This document shows positions 1 through 64,000 of a stretch of 64,000 nucleotides of DNA, piece by piece (positions within the stretch are counted from its first letter, which is position 1; each line of letters begins with the position of its first letter). The position numbers and the translations under genes were made by a program. Source of the stretch: Guillardia theta CCMP2712 (lineage: Eukaryota; Protista; Cryptophyta); the NCBI RefSeq assembly GCF_000315625.1, contig NW_005434657.1, positions 21,539 through 85,538 on the forward strand, in the 5' to 3' direction. A model generated the notes under the pieces. It made no database searches, was not told the DNA's origin, and saw only the letters and a program-made list of their open reading frames with translations.

Positions 1-387
1 ACATGGTATCAGTTTACACTCTCGGGGGACGCTCCTGAAGCATCGATGGCAGGCACTCTTGTCTAGTACCTCCTGTTTGTCTGCGTTCCATGCAGAGACA
101 TACCACGACTGTCCTTCTTCCCCCCATTCTTTGATGGCATCCTCCTGGCTCCTGACTTCAGCATGTTTGCAGGTCTGTCGAATGGCTTCGGCTAAGGCGT
201 TCATCGAGACTTCCTTGGACTGCAAGGCTCTGCCTGTCCTGCTCTGAGGGTACTGCCTGACGAAGTGTTCCAATCTTCGGATCAGCTCTCCTAGCGAAGG
301 TGCTGAAGGCGTCGTGTCCTTGTTTAGGAACTGGGAAACTCGGACACGAGCAATCTGTTTCCTTTCCTCTTTGGATAGATACCACAT
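1..387 (-). CDS. Telomeric element unit A ORF (runs off left edge); divergent paralog of the 1555-3675 and 3881-4861 proteins
   Basis: My translation from ATG 387 is open to base 1: MWYLSKEERKQIARVRVSQFLNKDTTPSAPSLGELIRRLEHFVRQYPQSRTGRALQSKEVSMNALAEAIRQTCKHAEVRSQEDAIKEWGEEGQSWY... It aligns with DLVERVKSFAKRYPNSRTAQAC...AIAEAIRSTCQQA...W...W of the other two. It is absent from the ORF track because there is no stop in the window. Confidence 0.8.
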   Translation of the reverse strand, partial: MWYLSKEERKQIARVRVSQFLNKDTTPSAPSLGELIRRLEHFVRQYPQSRTGRALQSKEVSMNALAEAIRQTCKHAEVRSQEDAIKEWGEEGQSWYVSAWNADKQEVLDKSACHRCFRSVPRECKLIPC

Positions 388-475
388 GATCAAACAACCG
401 TTTCTGCACAGAAAAATATCCTGTTCAGCACCCTAGCTCGCAGGGATCCCCTCAAACTGCAGGGGAGGAGAGCAT

Positions 476-1077
476 GTCTGTTACTCCAGCGGTCTGTCTG
501 TTACTCCAGCGGTCTGTCTGTTACTCCAGCGGTCTGTCTGTTACTCCAGCGGTCTGTCTGTTACTCCAGCGGTCTGTCTGTTACTCCAGCGGTCTGTCTG
601 TTACTCCAGCGGTCTGTCTGTTACTCCAGCGGTCTGTCTGTTACTCCAGCGGTCTGTCTGTTACTCCAGCGGTCTGTCTGTTACTCCAGCGGTCTGTCTG
701 TTACTCCAGCGGTCTGTCTGTTACTCCAGCGGTCTGTCTGTTACTCCAGCGGTCTGTCTGTTACTCCAGCGGTCTGTCTGTTACTCCAGCGGTCTGTCTG
801 TTACTCCAGCGGTCTGTCTGTTACTCCAGCGGTCTGTCTGTTACTCCAGCGGTCTGTCTGTTACTCCAGCGGTCTCTGTCTGTTACTCCAGCGGTCTTGT
901 CTGTTACTCCAGCGGTCTGTCTGTTACTCCAGCGGTCTGTCTGTTACTCCAGCGGTCTGTCTGTTACTCCAGCGGTCTGTCTGTTACTCCAGCGGTCTGT
1001 CTGTTACTCCAGCGGTCTGTCTGTTACTCCAGCGGTCTGTCTGTTACTCCAGCGGTCTGTCTGTTACTCCAGCGGTC
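476..1077. repeat. 20-bp minisatellite (GTCTGTTACTCCAGCGGTCT)~30 in the 5' leader of unit A
   Basis: Directly visible, near-perfect tandem array with two small slips near 875-900. Confidence 0.97.
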
Positions 1078-1107
1078 TCCTAAGCGCTGCCTGGAATAAC
1101 CGGCGCT

Positions 1108-1123
1108 CCTAAACCCTAAACCC
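1108..1123. repeat. Short telomeric spacer (about 2 CCCTAAA units) between units A and B
   Basis: cctaaa ccctaaa ccc. Confidence 0.85.
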
Positions 1124-1315
1124 TATTATTATTATTATTATTATTATTATTATGTGAGTTTATTAGAATGCTAGAATGTTGCTCGGCCTCGTTGTGGGCT
1201 TATGCAATTTGATCCTAGTCTAAAGAGGCGCTCGAGCACTGGGAGTACACGGCCTACAATGCGAAACCTGCTTCTGAGGCGTCTTTCTACTTTCTACTTT
1301 TGCTGTCTTCTCTTG

Positions 1316-1530
1316 GCTTCCTCAGCCTCAGTCAGGAGAGTTGCCTCTCCTCACCTTGGCCTTCGGTCACCACCTACTCTACCTCCATTCAGCTTCCTCA
1401 GCCTCAGTCAGGAGAGTTGCCTCTCCTCACCTTGGCCTTCGGTCGCCACCTACTCCTCCTCCATTCAGCTTCCTCAGCCTCAGTCAGGAGAGTTGCCTCT
1501 CCTCACCTTGGCCTTCGGTCGCCTCCTACC
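1316..1530. repeat. About three copies of a ~76-bp direct repeat in the 3' UTR of unit B
   Basis: GCTTCCTCAGCCTCAGTCAGGAGAGTTGCCTCTCCTCACCTTGGCCTTCGGTC recurs at about 1316, 1392 and 1468. Confidence 0.92.
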
Positions 1531-1554
1531 TTCTCTCCTTACCTTGAGCTCAGC

Positions 1555-3675
1555 TCAAGCTCGGTACGGGCTCGCCCCGTCTTCTTCCTCGCCCTCGCCT
1601 TGCTCTTCCTCCATGTCTTCCTCTTCTTCGTCATCTTCCCTCATCTCCACTCGCAGTCGGTCCTTCTTGTCCACCTTCAGCGAGCAGGCCAGCACATGCA
1701 TCTCTGCGAATTTACTCAGTGCTATGAACAGGAAGCTAAGAGATCGACGCTCTATGTCGTCGCTCTCCGCCTCCTGCTCAAGCTCAGCAGCTGCCGTTGC
1801 CCGTGGCGAGAACGCGCTGCCCCTCCTTGCCTTCTTGCTCTCTCCTTGCACGCGAGTCCAGCGCTTGCTCTGCAGCCACTTCCCCAGCTTCTCCTTGAGA
1901 ACGTTGCGCCCAACTCCCTGCTCCTCTGGCATCTTCGCCCACTCTCCCAGCGACATGAACTCCAGGCTCCCCGGAGAGTAGAACGTGTCGTGGAGGTTGC
2001 CAACGGCCTTGTCCAGGACCAGCTTGATCGGCTCGCTCGTCCCTGCCTCGTTCAAAGAAGCTGCCTCTTCGATGACTGCTGACAGCTCGCTGACGAGCTG
2101 CATGTCCCCTTGGCTTGACGGAGATGCTGCCTCCATTGTGATCCTCTCCAGGTCTGTAAACTCCAGCCACTCTCCCTCGCTCTCCTCCTGTCGCTGCGCT
2201 GCGTCGCTGGTGCCCCGCTGACCAGCCGCCTCAGGCTCCTTGTCGAAGCCGACTGCTTCGAGCTTGGTTGCTGCGCCTTCGAGATAGAAGGGCAGCTCCT
2301 TCATCATGCGTCGAGCATCCTCCGTGGAGCCGAGGAGGATGCATAGCTTGGACCCGTTCCAGGACTTGGTGTTCAAATCCTCCTCCATGTCGATGCCTTC
2401 AACGTTGATCTCGAGCCTGTTAGCGATCTCCAACAAGACTCTCTTGACTCTTGCGATAGACGTGTTGCCGCCGTTGCACAGCCCCTCCATCTCCTTCCTC
2501 GTGAAGCGACCAGATGCCGCCGTCGACTTGATGATGATCTTGATCTCCTTGCCGTCCTTGCCGCCTGCCTTCTTCTGCATCCTTGATGCCTTCTTCAACT
2601 TATTTCTGGATACAAAGCGATCAGCTGTCAACTCGACTGCGAGCGCCTCTCTGATCTTCGGGTCCTCGCTGAACAGAGTCAGGTGTACTCCCTCCATCGC
2701 TTCGCTCTCTCGGAAAGCTCGAAATGCTGTATCATTCGCCTCTGGGCAGCTCGAGGAGACGATCCACTCCACCTCCCTCTGTCTCCAGATGACGTTGGCC
2801 CCTACAGCGATGAAGCCTTTCTGACCTAAGCCTTTGTGGACTTGCTGTCCTGGCGCCCCAGCGACCAGCATGCCTGCCAGCGGCTGGAGCTGGACCGCTG
2901 CAAGGGACTGGCGCAGCAGCTGATAGCGATAGACGGCAGCTATCTCAGCCGTTGTCATGCCGCCCAAGGTTAGCAGGTGAGTCAGCTCTGCCAAGCTGCC
3001 CCCTTTGCCCCAGGGTCCTCTCTTGGCTCGAATCTTGAAAGATCGATCGTGCACGATGCTCACATGTACAGCTGTGAACTTGCGACCATCGATCGCGAAG
3101 TCCTCTCTTCCCTGCCAGAGCTTCTCCGCTTGTGCATTGCGGAGGAAGGAAACAGTCACCGGGATCTCCTCAGCACTCGCTATCTCGGGTCTATACGGAG
3201 CCTTCCACATGATTGCTTTACTCTCTTGCACTGAGTCTACGATCAGTCCGATCTCTTCAAATTTCTTCTTCAGCTTTTCTTCATGGTTGACATACACCGA
3301 GGAGATGCCCAGGAGAGTCATGGAGATGAAGGAAGTCACCTCGTTGCCTGCTGAGGCGGTGTATGTCTCGACCTTCTCTTTCTTGGCTTCTTCAATCTGC
3401 TGCATAAACCACTCTCTGGATGCGTCACTCCATCCAGCCATCGCTTCTTGTAGAAGCTCACGTCGTGCCTGCTGACATGTCGAGCGGATGGCTTCTGCGA
3501 TAGCGTCGGGGGTGCATCCCTCCACAGCCTTGCAAGCCTGGGCTGTCCTGCTGTTCGGATAACGCTTCGCGAAGCTCTTCACCCTCTCGACGAGATCAGC
3601 TTCGAGGACAGAGGCATCCACAAGTCCGCTCTGCGTGTATTGGCATGATCTCCGATACAGCAGGTTAGTATACAA
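1555..3675 (-). CDS. 706-aa ORF1-like protein of unit B (putative RRM-like domains, acidic C-terminus)
   Basis: Intronless long ORF. ISMTLLGIS..EEKLKKKFEEIGLIVDSV..VTVSF..AQAEKL..IDGRKFTAV fits an RRM beta-alpha-beta-beta-alpha-beta pattern by eye. The frame stays open upstream of 3675 without an ATG. Confidence 0.7.
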   Translation of the reverse strand: MYTNLLYRRSCQYTQSGLVDASVLEADLVERVKSFAKRYPNSRTAQACKAVEGCTPDAIAEAIRSTCQQARRELLQEAMAGWSDASREWFMQQIEEAKKEKVETYTASAGNEVTSFISMTLLGISSVYVNHEEKLKKKFEEIGLIVDSVQESKAIMWKAPYRPEIASAEEIPVTVSFLRNAQAEKLWQGREDFAIDGRKFTAVHVSIVHDRSFKIRAKRGPWGKGGSLAELTHLLTLGGMTTAEIAAVYRYQLLRQSLAAVQLQPLAGMLVAGAPGQQVHKGLGQKGFIAVGANVIWRQREVEWIVSSSCPEANDTAFRAFRESEAMEGVHLTLFSEDPKIREALAVELTADRFVSRNKLKKASRMQKKAGGKDGKEIKIIIKSTAASGRFTRKEMEGLCNGGNTSIARVKRVLLEIANRLEINVEGIDMEEDLNTKSWNGSKLCILLGSTEDARRMMKELPFYLEGAATKLEAVGFDKEPEAAGQRGTSDAAQRQEESEGEWLEFTDLERITMEAASPSSQGDMQLVSELSAVIEEAASLNEAGTSEPIKLVLDKAVGNLHDTFYSPGSLEFMSLGEWAKMPEEQGVGRNVLKEKLGKWLQSKRWTRVQGESKKARRGSAFSPRATAAAELEQEAESDDIERRSLSFLFIALSKFAEMHVLACSLKVDKKDRLRVEMREDDEEEEDMEEEQGEGEEEDGASPYRA

Positions 3676-3740
3676 ACCTCTCGCTTGCAGCTTCCTTGGC
3701 GCCCTGGCGGCTTCCCCTACACCTGACGAGGAGCCATGCT

Positions 3741-3816
3741 GCCGAAAATAACGGCGCCTGCCGAAAATAACGGCGCCTGCCGAAAATAACGGCGCCTGCC
3801 GAAAATAACGGCGCCT
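3741..3816. repeat. 4 x 19-bp repeat GCCGAAAATAACGGCGCCT at the 5' end of unit B
   Basis: Four perfect tandem copies abutting the telomeric tract. Confidence 0.97.
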
Positions 3817-3900
3817 CCTAAACCCTAAACCCTAAACCCTAAACCCTAAACCATAAACCCTAAACCATAAACCCTAAACCCTAAACCCTAAACCCTAAAC
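3817..3900. repeat. Interstitial telomeric tract (CCCTAAA)~12 with two CCATAAA variants
   Basis: Directly visible. Confidence 0.97.
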
Positions 3901-4970
3901 TAGTGAGCTCGACTGCAAACGTCTCTCTGAGCTTGACGTCGTCGCTGATGAGAGTGAGATGCACCCCCTCCATCGCCTCGCTCTCTCTGAACGAGGCCAA
4001 GGTCTGCTCGCAGCTTGCCGTCGAAGGCGAGCTCAGCACCCACTCTAGCTCTCTCTGCTGGAGAGTTCCAGTACTTGCCCCAACAGCAACATACGTCTTC
4101 GGGCTCGGCCCCTTGCGACCTCTCTGCCCAGGACCCTGCACGAGCATGCCCGCAAGTGGTTGTACCTCTGCGGCTGCAAGAGATTGCGAGAGCAGCTGAA
4201 ATCGATAGATCTGAGCGATCTCAGCCGTCGACATTCCTCCAAGAGCTAAGAGCTGCGATAGCTCGGCAAGGCTCCCTCCCTTGCCCCAAGGTCCTCGCTT
4301 GGCTCGAAGCTTGAACGACCGGTCATGTGCAATGCTCACCTCTGTGGCTCGAAAAGCTCTCCCTTCGATGGCGTATTCTGTCCTGCCATCGACTGAGTCT
4401 ACCATGAGACCTAGCTCCATAAGCTTCGTTTTCAACTTTTCTTCTTGTCGAACATACATCGAGGAAATCCCTAGGAGAGTCATGGAGATGAAGGAGGTCC
4501 CCTCGGTGCCTTCGGTGCCGATGTATGTCTCGACATTCTGCTTCTTGGCCTCCTCCATCTGTTGAATAAACCATGCTCTCGACTCTGAGCTCCATTCGCT
4601 CAGAGAGTCTTCAAACAGGTCGCGTCTCGCCTGCCGACATGTCGAGCGGATGGCTTCAGCGATAGCGTCGGGAGTGCATCCCCCCTCAGCTCTGCAAGCA
4701 TGAGCTGTCCGACTATTCGGATAACGCTTGGCGAAGTTCTTCACCTTCTCGACGAGGTCGGCGGCCTCCTCGACGTGGCCTCCAGAGCGCTCACCCTGCG
4801 TGTATTGGCATGATCTCCGATACAGCAGGTTGCGAACGCTCTCATCATACTGTAGTACCATGCTTAGAAAGCTGTTTGAACTATACGAACCTCTTGCTCG
4901 CAGCTTCCACCGGTCCCCTTGCGCTCTCCCTACGCGCCGCAGGGCAGCATGCTCTTACTAAGGGCTGGCT
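3901..4970 (-). mobile_element. Telomere-associated element, unit C: 3'-truncated and capped by telomeric repeats
   Basis: ORF 3881-4861 is colinear with the N-terminal half of the unit B protein up to AVELT, then runs into TTTAGGG repeats (SLGFRV*). It lacks a ~39-aa segment present in B. Confidence 0.75.
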
Positions 4971-5145
4971 CCTAAACCCTAAACCCTAAACCCTAAACCC
5001 TAAACCCTCAACCCTAAACCCTCAACCCTCAACCCTAAACCCTAAACCCTCAACCCTCAACCCTAAACCCTCAACCCTAAACCCTAAATCCTAGGCGTAT
5101 AACCCTGAACCCTAAAAACCCTGAACCTAAAAACCCAAAAACAAC
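4971..5145. repeat. Proximal telomeric tract, CCCTAAA mixed with CCCTCAA, degenerating inward
   Basis: Clean repeats 4971-5094, degenerate to about 5145; typical inner edge of a telomere. Confidence 0.95.
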
Positions 5146-5337
5146 CTCAACGTTTTTCTCCATCCCCTCCAAACTTGATCTGCGCTTCTCGTCATCCGAT
5201 TTTCGCATTTGCATGACCAGTATTCCTCTTGATTGGGTTCGAAAACGTTTTTGACCGGATTACCCACGATCTTCGTCGATTTCTGTTCGTCTTTCCTCCC
5301 CTGCTCAGCTCATTTAACTCATCATTCCATTCTGGCA

Positions 5338-8281
5338 ATGAAAGCGCAAATTATTCTTTTCGCCATCATTGCTATGATGCGGCTTTCCAATGGCACTGTT
5401 TACGTAGGAGGAGATTTCTCGAGGTGAATAGAGGAAAATGAAGGAGGATATTTGACATTTAGGCAGCTACATCGCATCCAACGGATCAAGAATCTTTGTT
5501 TCGGTGCTGGATTCCGGTTGCAGATAGTCATGTTTGACATGACACATCTCTGGCAAGGCCATTGGAGAACTGCTTACTTCCGATATCCTTCAGTTAGGAG
5601 ATGGAGTGGATTTGCAGAAGCAAGTGTCAGGTGATTCTCGCAAAAAACTCTGCTGATCCTGGCTCTTCTCTGTTTTTTTCTAAGTTGACAATCAGCAATC
5701 TCCTACCTTCCACAAGCGCCTCGGTGCGACAGAAACTGCAGCAGCACACAAGCATGCCTTGTGACGTGTGTGCCTGGAAGGTGCCTTTCCCTTCGCGGCG
5801 TGTCATGACAAACGTGCAGGATCTGATCCGGCTCTCTTCATCGGAGGAAGCTTCACGATCGCCAACGGAGCTGAAATGTATCGCATATCCCGGATAACCA
5901 ACGGCAGGTGGAAGAGCTCAAAGTTTTGAAATGAGATGACAGCGCCTGCAGCATGCTCGAGACCGACAAGGGTGTGTCCAACACAGTCTACAGCGTGCAG
6001 GCACATGAGACAAGTGGAATAGGTAAGCCTGTGCTCCTGCTTCCCTCTTCCCTCATCCTTCTCCATGCCTATCACCTTTTCTCTTTTCTGACGGCTCCTT
6101 GCCTCTTCTCTTACATTCTTCTGGCCTTCTGATGCGCCTTGGCAGTGTATTATGGGGGTGCTTTCCTGGACGCGACTGGGGTCCCAGTCGGATCTGTCAC
6201 GTCCTGGGATGGCAAGAACTGGGACCAGATGGGAGGAGGCGTCTCGTTTCCCTCCACCTGCGATGCATCTGGCACACAGCCCGTGAGACGAGGATGAGGA
6301 GAGGGGAGGGGGGCGATGGGAGGGTATCCAGCAGGAGAAATATAGAGAGAGAGTCGACAGGAGGGGAAGGAACAGGGACGAGACAGAGGAAGAGGATAGG
6401 ATTATATCCTCTCACGAAGCGGAACTGCGTAGGAGATCGCCATTGTGTACTCGATTCTACTGTTGGGAGGAGGAGGTTGCATCGCTTTCTCCTGCTCGCC
6501 AGAGCAGAGGTACATTACGTACAGGAGTGTTGGGGGATGATGGTCCCATAGGCCAAAAGTATTTGTGGGAGGAAGATTTGAGTTGGCTGGGGAAGGAAAG
6601 AACATGGTAAATTCTTCCCTCATCTTTGGTCCACTACCGCCGCTGCCACCTCCTCTTAATTTTACTCCTTGTTCTCTTTATCTTTATTCTGATACTTCAA
6701 CCAGGTGAAGGCTCGTAACATTGCTATGTGGGACCCTGCAGCAGCCAACGGTGAGGGCAGGTCAGCGAAAGGAGGTGCCACGTTCTCGTCTTTCAAAGAC
6801 TGTCACTCCAGGTGGTCGTCCCTCTGCGACTCCAACCCTCCCAACCGCTGCGACATCGATGGTGTTAGCTACAGGGTAAGCTCCTGCCCCTGCCGCTGCC
6901 CCTGCCTCTACTCCTTTTCTCCTGCTTTTTTCACTGCTGTTTCTATCGCCTCATTTCCGGCAGGGAACATCTGCTCAAGCTGCAAGCCCCGTCTACGTTT
7001 TCTCCCTCGCCTATCACGCGGCATCCAACATGCTGTACGTTGGGGGTAACTGCAATGTTCTCGCATGCTCCTGCTTAGCCTCTTCCAGGACTCTTCCAGT
7101 CAGCGGGGCAGCGATATGCTAATATCAACTCACTTGCTGCCTTCAGTCTCACATCCAAGTCCTGGTCTCACTCCTCCGGCCTCTCCCTCATATTCTTGAT
7201 GCTTTACATTCTTCAGGAGCATCGTAGGGGGAGGCATCGCAGGTCCGAGCCCTGTCGTACATGCTCTCTACATATCCCCTGGCAGTCAAGATCTCTATGT
7301 CGCTGGTGCTCCTCCTCTCTGCCTTTCGCTTCCTCACTCGTTCTACGCAGGCTCATTCTCAGCTGTCGGCAAGCAAAACTCTGGTTCGCTGCTGTCGATG
7401 CCCCCGCCCCCGCCCCTCTTCTTTCCCCTTCCCATCTTGGATTCCGCTCATCCCCATATCCAGCCCATGCCACTGTCCCCGTCCGTGCCGGGTGTTTCTG
7501 CTTCTGCTGCTATCCCTGCTTCTGCATCCAGAATCCTAATCCTCTTCTTCTGATTGTCCTTCAGACGTTCTCAGTGCCGGGCTGAACGCAGGCAACATCG
7601 CGGTTTTCTCTCTCACGTCAGGTGCTTGCGGTGCAGCCTTGTGCTCCTCCTGCTCATCTCTTGTCAGGCTCGTGGAACACGCTCAACGGGGGCATCCCTG
7701 ACGCAGACATCCGAACCGTCGCTGTAGACGGGCAGACGGTGGGACAAGCGAGCAAGTTGGGGTGACTGAGAGCGGAAGAAGTTGACAAAGCGAGTCTGGA
7801 CATCGGAGGAGGGGAGGGGGGATAAAGGGGTAGAAAAGAGATTATGATGACGAGCCGGTAGGTCTACTGCGGAGGAAAGAAGCTCTACACCAACCAGCAA
7901 TCCGGTATACGTCCCCTTCACCGTCTAGCTCTAATGCTCGTGCAGGAGTCATCGGGATATATAAGGGCGACTGGTCCCTCATTCGTACAGTAAACCCATC
8001 ACTCTTCCCATCCTCACCTCTCCTCAGGCCTCGACTGGGATGAGCAACTCGGAGGGTCTGGCTCGGTCAACTCAGTGAGCCTGACTCCCCTCTACTCCTT
8101 CAACTCCTCACTTGCTTCAAGATCGTCGCTGTCTCAAAGGCTATCGCACCGGTCAACCCGGTTCTGGGATCTGTCAACACAGGAAGGAAGCTTCAGACAT
8201 CATTTCAGCTGCTACTCTTGTGCGCAAGCGTCCTGTTCAGTCACATCTCATCCCCCAGCAGCCTTTCTTCATGGATTTTAA
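5338..8281 (+). CDS. Multi-exon secreted beta-propeller repeat protein (Kelch/Rax2-like repeats)
   Basis: Signal peptide MKAQIILFAIIAMMRLSNG. Exons encode VYVGGDF, VYYGGAF..VTSWDGKNWDQMGG, VFVGGRFELAG, ARNIAMWD, MLYVGG, LYVAG and AGNIAVFS. 3' end approximate. Confidence 0.7.
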
Positions 8282-8348
8282 TCTCATTTTAAGCTCAAAT
8301 TCTCGTTAATATCTGCCATTCGCCTTCCTTCTCTCCCTCTTGAGTTAA

Positions 8349-10101
8349 TTAGCGCTCGAGCCCTGCTGCTTGCATCAGATTTGCGAGACATCTTTCCGCA
8401 TCACCTTCATTTGCACACCAGCGTCTCCCCCACCGAACTTTGAATCTCCTGCACCCTGTTGATCCATCATAGCCACTGGCACCTGGAGCCATGCATCTTA
8501 GCATCCATGGAATCCCAAATTTCCTGAAAAGCAACATGGAGGGAAAGTGATACCTGTTGTTGAAGCTGATGCATCTGAATCAGCTGTGAATTCCCCGTCT
8601 ACCAACTTAGTTTCGACTCGCTGTGCGATAAGAATCCAACCTGAGTAGGAGCAGGCTGGCTTGATGCTTGAGTCCTCAGACCGTCTGCGAAGACCAATTA
8701 GTTCCACACACAAGAGCCTGTCAAGGCTCACGTGAATTTCCGGGCAAGCCCATCTGGTTTTGCTGAGTCGAGTTAGGCAACTGATGCATCTGCGAATGTT
8801 GTTGGAGTTGCTGGCGATAGTGACATCAGTATTGGACGTGGAGAAACGAATACTGCAGACCTGCAAGTGCTGCTGCTGCTGATGATGATGCGAGAAAAGA
8901 AGTTCCGGATCGATCTGAGCACTGTTGTCGAACCCTCATCATCAATCCTGATCCATGACAAAGCAACAAAAAAGTTACCTGCTGCCGGAAGACTTGATCT
9001 GTGGCATCCCTGAGAGGCTTGATATTGACTGGGTGAGTCCCATCCCTGGGATTCCAAGCAGATTTCCACTCATAGTGTGATGAAGCCCCTAAGTTTCAGA
9101 AACCAATTTAGTATTCTTTGCATCCAATGCACCTCTGACATACTTGCATCGTCGGGGGAGGAAATTGCGCTTGCGAAAGAGATGCAGCCAAGCCCTTCAA
9201 AGATATTCTCAGTCACCCAATCTAAGCTCAGTCAAGTGTCAATCAGCTTACTTGTGTCTGCGCTTGATGTGTCATCTGATTCTGCAAGTTTTTCATTAAC
9301 TTCCGATTCCACAGGACAATTTCAGATAACTTACCTGCATTTGCATCTGTTGGCTCGGAGAGGCCATGATATTTACAGAGTGCGAGGAATGAAGGGGCTG
9401 ACCCTTGAAACACAAATGAACCAACGAAACTCAGTGCAGGAATCAGTACCTGACCCTGCATTTGAAGTAGTGTACCCGAACCAAACATACTGAGCATGGA
9501 AGGCTGTGGAAGTATAATGTCAGCATCAAGCACGGAGATGTAATTATCATTTACCTGTCCCAGCAAGGAATTAGTGGGAGCGAATCCCTGCCTTCACGTC
9601 AAAAGGGGAAGATTGTCGATAAACGATTGCACTTGTTGTCCAAACTGTTGTGACGATTCCGTTGCTTGCGAACCTTGGGGTTTCATCTTGAATGGAAATA
9701 TTACATACGTGATTCCTACTCAGTTGAGGTCACCTGTTGCTGCTGCTGCTGCTGCTGCTGTTGCTGCTGCTGTTGCTGAAAGAGCTATGGCGTTGACTCA
9801 GACATCTTTCATGTCTCCTGTCGAACACAATTCTTACCTGCCCGGGCTGCAATAGCGGACGAGTCTGTAGCAGATGCCCGCTTCCATGCATCTTCTTGGT
9901 AACGTGAAAACGACGAAAAAAGCAATGTTCCTCTACCTGAGTAGAGGGCAGATTGGATTGGAGCTGGTTAGACAGCTGCCCTGGTTGCAACTGCAATCCC
10001 CCATGCTGAAAGTATGGTGATCACTAGAAAACTGCGGCATCAAAATTCAACCTGAGGGGATGCAAATTGTGCTGGCAGGTTGCCTGACAAGGAACCGAAT
10101 G

Positions 10102-10136
<35 letters not shown>

Positions 10137-11450
10137 CCTGAAGATTGGAATAAACGCAAGGGGAGATGTAAGACAGGGAAGATGAAACGCGAAACATTAG
10201 AAAATGCGTCCCAAAAGTAGAAACCGACCTTGAAAGGACTTCTTAGTATTCTGTTTCGAAACGAGGACTACTCTCATAGCGTCCAAGTTCACTGCTGAAA
10301 TCGAATCAGCAAACCAAATTTTGGAAACGCACTGCTGTATGACCTGGAGGTGGCCGCCTGTTCGGAGCAACATTTGCCGTTGATACAACAACATCGTCTG
10401 GCTCTGGAATCGATGGATTAAGGATCTTACAAAGAGTCGGAACTCAAATTGTATACCAGCTTCACAAATGTGTGGCCCAATTTCACTCTGTCTCCATTTG
10501 CCATTTGGAACTGATATTATCTTGCAGAGCGTCACGTTCACACATCAACAAGAAACGGTTGTCTTGTCACCTGGGTTGACATCTGACTACCTTTAAAACT
10601 AGGTAGTAGCCGCATTAGCGCAGGATTAACAGTGACACATGTGCCATCTGAAGTCAAGAGAATTTAGTAACACATCAGGTACAAAGACTGTCAAGGACCT
10701 AGCCGCAGAATTGCAATACCGACACCAGCAGACGGTACTGATAAAATCTGTTGCACAATTAACATTAAATTCACGTAGGGCTCATGACCACCTCTTGAAA
10801 TGAAATATGGTTCGGATCCTGCGAATTGCCAGCTCCCCCAGATCCCATGCTTCCGCTGGAGGAGTCGTTTGTAGAACCATCTTGCGATTTATTCGTGGCA
10901 TTTTTGATCGCTTCAATACAAGCCTGCTCTAAATGTGAGAAGTTTTGACATGATAATGATGTAAACTGACCAGCAAAATTTGATTCCTGCTCTTTTTCTT
11001 TTGATAAAGTTCTTCATCTTCACCCAACTTGTGGGCACACAATAATTCAGCATGAGAGTTACTTTGAAATCCTCTCACCTGCACATTGCCTACGGGACGA
11101 CCACCAGGAATTATATGTTCTAGAGCCTGTTCTCGCCTGTCATTAACTGCAAGGCACGAAACAAAGGCAAACCGATATTAGTTCTGCCGTTTTTTCACGA
11201 TATCTCCTTTGTTTCGCCATAATTCAGCTGCAAATGTGCTACTTTCGACTGTTAAGGATTTCAGGTCATACTTTTGTAATTTCAAATATAAAACCACACC
11301 GTGGGAGAATCAGAGTTCCTACTGAATTTTGATTTTGAGCATTACACTGTCTGCACTGAAAATTAGTCACTCTTGTATCAAATCAAACTATTAAATGTCA
11401 TTTCCATCAACATAATTGACCATGGATGTTCAACTACATGTGCATGGCAT
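8349..11450 (-). CDS. Multi-exon hypothetical protein with Cys-rich segments
   Basis: Chain of minus-strand ORF fragments (8349-8537, 8498-8866, 8773-9069, 9243-9566) with GT-AG boundaries and Cys-rich exons near 9800-10000. Limits approximate. Confidence 0.45.
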
Positions 11451-12561
11451 GGGGGAAAGAGCCAATCCAATTTGGGAAGGATGAGACTGACATGGAGGAT
11501 GAGAATGATATAAAGCGGGTTGAAGATGAGATGAAGGAGAGAAATAACAAAGGATTTCTGGTCCAGTAGTTGTTAAGCTCTGGCGTGGAATGCGAAAAGC
11601 AAGAGGTAATCATGTAGTAGGCTGAGTGAGGAAAAAGAGGAGGGAAAATACAAAGACAGCATTACAGGCAGGAGAGAGGATGGTGAAGGCAAGGGAAGAA
11701 GTAAGGAGGGGGAGGGGGAAGGGGTGAGTAGGGAGTAATTGGTGGCTGTATATGCGAAGAAGGCTGACAATTTTGAACAAGACTGAGTCGAGCATGACGC
11801 CGAAGCGATGGATTGCCGCGGGGCAGATGGGGGGTGGGTAGGTATGTGTGATAGGGTGGGTGACATGTTGAGATTGGACAGGGGTAGGAGGACTGCGGGT
11901 ATGGAAATCACGGGCAAATCACGGGGTGGTGCGCTGGTAGTACCATGGTGGTTGTAGGAAAAGGTGGGTAGTGATGATGAAGTGATGGTTCTCAAACAGT
12001 TGATGGTGAGGTGATGGAAAAAGGTGGGGTCCTTTGGTCTTGGAGGTGGGCATACACCCCGTCGCTTTAGGGTGAAGCGGGGGTTGTGAAATGGTAAAGA
12101 AGGCAAGTCGAATTGGAGGGTAGGGTAGACGTGGAGTGGCAGTCTGGACGCAGGATGAAAGTAGGTGGGGTTCTCTAAAAGGTAGGGGTAGGGGTATAAG
12201 ATCGAGGGTTGTCGGGGGGATGCATCTGGTCACGATTTGAATCATGTAACGGGAGTAGCATTTGTGTTGGGTGGGGGAGGGGGTTCGAGAAACCCTCGAA
12301 AACATCTAGAACACTGGGGGTAGGGTGTACAGATGGTTGGGTGGGGTCAACGAGGTCACGATTTGAAACGGTCTTAGGAAAGCTATGACAAAGGGCATAT
12401 GTAACAACAAGATACGATACTAAGACCAAGGAGGTTGGTACCTGCTATCACCCTCTGGTAGGATGGGGAGGTAGGGAGGGAGTTTAGGGGAATGGTGACC
12501 CTACCTACCCATATATCCCCCCTATATTTACCACAACACCGGTACTGACATAGCGCCGGGG

Positions 12562-13608
12562 AACAGGCCCATGACTTTGAGTAAACCATTGGACTTTTTA
12601 CTCAAAGTTAAGTTAAAAATCAGGACGAGGACCATGACTTCTGCTGCGGTTTGGAGGCCGGGTCGGGGTCGGGGGTACTAGTCTGAGTAAAAAGAGTCTC
12701 GGACTCGAGTCCGACCTTGGGGCGACTCGAGTTATTATCAAGTTCACAGGCTGATGATTCGAGTCTGCGGCCCGGCCGGCCCGGCGGTCCGGTCGGCGCG
12801 GCCGCCGCGCGGAGTCCGATCCCTTTTACTCAAAGTCCGATCAATGCGGCCCGGCGGGCCCTTGAAGAGACGACGGTCTTTCATTTCAGTCCCGCCGGGG
12901 CGGCCGGTCACCGGGCACCGGGCATTCGGCCCATATCATCATGATCGGGATCCGGAGCCTCCGAGTCCGATATGGCCGGGCCGCCGAGTACCGGGCCCCG
13001 GCCCCGGCGGCGGACTCCGGCCCGCCGGACTCGGGATGCGTGCCGTGCCACCCGCCCGGCCCCGGGCCGCCGCCGCCGCACGGTCACCCCGATCCGACTC
13101 GCGCCCCCCCCCGGCGGCCCCCGCCGCCGCCGCGTGACTGCCGCAAAAAAACGGTGATTTTATGTAATTACTCAAAAATCATTTCTGGTACAAAAATTCA
13201 AACCAGGCAGCCCACCCCGCCCACTGTTTGAAAGAACTGAGGTACCCCAATTGATGCCCGTGACGGATCGGACGCCGGGTGTGCCTGACTCGCCTGCGGC
13301 CTGCGCCGCACCGGGGCCCGGCCGGCGGGCGGCAGCGGGCGGCAGCGGCATAGCCGCCGGGCTATGCCGCTGGGGGCCCCGGCTAGCCAGTGATCACTAG
13401 CCGGGGGCCCCGGCTAGTGATCGGCGGACTGGAGTACCGGCGGCCGCGCGTTCCGACCGCTGGACTCTCATCCGGCGGTCAGAACAAGGTCACGGTGCCG
13501 TGACAACTGGCGGCACAGTGCACAACCGCCGCCTCCAAATCACTGACGCGGCCAAGTTGGAACGGACTCGAGCCGCCGCCTTCAATGTTTCAGTGCCGCA
13601 ACTTGCCA
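12562..13608. repeat. GC-rich palindrome-dense island beginning with the TTTACTCAAAGTTAAGTTAAAA family motif; appears to resume at 20201-20620
   Basis: Motif shared with 26493 and 27078; palindromes or hairpins at 12699-12714, 13343-13372 and 13392-13422. Confidence 0.6.
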
Positions 13609-14058
13609 TGATGGAACGTATGCCAGCCGTGCCAGTCAGATAGCGCCGAGTTAACAAAAACTCTCCTGTAAACCAAGACGACTTACGTGGCAGGCGGCCA
13701 ATGTAGCGTATGGGACGAAGAGGGGGTCTTTCCTAGCCGTCTTGCTAAGGTCCTCTCATGTCTGGATGCTTGGGTTTCACATCCTAGTGTTGTATCCATG
13801 AGGATCCGGAACCACGGATACTCGTCGGATACTCTGCCGGATATTCCCTATATAGGCGGACGCATCTCGTGCGGACGGCCTCCTGAATGTCCCCCACTTG
13901 CATGCACAGTGAGTGTGGTGGTTGTGCGTAGTTTACCTCCTAGTAAACTTAGAGACTTCTATTTCCTGCTTCTCAATCTCCTTCATCCTTACTTTACTCG
14001 TGTCGTTGACAATCTCTGTGTTGTGTATACAACATTCTGGAAGCGAAGTGGTTGATTC

Positions 14059-15597
14059 ATGACCTCGAAACAAGGAAGAGGAGGAAAGAAACCTCAGCCG
14101 GAAAGGAGCCCTCAACCTCGATCTAAGCAATCAGGAGCATTTCAAACAGAAATTGCTGAAGAGAGTTCTGAGGAAGAAGTCGAATGGAGCGAGCGGCTGC
14201 AGCTGCAGCAGCAGCAGCTTTCTCCGAGTCAGACCAGTGGATCTTTGACTCAACCTTATAGGGATGGAGTACAACGTGAAGCGCTGTCTAGCGCGGATCA
14301 ACGGGCCCGAAACAAGAGGGATACTCCCTTGCGAAGTATTCTGCGATCAGAGGAGGCAACTCAGAGAGCAGCCTCCCCTGCAACATCGGTACGTCTGCCA
14401 AGCTCGGAAAATTTTTCATCCGACCCCGTCATGTCCTCGCCAGTGGCGCAGGACCGAGCTCTTCTCCTTCTTCGTCGAATGTGTGCCCTCCTGGCTGACA
14501 CCATGCAGGACGAGCGTTTCCACATGCTCGCCAATGCTGCAGACGAATTTGCGACAGCCGACGCTGCTGCAACACCAGAGCTCCCGCATCTCGCACGGAA
14601 AGTTACCCTGCAAGATGCTAATGCTGATATCTATTCAGCTGAGGAATCAGCTAGCGCTGAATCCTCTGATCAGGAACCAGTCCTCTCCAATCGGACTCTC
14701 GTGAATGTGCTAACGAACTCCAAGAGTTTCAATTCCAGCCGCATTCCGATGTACAAAGGTTTTGCTGATCCCCGCTCTGTCGAAGAATTCCTTCGTCAGT
14801 GCAACCGCGAATTAATCGCTCAAGAGATCCCAACTCGCAAATGGGTGAAGAGCATCACGCCGTTGTTCACCAACGAAGTGATGGTGGTGGTAGAACGTAA
14901 GTACGGAAAGAGTCTCGAGGCCATCAACAAGCTTAAATGGGATGAATTTTCAACTCATCTAAGTTCGTGTCTAGCCCCAATGCGGCAAGCCAAGAATTAT
15001 CAGACTCAGCTTGATCAGCTCAAGCAGCAGCCCAACGAATCCGCCTGGGCGTACTTGACTCGCGCCACGACACTCTTCGCAACGCTCGAATCGCAGGTAG
15101 GGTCTGCCATCCTGTACTTCAACGATCAGCCACTCCGGAAATTCATCAAGGGATTTTCGCATACGCCGACGCGCACGTCTATCCACACATGGTTTACGAT
15201 TTATCGCAGTCAGTACGGACACGGAGAAGACATGTTCTCTCGCCTAGTCACTTTCATCACAGCTCTTCTGGACGATGGTGAACCGCTAACAGTGTCTAAG
15301 CAGCCTAACTCAGCTGCTGCTAACGCTGCGCAGACCTCTTCGCACACGAAGGCCAAAGCCAACGGTGGGCAGAACAAGAAGAAGTCCAACGGTAAAGAAA
15401 ACCAGCGCAAGCAGAAGTCCATCCGTTGTTTTTACTGTCAAGAACCGGGTCACATCAAGCCGGACTGCGAGCAGTACAAGCGCGAAGTCGCTCTCCAACA
15501 GGAGCGCCATGAGAAACTCATGGCAACCCAGCATGAACAGCATGTTCAGCTTTTAGCTGCTCTTCAACCGCTCGCGACGCGTGCGGGAAACGAGTAG
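14059..15597 (+). CDS. gag: Retrotransposon Gag with CCHC zinc knuckle
   Basis: Retrotransposon capsid-like region (IPMYKG..VEEFL..WDEF..LKQQPNESAWAYLTR) and CFYCQEPGHIKPDC (CX2CX4HX4C). Confidence 0.92.
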   Translation: MTSKQGRGGKKPQPERSPQPRSKQSGAFQTEIAEESSEEEVEWSERLQLQQQQLSPSQTSGSLTQPYRDGVQREALSSADQRARNKRDTPLRSILRSEEATQRAASPATSVRLPSSENFSSDPVMSSPVAQDRALLLLRRMCALLADTMQDERFHMLANAADEFATADAAATPELPHLARKVTLQDANADIYSAEESASAESSDQEPVLSNRTLVNVLTNSKSFNSSRIPMYKGFADPRSVEEFLRQCNRELIAQEIPTRKWVKSITPLFTNEVMVVVERKYGKSLEAINKLKWDEFSTHLSSCLAPMRQAKNYQTQLDQLKQQPNESAWAYLTRATTLFATLESQVGSAILYFNDQPLRKFIKGFSHTPTRTSIHTWFTIYRSQYGHGEDMFSRLVTFITALLDDGEPLTVSKQPNSAAANAAQTSSHTKAKANGGQNKKKSNGKENQRKQKSIRCFYCQEPGHIKPDCEQYKREVALQQERHEKLMATQHEQHVQLLAALQPLATRAGNE

Positions 15598-15930
15598 CGG
15601 CGGCAGGCAACGAGAGGGGAGCATCACTTGCTCCTCCTGCCGCTGGTCTTTGCCCCAGCCCTCTCTTACCAGGTAGCAGCGCTTTACCTCCTCATCGGAG
15701 CTCGCTAAGCCATTTCGTGCTGCCGCCTGATCGGAACGCGTCGTGCTCAACGGCCGCGTCCCTTCCTACGGGTCAACTACATGTTTGCCCCTGCTTAGCC
15801 CTCAGCCGTGGCGACGCCTCCGCGCCGCTTCAGCTCGCCTTACCCGATCTTATTCGGCTCCCCGTTAGCGTCAGCTCTTCCCGAGTTCATGCTCACCAGA
15901 CCGTTGCCCTGCTCGATCACGGCGCGAACA
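15585..15930 (+). pseudogene. pol: pol remnant in the -1 frame, ending at the aspartic-protease active-site motif
   Basis: The -1 frame is open from the G GGA AAC slippery site (15585) to ..TVALLDHGAN, where the inverted LTR begins. Confidence 0.75.
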
Positions 15931-17199
15931 CAACACAGAGATTGTCAACGACACGAGTAAAGTAAGGATGAAGGAGATTGAGAAGCAGGAAATAGAAGTC
16001 TCTAAGTTTACTAGGAGGTAAACTACGCACAACCACCACACTCACTGCCACGGTGCATGCAAGTGGGGGACATTCAGGAGGCCGTCCGCACGAGATGCGT
16101 CCGCCTATATAGGGAATATCCGGCAGAGTATCCGACGAGTATCCGTGGTTCCGGATCCTCATGGATACAACACCTAGCATACAGTCTATCTCTCATGTGC
16201 TCCTCAATTCTGGTTTTGTGTGCATTAAACTCGGTCTTGAGCAAAAACTGTCTTGTTACAACTAAGGTCGATGTGATATCTGCGTGACTTTGGACTAGTA
16301 CAAGTCTAACAAACTTGTATTCCGTCGGTTATGAGCCTCGATTACATGCTCAATCATGTTGATCTTATATTTGGTTAGTTGAATTGTTTACTGGAGTTTT
16401 TTCTTTCTTGGTATTGTTTTCCGTTACTGTTGAAAAATTCATGCAAATTCTATCAAGCTTTACACATTCGGATGACTCCTCTCTTCAATCAGGCTCTCTT
16501 TCTAGCCGCAAGTTGTTTAGGCCTCTCATCTCAGCCTCAATTTGTTTGATTGATCTTCGAATAGGAAAAAACAAGCCTTTCCCCAGCCAGATTGGTCGGT
16601 CGAATATCTGCTTAACCGTGTGGAAACGCACTTGAAGCTGATTCGATTCTTATTTTCTTGATCTTTGAGTAGGACTCCATAGCGTTGCTTTTCCGGCCGG
16701 GCGCTCATAGGAAAAATTGGCAAGATTTTTTTTTTTTCGAAGGGCCTGAGGGGTCCCTTCATTTCATGCCATGTGGGAGTACCCTACTTTGAGAAGGCGT
16801 GTGGGAGGGTACTCGCTCTTAGGAAAATCGTTGCTGCGCAGGGCCAAAGAGGGGTAGGGTGATTTGAATTTGGTTGCTTGGACACCTCACCACGCCAAAC
16901 CAAAGTAAAAGTACGAATTTTAGAAGTATCTGTGGTACCAACTTAATATTGCAGCGTTTATATGGTACAAAACGAGGGCCAAACTGGTCGGAACTTCGAC
17001 TTCCGAGAACCCCTCCGTTTGACTTTCGTTGGGGGGTGGGGTGGGTATGGAGCACCCTCAACTACCCACCTTTGAACCAGTTTGAAACTCTGTGATAGGG
17101 GGTGGGGGGTAGCCCCCATTTCTCATTCCCCAAGCCCCCTCTCCCTGGACGAGCAAGAGGCGATGAAATGGTGCCTTCCTGACTCGCGAGGATGAACCT

Positions 17200-19017
17200 T
17201 GATATTGAGAGACTTCGAATCTAACCCAACTGAGATAGGAATGAGATGAAGATCTCATATCATACCTGTAAGAGATGATCGAGCTTCTTTCTCAACTCTG
17301 CAGGTTGGGCCAAGGTTTGAATCATCCATCGTGTACTGATATATGCACCCTAGGTACAAACAATCCGCGTGTGTACTTGAAAATATTCCTCAAAGACAAG
17401 ATGAAATTTTCATGAACAGCTAAGCAACTAATGATAGATTCACCATTGAACAGAATCAACTCTGATTGACCCTTCTTTCAAATTGCCGTAGGTTGAACGT
17501 TGAGCTCAAATGCATGATTTGTGAGAAATTTGTATCAAACTGTACCTTAAGCGACTTTGCTGTCTAGATATGTGTTCTCATGTCATCACTCACTTTCAAT
17601 TCTTCTAATCTTACGGTCAGGATTCATGCACCTCACTTTTCTATAGAGAAAGCTTTACATGCTCAACCGTTCAATGATGCATGAAGAGACGTTTGCACAA
17701 AGGATTTCTTTACCTGCTAGGATAGATGACTTTGAATCATCGTTGTTGATCATGAATCACTATACCCATGATCAAGTGCATTGACAATTGCATTTCCATG
17801 TTTCATGACGTTGGATGATTTTTCTGTACTGCAACTAAGTTCTTCCTCTGTCATGACATTTCCACAACGCTGCAGAAACCTAGTTAGAAATGAAACAATG
17901 TGCAGATGAATCTGATATCAATAAATGAGATGTTCTTCGAATCAATCCTGCCTTGTTTGGACAGTTCGCAATGCTACCATGCAACAGTAGAGTTCTTGTC
18001 GCATTTGGCTCTACAGAGGGGTGCCTTGTTCAACAGAGCAAGCACTCGATGATTGTAAACGAACCACAAACACTGTGAATCAATAAACAGAATTCCACAT
18101 TCAGGTGATCATATCTTTATTACAAGCGTTTCAATCTGGGTAAAAGCACAACTGACCTCCTTGTAATCCTGACGACGTTCCATCTTTTGCCTGGCGAAGT
18201 TATTTCTGTGTTAACCAAGAAGCATGTGACATGTAGCCACATCATAAATGCTGTACGGCCTGGAATATCAGCATCTTCAAAGTGCTCGTGTTTGCTGTGA
18301 CCGTATCATCTGCTTGGCAGCGGCTCATTGATGGACACACGATCTGATGCAAGTTCACACCAGTAATATTTAGATGATGCATCATGTGATCAAATGGCAT
18401 AGACTTTGGTGATTTGCAACATGTTTCATCGTTCCAACACATCCTTGAAAACCGGATGAAGAATCCTTCACGAACCACTGGACTTGCTTGTTATCATTCG
18501 ATAGTGCTGTGGACCATCGTGGTTTCAAGCAATCGAGCAGCTCACTGCTAAAATGCACTGTATTTCTTGCGAGCCTATCAGCCATCATCGTGAAGACATG
18601 TGTTCTTGAGCTCACTGGTGACTGTACGGCTTTTGAACAATCCAGTCACCGTCGGATGATGATTCCCTGTCGTCTTGTGTGTAATCTCCATCCATCTACT
18701 CCAACTCAGTTTCCCTGTCATGCATCGCAGATAGCTTAGGGTATTTCACAACCCGGTTTCGATTGCAACGTATCCCTGTGATGGTGATTTTCACTTGTAT
18801 TATTGATGCTCTTCGCTCACCAAACGATTTTTCGTGAGATCCACGCACTGTACGAAGCACTCCTCAAGGATCATCATCTCTACACCTCAGGAATTTCCCA
18901 TGAGGAGGTTCGGTGAACATCTGATGTCTGCACACGCTGCCGCGGGCTCGCTGTTTGCGAGCCATGGTTAGGGCAGTACAGAGCGGTGCGACGTGCCCCG
19001 AACAAGGGGAGGCTCAT
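17200..19017 (-). CDS. Putative intron-rich cargo gene, antisense within the Copia element
   Basis: ATG 19017 gives MSLPLFGARRTALYCPNHG..WEIPE, followed by repeated ~40-50-nt GT..AG intervals on the minus strand. Product not recognised. Confidence 0.35.
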
Positions 19018-20753
19018 GGCGTGTAGAGAGGTCGTTCAAACTTGTTTATAAAATTGTACCATAAGAAGGCTCTACAAATTAGTTAGTAGACTACCCCATG
19101 ATCTCAGTGCAACTTCTGGGGTGCAGCCCTACTTCTCTGTTTATACTCAACCATTCCACAATACAGTTTAAAATATCTTTTTGGAAAACAACATCAGAGT
19201 TATAAACCTGAAATTTGAACCCTGTTTGAAATCCTCAAACACGCCACCCCCCAATCCACATAGAAAGCAGACCAACCCCCTCACGGGAAAACATACAGCC
19301 CAAAGCAGAAAAAGCAAAATGGCAACGCTATGGGAGTCAAATGGAACTACCAGGAGATCTGGCGGAAGTTTTCATGTCATGGAGCTAGGCTGTGGCATGC
19401 ATAACTGGAGCTACTTCTGGATCGGCGAACAAGGTACTACTGCACAACAATCTTCAGATGCCTTGAAACGGATGTTCCAATCTCGCGGCAGCAATCTCTG
19501 GTCACAAGTTCTTTACGGTTCAAAATTTATCTTTTGGTCTTCAAATGCCGGCGGGCACGCTCTCTCTCTCTCTCTCTCTCTCTCTGTTATCTGAACTCCG
19601 AAGTTCTCTCCTCAGACTCTCTTATCTTATCCTCCTTCTCTCGTCATTGCATCAGCTCGCCAGGCATCTCCCTTATCTCTGCACTGCACATCTAATAGCC
19701 CTGCATGAAAATCTTCTTCAGAATGGACAATCCTTGAATGGTTATTGCCCACTCAGCATGACTGTGAACTTGACGTTGTATCGTCGTATCTTGACTTGGA
19801 TCTGCTGACATTCTTGTTTGCGTGACTTTCTGACGTCCGATGTAACGTACTATTTCAGAAACTCGGGGGGAGGATGGAACGTATGCCAGCCGTGCCAGTC
19901 AGATAGCGCCGAGTTAACAAAAACTCTCCTGTAAACCAAGACGACTTACGTGGCAGGCGGCCAATGTAGCGTATGGGACGAAGAGGGGGTCTTTCCTAGC
20001 CGTCTTGCTAAGGTCCTCTCATGTCTGGATGCTTGGGTTTCACATCCTAGCATACAGTCTATCTCTCATGTGCTCCTCAATTCTGGTTTTGTGTGCATTA
20101 AACTCGGTCTTGAGCAAAAACTGTCTTGTTACAACTAAGGTCGATGTGATATCTGCGTGACTTTGGACTAGTACAAGTCTAACAAACTTGTATTCCGTCA
20201 CAACTTGCCCGGCCCTGAATCAGGCTCGCGGCGGCAGCCGCGCACTGCATCTGAGGCTGAGACTCTGCACCGGACGGTCACGCCGGGCCGGGCCCAGTAA
20301 GCCCGGGAAGTTGGAGTCTGGTCACAAGAAGCCTACGGTTCTTTATGTTTCACGGTTCAAAATAGTTAACTTTTGGTCCGTCTTGAACTCGTCAATGATT
20401 TGACGCCCGGCCAGCAGTGAGGCTGGCCGGGCGGGAAAGCTTCTCTCTTCACTGAACCGTGCCTTATCACTTATTGCTGGCCGGTCCGATCTGTGAACGG
20501 AGTTACTAAGTTCTCGGAGGCTCGGCAACGCCCGTCCGACGGTCCGTCAGGAGCCGCGGGGCCGCCACCGGGCCCGGCGGCCGGGCAGTGACCGTACCGG
20601 CTCGGCTCAACAGGGTCGGAGCCCACAAAGACTACCCCTGATTTATTGGGAAGGTAAATGGGGGGTCCTACAGGGTGGTTCTATATCCGGTTGATGGCGC
20701 CAGAAATGTCGCATGATTACTGCAACAGCTGTGCAGGAGAGGAAAGAAGGGGA

Positions 20754-21175
20754 AGAGAGATCAGGGCAGAAAGATCTGGCAGACCAGGGGAGAGAGATCA
20801 GGGCAGAAAGATCTGGCAGACCAGGGGAGAGAGATCAGGGCAGAAAGATCTGATAGACCAGGGAGAGAGATCAGGGCAGAAAGATCTGATAGACCAGGGA
20901 GAGAGATCAGGGCAGAAAGATCTGATAGACCAGGGAAGAGAGATCAGGGCAGAAAGATCTGGCAGACCAGGGGAGAGAGATCAGGGCAGAAAGATCTGGC
21001 AGACCAGGGGAGAGAGATCAGGGCAGAAAGATCTGGCAGACCAGGGAGAGAGATCAGGGCAGAAAGATCTGATAGACCAGGGAAGAGAGATCAGGGCAGA
21101 AAGATCTGGCAGACCAGGGGAGAGAGATCAGGGCAGAAAGATCTGATAGACCAGGGAGGAGATCAGGGCAGAAAG
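20754..21175. repeat. ~30-31-bp minisatellite (GAGAGATCAGGGCAGAAAGATCTGGCAGACCAGG and TGATAG variant), about 14 copies
   Basis: Directly visible tandem array. Confidence 0.95.
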
Positions 21176-22269
21176 AAGCGGTAAACTTATCTGGATGATA
21201 AGAGGAGGAGGAGGAGGCGGCGGCGGCAGCAGCAACAACAATAAAAGAATACTCTTCATTTTTGACGGGTTCTAATCGCGGTTTCGTATTCCTTTTCAAC
21301 AGAATGTTCAGCAACTTGCGCCAATTCCAAGAGATGAATTCATCCTTTGCTCACTTGCAGTCACTCGACTTGGGTAGAATGTCGGTGAGGCCCCTCCCTC
21401 CACTTCTACTACTATTTAACCCCTGTCCTGTCAGCCCCAGCAGCAGAAGCAGTTTGCCGTCGAGTTCTGCACGACGAGTTACCGCACTGAGATGGAGGTG
21501 AGGGATGTGCTCTCCTTTGTGCATCCATTTTTGCAATGACAAGAAGAAGTCGAGGGTGATATTGCTGCTGCTGCTGCTGCTGCTGCTGCTTGATGCTTGT
21601 TATGATGACAATCAGGGAGAAGGAGGTGAAATTGGGAACCATGACAGTGATGACAGCCGTGAAAATAATGATGAATAGTTGTGTTGCGGATTTGAAAACG
21701 ATATTGATTAATTTTGTCCAGCAAAAACACTGTATGGAGAAAATCTTCAGCGGTAATTTATCTTGTTGGCTATCATATCATGACGAATGAGCAGGAAACA
21801 TGCAGTTCGAAGACTCTCTTACGACCATGGGATAATCATGAGTTCGTTATTTATGATTTTGTTACAAACTCTGTTCTTTGCCACAAAATGGAGACGTAGA
21901 ACGAAGAAAGAATAATTATCGGCGATTCTTTTCCATGCCAGAAGGACCTGCAGCTAATGTCCTGAACCTCGTTCATTCAGATTTCTTCACAATCGTTCAG
22001 TGCTACTTCTTGATGAGCAGTGATTCTTCGCCCGCACCATCACCGGACTCAAATTCCAGAGAGCCTTCGCTCCTTTCACCTACTTCGACTGGAAGTGAGT
22101 AGAGTCATAGGAAGAGGAAACTCGCGACCCCTGCTGTCGCTGCTGCTCGCGCTAATCAGGGCCTGGAAGACGCGGATCGTTCATCTCTCGCGCAGGCAGC
22201 ACGAGACCACTCACAGACGGTTTGGGTGGCGTCATGATAACCTCGCGCTGGCAACAGCTGAGTGGAGCT

Positions 22270-25200
22270 GAGGAACTAGGAGACTAGTACCTCCTGCTCC
22301 AGCCACTCCAGTACCCGTATCTGGTTCCAGTCACGAGCCTGTCCAGCATGAGTACCTTCTCGAACCCCTCCTCTTCAACGTCCCTCCCTCTATCCCTCTT
22401 CCTCCTCCCATGTTTCCGCGCTCACTCGTGATATCATCGTCCTGCCCTCATTGTCCGTCTGATTCAGTTTCGCTCCCTTGGAATGCAGCAGCCTAGCCAA
22501 AATCAGCGACATCATCTCTTCCTCATCCCCCATCTCCCCCTCTTTTCATTGTCTTTCACCCATCCTCAACCTGCTATCCCCTCTCCCTCCTCATCTCACT
22601 GTGCCACTTCAAGATGTCCCCTCCAGCACGCCAGGTAGATCGCTGTCCCCAAGCTGGTTCAGAGCAGCCAACGTGCCCAACACGCGTACCAGAGTATCCC
22701 TTGACCGTCTTGTCGTCGATGTGCTGCTGAAGATTTGTTGACGCATCCACGATCATGCTCGTGATGTCTGCATTGCCACTGAGCGCTGACAAAAAGAACG
22801 TCAGTCAGGCTGTGGGGATAAAGGAGGATCAGCATCGTTTACCTGCTACGTGTAGCGGAGTTTGTCCTTCCTGATCCTTGCTCGTAACATCAGCTCTGCC
22901 AGAGGTATTAGAAGAGAGGGGGAGGAAGGGGGAAGGAAGAGGATAAAGCGAAGGAGGACAAGGATGAGGATGAGGAGTACGATCACTTGTGACTGATGAA
23001 CATGCGTACGAGATCGACGTCCTGCAGGATCACAGCGAGATGAAGTGGGGCTGAGGAGAAAAAGGCGTTGAGTACAGAGATCAGAAGTGGATGCGAGGTA
23101 GGAGGGGAGGCAGGGAGGTAGCAATGCAGCAAGGGATTCGCATTCTCTCACTCGTATTGTCGTCCGATCTCAGCGCATGGACGGCTCTCGGGTCTCTGAG
23201 AATCAAGGGAGTCACCCCGGAGGAGCATGCAGTCATAAGGCAAGGAAATTCCACCTCCGCAAGATCGCCCGCACATTCTCGACGCTGTTCGGCGATTCAC
23301 ACGCCCCTGCAGAAGAAATGAGCAAGTGGGCAGAGATGGACTGATATCGCATGCACGCACTGAAGATCTCATTGTCTCGCAGAGGACAAAGACAAGGGCA
23401 GAATTTGCCAATCAGCTGCAGAGAATACAGGATCAACCAAGAGAAGAAAGAGACTGTCAATCACCTCAACAACTCGACTCCTTGCCATTGACTTACAACC
23501 CCGCGACAACAACTGTCGTGCCGTTGAACTATGATTGCGATCAGGGATGACACATTAAATGCTACAGTGTAGACCTACCTGACTGATTGCAAAGTACGAA
23601 CAAGATGCAATAAAGAGAAATGCCACTGAGATAGTCTATGTGAGACAAAGACAACAACATCGGGAATGAGAGTGAGATTTGAAGCAAAAAGAAGATAAGC
23701 TGAGATACGAGCCAAGTATATTCTACCTTCACGCGCAACCAGTGAATGAGAGAGCAAGAACCTAAAGAGGAAAAGGAGAAACATCAACAAACTCTTCAAC
23801 AGAACCAGAGAAGACCTCTTGCCATCAAACCATGCCAGCAAGGTACATCATTCAGTCATTACACGTCGCAAGGTCGATGACGATCGCTGGTGTAGGTGGA
23901 AACTGCAAGTCCAGAGTCAGTGAGGACATATTTGATCTCCCTCGCTCCCTCGCTCCCTCGCTCCCTCGCTCCCTCTCTCCCTCTCTCAGGCTGGGCGCTC
24001 GCATGACGAGACGAAATGATAGTGAGCCAGACTTGAAAAGGAAGGTGAATATTTAAAGTTTGGAGATATCAATTCAATAATGCAATCCAACATTTTAAAA
24101 TTCCTTGTCCACAAGACTCGAACATGCCGCTAAAGCTAAAGCTACATCCACCAGACAATATGCAGCTACATCTGAAGCTACATCCACAAGACATTACTGC
24201 TGTCTAGTCGCGCAAGGATCTGAATGTCCTGACAGCAGTCAAAACTAAGCGAGTCATGTGGCGGAGATTTCATCGTGCTAGAGAAGATGCCCTGAAAACA
24301 TCAGCCAATAAGAGGGAAGGACAGGCGATCACGAGAAGTAGCGAGTAGGCATCGAAGAAGCAGGGCAATGAAGTAGCGAAGGAGCAATATTGGCAGCTCC
24401 TCACGAAGGCAAAGTGGTATTTGCAATCAAATCAGCCGCAGCTGCAATGGGCACAGCAGGAAAGACCAGATGGTGGAGGATGAGCGAGGAACACATCGAA
24501 AGACATATCGGTAAACGCAAACCTTTCTGTCGTCGCAGGAGAATTCCCACGGATTTTTGTCAATCATCCAGCTATCAGAATCGTCTGTGCTCTTTGCTGA
24601 CAACTCATTCTCGTAAAGACTTGCGCTGTGGTTCTGAGAAGCAAAACTCAGAAAATGAGGAATTGTGACCTGCTAATCCCACCATTCTTGTGTCATCATA
24701 ATTGCTACCTTGTTTGGTAAAAAAACCAATCTCCATGTCATCTGAGCGAAAGTCAAGGAGTCTGTAACAGTCAGATGGTTGCAAACCTTGCTCGTTCTCA
24801 TCCAAGTAGAGATCTTGCGGCAAGAGAGGACGCGTTGCTATCACCTTTGGCATGCTTGACGTGGAGCTGCTTCCAAACTTAACCGGAGCACGTTGCATGG
24901 AGCTCCTCTCTGATTCCTTGTTGTCTCTTGTCGAGAGCTCGAGGGCTTCCAGCGCTTCTTTGACCATCGACTTTCGGAAAGCATCGTCTTCGGTGCACCA
25001 GAGCTCGCAGGTGCGGTTCTGATTGCTTTCTTGAAGAAAGTCTTCACCGGTTGAACCCGAATTCCCGCTCCTCAAATGTTCTGATCGATCGCTCGCGGTA
25101 ATTCCCCCGTAGTTGAGCAGAGTATTATTTCTGTGCAAAAACAAATCATGAAATAAAAGAGTGAGCAGACAGGAATACCTGAGGTCTATGGAGCACATCT

Positions 25201-25900
25201 TCTGCAATGCTTGCTGGTGAATCCTACTTGATAGACTTTGAGGCTTCTTCAGATGATCTGCACTCAAATCTATCTCTGAAAGCTGTTCAGCTGATACCAA
25301 GATTCCGTACTACACATTGCAAACCTCTGGTTGCACAGTTTTCTTCAACGCGCTTCAGAATTTGATAATGCTCAACAATTTCTCTCCCATTTTCAGCCAG
25401 CATGTCTATGTTGTTAGACAGAGACACCGATAAAGGCAATTCACAAGATGAGCTGTGTACAGATCTGAGAAAAGATTCACAAGATAAAATCACTTGACGT
25501 TCAACAGTCACTACATTTCATCTCTCTCATCGAAAACTTCAGTCCATGCCTGATGTCGATCACAGTTGCCTGCAAACCTTCGAGTCACTTTCTTTTATGT
25601 CTTCCTATCTCGCAATACTTGGTTGAGGGGATAACAGAATCCAATCACGGACTCGAGCACCTTTTTCTGTTCCAATCCAAATCTGTGCCATCAACAGTGA
25701 GCATGTGTCTACTTATGACGTAGCATTCACTTTATGGACTGGAGAGTTCATCATTCTTGACCTCGTGTCTCTTAAATAAATGTTTGCAGAGAGCGAAGAG
25801 GATTGCACTGGTTTATCAATACCTGTAGAGAAAATCATATCGTTTGCGTCAAAACGGCCCAGCGCTCTAAAATTGCTCCATTACCTGCCCGCATGTACCA
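22270..25900 (-). CDS. Multi-exon hypothetical protein(s), possibly with ankyrin-like segments
   Basis: Long exon-like ORF 24605-25300 plus fragments SALSGNADITSMIVDA and LMTACSSGVTPL. May be more than one gene. Confidence 0.35.
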
Positions 25901-26474
25901 TGACTCGACCCATGCCGAATGTCTTCCATTCATCATTGTCCATCCCTCTCGCTCTATACCAGCCATTCCCCTCGCTGATACCTCACCAGGGTAGTGACCT
26001 TACCACCCCAACCCTGTCTAGATAATAATTTTAATATACAACCCCACCCACTGGAATTACTCAGGTTAATACCCCCCCCGATCGCCATGCCGGGACTAAT
26101 TGGTCCACCCACCTTGTTCCGCTAAACCAAGACTTCAATTTCCGGCCTGGCACATACTACCCGTGGTAAAGGAGGGGGCCGCATATCATGTCATGGAGAC
26201 TAGTGGGTACTTTTCACCCCTCAGTACGCTTCAGGAGCAGAGGGTAGTCAGCGATTTGTCGTTGCCCTACTTACCATTTTATTAGCTAGCCGCCTCAGTA
26301 GTGCCGGTGGGTCCGGTCCGAGTCTGGCGGCGACCGGATGAACCAGGTCGGACCCGGTGGTTCTCCGAGGACAGTATGGTACTAGTACCAGCATGTAACG
26401 GTAGTAACTCAACCGGGAGTGTGACCGGTACTCGATTCGACTGTAGAATTTTTGCAAACCACATGCCGCGGCAC

Positions 26475-27370
26475 AACAGGCCAATGAAATCGTTTACTCA
26501 AAGTTAAGTTAAAATCAGTACGAGGACAATCAGGAGAGTCGAGGAGGCTTGACCCTGACACAACTGTCGCACAGGCCAAACGGCGAGAAGAGAAAGACAG
26601 CGAGAACCAAACCCAATCCTGCCGACTGCTGTCCCCCAAACTTAACTTGTGTCTGACTCGTAGTACCTTCACTTAACGGCGCGCAGGGCAAGTCCCCCGC
26701 GCGGCCATGCCAGCCTCGGATGTCGCGGTGGCCGCCGCCGAAGGAATGAGACGCATACCGGGATGCACCCGCGATGATGGCAGCGTAGGACAGGGAGGCC
26801 TTGAGCTGACGAAATATCCTGGACCGGATGCGTTTGCAAGTCGGATCACCTGAGACGTCTTGCGAGGCCGAGATACCATCCAGCGCTGCCGTTTCCTTGT
26901 TCCGACCGAGCGATCCGCCAGCCACCACAGAAAGCGCAACGCATCGTCCTGCCGCGGCAAGAGGCCATCAGTGCTGGCGATGATGGGAAGAAAGGCCTTT
27001 GGCGGGACGTGCTGAGCATATGCCGCGAGGTCACGATGCCCTCGGATCTTCCGCTGTGCTGCCGCTTAATGATTTACTTTACTCAAAGTTAAGTTAAAAA
27101 TCAGTACGAGGACAATCAGGAGAGTCGAGGCCCTGAGGCTTCGGACCCTGACACTGCCGCACAGGCCCGGGCCAAACGGCGATACCTGGACAATTTCCCC
27201 GGCGCGCCATGCCAGCGACATCGCTGTCGAACCTGCAAGGGTTCTTCGAGTTCGCACAGTAGTCCGCTTACTCGGATTGAAACCCTGCTCGGCCCCGGCC
27301 GCGCGGCGTGACTCGGGTGACGCCGGCCCCGGGCCCGGCCCGGCCGGGCGCCCCGGCCGGCGTAAGACCT
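26475..27370. repeat. GC-rich island containing two diverged copies of the TTTACTCAAAG-family repeat
   Basis: TTTACTCAAAGTTAAGTTAAAA(A)TCAGTACGAGGACAATCAGGAGAGTCGAGG at 26493 and 27078, with further downstream similarity. Confidence 0.8.
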
Positions 27371-29371
27371 GCCATTCGTGTAACCATGCTGACATGCTGA
27401 TGGACCTTCTGGTCAGGGACTATGGTGGAGCAAGATGAGGGAAACTCGAGGGGCCCCTGGAGGAGGGCAGTTGAGAGGACGCGATGATGAAAGGGAATGA
27501 AAGAGGACTGGGAAGGGTTAACACAGCAGAGAACTTGAGGGAGGAGAGCATAGAGAGTATTAGGAAATGAAGTGCGAAAACATTCAGGGTTTGTAAATTG
27601 AACCGAGGGGTTGAACTTGTTCTCTTCTCCAGGTTTTTGTTATCGAAGCTTTATGTGGTAATTTTCGTTTGTTGTTGAGGACACAATCTATCTAGGATTT
27701 CTCAGCGAGCAGTCAATGTGCATACATGATATTTTGAAGGGTCGTGGCATTTGGGAAAACTTGTTTCATACAAGGAGGACATCTTATCACGTCGTAAAGA
27801 AGTACACGAGAATTGTCCCGTCTAAAACCAACAGCTCTCACTGGCAGAAAGAAACTGATGCGGGAAAAACAGATGACTCTATACCAGGTGGGTGGGAGGC
27901 ATGAGCAGGAAGATTTCTCACGTGGCATGACTAGGATTCGTTGTCATCTCGGTGATATCCAAGAGAAACTTGGGGTACTCCACCAGACATTCTTTCATGC
28001 GTTAGCTGATTTCACTGAGCTAGGCGTGCATGTCCAAGACAGCGTCCGAGACCATTCAGGACAAAGCGGACTGGTATGCAGGATCAAATGCTTGAATCAT
28101 CCCCTCATTTTTCACAACACACAGGAGGAAAGGGTAACAAAAACGTCAGAACCAATTACTTGTTGGGCTTGGACGATTGATGCAAACAGACAGCTCGATT
28201 AAACCCATAACTTTAGTCCTTACACTCAGAGAAAAAGCTTGTACAGCATAGGCCTGCTAAATTACAGCCAACACACTGGCAACGATCATCTGTTCTGCCT
28301 CATCAAGAGGTTTTTTTTGCGCAGCGATTTGCCAGTGAGGCGAGAAGTCTGGTTTCCTGAAACCAATCAAATCACTAAAGATGTGGGAAACTAGACGTCA
28401 CGTACATGTCCTGTTCTTGCACCACTGATCAAGAAGAACGCGCTCATCTTCATGGTTTCAGCATTGAATTGAAGACATACATGATTACGAAGCATGTCGG
28501 ACTGTGCGGCATTCTGAGCTTGATTGTGAAATCGTCCGTCTCATCACTGATGGCGGTGAGCAACAGTTGAGGTAAAAAAATGCAAATTCCACCTGGAAAT
28601 CCTGTTATGCTTGAGTTCTTTGTTCTTTGTTCGAAAGACATGCAGCCTAGGGAAAGAAAGAAATCAAGTAGAGCGCGCCGAATCACGAGTACAAGGCAAA
28701 AAATGACGCAAGAACCTGCGATACAGGAAGTGGCTCCTAATCCAAATTGCGATAGCAGTATGCAATTCATCTGAGTTCTCAATATACGGTAGCAAGTTTC
28801 CAAAAGCGATGGCAGGAGGGTCCATGGGAGGTTGACACCTTCATATAAACCCTAGAAACAGACAAGTAAGAAAGAAATATCAAATCCATGTTTGAAATGG
28901 ATGTTGCTGTTTCAACTTTGTACCTCTTGCTGTTGGCCCTCGTACTCTTCAAGGATCACTTGAGCTCAGGCTACTAGTTCTCCATGCTATCACCCATTCA
29001 GATCAATCTCATGTCCCTCCCTCCGCTTCCCTGCCCTTGCAAAACGTGCACTGTCGGCACCGCTAAGTACATGGCTGCATTCTTTCAGGTAGTACCAAGA
29101 TGATGGGAGACCAGACGCAACCCCTACCCCAGACCAGACCCCAGACAGTACCCCAGACCCAGCCGCTCAGCCTGAGACCCAGCCCCAGAGCAGCCCCAGA
29201 CCTTTACCCAGACCCCTACCATCCCATGTACCATCCTGCCTACCAGTACCCCCATAATTTATACTACTCGAAGGGGTAGAAGAACTTTCAGTTGGAAATC
29301 GGTCCGCTTAGCAGGACTGTGAGTTGCCAACCGTCTCACATGCTCTCTATCGAGCTCTTCTCTCGTGCTCT

Positions 29372-30012
29372 TCATACTCTCTCTATCTCATACTCTCTCT
29401 ATCTCATACTCTCTCTATCTCATACTCTCTCTATCTCATACTCTCTCTATCTCATACTCTCTATCTCATACCCTCTCTATCTCATACCCTCTCTATCTCA
29501 TACTCTCTCTATCTCATACTCTCTCTATCTCATACTCTCTCTATCTCATACTCTGTCTATCTCATACTCTCTCTATCTCATACTCTCTCTATATCATACT
29601 CTCTCTATCTCATACTCTCTCTATCTCATACTCTCTCTATCTCATACTCTCTCTATCTCATACTCTCTCTATCTCATACTCTGTCTATCTCATACTCTCT
29701 CTATCTCATACTCTCTCTATCTCATACTCTCTCTATCTCATACTCTGTCTATCTCATACTCTCTCTATCTCATACTCTCTCTATCTCATACTCTCTCTAT
29801 CTCATACTCTCTCTATATCATACTCTCTCTATCTCATACTCTCTCTATCTCATACTCTCTCTATCTCATACTCTCTCTATATCATACTCTCTCTATCTCA
29901 TACTCTCTCTATATCATACTCTCTCTATCTCATACCCTCTCTATCTCATACTCTCTCTATCTCATACTCTCTCTATTTCATACTCTGTCTATCTCATACC
30001 CTCTCTATCTCA
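29372..30012. repeat. 16-bp minisatellite (ATCTCATACTCTCTCT)~40
   Basis: Directly visible; explains three spurious overlapping ORFs. Confidence 0.97.
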
Positions 30013-30165
30013 CGTTCTATATCTGCTCATGCTCCTTGTCTACTCATGCTCTAGTATCGTGGCTCTCCTACTGTTTGATAGTGATGATAGTAACAAGGAT
30101 GAACATGACGACACTGATTGACAAAGACGTCGGACCATGATCACGAGACGACGACGACGACGAGT

Positions 30166-30197
<32 letters not shown>

Positions 30198-30317
30198 CGG
30201 ACGATGATAATCATCATGGAGGAGGACGAGGAGGATGTCACAAAATGACGGTTCTTAACCTGTGCAATCAAACCTTACAAAGCAGTGACGCATTGATATT
30301 ATATTGACATAATGTAG

Positions 30318-31309
30318 ATGGAGCTTTTCCCCAAGCCTCCTCCATGCACGTCCATGTACTACACCAGCATACCTGAAGCAAGTTTGAAGACTTCTGCCAA
30401 GTCGTGGAGGCGAAGTTCGTCCTCTTACGGCGACTTCTTCTCGACTATTCCTTTGCAGCAGATCGAAGAGAGATTGAATTCAATCGCAACCAACACTGAG
30501 GTGACAACCATGTTCACAGCGCTCAGGCTCATGCACATGCACATGCTGCTGATCCCTCTCCTGTCTATGTGATTCAACTGCTCTTTCTCCCCTCCTGCGC
30601 TTCTGCCTGCCCCATCAACTTTCCTCCTAACACATATCTTCTTCGGCGCTCCTGGACCTGGTCCTCCTGACTTCCTCTGCAGGCGTTCGATCGGGAGCTT
30701 GAGTCAGAAGATCCTCCTCCCTTCGTCTCGACCTCTCATGCCTCTCATGCCCCCATGCCTGACCGAGCCATCCAGCAGCACTTCATTCACAAGCGCACTT
30801 CTGCCTCCCTCGTCGATGGCAGTGGTCAAGCGCAGGTGGTCGAGATCCCGCTGGAGCTCGCGGCTCCCAACTTCTACTTCTTGAGGGACGCGGACGGGTC
30901 GAGGAGGGTGCTGGAGGTCACAGACCCTTCGCTCCCTCCGACCAAGACCAGACACGAGGAGGCGATGGCAACCAGCAGCGTGCGATCCATGTCCAACGTG
31001 CAGAACTCGGGGATGCAGACTAGACACCAGAAGGACTTTGTGGACATGCAGTCGCGTGCGGACAAGTTGGAGAAGCGAGCCAGAGAGATCGGAGCAGAGC
31101 GAGAGCAGCGCGCGGCCAGCACAGGCGCCTACGGAGAGACGGAGCGGATGACGATTCCTCGTGTGTTCAAGTATGAGCACGGTGCAACGTTGACGAAGCG
31201 CGATGTGGAGATCATGATGAAAACGAGAAAGCCAAACCCTCACCCCCCTAGCGCGACGGTGGCGACGGCAGGAGAACTTATCTACTCCTCCGCGGAGGAC
31301 GTTATGTGA
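30318..31309 (+). CDS. Two-exon hypothetical protein
   Basis: Exon 30318-~30501 (GAG|GTGA), pyrimidine-rich intron ending CTGCAG at ~30682, then in frame with ORF 30755-31309. Confidence 0.6.
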
Positions 31310-31315
31310 GATGAG

Positions 31316-34300
31316 CTAGACAGGCGGCAGGTGGAGGTCTTTGATTGCCTCATGCATCTGGGCTCTTGTAAATGTCTTCGTCCGATAGATCTTCAAAGTC
31401 GTCCTGCAGAAAGTCAGTGACGAGCAGGAGGAGCGAGGAAGAGGGGGAGGGGGAGGGGGAGGGTCAGGCACTCGGCCAGTGAAAGCCAGGAACTTCACCG
31501 AATAATCTTCGCATTCGAAGTTTCCAAGCTCGAGCAGCTTCATCGAAGTGTGATCCGTCAAATTCTCCCATGCGCACTCCTGCACAACCTTGTGAGCCTC
31601 GTGGCCTCCTCCTTCTCAATGTTTTCATTTCCAACCTTGCCAACCCGTCCGCTCTCCTTGTCCCTCTCGCTTGCATCCTCGAAGTTCTCTCCACTCCCTC
31701 CGAACTGCTCAGAGACCTGCCGCTCTGTGCTGTCGTCCTCGAAGTCGTCCTCGTACATCTGTTCCATAAGCAGCCGTCTCCTCCTCTCCTCTCTGTTACC
31801 TCAGACTCCTCCCGCTTGCTAATACGACTTTGTTCCTCCATGCCCGGCGGAATGTCATGCCTGGTGACCGGGCATCAAAGGGGGAGGGGGAGAGAAAGAG
31901 ACAGTAAGGGAGGAAGCGCGCAGGGAATGGAGAGGAGGGAAGAGGAGAAGAGCGGGTGACGAAGTGAAGTCACAGGGGAGGAGGGGAGGCGATCATGCTA
32001 ACATGCTATCGTCAATCCAGATCAGCTGGCTGTTTCCCTTGAGACTGTCTTGGCTAAACGGGCTGCGGCCTTTCTCACACTCGTGCCATGGACAGTCTTC
32101 TCACCTGTCTTCCTGCTCCTGCCCGTCTCCAGCAGAGCTGGGCAGCTGGGACAAAGATTTCATGCTCGTCTCAACCAAGAGGATCTTCCGTGGCTTGACT
32201 TGGGTGCCTTGCTCCTGCTCCCGCTTACCCTCCTCTCGTCCCTCATCTGTTGCAAGGCATCAGCAATGCCTCACCGACCAAAACGTTTCACCTCCGTCCT
32301 CCTCAGCGGTTTGTCCTTTTGAATCGTCCCTGGCATACGCGTGGAGGAGACGGACGTAGCTGTCCTGTGAGGTGTCGCCGCTTTTCTGGAGGCAGAGACG
32401 AGCGTCTTCATCGAGCCTCTGCTTGGGAGAATCTACTTCCTCCTTGATGGGAATGTTGATCTGCGAGGGTTGAGCGGCGGCTGGGCAGAGAGAGGACAAG
32501 ACCTGACTGAGATCTGAAAGATCCTTCATGTCCCCTGCATACTTCTCGTCCTCGACGGGACTTCCAACGGGACACTGTGAGGAGAGTGAGTGAAATTTCA
32601 GGGCAGAAAGAGCAAAATGGAAGAGAAATGAGATGGAAGAGGAAAGAAAGAAGTCCGAACATTCAAAAACCCGTAAGATTTGTGCTCAACTTCCATCTCG
32701 AGCGGTGAAGGCATTCTCCATGCTGTTTCAAGAACATTAGGAGGAGGAAGAGGAGAACATCAGGGGGTGACCTGAAGAAGGCTTGGAAGGACATGAGCTC
32801 TCCTGGCTGGTGGAAGACTCGTCGGCAAGGTACTTGTGGGCCGAAGATGGCGTCCCTCTTTCTTGTCATGAGCTCCTCCTCCTCCTCCTTGCTCGCATAC
32901 CTTGAATCCTGTACCTCGTTCTCGATGTTCACGATGACTCTGTGGATCCGCTGCAGGCGAAGGGTGAGGAGGATGAGGGAAAGTAGAAGCTAGGAGAAGA
33001 CGGGGGAGGAAGGGGACAAGGGAAGGTGACAAACTAATGCAACTGAGAAGCAGATGGAGATCGATCAAGAGGATGCCGGCGAAGAGAAACTTACTGGAGT
33101 TCGATCGGTTGACATGTTTGAAGCAGAATGCTCGAGGTTTCTGGGGTTGTCTTGACCAACAGTGAGCCCTTCGAATCAAAGAGCCGCATGAACCTTCTGC
33201 TGCCCGTCGAGATGAGTGCGAAGATTTCCAGTCCAGAAAGTTTCTCTTTGCTCTGCTGCTGACGGCAGAGCTCATCTCACTCTGCTCTTCCTTCTCCACT
33301 GACATGTCCTGCCACCACGTTTGACAAAGGAAGAAGAGGAAGAGCAGGAAAAGAGGCAGAGAATTTGAGAAAGACGAGGTGGAGAGGGAGGATATCATAG
33401 AGGAGGGGTGTTGCTGTCGAAGATGTTGGTAGGGTAGTATTGGCTGTAAGTGGAGGAGGAGGAGGAGGAGGAGGAGAAGGAGGAGGTGGTGGTGGTGGTG
33501 GGGTGGAGGAAAAAGGAAAACGACCTCCGGCAACTTTATCTCAGGCAGAGATTCACGGGTGAAGCAGACGGAAACCTTGAGATCTGGTTGTCAGGACACT
33601 TTTCTCTCGACTCCTCTCCTCAACCTCTTGCAGGAATTTTCTCTGAAGGACTTCCGAGACTGATGGACGTTTGGCCGGGTCTTGCTGCAGTAGGTCTGGG
33701 AGCAGAAGTCAACCAATCTCTCTGCACGTATCCATCCTTTCATCCTGAACCTCCCCTGCCCCCATCCTCTGTGCCTCTGGACTAAACTCATCTCGTAGTG
33801 TGCTCCCCTCCTCTTGTCCCTCCCCCCCTCACCTTCCACCAGCTTCGAGATGTCCTTCCCCCACTCGTCCTCGTTCACCGGCGGGAACTGCCAGCACGTC
33901 AGGAAGTGACGGAGGGCGGGAGGCCTCCACCTTCCCCTGCATGATGTTGAGAACTAGCTCGTTGAGGTTCTTCGCCTCGAACGCGTGACGTAGCATGACA
34001 ACCTCGTACAGCAGGCAGCCGACCGCCCACATATCAGACTTGTGGTTGTAGGGCTGGTTCTGGCACAGCTCTGGCGACATGTAGTAGGGAGTGCCAATGA
34101 CTGTGGACGCCATGTCCTCTGTCGAGCTGAGGGACTTTGAGATTCCAAAGTCTCCTAACTTGACGCTCGTCCTGTGGCTGCCGGGGGGCAGGCGCTTCAG
34201 ACACGCCTGCGGCACGTAGCCCTTGTGCTCGAGGTTCGACATCCCGTTGACCCGCTCGCTGAACCCGAAGGTCCATCCATCTCGTGCCTTGTGGGTCACG

Positions 34301-35139
34301 AAGAAGAGCCCGTCTTTCTTCACTTGCGGTGTGTACTTCCCCTCCTCCTGGGCCCCGCGCTCCTCCTTCCAGTCGCTCACAGCCATCTGTCGCTCAGGCA
34401 CGATGAAGACATTCTGTGACTTGAGGTCGCGATGAAGAATTCGCTTCTCCTCATGGAGGTACCTCAGGGCCTCCAGGATCTGCGCCAGCCACTCCAGCAC
34501 CTGCTCCATGGTAAAAGTGCGCGAGGAGGACCGGGCTGCTCGGATCTGCGAGTGCAAGTCTCCTCCGCTGCAGAACGCCATGACGATGCAGAGGTGGCTG
34601 TCGCGGATGAAGGAGTCCTTGTAGGCGACGATGTTCCTGTGCCTCAGCCGCTGCAGCATCTTCACCTCGTTGATCGCTTCCTTGTGCTCCTTGGAACCCT
34701 CCTCCACCACAAACACTCTCTTGAGCACCACGAAGCTGCTTGTAGTCCCTCGTCTCCGCGCAAGGTACACGCTGCCGTAGGACCCATGCCCGATGCGCTT
34801 GATGGCCTCATACCTGTCCGCTACGATGCCGCCCTCCATAAGGCCTCCGCCACCAGTCGTCAACTGCGAAGCTACGGCATTGCCAACCCTGAGCCCGAGG
34901 TCCACGTAATGTCTCCGGTTGCTGCTGACTCGCAGATGGAAGAAGCTTCGCGACTTGCTGTCACTCGCATGCTCGTCCAAGAATATCAAGCAACCTGCAC
35001 CTGCTTCCATCTCTGTTAGCGATTCCTCGCCATGCCACTTCGCCTCTCGATCCACATCTCTTCCCATCCCATCCCTTCCTCTTCTCTCTCGCTTTCTCGC
35101 ACTCCCTGCACTCAGCTTGACCTCGTTCACACTGCTCAT
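31316..35139 (-). CDS. NEK: NIMA-related (NEK) Ser/Thr kinase with SH3-like insertion; multi-exon C-terminal tail
   Basis: GHGSYG, VVLKRV, ILHRDLKSQNVF, VKLGDFGISK, IGTPYYMSPELCQNQPYNHKSDMWAVGCLLYE (NEK signature) in ORF 33829-35139. Downstream exons to ~31316 are inferred. Confidence 0.9.
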
Positions 35140-35274
35140 CCTCTTCTCTCCCCGCCCTCCCTCCTCTCCCTCCCCCTCTCAGCATGAGTCGCTCCCTAAA
35201 CAATTGAAACCTGCTCTTTTTCACTGCCTTTTACTGCCTAAAACCGTTGAACGGAAACCGCTGCGAGCTCTGGG

Positions 35275-35889
35275 ATGGCTCAAGTTGGCGGAGGCGCTGG
35301 AAGCGGAGGAGGAGACTGCATGAGGTGTGGAGGAGGAGGACGGAAGCGCTGCTCAGCATGCAAGAGGGTCGTGTACTGCTCGAGAGACTGCCAGAGGTTG
35401 GACTGGGAGAGGCACAAGCAGGAATGCAATAAGGAGCAGATGAAGTGGAGAGCAGGTGGTGGCAGGGAGGAGTCGCTAAAGGATTGGAAGCGAGAAGAAG
35501 GAGAAATGGCCGTTGATGCATTGCAAGACCATGACTCTCCCTTCTTCCGATCTTCTCTGCGCGTCGCCAACGTTCCGGGCTCCTCCTCTCCATCCCCATC
35601 ACCACCCGGTTCTCCTCTCACGAGTGGGATTCGCATCCTGGCAGACGGGACCCATCAGATGTTCGTGGCAGGAAGGATGTGCGACCGAGACGGTTTCCCC
35701 CTCCCCCTGGAGAGCAAGTTGTCGAGGCCCGAAGTGCGCGTCGTCCCTTGTGTGGGGTGCGGTGGGCAGGGGAGGGTGTCCACAACATGTGACGGGATAG
35801 TGAGAACTGAGTACTGCAGCAAGTGCGAGGGAGAAGGAGCCATCGTCATGAGCTATGGCGCAATGGAGACGAACAGGTCGGTTGCATGA
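35275..35889 (+). CDS. MYND zinc-finger protein with C-terminal CxxCxGxG (DnaJ-type) zinc finger
   Basis: CMRC..CSACKRVVYCSRDCQRLDWERHKQEC; CVGCGGQG...CSKCEGEG. Confidence 0.85.
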   Translation: MAQVGGGAGSGGGDCMRCGGGGRKRCSACKRVVYCSRDCQRLDWERHKQECNKEQMKWRAGGGREESLKDWKREEGEMAVDALQDHDSPFFRSSLRVANVPGSSSPSPSPPGSPLTSGIRILADGTHQMFVAGRMCDRDGFPLPLESKLSRPEVRVVPCVGCGGQGRVSTTCDGIVRTEYCSKCEGEGAIVMSYGAMETNRSVA

Positions 35890-35991
35890 GGGTAGGAGGC
35901 ACATGAAATAGACTTGTACACCTTAATTGTTTATCGCAATGGCTCAACCTGTACCAATGATTGCCACATGGTGCATCCCATGGCGGGAGGA

Positions 35992-38411
35992 TCATCGAAT
36001 GGCAGATGAAACGACGTTTGCGAGCCTGCGTTTCACACTGTGAGCGAAGTGCCGACCTACCTCACGGCACCTGAAGGTGGGATGAGCGTATCGGAGGGTG
36101 TGGAGCAGCCAAAGGAAGGAGGAAAGAACCTGCGAGAGACGGGGGTCAGAGCTCATGACTAACACCTTGATGAGACGATCGTCCATACCACAAGAGATCC
36201 AGCTTGATGCGATGCTGCAAGCTCTACTGGAACTCCTCCCCACAAAGTTCCAACGCCGAGGCTGATTTGCAGGAGCAGAGCGCCTGGAGCGCCGTGAGAC
36301 TCTTGCGATGACAAGAGACTGAACTATCAGAGGCGTGAGCCAACCTGCTACCAGCCGCATCGCGTTGTTGACACGCTTAGGGAGCTTGATGCTGCTGGCC
36401 ATGTAGAATGTGGCGAGAGCGCCTGCACCGGGTGTCTATCAAGGATGAAAGGAGGAAGCTTTCTCTAACCCGTCAGTGTGGAGTAGGCCAGCATGCGATG
36501 GTTGAACTGAACAGCAGGAATGTGCTCTGTGAAGTTCCTCCATCCCAATCGGTCCTCCCACAGATCCTTTTTCTCGCATCAGATCAAAATTTTCTCCCTC
36601 TTTTACCCTCTTCGCAAACCTTTGGGATGAATCTTCCTCCCATCAGCGGCCAATCATTGTAGGCAAGGCCTGCATGATTTCCTGCCACAAATCCTCCAGA
36701 GAAGGCCGTCAACCCTGCAAACGCTGCAGCTCCATGGGCGACCTGCCTGCATGAACGTGACCAAGCATTCATACATCGAATCTTCAAACCTGAACCACCA
36801 CATCTTCTTTGCCGTCTGGTCGCAAGCAGTTGCAATTCGACGCTTGTCGATGAGACCAAGTCCTATAGACAAAGTGATCAATAGAAGCTCGTTTCTCCAC
36901 AGCTGCGCACCAAACCAAAAGAGAAGCATGTAGATTGTAATCGCCGAGGAAAGGTGAGCGGTCAACCTACATGAAGAGAATAAATATTCGAAAAATAGCC
37001 TTTTGAAGCACCTGTATGGGCTGACAGCTGCAAATTGAGTGTTGAACTGCCAATCTTCTGCAGATTCCTACAGCAACAGACCGACAATAAGACAAATAGA
37101 AAATATTCAAATCGTTCACCAATTGCATCTTTTCTTTCTGCAGACCGCTTTTGACCATCCACCATCCAACAAGTCCTTGCAACCCTCCGAGAGTAAACAA
37201 GAAACCGACTTGTTTCTATGATTGCAGCAATCTGAGTTCAGAGCGCTAACAATCTTTTTCATCACCGGAATGGGCCCTTTCAAGTATCCTCGTGAAGCGA
37301 AGTAAACCAGAGGAACGGTGAAAACAACCCCGATCAGACTGCAGCTGAATCAGGCGGTATTCAAACCTCTGTCAACCTTCACCGTCCGAACATACGATGA
37401 GACCACTCCATGTAGTAGATGAACTTGAAATCTTGAAGAGTAAAGTTTTCATATTGACGTTTCATTATCCACTCGGGGTATGTCTTGAATTCCTACCATG
37501 CTGTAAGAGCAGAAAGTCACCTTGAAATTTTATACCTCAAACTCTGCCATCCACTCTTCTTCTGTCATCGGCGGAATCTCACTGCAGCCTTGTCTCAACA
37601 CCACAAGTGCCATCTCTCATCTCACCTATGTGGCTTCCATTTGACCATGGACAAACCGGAACCAGTGAGACGCGTCAATCCACCAAGAACGACCATGGCA
37701 ATGACCTGTATTGGTTCAAGTCAGTATCGGGCAACAACCAATCCTTGATCACCATGCCAGAAACTACAATCAACCAGTAGCCTACTGAGCGATCGCCTTT
37801 GCTGTACCAGACTCCTTCCAGTTGAACGATGTTGGTATCGTCAAGTTTCTAAGAAATCATAAGACATTTTCTGCTGAACATGTCAGTACCTGATGCTCTG
37901 GCACAGCTGATGTTGACAAATGCTTCTGCTCCCCGATCGCAGCTGACGAATTCTATGACTTCCCAGTAAGAATCGGCAAGCAAGAGTGGTTGTCCGTCAG
38001 TCACATGAGGTCTATTCGATGGCAACAGTCTCGACAGGACATGAGAGTTCACACCTTGAATCACGAATGACTATCCTGAGGAAATTCCAATATCATCTTT
38101 CTCACCAGGTTGTATCAGCCGTTTACATGCGTCCCCCAGGCCAAGATATCGATTCTGGATGTGACTGAAGCTCCGCGTCGTAAGCGTGATGTGCGGCTTG
38201 ACGGTGAACTACTTCAGCTCTCAGCCTTCGATACACACCAACACAATTTTGATCAGCTTGACCTTATAGCTTGTTGACAGCGTGGAATAGTGAGATCGGA
38301 AACTAGAGGAGAGACGGCTGAATTTGTGAGGATTATCATGAGACCAGACTAAAATCAAGACTTACCTCTGCAACGAACGGACGCAATCCACATTCCCTCG
38401 TAGGGCCTGCA
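35992..38411 (-). CDS. COX15: Heme A synthase (cytochrome c oxidase assembly protein COX15), multi-exon
   Basis: Exons encode [76 protein letters not shown] and QFNHRML. Start approximate. Confidence 0.93.
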
Positions 38412-41400
38412 TTACCAGGCCCTTGCTGCGGTCGGGCAGAACATTATCTTCTATCCAACGAATAGTCCTTGATGATATCATCCTCCTCCTCCCCCAACAC
38501 ACAAACCTCGTTCTTCCCTCAATTGTCTCTCTTCTAGTCACCTCATCAAACCTCTATGATGAATTCGCAGCACTGAAATACTTCCCCTATCCTTCAGCTC
38601 CTCTGACACATTTCTTCTCGTCATTCTGCACTTACATCACTGTCTTTCATATTTCAACGATCATTCTTCTCATCTCCGACAATTCTCGCCACATTCTCGC
38701 AATCTTCTGCTCGTATCGCTCTGTCCATTCTTGTTTTACCTGAGCATTTTCTGCCGTCTTACGCCCTGAGCTTATGTCCACACCCCGTCACCCTTACCAC
38801 CCCCCAGTTTGACTATCCAATAACCCCCGTGCAATGGACAAAAGTACCCCCTCTGTTACCCTAAAAAGAACCCCTATTCTCAATCACACCAATATAAAAC
38901 CCTTGTAGACTCGTACAACTACTACCCCCATTCCTAGTAGGTAAAGCACCCGTACTTTAAAGGAAGATATATTTATAGTCGTCCCACCCCTCTTTTTCCC
39001 TTTTAGTACCCCACTTCTTTGACTGGCTATCACAGTCGATAGGCGGTTGGGCGAAGGTCGGAGAGGCTAACATGGGCTCTCCACGAGCAGACAAGACGGA
39101 AGGAAGGAGAAGAGGAGGAAGAGCAGATGGGAGGACGCGTCATGGGGAGAAGAGATGAACAGGCTCATGTTTGCAGAGACGGCATGTATGAAGTATAGAG
39201 CTTGGTCATGAGCCAAGATCAGGACGGGGGATGGAGGCTACACAGCGAGCTCAAAGGGAATCTTAGATGACGTGGGATAAGCTACAGAATCAAAAGTTTC
39301 AGAAAGTAGCAAATGGAGAGAATTATGATCTAGAGAGGACGAATTCAACTTCAATAGAAGAGCTCGACTGTATGGACCGTTGGCCACAAAGTGAGAAGCA
39401 AAAAGAGTTCCAGGTCAACGTGGTGTGTGAGTGGAGCTGAGGAAATTTCTCCCCCTTTCCAAGCATTTTTCTGTTCATGGGTTGTGGACCTTCATCTGGC
39501 CGCCATCCTGTCGGTATTTCGGCACAACGCGATGAATCAAATACAAGTTCACAAGGAGATGTCATGCCAAGGATGCCAGACGCTGTCAACACAGGTAGAC
39601 ATGATACCTCACTTTTTGAGTACGCGACATGTTCATAAGCATCGATTACACCTCCCAGGTCAAGTCGAGTCCAGGTCTAGGGAAATCCACCCGCGAACAT
39701 CAAGGGATAACCAGAGTGATGTCCATCGTGAAGAAGAGCCGGAAATCTCACGTTTACCCTCAACTCTTGAATTGGAAGAGCAGATTCTGAGTGAATTTGG
39801 TGTCTCGGTGAGCTGATATGCGACAATATACTTGTAAACTTTTAACATGTTGCATTTTATTGTGCAGACTCCGAAAAGTTCATCCAGAACACATGAATCG
39901 CACAAGAATGGGCACGACACTACACCACTGCATCCGGTGATTGAAGGAAGGGTATGCACGTTCGATTTGAAGGTACACTTTTGCATCATATAATCTTTGG
40001 TATGAAGGAACAGTCATGGTTGAACCAAATGGCGCTTGAAGATGAGATCCTGCGCGTAAGTGATGTCCTGCTTGCAGCGACCCGGTGACCTGTTGATGGT
40101 GTTATGTCTAGGACGTCGAAGCAAATTGAACGAATAGGAAAGCCGCTTGCTTATGTGGTCTTGTGCATATTCTGCGTTTCTAGAAAGCAATTACATATCA
40201 TAGCGCGGTTGCCAAACAGATTCGAGATGTAGCCTCATTCATATGAGTGACCGCATTCAACTAGAACTATTAGCCGCTGGCATAAGAGCGGCCTTGCTGG
40301 CCGGGCCGCGCGGGCTGCGCCATGTTCCGACTCGCTGGATCGGATCGAGCCGGCGCTGTCACAGCATGGCCCGCCGAAGTACTACACCGACTCGGAGGGT
40401 GCGGCCGGCCCGCCGGCACCCCGGGGTTGGAAATCAGACTCAGTGTCCGATAAGAATAACGCAGAGTGTAACGGAAGGGGCGTTGGAGATTACCGAGATG
40501 CCGGGGCCTATGGCAGTAGAAGGGAGGAGATGACGGCAGGGATGCTGGAAGGGAGGGGAGGCGACAAGACATGGAACATGTTGAAGCATCATCATGAAAG
40601 CGTCTTGATCTGCTCCGAAGCGCTGCCTCGAGGTGCAGTGCTGTCCAGGGCTGATGGCGGCAAGGTGAAACTCTCATGGAAGAGCTGAGCATTTGGTAAC
40701 TTGAGATGGTAGTTGAAGAGCCAGAAAGAAGAAACGCTCTTACCATGAGAAACAGAAGTGAACTGCAGATGGAGCATCGCCCCCACACTGTCTCAGGGTT
40801 AAGAATATCAATGTTGTTATACGAACAAGGTCTAAAATTTGCTCAGTTCTAGAAGAGAAAACCGAGCAAAGCATCGACGGAAAGACTTCCTTTCTGAGCA
40901 GTAAATCAACAATTGGATGCCAGCGAGGCATACTTGTTCTGATTCCTTCTGCAAGGTATCATGATGAAAGGCCGTCGAGCCCCCTCAAGATAGTTGGAAG
41001 TCATTTTGTGAACAACCGAGGTCTTCTACCCTCGACATCTCCCAGCAGCTTCGCACATCAGCAAGATGATAGAGCCCATAGAGCACGAAATCGTCAGGCC
41101 AGGGGGGTGATGAATATCGCACAATTCATTGAAACACATAAGCAGATTCCTCTGTCTCCTTCCAGGTCTTCTATCGCGTGCTAGCTTCCTTTCTTGTTGA
41201 GCAGACGCGTTGCAGAAGATATCTGCGAGACATGTATGAAGGCAGCAGGACGCCTTCGAGTGAGCTACTCATGTCGATTTGAATGATGTTGTAAGCAACT
41301 GGCAGATGGTCGTGAGTACCGCGAATACAACAAGGAAGTAGCTGACAAAGACTGGAACCACTCACGAAGCGTGTTTCTTGCGTAAGTTATTGATTTATGG

Positions 41401-41452
41401 TTGACATCATAACTAATCTGAATCACTCAGCCTCCAAGAGGATGCAAAAGAG

Positions 41453-43816
41453 ATGGAAATAAGTAATCGGTTTGCTACTCATTCCGGAATGCAATCGAGT
41501 CCAGCTGTCAGGACTCTCAGCGCAGCAACGCCTGCATTGGTGAAAAGGACTGAATCTTCCTCTACGACATCTAACCGATCCCAGACTCTCGATCTCGAAA
41601 CTTCTCAGAGAAGCTTTGTATTGAAAAATTTACTTGAAGAACGTACAAAGCGCATAGTTCAACTCAAGTATGCCAAAAATTCCATCTCATCCACAGCTCC
41701 TTTCTCATCTCCAGAGACATCAATGCGTCCCGCCACCAGTTTAAGCAGACAGAACGATGTTTCGAGGCATAAATTCATTACACGGAGCAGCAACCATGAT
41801 GGATTTCTTGTCAATGATGGTTTTGAGGGAGAGCGAGAAATGCTTGGGTTTGAAAGCCGAATCTCCAGTAGTTCAATTTGGCAAGAGCAGTTTCAAAGCA
41901 TCCTTCACGAATCTGCTGGGTCAAAATATCTTGCTTCTCTCAGCAAAGCCAAACAAAATACGAAAGTAAAAGGAAAATCGGTCAGACAAGGAAGTTTCAA
42001 GTCACATCACGATGAAGCGATTGATCTCATTGATTGGCTGACTGAGATTTCAACTAGGAATGTATGTTCCGTCAGCCACATTAAAAGAATCCCGCCTTTC
42101 GAGAAGCAAGTGGATTCTTCAATCACAGAGTCGTTCTTAAAGTCGTTGAAAGAGAGAGATCTGCAAAGGCTTCGGAACAGTGACTTCATCAGTGGGAAAT
42201 CTCGCGTGATAATATTTGACAGAAAGGCTTCAAACTCTCAGAACCCGGAGGGCGATGTGTACTTCGAGAAACATCTAAGGTTTTCAAGCAGCTTTGAAAG
42301 TGGAAACTTGCGCAGGGTAACACAGGTAGGCGTGTATGAGTATGACATTCAGCTAGAACCAGATACCAACTCAAATCGGCATATGCAATGGTTTTACTTC
42401 CAGGTATCTAATGTGCAGAAAGGTGTCTCGTACAAGTTTAACATCGTCAACATGTGCAAATCAAAGAGTCTGTACAATTATGGGCTGCGACCTCTACGAT
42501 ATAGCGAATGCCATGCAAAGTCAGTGCAATTGGGGTGGGAACGCTCTTGCAAAGAGATAGCGTACTACAAGAGTGGATTATACTATCGCTCGCACAGTCG
42601 AATTCCTTTCCGCACATTGACTTTCACTTATGTTGGAGAATACGATGACGACACTGTTTACTTTGCTCATTGCTATCCGTACACGGTCAATCAACTGAGT
42701 GAGGATTTGACTGCATTGATGGAATCTAAGGATGCCTCTTGCATGACCAACAAGGTCAAACTTGGAAGGTCACCTGGAGGGAATGATTGTTACACCCTTG
42801 AGATCTCAGCCACAGCACCGGACGAAATATTGCAGAGCAGAAAAGTGATCTTCATTCTTGCACGGTGTCATCCAGGAGAAACTCCATCTAGCTATATGAT
42901 GAAAGGGGTCATAGAGTTCTTGGTTGGAACAAGCCCTGCAGCAAAGAAGCTACGTGAGAAGTTTGTGTTCGTCATCATTCCGATGCTGAATCCGGACGGA
43001 GTGACCGCGGGAAACACTCGAACAACTCTTCTTGGAGATGATCTGAATCGGCACTGGCATGAACCAGATCAGAAGCACCGGCCTCTCGACCTCTTCAAAG
43101 AATATCTCAGCAAGCACAGAAGTCACAAAGAGGTTTTCTTAGCCGTCGATCTTCATGCACATAGCCGGAGGAAGAACATTTTTTCTTATGGATGCACTCC
43201 ATCCAAGGAATATATTGCCAGGGATCGACTTCCCACCGGATATGAAAGAGTCTTCCCTTACATATTATCAAAGATGTGTGATGCCTTCAAGTACGAGCAG
43301 TGTACCTTTGACCTTAAGAAAGGAAGGGAGGGGACTGGAAGGTCCGTCTTGTTCAAGGATTTCCAGATAAGAGCTGCATACACCATTGAGGCTTCGTTCC
43401 TGGGTGGAAACTTTGGAAAGTATGATGGACTGCACTATACAACTGCTGACTACGAAAAGTTTGGAAAGCAATTCTGTGAAGTATATCCACAATGTTTCCT
43501 TGTATTCACTTACATTTTGTTGTGCAAGGCTGTCTTGGAATTTAGCAATGAAGAGAGGATGCAATGGTATCTCCGCGAGATTAGAGCTCAACAGATAGCC
43601 GATGATTCGGACGAGAGCGAAGAATCTGACTACAGCTCAGAAGGTCTCTCTGACGACGAGGCCTTTCCTGCAAGTCCTCGTGAAGTTTATAGCGAAGTGC
43701 ATCCAGTAGAAATCATTGAGAAGCAAGTGTCTCCATCCTCGAGGGCGGTAAGGCTTGCTATGACCTTGACCTTCTTCCAATCTTCTTCCCCACGAGTTGA
43801 TCAGTTTCATTCCTAG
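41453..43816 (+). CDS. Cytosolic carboxypeptidase (M14D, CCP/Nna1/AGBL tubulin deglutamylase family); main exon
   Basis: FESGNL, QWFYF, AHCYPYT, ARCHPGE, IPMLNPDGV, DLNRHW, DLHAHS, YTIEASF. Further exons likely upstream (~40500) and downstream (~44340). Confidence 0.93.
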   Translation: MEISNRFATHSGMQSSPAVRTLSAATPALVKRTESSSTTSNRSQTLDLETSQRSFVLKNLLEERTKRIVQLKYAKNSISSTAPFSSPETSMRPATSLSRQNDVSRHKFITRSSNHDGFLVNDGFEGEREMLGFESRISSSSIWQEQFQSILHESAGSKYLASLSKAKQNTKVKGKSVRQGSFKSHHDEAIDLIDWLTEISTRNVCSVSHIKRIPPFEKQVDSSITESFLKSLKERDLQRLRNSDFISGKSRVIIFDRKASNSQNPEGDVYFEKHLRFSSSFESGNLRRVTQVGVYEYDIQLEPDTNSNRHMQWFYFQVSNVQKGVSYKFNIVNMCKSKSLYNYGLRPLRYSECHAKSVQLGWERSCKEIAYYKSGLYYRSHSRIPFRTLTFTYVGEYDDDTVYFAHCYPYTVNQLSEDLTALMESKDASCMTNKVKLGRSPGGNDCYTLEISATAPDEILQSRKVIFILARCHPGETPSSYMMKGVIEFLVGTSPAAKKLREKFVFVIIPMLNPDGVTAGNTRTTLLGDDLNRHWHEPDQKHRPLDLFKEYLSKHRSHKEVFLAVDLHAHSRRKNIFSYGCTPSKEYIARDRLPTGYERVFPYILSKMCDAFKYEQCTFDLKKGREGTGRSVLFKDFQIRAAYTIEASFLGGNFGKYDGLHYTTADYEKFGKQFCEVYPQCFLVFTYILLCKAVLEFSNEERMQWYLREIRAQQIADDSDESEESDYSSEGLSDDEAFPASPREVYSEVHPVEIIEKQVSPSSRAVRLAMTLTFFQSSSPRVDQFHS

Positions 43817-44619
43817 GAGGGTGCACGCCCCTTCAAGTACATCACCAAGTCCTCTGAAGTGAAGCGAGACTCATTCGTTGTGGTCCCACATGTGAAGGTA
43901 CAAGTGTCATCCTCGCACTCGAGAGGATCCAGCCCCTCCAACTCTCCGATAGAAAAACTTCCGAGCCCAGAACGAGTCGCACTCGTCAAACCCCCCGGCT
44001 CTCCTACAGGTGCAAGGACCAAAGCTGCAGTCAAGGCAGAATCTCCCGTGCTGCCTGCAGCTTCTGCTCCGACCATGGCAGGCAAGAACGAGAAGAGAAA
44101 GCTGGTGGCGAAAGCTCATGGCCTGAACTACTACGTGAGATGCTGCTGATGAAATGCTGCCACTGAGTCTTTCACTCTCCCTTCCAGGATTCATCTGTTC
44201 TTGATCGAGTGCGAGACATGAGGAAGCAGATGACCGGCACCAACGATGAGTTTGTGCTGCTCCAAGGAAGGATCTCCAGAATCGCCGGTTACTCGCAACG
44301 ACTGTTTGGCGCCAATGCTAAATCAGATGCATAACTTCAGATATTTTGTTTCACTATTGTTCGACTTCTTTCCCGTTGTATCTCCATGTGTGCACTATGC
44401 ATCAGTTGTAGCAGAAGCTTTCTCAGCGTGATTCTCTGGTGTGTGTCGGAAGCAACACAAATTAAATTAGCGTCGTCAAGTCTCTCAGGAGGTTCTGCTG
44501 TGTCGATTGGCAGCAACAGGTGGCCACCACCCCTTCGGCTCCCAGTACCACCCCACATTTCCCCTCCACCACCACTGTTTTCGTTTACCATTCTCTCTCT
44601 GGCCCTACCTCCTGGGAGC

Positions 44620-45702
44620 ATGGCGAGGGCCAAGATGGGAGCGGAAGAGGGAGGGAGGGCCTGTCGACATGCTCCAACGTCCTCCTGCTCGCTTTCTACC
44701 ATCCGTCTTCCTGCCATGATGTTTGCTTTCTTTCTGGTTCCTGAGAGCGCTGGAGAGGTAGGGGAAGGAGTGGGAACGCGAATGTGCTCATCTCAGTGTA
44801 CAGGTGTCATGGGATGAATCTAGCAGGGCAAATTTCGGGCTGCACGTCTTCTATATCAATTGCCCGATCAACATCTCATTTCGCATAGCAAACATAATTC
44901 CAAAGATGCAGCAGCAAATCAATATTTCAACAGGGGGGGTGACAGCCAATCAAATTTTCGTTCAGAACATGGATGTCAATTTCTCATATTACAATCTCTC
45001 CATGAAACTAAAACTTTCACAACCAATGCCAAGTGGCGCTGAGTTCATCCAAACCAATCAGGAAGCTTGCAACTCAAAGAATGCCAGCTGCCTCGTGCAA
45101 GCGGATTTTGTCTGGAGACCTCAAATGTAAATTGCAAGAAATTTGCCTGTTTGTCTGTGTTGCTGATTAATGAATGCCAACAGATCGGATTCAGGGAAAA
45201 ACGTTTCCTTCTGTGTCTATGCTATGGACAATGCCACCAACTTTTCGGTTGGCATCGGGTGTATGCGTGGAAATGCTTCTGCAAGCACGACTTCCTTTAC
45301 CATATTTGTAGAGAAGTGTAAGTATTGCACACAACCCGGAGATACTTTAGAAAAGGTGATTGGAGGCTTGTTGTGTGCAAGGCAGGGTGCGTTCTGAATC
45401 TTCTCTAACAGATAATAAGGCGATTCGCAATGAGCAGCAACTGGTACCTGCTTTGGGCTTTAAATGGGAACCGAATGCCGGATGAGATCAAAGATCCGAA
45501 TCAGATTCCAGCACATGCAGTAGATGGACTTCTGCTGGGCTTGACGTATTCTACTCAGCCACATGACAACCTTCTTGAACTCGCCCAGCGATTCAGAACA
45601 ACCATCAAGAGCCTACTACTTACAAACCCTGAAATGACTGACAAATCAGTTCTCAGCGTTGGTGAAAACTTATGTATCATTCCTTGTAACTATATTGTAT
45701 AA
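44620..45702 (+). CDS. Multi-exon protein with two C-terminal LysM domains
   Basis: YCTQPGDTLEKI..LWALN..IKDPNQI and YSTQPHDNLLELAQRFRTTIKSLLLTNP..LSVGENLCI. Confidence 0.8.
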
Positions 45703-45916
45703 ACCCAACTTAGACGTGGGCGTATACCCATGTTCATCACGCTGCAGCTGCAGCCTTTGTTTGACCCCTCCCTGCCTCCCCACACAAAGCGAGTAAAATC
45801 ATCCATATGCCCCTTGCACGCGAGCATGACAGTCAGTTTCACCGCGCAATACGAGTGGTCTGCTTCCTTTACATCTTCAGCCATCTGAGCAGTTTCTGGC
45901 ATTTTCATTCGCCACC

Positions 45917-46020
45917 AATCACTAACTAACGTATCCTCGATTGAAATCAATACTCACCCATCACTAACGAACGTATCCTCGAATGAAATCAATACTCGCC
46001 ACCCATCACTAACTAACGTG
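45917..46020. repeat. Short ~43-bp tandem repeat (about 2.4 copies)
   Basis: ATCACTAAC(T/G)AACGTATCCTCGA..GAAATCAATACTC repeated. Confidence 0.8.
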
Positions 46021-46434
46021 TCCTGTCATCCTTGACAGAGGCTATTCGGAACTACACTCCATCCTCCGGATGCACGACAAAACGATCCTTATCGTGATTG
46101 TCCCACCTGCAAATCCCCAGAGCCTCAAGAGCAGTCAAGAAATACGAGAGCTTGAGAAAGTGAACCCTTGCCATTGTCAGCTGTCCGTCCGTTTGATCTT
46201 GATATAGATTGATTACGTCGTAGCCACCTTCAACCTCGATGATGAAATGAAGGAACACCCTGTTGTGCGGAAGAAAGTAATGTGTCTCTTGACAGATCAA
46301 AGTTGAAAACAAAAAGGGGTCCAGGGCTGTCAGGCAGCCGGAGACATCTCGTCGTCAAGCGCAAGTACTCGAGATCAAGCGTTCATTACTAGCTTCTACG
46401 TAGTTACATGCTCGTGTCTAGTCTAGAGCGTTTC

Positions 46435-47193
46435 CTACTCCGTCCTGTCTGCCTTGGGTGCTTGTAGAGCTGCACGGTCGGTCGTAGTAGGATGCTGGAT
46501 GGCGATGGGGGTCCGGCGGGTCGATCGCTTCCGGCGGGCTTCCTCTCTTGCTGCTCGGAGCTCGCTCTCCAGACCGACGAGGTCCCGGCGCTCACGGCGG
46601 AGCTCCTCCGTCAGCTCGGCGACTCGAGCGCGCTTGCTGGCACAAGTCTCTTTGAGCCGGCGGGCTTCCTCGGACAGCTCGTCGTCCTCGCTGGTGCTGC
46701 GATCGGCAGGCTGGCGTCGGGCTACCTCGATCCGAAGCTGGCCGTCACAGTACTCCGAGCGGATGTCGCCGGGGTCGCAGTCTGCAGGGAGGACGATGCG
46801 CTGGCGGAGGCGAAGGGACGATCGGTCGGGGTGAGCACCAGGGGCTTGAGCAGCCTCGTCGTCCAGACGAGCGTCAGCTGCCGCGGAGGTGGGTGAGATG
46901 CTCGACGAGGCTACCAGCTCTAGCGTCCGGTCGCCTACCAGGCTCAGCGCGAGGTCTCCCGCGGGTACTCCGGGCGTGTCCATGGTCACCACGTGCCTGT
47001 CCGGGCGAGACTCGATACGAGGCATGGCAGCGGTGTCAAGAAGCCGGGAGGCTGAGACGCGGTCGTACCAGGACGGCTGCAGGTCGTCCCAGACCGAGTC
47101 GAGGTCAGACAGGAGCGAGACCGAGGGGTAAGACAAGCGAGGGGTAGGAGCGAGGAGCATGTCGAGAGGACGGGCAGCGAGAAGGGAGAGCAT
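46435..47193 (-). CDS. Small heat-shock protein type A (alpha-crystallin domain + coiled-coil extension), copy 1
   Basis: VVTMDTPGV..DLALSL..TLEL..QRIVLPADCDPGDIRSEYCDGQLRIEVAR; C-terminal PIAI (IXI) motif. Confidence 0.85.
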   Translation of the reverse strand: MLSLLAARPLDMLLAPTPRLSYPSVSLLSDLDSVWDDLQPSWYDRVSASRLLDTAAMPRIESRPDRHVVTMDTPGVPAGDLALSLVGDRTLELVASSSISPTSAAADARLDDEAAQAPGAHPDRSSLRLRQRIVLPADCDPGDIRSEYCDGQLRIEVARRQPADRSTSEDDELSEEARRLKETCASKRARVAELTEELRRERRDLVGLESELRAAREEARRKRSTRRTPIAIQHPTTTDRAALQAPKADRTE

Positions 47194-47320
47194 GGGATCA
47201 GTAAGCAGGAGTGAAGCAGAGAGTCGTGTCGAGAGAGAGAAAGAGTGGGTTGGGTGTGGGATGGGTTGGGAGGGTCGACGGGAGATGGGGAGGAGATATA
47301 GAGGGAGGAGGGGGGACGTG

Positions 47321-47333
47321 GAAAGATCGAGAA
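47321..47333. promoter_or_regulatory. Candidate heat-shock element in the bidirectional promoter (present in every unit)
   Basis: GAA-ag-ATC-ga-GAA, one mismatch from GAAnnTTCnnGAA; TATA-like GATATAGAG near 47295. Confidence 0.5.
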
Positions 47334-47536
47334 TACCGGGGTGACAGGGTGTTTCTAAAAATAGTGTTTGTACGGAGGTTTGTGTGTATTTTTAGACTCA
47401 GTTTTGCTGGTCTACGGTACTACCCCTCATCCCTACCCAGCCTCCCAGCACCCCTCCCCCCTCCTTCCTTCCATCCTCCCCTTGCCTTCTTATCCGAGTC
47501 GCCCGACAGCTTGCGGACCTCAGCCAGTAGCTTGCG

Positions 47537-48238
47537 ATGATGCCGCGTAGCTCGTCCTCGTGCGCGTCCTGTCCTCTGTCGCGTCCCTCGATCCTTCTTC
47601 TTGCTCTCCTAGGCTTGATCATGCTCTCCTCGTCCTCCGCCTTCCTCGTCACTCCGAGCGCCTTCATGCTGGACCCCTACCGACCGTTGTCGGCGTCGCT
47701 TCCTAGCAGCCCGCGTCAGATCCTGTCGACGATGAGCCGGCTGGAGCAGGAGATGGACCGCATGCTCGACTCCGTCATGGATGTCACCGGCGGCTTCCTC
47801 CTCCCGGACGAGGCCTGTCGCGACCCGCCTGCGAGTCCCGTCACCAACGACCCTAGCCCCTCGGACGGGGAGGGAGGAGGGGCGGTGATGCGGCTGCGGC
47901 CTCACTTTGACATCCAGTCGACCTCCGATCGTCTCCTCGTCACCGCCGCTACCCCGGGCCTCGCCAAGGACGACATCGCCGTCGAGGTCCTCGAGGCCAC
48001 AGGCGACGTCCCCCCGACCCTAGTCATCTCCGGCCGCTCGTCCTCCAAGCAGACGTCGGAGGAGCCGGCGCGAGTCCAAGCGTCGTATGCGGCGTTTGAG
48101 AAGCGCGTCTCCCTCCCTCCCCACACAAAGCCCGACATGGTCGAGGCCAAGTACGACAACGGAGTCCTCCGAGTGTCCGTCAAGCGACCCGAGGAGGAGC
48201 TAAAGGCGCCTCCGCGGCACAGGATCCCTCTGCTCTAG
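47537..48238 (+). CDS. Small heat-shock protein type B with signal peptide + Phe leader (putative plastid-targeted), copy 1
   Basis: ILLLALLGLIMLSSSSA-FL; PHFDI..LVTAATPGLAKDDIAVEV..LVISGR..FEKRVSLP..VEAKYDNGVLRVSVKR; RIPL tail. Confidence 0.9.
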   Translation: MMPRSSSSCASCPLSRPSILLLALLGLIMLSSSSAFLVTPSAFMLDPYRPLSASLPSSPRQILSTMSRLEQEMDRMLDSVMDVTGGFLLPDEACRDPPASPVTNDPSPSDGEGGGAVMRLRPHFDIQSTSDRLLVTAATPGLAKDDIAVEVLEATGDVPPTLVISGRSSSKQTSEEPARVQASYAAFEKRVSLPPHTKPDMVEAKYDNGVLRVSVKRPEEELKAPPRHRIPLL

Positions 48239-48770
48239 CAACCAGGCTGAGAGACGGGCCGCTGACTCCCTCCTCAGGCGGCCTGCAGCCTGCACACAGC
48301 CTAGCAGGCGAGCCGTGTAGAGACTAGACCTATCTGTAGACGTTGTTGTACAATAAAGGCACGTTCCCCTACGTTGTTGTACAATAAAGGCACGTTCCCC
48401 TACCTTGCCGGGTAGACTGCGAGAGCTCAAGGAGGAGGCGAGGTGAGGTGAGGAGGGTCTGAGCGGCAGCGGCGCGGGCACCCGTGCAGACAGGCGATGG
48501 GTGGAGCGGCGGCGGGCTGCCGTACCGAGAGGCTGTAGAGTCAGGGCTTGTGTAGGCCACAGAGAGAGGAAGGAGGGGCAGGGAGGTGGCGGGGGCGAGG
48601 TACAGGAAGAGAGGGGGGCCCTCCCTCATACCTCGAGTCAGCGACAAGAAGGGGGTCCAGGGCTGTCAGGCAGCCGGAGACATCTTGTCGTCAAGCGCAA
48701 GTACTCGAGATCAAGCGTTCATTACTAGCTTCTACGTAGTTACATGCTCGTGTCTAGTCTAGAGCGTTTC

Positions 48771-49529
48771 CTACTCCGTCCTGTCTGCCTTGGGTGCTTG
48801 TAGAGCTGCACGGTCGGTCGTAGTAGGATGCTGGATGGCGATGGGGGTCCGGCGGGTCGATCGCTTCCGGCGGGCTTCCTCTCTTGCTGCTCGGAGCTCG
48901 CTCTCCAGACCGACGAGGTCCCGGCGCTCACGGCGGAGCTCCTCCGTCAGCTCGGCGACTCGAGCGCGCTTGCTGGCACAAGTCTCTTTGAGCCGGCGGG
49001 CTTCCTCGGACAGCTCGTCGTCCTCGCTGGTGCTGCGATCGGCAGGCTGGCGTCGGGCTACCTCGATCCGAAGCTGGCCGTCACAGTACTCCGAGCGGAT
49101 GTCGCCGGGGTCGCAGTCTGCAGGGAGGACGATGCGCTGGCGGAGGCGAAGGGACGATCGGTCGGGGTGAGCACCAGGGGCTTGAGCAGCCTCGTCGTCC
49201 AGACGAGCGTCAGCTGCCGCGGAGGTGGGTGAGATGCTCGACGAGGCTACCAGCTCTAGCGTCCGGTCGCCTACCAGGCTCAGCGCGAGGTCTCCCGCGG
49301 GTACTCCGGGCGTGTCCATGGTCACCACGTGCCTGTCCGGGCGAGACTCGATGCGAGGCATGGCAGCGGTGTCAAGAAGCCGGGAGGCTGAGACGCGGTC
49401 GTACCAGGACGGCTGCAGGTCGTCCCAGACCGAGTCGAGGTCAGACAGGAGCGAGACCGAGGGGTAAGACAAGCGAGGGGTAGGAGCGAGGAGCATGTCG
49501 AGAGGACGGGCAGCGAGAAGGGAGAGCAT
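48771..49529 (-). CDS. sHSP type A, copy 2
   Basis: Protein identical to copy 1. Confidence 0.85.
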   Translation of the reverse strand: MLSLLAARPLDMLLAPTPRLSYPSVSLLSDLDSVWDDLQPSWYDRVSASRLLDTAAMPRIESRPDRHVVTMDTPGVPAGDLALSLVGDRTLELVASSSISPTSAAADARLDDEAAQAPGAHPDRSSLRLRQRIVLPADCDPGDIRSEYCDGQLRIEVARRQPADRSTSEDDELSEEARRLKETCASKRARVAELTEELRRERRDLVGLESELRAAREEARRKRSTRRTPIAIQHPTTTDRAALQAPKADRTE

Positions 49530-49872
49530 GGGATCAGTAAGCAGGAGTGAAGCAGAGAGTCGTGTCGAGAGAGAGAAAGAGTGGGTTGGGTGTGGGATGG
49601 GTTGGGAGGGTCGACGGGAGATGGGGAGGAGATATAGAGGGAGGAGGGGGGACGTGGAAAGATCGAGAATACCGGGGTGACAGGGTGTTTCTAAAAATAG
49701 TGTTTGTACGGAGGTTTGTGTGTATTTTTAGACTCAGTTTTGCTGGTCTACGGTACTACCCCTCATCCCTACCCAGCCTCCCAGCACCCCTCCCCCCCCC
49801 TCCCTTCCATCCTCCCCTTGCCTTCCTATCCGAGTCGCCCGACAGCTTGCGGACCTCAGCCAGTAGCTTGCG

Positions 49873-50574
49873 ATGATGCCGCGTAGCTCGTCCTCGTGCG
49901 CGCCCTGTCCTCTGTCGCGTCCCTCGATCCTTCTTCTTGCTCTCCTAGGCTTGATCATGCTCTCCTCGTCCTCCGCCTTCCTCATCACTCCGAGCGCCTT
50001 CATGCTGGACCCCTACCGACCGTTGTCGGCGTCGCTTCCTAGCAGCCCGCGTCAGATCCTGTCGACGATGAGCCGGCTGGAGCAGGAGATGGACCGCATG
50101 CTCGACTCCGTCATGGATGTCACCGGCGGCTTCCTCCTCCCGGACGAGGCCTGTCGCGACCCGCCTGCGAGTCCCGTCACCAACGACCCCAGCCCCTCGG
50201 ACGGGGAGGGAGGAGGGGCGGTGATGCGGCTGCGGCCTCACTTTGACATCCAGTCGACCTCCGATCGTCTCCTCGTCACCGCCGCTACCCCGGGCCTCGC
50301 CAAGGACGACATCGCCGTCGAGGTCCTCGAGGCCACAGGCGACGTCCCCCCGACCCTAGTCATCTCCGGCCGCTCGTCCTCCAAGCAGACGTCGGAGGAG
50401 CCGGCGCGAGTCCAAGCGTCGTATGCGGCGTTTGAGAAGCGCGTCTCCCTCCCTCCCCACACGAAGCCCGACATGGTCGAGGCCAAGTACGACAACGGAG
50501 TCCTCCGAGTGTCCGTCAAGCGACCCGAGGAGGAGCTACAGGCGCCTCCGCGGCACAGGATCCCTCTGCTCTAG
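49873..50574 (+). CDS. sHSP type B, copy 2
   Basis: Three substitutions versus copy 1. Confidence 0.9.
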   Translation: MMPRSSSSCAPCPLSRPSILLLALLGLIMLSSSSAFLITPSAFMLDPYRPLSASLPSSPRQILSTMSRLEQEMDRMLDSVMDVTGGFLLPDEACRDPPASPVTNDPSPSDGEGGGAVMRLRPHFDIQSTSDRLLVTAATPGLAKDDIAVEVLEATGDVPPTLVISGRSSSKQTSEEPARVQASYAAFEKRVSLPPHTKPDMVEAKYDNGVLRVSVKRPEEELQAPPRHRIPLL

Positions 50575-51075
50575 CAACCAGGCTGAGAGACGGGCCGCTG
50601 ACTCCCTCCTCAGGCGGCCTGCAGCCTGCACACAGCCTAGCAGGCGAGCCGTGTAGAGACTAGACCTATCTGTAGACGTTGTTGTACAATAAAGGCACGT
50701 TCCCCTACCTTGCCTGGTAGACTGCGAGAGCTCAAGGAGGAGGCGAGGTGAGGTGAGGAGGGTCTGAGCGGCAGCGGCGCGGGCACCCGTGCAGACAGGC
50801 GATGGGTGGAGCGGCGGCGGGCTGCCGTACCGAGAGGCTGTAGAGTCAGGGCTTGTGTAGGCCACAGAGAGAGGAAGGAGGGGCAGGGAGGTGGCGGGGG
50901 CGAGGTACAGGAAGAGAGGGGGGCCCTCCCTCATACCTCGAGTCAGCGACAAGAAGGGGGTCCAGGGCTGTCAGGCAGCCGGAGACATCTTGTCGTCAAG
51001 CGCAAGTACTCGAGATCAAGCGTTCATTACTAGCTTCTACGTAGTTACATGCTCGTGTCTAGTCTAGAGCGTTTC

Positions 51076-51834
51076 CTACTCCGTCCTGTCTGCCTTGGGT
51101 GCTTGTAGAGCTGCACGGTCGGTCGTAGTAGGATGCTGGATGGCGATGGGGGTCCGGCGGGTCGATCGCTTCCGGCGGGCTTCCTCTCTTGCTGCTCGGA
51201 GCTCGCTCTCCAGACCGACGAGGTCCCGGCGCTCACGGCGGAGCTCCTCCGTCAGCTCGGCGACTCGAGCGCGCTTGCTGGCACAAGTCTCTTTGAGCCG
51301 GCGGGCTTCCTCGGACAGCTCGTCGTCCTCGCTGGTGCTGCGATCGGCAGGCTGGCGTCGGGCTACCTCGATCCGAAGCTGGCCGTCACAGTACTCCGAG
51401 CGGATGTCGCCGGGGTCGCAGTCTGCAGGGAGGACGATGCGCNNNNNNNNNNNNNNNNNNNNNNNNNNNNNNNNNNNNNNNNNNNNNNNNNNNNNNNNNN
51501 NNNNNNNNNNNNNNNNNNNNNNNNNNNNNNNNNNNNNNNNNNNNNNNNNNNNNNNNNNNNNNNNNNNNNNNNNNNNNNNNNNNNNNNNNNNNNNNNNNNN
51601 NNNNNGTACTCCGGGCGTGTCCATGGTCACCACGTGCCTGTCCGGGCGAGACTCGATGCGAGGCATGGCAGCGGTGTCAAGAAGCCGGGAGGCTGAGACG
51701 CGGTCGTACCAGGACGGCTGCAGGTCGTCCCAGACCGAGTCGAGGTCAGACAGGAGCGAGACCGAGGGGTAAGACAAGCGAGGGGTAGGAGCGAGGAGCA
51801 TGTCGAGAGGACGGGCAGCGAGAAGGGAGAGCAT
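51076..51834 (-). CDS. sHSP type A, copy 3 (contains sequence gap)
   Basis: Identical to the other copies on both sides of the N gap. Confidence 0.8.
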   Translation of the reverse strand: MLSLLAARPLDMLLAPTPRLSYPSVSLLSDLDSVWDDLQPSWYDRVSASRLLDTAAMPRIESRPDRHVVTMDTPGVXXXXXXXXXXXXXXXXXXXXXXXXXXXXXXXXXXXXXXXXXXXXXXXXXXXXXXXRIVLPADCDPGDIRSEYCDGQLRIEVARRQPADRSTSEDDELSEEARRLKETCASKRARVAELTEELRRERRDLVGLESELRAAREEARRKRSTRRTPIAIQHPTTTDRAALQAPKADRTE

Positions 51835-52176
51835 GGGATCAGTAAGCAGGAGTGAAGCAGAGAGTCGTGTCGAGAGAGAGAAAGAGTGGGTTGGGTGTGG
51901 GATGGGTTGGGAGGGTCGACGGGAGATGGGGAGGAGATATAGAGGGAGGAGGGGGGACGTGGAAAGATCGAGAATACCGGGGTGACAGGGTGTTTCTAAA
52001 AATAGTGTTTGTACGGAGGTTTGTGTGTATTTTTAGACTCAGTTTTGCTGGTCTACGGTACTACCCCTCATCCCTACCAAGCCTCCCAGCACCCCTCCCC
52101 CTCCTCCCTTCCATCCTCCCCTTGCCTTCTTATCCGAGTCGCCCGACAGCTTGCGGACCTCAGCCAGTAGCTTGCG

Positions 52177-52876
52177 ATGATGCCGCGTAGCTCGTCCTCG
52201 TGCGCGTCCTGTCCTGTGATTGGTCATCCGGGCCCGAATTGCTCTCCTTGACTTGGTCATGCTCTCCTCGTCCTCCGCCTTCCTCATCACTCCGAGCGCT
52301 TTCATGCTGGACCCCTACCGACCGTTGTCGGCGTCGCTTCCTAGCAGCCCGCGTCAGATCCTGTCGACGATGAGCCGGCTGGAGCAGGAGATGGACCGCA
52401 TGCTCGACTCCGTCATGGATGTCACCGGCGGCTTCCTCCTCCCGGACGAGGCCTGTCGCGACCCGCCTGCGAGTCCCGTCACCAACGACCCTAGCCCCTC
52501 GGACGGGGAGGGAGGAGGGGCGGTGATGCGGCTGCGGCCTCACTTTGACATCCAGTCGACCTCCGATCGTCTCCTCGTCACCGCCGCTACCCCGGGCCTC
52601 GCCAAGGACGACATCGCCGTCGAGGTCCTCGAGGCCACAGGCGACGTCCCCCCGACCCTAGTCATCTCCGGCCGCTCGTCCTCCAAGCAGACGTCGGAGG
52701 AGCCGGCGCGAGTCCAAGCGTCGTATGCGGCGTTTGAGAAGCGCGTCTCCCTCCCTCCCCACACAAAGCCCGACATGGTCGAGGCCAAGTACGACAACGG
52801 AGTCCTCCGAGTGTCCGTCAAGCGACCCGAGGAGGAGCTACAGGCGCCCCCGCGGCACAGGATCCCTCTGCTCTAG
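52177..52876 (+). pseudogene. sHSP type B, copy 3, with disrupted signal-peptide region
   Basis: Divergent patch ~52215-52257 shifts the frame from ATG 52177 (TGA at 52249). The rest is intact from ATG 52259. Could be low-quality sequence. Confidence 0.6.
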
Positions 52877-53377
52877 CAACCAGGCTGAGAGACGGGCCGC
52901 TGACTCCCTCCTCAGGCGGCCTGCAGCCTGCACACAGCCTAGTAGGCAAGCCGTGTAGAGACTAGACCTATCTGTAGACGTTGTTGTACAATAAAGGCAC
53001 GTTCCCCTACCTTGCCGGGTAGACTGCGAGAGCTCAAGGAGGAGGCGAGGTGAGGTGAGGAGGGTCTGAGCGGCAGCGGCGCGGGCACCCGTGCAGACAG
53101 GCGATGGGTGGAGCGGCGGCGGGCTGCCGTACCGAGAGGCTGTAGAGTCAGGGCTTGTGTAGGCCACAGAGAGAGGAAGGAGGGGCAGGGAGGTGGCGGG
53201 GGCGAGGTACAGGAAGAGAGGGGGGCCCTCCCTCATACCTCGAGTCAGCGACAAGAAGGGGGTCCAGGGCTGTCAGGCAGCCGGAGACATCTCGTCGTCA
53301 AGCGCAAGTACTCGAGATCAAGCGTTCATTACTAGCTTCTACGTAGTTACATGCTCGTGTCTAGTCTAGAGCGTTTC

Positions 53378-54115
53378 CTACTCCGTCCTGTCTGCCTTGG
53401 GTGCTTGTAGAGCTGCACGGTCGGTCGTAGTAGGATGCTGGATGGCGATGGGGGTCCGGCGGGTCGATCGCTTCCGGCGGGCTTCCTCTCTTGCTGCTCG
53501 GAGCTCGCTCTCCAGACCGACGAGGTCCCGGCGCTCACGGCGGAGCTCCTCCGTCAGCTCGGCGACTCGAGCGCGCTTGCTGGCACAAGTCTCTTTGAGC
53601 CGGCGGGCTTCCTCGGACAGCTCGTCGTCCTGGCTGGTGCTGCGATCGGCAGGCTGGCGTCGGGCTACCTCGATCCGAAGCTGGCCGTCACAGTACTCCG
53701 AGCGGATGTCGCCGGGGTCGCAGTCTGCAGGGAGGACGATGCGCTGGCGGAGGCGAAGGGACGATCGGTCGGGGTGAGCACCAGGGGCTTGAGCAGCCTC
53801 GTCGTCCAGACGAGCGTCGGCTGCCGCGGAGGTGGGTGAGATGCTCGACGAGGCTACCAGCTCTAGCGTCCGGTCGCCTACCAGGCTCAGCGCGAGGTCT
53901 CCCGCGGGTACTCCGGGCGTGTCCATGGTCACCACGTGCCTGTCCGGGCGAGACTCGATGCGAGGCATGGCAGCGGTGTCAAGAAGCCGGGAGGCTGAGA
54001 CGCGGTCGTACCAGGACGGCTGCAGGTCGTCCCAGACCGAGACCGAGGGGTAAGACAAGCGAGGGGTAGGAGCGAGGAGCATGTCGAGAGGACGGGCAGC
54101 GAGAAGGGAGAGCAT
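53378..54115 (-). CDS. sHSP type A, copy 4 (21-bp in-frame deletion)
   Basis: YPSVSVWDD versus YPSVSLLSDLDSVWDD; ATG at 54115. Confidence 0.8.
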   Translation of the reverse strand: MLSLLAARPLDMLLAPTPRLSYPSVSVWDDLQPSWYDRVSASRLLDTAAMPRIESRPDRHVVTMDTPGVPAGDLALSLVGDRTLELVASSSISPTSAAADARLDDEAAQAPGAHPDRSSLRLRQRIVLPADCDPGDIRSEYCDGQLRIEVARRQPADRSTSQDDELSEEARRLKETCASKRARVAELTEELRRERRDLVGLESELRAAREEARRKRSTRRTPIAIQHPTTTDRAALQAPKADRTE

Positions 54116-54542
54116 GGGATCAGTAAGCAGGAGTGAAGCAGAGAGTCGTGTCGAGAGAGAGAAAGAGTGGGTTGGGTGTGGGATGGGTTGGGAGGGTCGA
54201 CGGGAGATGGGGACGAGATATAGAGGGAGGGGAGGGGACGTGGAAAGATCGAGAATACCGGGGTGACAGGGTGTTTCTAAAAATAGTGTTTNNNNNNNNN
54301 NNNNNNNNNNNNNNNNNNNNNNNNNNNNNNNNNNNNNNNNNNNNNNNNNNNNNNNNNNNNNNNNNNNNNNNNNNNNNNNNNNNNNNNNNNNNNNNNNNNN
54401 NNNNNNNNNNNNNNNNNNNNNNNNNNNNNNNNNNNNNNNNNNNNNNNNNNNNNNNNNNNNNNNNNNNNNNNNNNNNNNNNNNNNNNNNNNNNNNNNNNNN
54501 NNNNNNNNNNNNNNNNNNNNNNNNNNNNNNNNNNNNNTGATC

Positions 54543-55160
54543 ATGCTCTCCTCGTCCTCCGCCTTCCTCATCACTCCGAGCGCCTTCATGCTGGACCCCT
54601 ACCGACCGTTGTCGGCGTCGCTTCCTAGCAGCCCGCGTCAGATCCTGTCGACGATGAGCCGGCTGGAGCAGGAGATGGACCGCATGCTCGACTCCGTCAT
54701 GGATGTCACCGGCGGCTTCCTCCTCCCGGACGAGGCCTGTCGCGACCCGCCTGCGAGTCCCGTCACCAACGACCCTAGCCCCTCGGACGGGGAGGGAGGA
54801 GGGGCGGTGATGCGGCTGCGGCCTCACTTTGACATCCAGTCGACCTCCGATCGTCTCCTCGTCACCGCCGCTACCCCGGGCCTCGCCAAGGACGATATCG
54901 CCGTCGAGGTCCTCGAGGCCACAGGCGACGTCCCCCCGACCCTAGTCATCTCCGGCCGCTCGTCCTCCAAGCAGACGTCGGAGGAGCCGGCGCGAGTCCA
55001 AGCGTCGTATGCGGCGTTTGAGAAGCGCGTCTCCCTCCCTCCCCACACAAAGCCCGACATGGTCGAGGCCAAGTACGACAACGGAGTCCTCCGAGTGTCC
55101 GTCAAGCGACCCGAGGAGGAGCTACAGGCGCCTCCGCGGCACAGGATCCCTCTGCTCTAG
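54543..55160 (+). CDS. sHSP type B, copy 4 (5' end in gap)
   Basis: Identical to the other copies downstream of the N gap. Confidence 0.85.
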   Translation: MLSSSSAFLITPSAFMLDPYRPLSASLPSSPRQILSTMSRLEQEMDRMLDSVMDVTGGFLLPDEACRDPPASPVTNDPSPSDGEGGGAVMRLRPHFDIQSTSDRLLVTAATPGLAKDDIAVEVLEATGDVPPTLVISGRSSSKQTSEEPARVQASYAAFEKRVSLPPHTKPDMVEAKYDNGVLRVSVKRPEEELQAPPRHRIPLL

Positions 55161-55659
55161 CAACCAGGCTGAGAGACGGGCCGCTGACTCCCTCCTCAGG
55201 CGGCCTGCAGCCTGCACACAGCCTAGCAGGCGAGCCGTGTAGAGACTAGACCTATCTGTAGACGTTGTTGTACAATAAAGGCACGTTCCCCTACCTTGCC
55301 GGGTAGACTGCGAGAGCTCAAGGAGGAGGCGAGGTGAGGTGAGGAGGGTCTGAGCGGCAGCGGCGCGGGCACCCGTGCAGACAGGCGATGGGTGGAGCGG
55401 CGGCGGGCTGCCGTACCGAGAGGCTGTAGAGTCAGGGCTTGTGTAGGCCACAGAGAGGAAGGAGGGGCAGGGAGGTGGCGGGGGCGAGGTACAGGAAGAG
55501 AGGGGGGCCCTCCCTCATACCTCGAGTCAGCGACAAGAAGGGGGTCCAGGGCTGTCAGGCAGCCGGAGACATCTCGTCGTCAAGCGCAAGTACTCGAGAT
55601 CAAGCGTTCATTACTAGCTTCTACGTAGTTACATGCTCGTGTCTAGTCTAGAGCGTTTC

Positions 55660-56418
55660 CTACTCCGTCCTGTCTGCCTTGGGTGCTTGTAGAGCTGCAC
55701 GGTCGGTCGTAGTAGGATGCTGGATGGCGATGGGGGTCCGGCGGGTCGATCGCTTCCGGCGGGCTTCCTCTCTTGCTGCTCGGAGCTCGCTCTCCAGACC
55801 GACGAGGTCCCGGCGCTCACGGCGGAGCTCCTCCGTCAGCTCGGCGACTCGAGCGCGCTTGCTGGCACAAGTCTCTTTGAGCCGGCGGGCTTCCTCGGAC
55901 AGCTCGTCGTCCTCGCTGGTGCTGCGATCGGCAGGCTGGCGTCGGGCTACCTCGATCCGAAGCTGGCCGTCACAGTACTCCGAGCGGATGTCGCCGGGGT
56001 CGCAGTCTGCAGGGAGGACGATGCGCTGGCGGAGGCGAAGGGACGATCGGTCGGGGTGAGCACCAGGGGCTTGAGCAGCCTCGTCGTCCAGACGAGCGTC
56101 AGCTGCCGCGGAGGTGGGTGAGATGCTCGACGAGGCTACCAGCTCTAGCGTCCGGTCGCCTACCAGGCTCAGCGCGAGGTCTCCCGCGGGTACTCCGGGC
56201 GTGTCCATGGTCACCACGTGCCTGTCCGGGCGAGACTCGATGCGAGGCATGGCAGCGGTGTCAAGAAGCCGGGAGGCTGAGACGCGGTCGTACCAGGACG
56301 GCTGCAGGTCGTCCCAGACCGAGTCGAGGTCAGACAGGAGCGAGACCGAGGGGTAAGACAAGCGAGGGGTAGGAGCGAGGAGCATGTCGAGAGGACGGGC
56401 AGCGAGAAGGGAGAGCAT
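55660..56418 (-). CDS. sHSP type A, copy 5
   Basis: Protein identical to copy 1. Confidence 0.85.
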   Translation of the reverse strand: MLSLLAARPLDMLLAPTPRLSYPSVSLLSDLDSVWDDLQPSWYDRVSASRLLDTAAMPRIESRPDRHVVTMDTPGVPAGDLALSLVGDRTLELVASSSISPTSAAADARLDDEAAQAPGAHPDRSSLRLRQRIVLPADCDPGDIRSEYCDGQLRIEVARRQPADRSTSEDDELSEEARRLKETCASKRARVAELTEELRRERRDLVGLESELRAAREEARRKRSTRRTPIAIQHPTTTDRAALQAPKADRTE

Positions 56419-56760
56419 GGGATCAGTAAGCAGGAGTGAAGCAGAGAGTCGTGTCGAGAGAGAGAAAGAGTGGGTTGGGTGTGGGATGGGTTGGGAGGGT
56501 CGACGGGAGATGGGGAGGAGATATAGAGGGAGGGGAGGGGACGTGGAAAGATCGAGAATACCGGGGTGACACCAAATAGAAGACGTGGGCTTTGTACGGA
56601 GGTTTGTGTGTATTTTTAGACTCAGTTTTGCTGGTCTACGGTACTACCCCTCATCCCTACCAAGCCTCCCAGCACCCCTCCCCCCTCCTCCCTTCCATCC
56701 TCCCCTTGCCTTCTTATCCGAGTCGCCCGACAGCTTGCGGACCTCAGCCAGTAGCTTGCG

Positions 56761-57462
56761 ATGATGCCGCGTAGCTCGTCCTCGTGCGCGTCCTGTCCTC
56801 TGTCGCGTCCCTCGATCCTTCTTCTTGCTCTCCTAGGCTTGATCATGCTCTCCTCGTCCTCCGCCTTCCTCATCACTCCGAGCGCCTTCATGCTGGACCC
56901 CTACCGACCGTTGTCGGCGTCGCTTCCTAGCAGCCCGCGTCAGATCCTGTCGACGATGAGCCGGCTGGAGCAGGAGATGGACCGCATGCTCGACTCCGTC
57001 ATGGATGTCACCGGCGGCTTCCTCCTCCCGGACGAGGCCTGTCGCGACCCGCCTGCGAGTCCCGTCACCAACGACCCTAGCCCCTCGGACGGGGAGGGAG
57101 GAGGGGCGGTGATGCGGCTGCGGCCTCACTTTGACATCCAGTCGACCTCCGATCGTCTCCTCGTCACCGCCGCTACCCCGGGCCTCGCCAAGGACGACAT
57201 CGCCGTCGAGGTCCTCGAGGCCACAGGCGACGTCCCCCCGACCCTAGTCATCTCCGGCCGCTCGTCCTCCAAGCAGACGTCGGAGGAGCCGGCGCGAGTC
57301 CAAGCGTCGTATGCGGCGTTTGAGAAGCGCGTCTCCCTCCCTCCCCACACAAAGCCCGACATGGTCGAGGCCAAGTACGACAACGGAGTCCTCCGAGTGT
57401 CCGTCAAGCGACCCGAGGAGGAGCTACAGGCGCCCCCGCGGCACAGGATCCCTCTGCTCTAG
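56761..57462 (+). CDS. sHSP type B, copy 5
   Basis: Full leader and alpha-crystallin domain. Confidence 0.9.
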   Translation: MMPRSSSSCASCPLSRPSILLLALLGLIMLSSSSAFLITPSAFMLDPYRPLSASLPSSPRQILSTMSRLEQEMDRMLDSVMDVTGGFLLPDEACRDPPASPVTNDPSPSDGEGGGAVMRLRPHFDIQSTSDRLLVTAATPGLAKDDIAVEVLEATGDVPPTLVISGRSSSKQTSEEPARVQASYAAFEKRVSLPPHTKPDMVEAKYDNGVLRVSVKRPEEELQAPPRHRIPLL

Positions 57463-58307
57463 CAACCAGGCTGAGAGACGGGCCGCTGACTCCCTCCTCA
57501 GGCGGCCTGCAGCCTGCACACAGCCTAGTAGGCGAGCCGTGTAGAGACTAGACCTATCTGTAGACGTTGTTGTACAATAAAGGCACGTTCCCCTACCTTG
57601 CCTGGTAGACTGCGAGAGCTCAAGGAGGAGGCGAGGTGAGGTGAGGAGGGTCTGTTCTGTCCGTGTAGAGACTAGACCTATCTGTAGACGTTGTTGTACT
57701 ACAAGAACTGTGGGGAACATGTAGATGCGCTTCAGGGTATCTGCGGTCGGTTACGGAAGTAACGTTAACGCAGCAATCGTGACTTCTTCTCATGAGTGAT
57801 ATCTTTAGTTTAAAATGATGTTCATGACTATTCACCACCCCTCCTTTCTACGTCAGAATCACCCCACCTTATCGGCTCTTTGACCACATCGGAAATTGAC
57901 CACAGGGATGCCTTGATATGCGGTCATCCTTGGGTTCCACCCTACCCCCTACCGTCTCTACCCCACCCCCGTCCGTCCCCCGGACCTGTTGGAAAAGCAC
58001 TGGTAGGACGGCAACTTTCCTGAGTCCGTCTTGGGTGATTGAAATACTTTCCTCGTTCCTCTTTTCTCGCCACACCCTACCCCTCTCTAGTCATATCTTG
58101 ACTTGTCTCTTCTCTTCTTTCCTTTCTTCTCCTCTCTTTTCCATTCTTCCGTACTCCTCCCTGCTCTCTTCTCTTCGATTCTCTACTGTACCCTTTTCTG
58201 CTCTACTATAACTTCTCTTGCCTCACCTCCCCTCTCCCTCTCTCCTTCTCCTTTCTCAGTCTTGTGTCCGGCTTGCAATACCAACTTAATCAGGCCAATT
58301 CCTCGGC

Positions 58308-61300
58308 ATGGCGGCAATTTTTGCAGCTCTACACAGCAAATCGAGGTTAACACGCAGGTCGACTCTCAACACATCTGAGATTGCAGAGCTCATTCCTGAG
58401 GGAGACAACTGGTACATGAAGAAAGGGTTGGTTGAGCGCAAGATTGTCTCCTCTATGGTCACCTGGAAAAAGTTGACCTTGTACATTGTAGAAGACGCGC
58501 TCCTTTTTGCCAACGCTCCTTCTCCCGGTCTGGATCAGCGTGTTATCATCGATTCCATTCCTCTCCATGAGATTGATCTGGTGAGTGTCGGCAACCAGCA
58601 GGGAGTCACAGGAGGCCCTGAGTTCGTGATCCACCCGGTCGAAGATGGCTTCAATGCTGGAAGAAACTACGTTCACAGGACGTCGAAGGATGAGATCGAG
58701 GACTGGGTGTCCGCGATCAGATCTGCAGTCAAGGAAGCCAAGAAATTGCATAAGGAGAAAGTATTCCAGAGTCGGTTTGGAAATAGCAGTCTGAAGAGAC
58801 ACCAAGCGAAAGCCCTTAAATGGTATGAATCGACCAAGATGCAAATGTTCATCGCTTTAATCATCACCTCCAGCTTTGCTTCGGTGAAAGTCAAACTTGC
58901 TTTCAGTATTGATCTCCTGACCTGCTGAGAACAGGATGTCTGGGAAGCGCAGGTGTTGCCTGTTGAAGGATCTCAGGGACAGGAGCCATTTGTCATTGCC
59001 GACTACGTCTTCACCATTCTTTTTGCGTTGGAATTGATGTTCAATATGTTTGCAAGATGCACCAATGGCATTCTTGCATTCTACAGAGACGGTTGGAATT
59101 TGTTTGACACCTTCGTTGTCTTTATTGGCATCTTCACAAAAGCCGTAGAGACCATTCCTCAGCTGAAGCTGCTTCGGTTGATCAGAATCTTCAGGGTGTG
59201 TACGGAAAGCCGCCGTTAGAATGGACTGACGTCACTGCAGGTGGTTCGGCTCTTCAAGAAAGTCAAGTCGTTGAATCGTATCATCAAGGCCCTAGTGTCT
59301 TCACTGCTCCCAGTCGGCAACAGCTTCATGCTCTTGCTGCTTGTCACTTGCATCTGGGCCACCCTTGGAACTCACATCTTTCATGAAAAGAGTCCTGTCT
59401 TCTTCGGAACCTTCATAGACTCTCTCTTCACGGTGAAAATTTCTTTCACTTCCTGACTTACGTAATGTCTGTGCTTACAGATGTTCCAAGTAGTCACTGG
59501 CGACAGTTGGGCTTCAGCGGTCACAAGGACTTTGTTCTATGATGACGGCACAGTCCACATCGGAGTTGCAATCTTCTTCGTGAGTTACGTCATCTTTGCA
59601 GGTGTGTCGACGTTGATGCCTTGCAGCAGTTATCGTTGACTTGTCTTTGCAGGGGTTGTCTTGATCAACATTGTCGTCGCTGTTCTTCTTGATGAATTCA
59701 TCAGCGCGGTCTCCCTGGAGAAGGAGGAGGCTCAGAAGCTGCGAGAAAAAAAGAGGGAGCAAGAGGCCATGGCCTCCAGAGTGACTGGGGTGCTTGATCC
59801 GCTCTCAGCCGCCATCTCGGAGTTTTGGGACTATGAAGACTTGACGACGAAGATTATGTGAGCGACCCGAACAACCAAAACTAACAGCTGCACTTGTTCT
59901 TTGCCTCTTGTTATCAATTTGTCTTACCTCCTTCCAGCTTCCCAACTCTCCTTCGCTTCGCATCTCATCTTCTCTCCCCTCCTTCTCCTCATTCTCATTC
60001 TCATTCCCATTCTCCTTCTCCTTCTCCTTCTCCTTCTCCTCTCCTCTCCTCTCCTCTCCTCTCCTTTTCCAACCTTCCATTTTCATCCCTTCCCCCTCGT
60101 CCTCTTCCAATGGAAGTACGCCTGACTTCGCCCTTACCAGCGACACTTATGACACTCTGGACGCCAACAAGTCAGGGGGTCTTGACTTTGAAGAGTTCCA
60201 GAAAGGCCTCAAGATGCTTCCCACAGCTAAGCCGATCCACATCACCCAGGTTCCCTTCCTGCCCCCCGGCATTCTCCCGACCTTCTAATCTTGTCATCTT
60301 TCATGTCGCAGGATGACTTTGACTTGATCACCAACGGCGGAGAGTATTGCAACGGGGATGGCGAGTTCTCTGGGGAACAATTCCAGGAAGTCATGAGAGG
60401 TAGACAAGCTATGCCCATGATGCTCTTGCTGAACAGGAGCAGGTGAACTCAAACGGTACGCGCAACGGCAGATCACGACCGCTATGACGGAGACGGACTC
60501 CAAGGAGTTGAAGGCAATCATGCTGATGCTCAAGTTGTTGGACATGTCAGTCTGCCGCATCCAAGACGACATGAAGCTGCTGTCTCCCACACATACAGGC
60601 ATGGGGTCGAACTACCAGCAGAGGGGAGCAGGACGAGACACGGGAGATGAAACCCTTCGATCCTTCCATGCTCGCCTGGAGGAAATCGCCAAGTTGCTGG
60701 GTCTTGTGCTGGAGGCCAAGGACAAGGACTGTCAGTGCCATGCTCTTGAATCCACTACGAGCAGTTCCAAGAAGAAATCTGCTGGGAGGAAGCGCTGCAC
60801 ATCCAGCGACCCGATTCTCTCTTCTCTAGTGCCCAACGGAGCTGAACAAGTTGTGGTCTCAAAGAGGGAACCCATGGAGCCGAGCAAACAGGCGCAAGAA
60901 GCAGAGAAGAAGGAAGTCTCTGGTTCAGATCTTGTGTACAAGTACGAGCCAGTCGTGAGGGATGAGAAGGAGGATCAGAGAATAAGGGTCATCTTCCGCA
61001 ACGACCTCAAGCTAGCGGGAGGCGGCAATCTCTCTTCGACAAAAGTCCAGCGACATGGTTGGAAAGAAGATGGCGCTGTCGGAGGACGAAACTCTACGTT
61101 GAGCTCTCAGAACCGGAACGAAGCCAACAGAGCCAACTACTCTTCCCTGCAGGTCAACAACGGTTCTCATCACGACGTGCAGACAGGAGGACGGGGCAGG
61201 ACGAGGCTGGTCGGTCAGGTGCAGGAGATGAAAGTCTTTCCATACACGAGTCGGTTTGCCGACCTGCAGTATGAGAAGGAGATCGTGAACATGCGGAACA

Positions 61301-61362
61301 TGTTGGCCGAGCGCACAAGCAAGAGCCCCCTTAGCATGCGCACTGTTACAGCAGTCGACTGA
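58308..61362 (+). CDS. Single-domain (1x6TM) voltage-gated cation channel with N-terminal PH domain and C-terminal EF-hand(s), multi-exon
   Basis: PH pattern KKGLVERK..WKKL..IPLHEI..EIEDWVSAIRSAV; S2 FTILFALELM; S3 GWNLFDTFVV; S4 LKLLRLIRIFRVVRLFK; pore MFQVVTGDSWAS; S6 LINIVVAVLLDEF; EF-hand DANKSGGLDFEEF. Confidence 0.9.
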
Positions 61363-61482
61363 GATTGAAGACTTCACGTAGAACAGCATTTAAAACTATA
61401 TTTTAGTTAGTGCCAGTATTTTTTAAAAAGGTATTGTTCTCTTGAGTGAAACATTTTCCCTCTATTTTCGGCGTATGGCGGA

Positions 61483-64000
61483 ATGACAAGGTCTATGCGG
61501 GCGGCGGCGGCGGCGATGGCAGGGGTTCTGCTCATGGTGCTGGCGACACAGTGGGAGGGATGGCAGGCAGAGGATGAAGAGAAGCTCGTGCGAGCTGACG
61601 TGCCAGAGGCGTCAAGGAAGGTGAAGCTCTCGCAGTCACACTTCCACTTCGAGCCTGCAGACCCTCGAGCGATGGAGAAGGAGGAGCGGAGAGCGGAACT
61701 TGACAAGATCCACAAGGGTTTCCTCCCTGATCCCTACAAGCTTGGAGTGCATGTAGAGATCTCTACAAAATCCACCGTGACAAGTACCTCGACTCTCGCC
61801 GATGAGCTGAGGGACGTGACTTCGGCAGAGGATGGCTCGCTTGAGCAACAGCTCAAGGTCAACGGGATGCCAATCCATGTAGATCTACGAGGCGACGTGA
61901 AGGAGACGAGAGGAGGCGATGCAGCAGATGACAGTGAGGGAGAAATATCAGCTGTTATATGGATCACTGGCAAGACAGAAACTACCTTCTCTCGGGCATC
62001 GGCCGATACGTTTCAACGTTCCCTCGCCGAAGTTCTGCACATCAACCCCGAAGACATCAAGTTGTCCCTCTCAGACATCACAAAGAGAGCTAGTGATGCT
62101 ACAGCCTCGTCCGATTCAAGGACAGAACCAACAAAAGGGACTGTCCAGGGCGGGAAGGAGTCATCGGGGACAGGAGAGGGCGGGAAGGAGTCATCGGGGA
62201 CAGGAAAAGGCGGGGAGGATGATGATGAAAGCTCTCAGTCGGGTAACTCAACGTGTGATGGTTGTGAAGGATGGAGCATGGATGAGACCATGGAAATGTT
62301 TGAAGACGCTCAGAGGAGAATCAAACGACTGAAGTCTGTGATGAACCTGCGACCGGAGCTAAACAAAGTCCGTCTGCTCACCATTTCGAAACTCTCAAAG
62401 AGGGTGAAGGAGAACGCAGTCTTTGAGTTGGAATTCCTGAAGCAAAGCGTTCGCTTGTTGGAGACGAGATACGAAGACGCAGTTGCCAACGTCACGGGGA
62501 TGATCCATCCGCTGATGCCCAACGCCATGAGGCTGAGAGACGAGCTGGTGCATGCGAGGTTTGCCACTGACATGCAGATCATAGCCCTTGACAAGACGAT
62601 GAATGCGACGACGTCGGCCCTCGGAAGGTTCCTGTGGCTCAAGAGAGTCCTTGAGGAACACTTGCAGCTGATTGAAGACGCGAAGCTCAGGTGGCAAAAC
62701 TGGTACGTGAAGCTCCAGGTGGACGCGAACTCGTCGCTGGACTTCAATGTGTCGAAGGAGCGGGAGGTGGAAGCAGACCGAGAGGTATCAGACTTCGAAG
62801 AGCTCTTCTCCTTGTTCTACAACGCGGAGTCACAAAGTCTCGAGAACCTCCAGGGGTTCGAGAGGAGGACCAGGGAGCATCTGGCGAGCATCGAGCGGGT
62901 CATGGCAGACGTCCTCTACGACATCAACATCTCGTCAATCAAGGAGCTCCAGGAACTTCATGACGCGAGGCAGGACGAGACGGGCCTGACCTCGAGGCTC
63001 TACGACGTGAGTCTGGGGGAGGTGCCGCTGCTGGTGGAGCAGCTCCAGCTGCTCAACGTCTCCATCGATAAGTTCCGGCAAGACTTCATGGCTGACGCGG
63101 TCGATGCGTCTAGAAGCTTCCAGAAGCGCTGGGGTGACACCTTGGCAGCCTGCAAGCAGGCTCTCCTAGACAGGATCAATGCCAAGGATGACAGTTTCCT
63201 TGCTCGACAGAAGCGCTTGCTGGACGAGGTCAATGAGTCAAGCTGGAACTCAGTCCAGCTGGAGTTCTCAGGTGCCGCCGACAGGCTTCAAGAGGAGGAA
63301 ATGAGCATGGCAGAGATCGCCAACGTGAGCGCGAGGCAGTGGAAGGAGAACGAGGAGGTGCTGGAGCAGCTGGAGCAGACGCTGCAAGCGATGGAGGCTT
63401 CCCTGCAGGATGAAATGCAGAGCGAGGACGAGGGAGTGAGAAACCTGCGGAGATACGGCAAGGAGAGCATCGAGAGCGTGCGAGGCGAGCTGAGAGACCA
63501 GCTGGGAAACTTTGCAGGACAGGAGGCAGATGAAATGAAGACTTTGAAGGCGAGCCTGAAGAGGGATCTGGAGATGCTTGTGGAGCATGGGATGCAAGGA
63601 AATCTGAGCAGACTCGTGCAGGTCTGGAAAGAAAAAGGAAGGAAGATGGGGGAGGGAATGAACGAGATGTTGGAGGGTGAGCGAAGCCGCTTGCGAAACT
63701 TCCACGAAAGTCTTCGTGAGCTGAGAGATTCCTTCAACCACTCCTGGTCGAAACTTTCACGAGGCCTGCGAGACCTGAAGAACATCTCCGCCTCCAAGAC
63801 CTCGTACCTCTACCAACTGTTGAAGTCCCAGGACGAGCAGACTAACTCTTCCCTCCGCTCCTTCGCTGCCTTCTCCCTGTTGGGGAGGAAGCTAGAGCAG
63901 CAGCTGTTGGGAAATTTCTCCGACCTCATCCTTCGAAAGAGCCGTCAGATGATCTCCAGCTGGACGCGCGAGGAGCAGCAGGAGCTGCTGGAGAGTCTGA
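61483..64000 (+). CDS. Large secreted or membrane-anchored coiled-coil glycoprotein (runs off right edge)
   Basis: Frame open from ATG 61483 to the window end (absent from the ORF track). Hydrophobic leader MRAAAAAMAGVLLMVLA, Glu/Leu-rich helical sequence, many NxS/T sites. Confidence 0.8.
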   Translation, partial: MTRSMRAAAAAMAGVLLMVLATQWEGWQAEDEEKLVRADVPEASRKVKLSQSHFHFEPADPRAMEKEERRAELDKIHKGFLPDPYKLGVHVEISTKSTVTSTSTLADELRDVTSAEDGSLEQQLKVNGMPIHVDLRGDVKETRGGDAADDSEGEISAVIWITGKTETTFSRASADTFQRSLAEVLHINPEDIKLSLSDITKRASDATASSDSRTEPTKGTVQGGKESSGTGEGGKESSGTGKGGEDDDESSQSGNSTCDGCEGWSMDETMEMFEDAQRRIKRLKSVMNLRPELNKVRLLTISKLSKRVKENAVFELEFLKQSVRLLETRYEDAVANVTGMIHPLMPNAMRLRDELVHARFATDMQIIALDKTMNATTSALGRFLWLKRVLEEHLQLIEDAKLRWQNWYVKLQVDANSSLDFNVSKEREVEADREVSDFEELFSLFYNAESQSLENLQGFERRTREHLASIERVMADVLYDINISSIKELQELHDARQDETGLTSRLYDVSLGEVPLLVEQLQLLNVSIDKFRQDFMADAVDASRSFQKRWGDTLAACKQALLDRINAKDDSFLARQKRLLDEVNESSWNSVQLEFSGAADRLQEEEMSMAEIANVSARQWKENEEVLEQLEQTLQAMEASLQDEMQSEDEGVRNLRRYGKESIESVRGELRDQLGNFAGQEADEMKTLKASLKRDLEMLVEHGMQGNLSRLVQVWKEKGRKMGEGMNEMLEGERSRLRNFHESLRELRDSFNHSWSKLSRGLRDLKNISASKTSYLYQLLKSQDEQTNSSLRSFAAFSLLGRKLEQQLLGNFSDLILRKSRQMISSWTREEQQELLESL

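Follow-up and report, generated by a model that had tools for sequence, protein, structure and literature searches.

A recent Ty3/Gypsy chromovirus insertion in Guillardia theta with an inverted right LTR and an exact 5-bp target-site duplication

RESULTS

An LTR, gag, the start of pol and a reversed LTR in one insert

The window, the whole 64-kb stretch that was analysed (JH992981.1:21539-85538 of the published Guillardia theta CCMP2712 assembly), contains a total insert of 2385 bp between two copies of CCTAG. A sequence-only reading had described here a 247-bp left LTR, gag, the start of pol and an inverted LTR, and each was found in place. In window coordinates, the features are as follows.

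13783-13787, unstranded: left copy of the target-site duplication (TSD), CCTAG; the empty site at 20046-20050 has a single CCTAG
13788-14034, forward strand: complete LTR, 247 bp, TGTTGTAT...ATACAACA
14038-14055, forward strand: putative primer-binding site (PBS), first letters TGG, 3 nt 3' of the LTR
14059-15597, forward strand: gag ORF, intact, encoding 512 aa that include a CCHC zinc knuckle
15585-15591, forward strand: heptamer G GGA AAC, in a phase that fits a -1 frameshift site; the gag stop follows 4 nt later
15585-15927, forward strand: first part of pol, in the -1 frame, breaking off roughly 13 protease-domain residues in, after LLDHGA
15921-15927, forward strand: GGCGCGA, a 6/7 match to the polypurine tract (PPT) end GGAGCGA; pol stops directly after it
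15927-15928, unstranded: illegitimate junction, parent pol nt 2149 joined to reversed LTR nt 239
15928-16172, reverse strand: inverted LTR, the reverse complement of LTR nt 1-239, with the U3 terminus adjoining the TSD
16048-16053, unstranded: 6-bp insertion in the right arm only, CCACGG on the forward strand and CCGTGG in the LTR sense
16173-16177, unstranded: right copy of the TSD, CCTAG
19873-20199, forward strand: uninterrupted target paralogue, a 327-bp direct repeat that matches 13610-13787 plus 16178-16326 at 100% identity

The left LTR is bounded by 8-bp terminal inverted repeats (TGTTGTAT / ATACAACA) and has a TATATA at 13849-13854. Over LTR nt 1-239 the right arm is 100% identical to it except for the single 6-bp insertion, and every private SNP of the left LTR is also present in the right arm. 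By shuffling, a perfect 239-bp inverted repeat is expected 0 times by chance, and a repeat search of 12000-18000 returned the two LTR arms only. At its inner end the right arm lacks exactly the U5-side 8-bp terminal repeat of the LTR. The sequence-only reading had already given this copy as 8 inner bases short, with a 6-bp insertion near 16048; the insertion is the one at 16048-16053, and it sits in a small hairpin-forming segment of the LTR. The U3 and U5 ends share the same 8 terminal bp, and both outer termini of the element are LTR nt 1. A normal 3' LTR would show the same outer 8 bp as the right arm; because these 8 bp are orientation-neutral, it is the orientation of the 231-bp body that places a U3 end at the right TSD.

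In a Pfam domain search, the gag ORF scored above the cutoff for zf-CCHC and weakly for Retrotrans_gag. Its product is 91-93% identical to P0001 and P0002, and 78% identical to G. theta GUITHDRAFT_101919. From 15535 up to the junction the -1 frame stays open, and downstream of the heptamer it is homologous to pol of the related loci L003 and L005; it ends three codons past the protease motif LLDHGA, and the first 110 codons of pol are all that is retained. Between 15598 and 16172 there is neither a polypurine tract nor a direct 3' R/U5. The PBS-like stretch, with its TGG start, is conserved in L001, L002, L003 and L005; the window and the compared loci contain no tRNA genes, and hence no tRNA was matched to it. 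A complement of the PBS region is absent from the LTR, which rules out Tf1-like self-priming.

A single, young insertion with a paralogous empty site

The element entered in one event: the empty site is exact, and each flank matches it at 100% identity. A 41-nt probe comprising both flanks and one CCTAG has a single exact match, at 20027-20067, and of the two flanks, 13610-13787 matches 19873-20050 and 16173-16326 matches 20046-20199, both at 100% identity. The CCTAG duplication and empty site proposed from the letters are thus confirmed, but the "sister LTR" said to hold that site is a 327-bp host repeat with no clean LTR-retrotransposon signature; it is still usable as a paralogous empty site. 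Since one exact TSD and the empty site explain the entire insert, we rejected a nested or double insertion. Identity between the arms and between the host repeats, together with an intact gag, marks the insertion as young. Duplications of 5 bp also flank the relatives at L003 (GTGCT) and L005 (TACAG), and GATTG flanks a solo LTR of a related LTR subfamily.

An intact direct-LTR relative on the same scaffold

Judged by its sequence, the element is a defective copy in a G. theta Ty3/Gypsy chromovirus family. The sequence-only reading had proposed to look for a full-length, direct-LTR parent; an intact direct-LTR copy was found 900 kb away on the same scaffold, a 6.0-kb element, L005:6914-12928, to which the window copy is 99.26% identical over 2149 bp, and to each of whose LTRs the window LTR is 99.2% identical. 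Both gag (516 aa) and pol (1311 aa) are open in this copy, and it is probably active. A second relative, L003:9282-17623, is 96.9% identical to the window copy. The family organisation is gag, a -1 frameshift, and PR-RT-RH-IN-chromodomain; the pol order PR-RT-RNase H-integrase with a C-terminal chromodomain was found in L005 and L002. Family pol has a DDE integrase (Integrase_H2C2, rve) and no recombinase. In L003 and L005 the LTRs are direct and a polypurine tract is present, whereas the right LTR of the window copy is inverted. These findings bear out the earlier assignment to Gypsy rather than DIRS: the family integrase is of the DDE type, the TSD is 5 bp, and the relatives have direct LTRs. 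On the same three grounds, membership in DIRS, Penelope-like or foldback elements is excluded.

In the JGI metagenome contigs we found relatives of the family (L006 and L007) at 87-92% identity. L001 and L002, which are Logan contigs, and L006, from JGI, are collapsed pol-end/LTR/gag paths that end before the position of the junction.

The inner junction

The single inner junction shows no microhomology, and LTR nt 240-247 find no complement at the 3' end of the retained pol. In L003, L005 and L007 the sequence runs uninterrupted across the equivalent site. The window contains no displaced or inverted segment of pol. The GGCGCGA that directly precedes the junction resembles the end of the PPT; at 6/5484 internal positions of the intact copy the match scores equally (a 0.1% tail), and the match was found post hoc in a stretch that is 53% purine over 15 nt. 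The motif is not kept in L007, an 87% relative, and a conserved central PPT is accordingly ruled out.

A search for further copies

The earlier reading had also proposed a search for other copies with the same junction. None came to light: the 64-kb window holds no second copy of the element or its junction, an exact scan of the JGI metagenome contigs with the 26-nt junction gave no match, and an exact look-up of the window's gag returned no record elsewhere. The G. theta-type LTR start likewise has no exact match in the JGI metagenome contigs, a scan that misses relatives at 87-92% identity. The inverted-LTR arrangement, seen as a single copy, looks like a rare replication accident and not a new kind of mobile element.

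DISCUSSION

A probable rearranged cDNA with two U3 ends

The account that we favor, with moderate confidence, is one recent dead-on-arrival insertion, in which integrase inserted a rearranged chromovirus cDNA bearing U3 at both ends. A left-end cDNA piece (LTR, PBS, gag and 110 pol codons) would have been joined tail to tail to a reversed LTR-length piece, before or during integration, yielding a linear DNA with a U3 terminus at each end. An integrase of the family type would then have synapsed both U3 ends and inserted the DNA with the usual 5-bp stagger; it could synapse both because U3 and U5 end in the same 8 bp. For the timing and chemistry of the join we infer a preferred route, in which it took place at a plus-strand discontinuity made by the PPT-like site in the protease region. 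[quoted passage not shown] The same product could alternatively arise by end-joining of two left-end cDNA fragments, or by co-integration of the U3 ends of two cDNAs with their tails joined later.

In favor of an aberrant-cDNA insertion, just one illegitimate junction is required, and that junction follows a PPT-like motif, which is relevant to reverse transcription alone. Against it, a single copy was seen; canonical integrase chemistry would retain ATACAACA at the inner joint, and precisely those 8 nt are absent; and the 6-bp difference between the arms has no explanation in the model. An aberrant snap-back cDNA had been suggested from the letters. Its two U3 ends stand, as does the 5-bp TSD like that of the family, but a snap-back origin is doubtful: integrase would find a poor substrate in a simple self-primed hairpin, which offers one double-stranded end. 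Moreover, the arms differ by 6 bp, and simple snap-back priming is rejected by a junction without priming complementarity. Whatever the route, the resulting copy cannot replicate despite its promoter and intact gag, because both a polypurine tract and a direct 3' R are missing from it.

A literature search found no published integrated Gypsy, retroviral or provirus copy with inverted LTRs and a TSD. In one study of a locust, a Gypsy subfamily is said to have "an inverted pair of LTRs," in passages that carry no supporting sequence detail.

Possible rearrangement after insertion

We consider it unlikely, but worth weighing, that the CCTAG site first received a normal full-length element and that a chromosomal rearrangement followed. 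A break or stalled fork in pol would have led to a template switch that copied the LTR backwards, after which the strand would have re-annealed via ATACAACA beside the TSD, with about 3.9 kb deleted. The orientation-neutral outermost 8 bp of the right arm could mask just such a join through 8 nt of microhomology; the inner break, for its part, lies exactly at the edge of the 8-bp terminal repeat. Such a history takes a second illegitimate junction where the cDNA account has one, and both must fit into the very brief time since insertion; moreover, the inner junction offers it no microhomology, the PPT-like motif before the break is left without a reason, and the displaced pol fragment is absent from the window.

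A possible source of silencing dsRNA

Whatever its origin, the locus might be a source of dsRNA, by hairpin formation or convergent transcription, that silences the chromovirus family; we regard this as quite improbable. Transcripts reading through from the left LTR would hold R-U5 together with its perfect complement (predicted duplex -272 kcal/mol, LTR nt 100-239 against the right arm), and the right arm appears to bear the same TATA-containing promoter, directed inward over gag. Against silencing, an intact, apparently active copy of the family persists, and a search of the literature for RNAi machinery in G. theta brought up nothing of use. Maize Mu killer is the analogue proposed for a dsRNA silencing locus. 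The compound reading, that a captured "suicide" intermediate is now a dsRNA locus feeding RNAi and restraining the intact G. theta chromovirus, we hold to be very doubtful; if true, it would be a cryptophyte retrotransposon counterpart of Mu killer.

Two improbable readings: assembly artefact and propagating family

There is also a slim chance that the true locus is a normal element or a solo LTR to which the inverted arm was falsely joined. The region is repeat-rich and subtelomere-like, with scaffold gaps at window positions 51443-51605 and 54292-54537; no gap lies within 35 kb of the element, though. A false join would not yield an exact 5-bp TSD with the flank in register with the empty site, and a fold-back chimera would also invert gag and the left flank, neither of which is inverted. 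Furthermore, if the CCMP2712 reference is a Sanger shotgun assembly, as we take it to be, single reads would cross the 245-bp arm together with unique sequence on either side.

Finally, a propagating non-autonomous family of gag-only elements with inverted terminal repeats, trans-mobilised by the autonomous chromovirus, is extremely unlikely: its gag is intact, its LTR intact and seemingly promoter-bearing, and its termini predicted to be integrase-competent on both sides, but it lacks a PPT and the direct 3' R/U5 that a first strand transfer needs, neither a second copy, the junction nor the exact gag was found where we searched (the window, the JGI metagenome contigs and the gag look-up, respectively), and the full-length relatives L003, L005 and L007 continue through the junction. 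The gag-only derivative envisaged in the sequence-only reading is not supported by this evidence.

Implications

If real, the two-U3 insertion is a chromosomal record of an LTR-retrotransposon integrase inserting DNA with two U3 ends, and it would show that rearranged cDNA of the "suicide" type, usually counted a dead end, can still enter a genome. The anatomy of the junction, with a PPT-like motif before it and a terminal repeat lost, leads to a hypothesis for where such accidents begin. The work also locates, in a cryptophyte used as a model, a chromovirus that is intact and probably active. For a single defective copy, biological consequences are probably small unless silencing RNAs are produced.

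Comparison with known systems

With Ty3/Gypsy chromoviruses the window copy shares a CCHC gag, a -1 frameshift, TG...CA LTRs and a 5-bp TSD, and its intact relatives have the full PR-RT-RNase H-integrase(H2C2, rve, SH3)-chromodomain order; unlike them, it comprises an LTR, a putative PBS, gag and 110 pol codons, followed by a second LTR that is inverted and 8 nt short. Gag-only elements of the TR-GAG type are multicopy and retain a PBS, a PPT and direct LTRs. The window element resembles them in pairing an LTR and gag without a functional pol, but it is a single copy without a PPT. DIRS1-like elements also carry a gag-like ORF between inverted terminal repeats. In contrast to these tyrosine-recombinase elements, the window family has a DDE integrase, an aspartic protease and normally direct LTRs, and the window element has a 5-bp TSD, where DIRS makes none; nor was an internal complementary region matching the repeat ends found in 12000-18000.

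Sabot and Schulman (2007; PMC1950507) described complex three-LTR insertions that arise via template switching in reverse transcription. Like the window copy, these represent abnormal cDNA inserted in a single event, with flanking 5-bp TSDs and near-identical outer LTRs; in them, unlike here, every LTR is direct and the internal regions are complete.

Ty1 autointegration reportedly takes place near the central PPT flap and gives inversion products with an inverted LTR (PMC7197481, PMC4751563). These "suicide" inversion products are 2-LTR-inverted circles, as PMC4751563 and PMC7197481 relate in citing Shoemaker 1980 and Garfinkel 2006. Such circles are extrachromosomal and deemed dead ends, whereas the window copy is linear and chromosomal and has a TSD; their joint keeps the LTR terminal CA, whereas the joint here is without the last 8 LTR nt; and they retain the inverted internal segment that the window copy lacks. 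In Ty1 and retroviral autointegration products and the window copy alike, a reversed LTR is joined without homology to the element's own cDNA at an internal position, and just as Ty1 prefers a site near its central PPT, the junction here follows a PPT-like 7-mer.

Structure of the element

The window corresponds to JH992981.1:21539-85538, with 100% identity and both N gaps shared, and an HSP20 protein encoded in it is annotated in GCA_000315625.1. The element occupies window 13788-16172 (JH992981.1, about 35321-37715, on the published CCMP2712 reference). As the sequence-only reading had it, a left LTR is followed by gag, the start of pol and then the same LTR in reverse complement:

13788-14034: left LTR, 247 bp, beginning TGTTGTAT and ending ATACAACA, an 8-bp terminal inverted repeat
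13849-13854: TATA box of the left LTR
3 nt past the left LTR: stretch resembling a primer-binding site, first bases TGG
14059-15597: gag ORF, 512 codons; zinc knuckle over the Pfam cutoff, Retrotrans_gag weak
4 nt upstream of the gag stop: heptamer G GGA AAC, in the correct phase
15585-15927: start of pol, -1 frame, homologous to pol of related copies
15928-16172: right arm, reverse complement of LTR nt 1-239

Since the -1 frame past the heptamer is open and homologous to related pol, 15585-15927 is a real pol start; it ends 3 codons past the protease motif LLDHGA. The protease active site reads D-H-G, versus the usual D-T/S-G, in both G. theta copies examined: this one (15912-15926) and that of L003, a second G. 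theta locus (L003:11393-11407). The right arm matches the left LTR apart from 6 inserted bases (16048-16053) and lacks exactly the inner ATACAACA, differences that had also been read correctly beforehand. The insertion, seen in the right arm only, falls within a small hairpin-forming LTR segment. Compared with L003 and with the intact copy at a third locus, L005, the left arm has private SNPs that all recur in the right arm; the two arms thus share a source lineage.

Insertion site and surroundings

CCTAG stands on both flanks of the element, which are 100% identical over 327 bp to 19873-20199, and a probe made of the two flanks with a single CCTAG has an exact match at 20027-20067. A single 2385-bp unit was therefore inserted into a known target with a 5-bp duplication, in keeping with the duplication and empty site proposed earlier. 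The insertion sits in one copy of a 327-bp direct repeat whose copies are 100% identical and enclose an ORF-poor 3.5-kb core (13599-13787, 16178-16326, 19873-20209). A run of GGGGGGAG lies upstream of its right copy, and the 9-bp CAACTTGCC is found at both outer sides of the repeats, with offsets of 2 and 1 nt. This repeat had been called a sister LTR; it does supply the uninterrupted target copy, but from its sequence the pair bears no clean LTR-retrotransposon signature.

Elsewhere in the window, interstitial telomere-type CCCTAAA runs with CCCTCAA variants (3787-3914 and 4969-5110, about 25 kb into JH992981.1) suggest a subtelomere-like or rearranged region. Three minisatellite arrays (395-1177, 20713-21230 and 29251-30120) have periods of 20, 37 and 16 bp, respectively. 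Five tandem units of about 2.3 kb at 46200-57650 each carry a divergent HSP20 gene pair (252 aa and about 233 aa), with two assembly gaps inside the array (51443-51605 and 54292-54537).

Family and relatives

A gag search matched Guillardia theta. The L005 copy, on the same scaffold as the window and about 900 kb away, is 6015 bp long with direct 247-bp LTRs, a TACAG duplication and open ORFs for gag (516 aa) and pol (1311 aa, with protease, RT, RNase H, integrase [H2C2, rve, SH3] and chromodomain); window 13788-15927 is 99.26% identical to it. L003 (scaffold JH992972.1) holds a direct-LTR copy with a GTGCT duplication, its RT broken by a 2.5-kb foreign insertion. That insertion (L003:12522-15008) has terminal inverted repeats of 11 bp, ATGCCGTTCAC / GTGAACGGCAT, is flanked by GATC/GTTC and probably represents a non-autonomous DNA transposon. 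L005 also carries a solo LTR (L005:452-644) from a related but shorter subfamily; it is about 88% identical, lacks LTR nt about 12-59 and has a GATTG duplication. The direct LTRs, pol domains and 5-bp duplications of these relatives identify the family as a Ty3/Gypsy chromovirus with direct LTRs and 5-bp duplications as its norm, and at least one copy looks functional. The 64-kb window contains no further family sequence and no Gypsy pol besides this one. Membership in DIRS fails on recombinase type, duplication and direct-LTR relatives, as the Gypsy-like assignment had anticipated.

An 87% relative on a JGI metagenome contig (L007:1-3883, 3300013131) has pol nt 3852-5105 inverted directly 3' of nt 3773. 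This is likely a short-read assembly chimera, because identity to L005 is 87% for one part and 94% for the other; it could also be another inversion product.

Anatomy of the junction

All relatives run uninterrupted across the junction position (...GGCGCGA|CGATCAA...), and comparison with them reveals no microhomology between pol and the inverted LTR at the junction. The pol side ends right after GGCGCGA, which matches 6 of the last 7 nt of the family polypurine tract (GGAGCGA|TGTTG); equally good matches occur at only 6 of the 5484 internal positions of the intact copy. On the LTR side, exactly the 8-bp terminal repeat is missing. These two features look non-random. Because the comparison was post hoc and GGCGCGA is not kept in the 87% relative, the motif is suggestive only. 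A gag site, ATGGAGCGA (L005:7312-7318; nt 399-405 of the intact copy), matches the tract end better than the junction does; if such sites are hotspots for aberrant joins, it is another candidate.

Origin of the inverted LTR

The simplest and most likely origin is one illegitimate join with all else normal: a linear cDNA ending in U3 on both sides would have been inserted by the family's own integrase, to which its termini would look normal, U3 and U5 having the same outer 8 bp. An aberrant cDNA of this kind had been put forward from the sequence and is favored here. Both U3 termini are natural strand ends: one is the 3' end of the minus strand, the other the 5' end of plus-strand DNA whose synthesis is primed at the polypurine tract. 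At a discontinuity of the plus strand in pol, the minus strand opposite would be joined to the 3' side of an LTR-length plus strand; in a variant, reverse transcriptase would reach that discontinuity and go on copying the LTR-length plus strand. Fill-in after the join would yield LTR-gag-pol'|inverted LTR. Two left-end cDNA fragments joined end to end, or two U3 ends co-integrated with their tails joined afterward, would give an identical structure. None of these cDNA routes accounts for the exact 8-nt loss or the source of the 6-bp insertion.

A normal insertion rearranged later is possible, since the right arm's outermost 8 bp read alike in either orientation and could mask a microhomology join. 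However, this requires that two junctions arose in a very young insertion, and it leaves the polypurine-tract-like motif without a role. Misassembly is unlikely: the nearest gap is >35 kb from the element, the flank stays in step with the empty site as it runs on, and in a fold-back chimera gag too would be inverted. The CCMP2712 reference is, we assume, a Sanger shotgun assembly with reads longer than the 245-bp arm. The other suggestion from the sequence was a gag-only family able to propagate; the polypurine tract and 3' R are missing and the sequence searched holds no second copy, both of which contradict it.

Possible function and comparison with known products

With the promoter and an intact gag retained, Gag could be expressed. 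In a read-through transcript, R-U5 would pair with the inverted arm (nt 100-239; predicted -272 kcal/mol). The right-arm promoter faces inward and could give antisense gag RNA; the literature searched offered no useful information on G. theta RNAi.

In the literature searched, no report emerged of an integrated Gypsy or retroviral copy that combines a single inverted LTR with an intact duplication. The structural variant is real, though represented by a single defective copy, and is of interest for research on reverse transcription and integration. Related extrachromosomal products (PMC7197481; PMC4751563) and three-LTR complexes (PMC1950507) are already known. The proposed route through natural strand ends closely resembles the inversion products that autointegration yields in retroviruses and Ty1, those of Ty1 arising near the central polypurine-tract flap (PMC7197481; PMC4751563).
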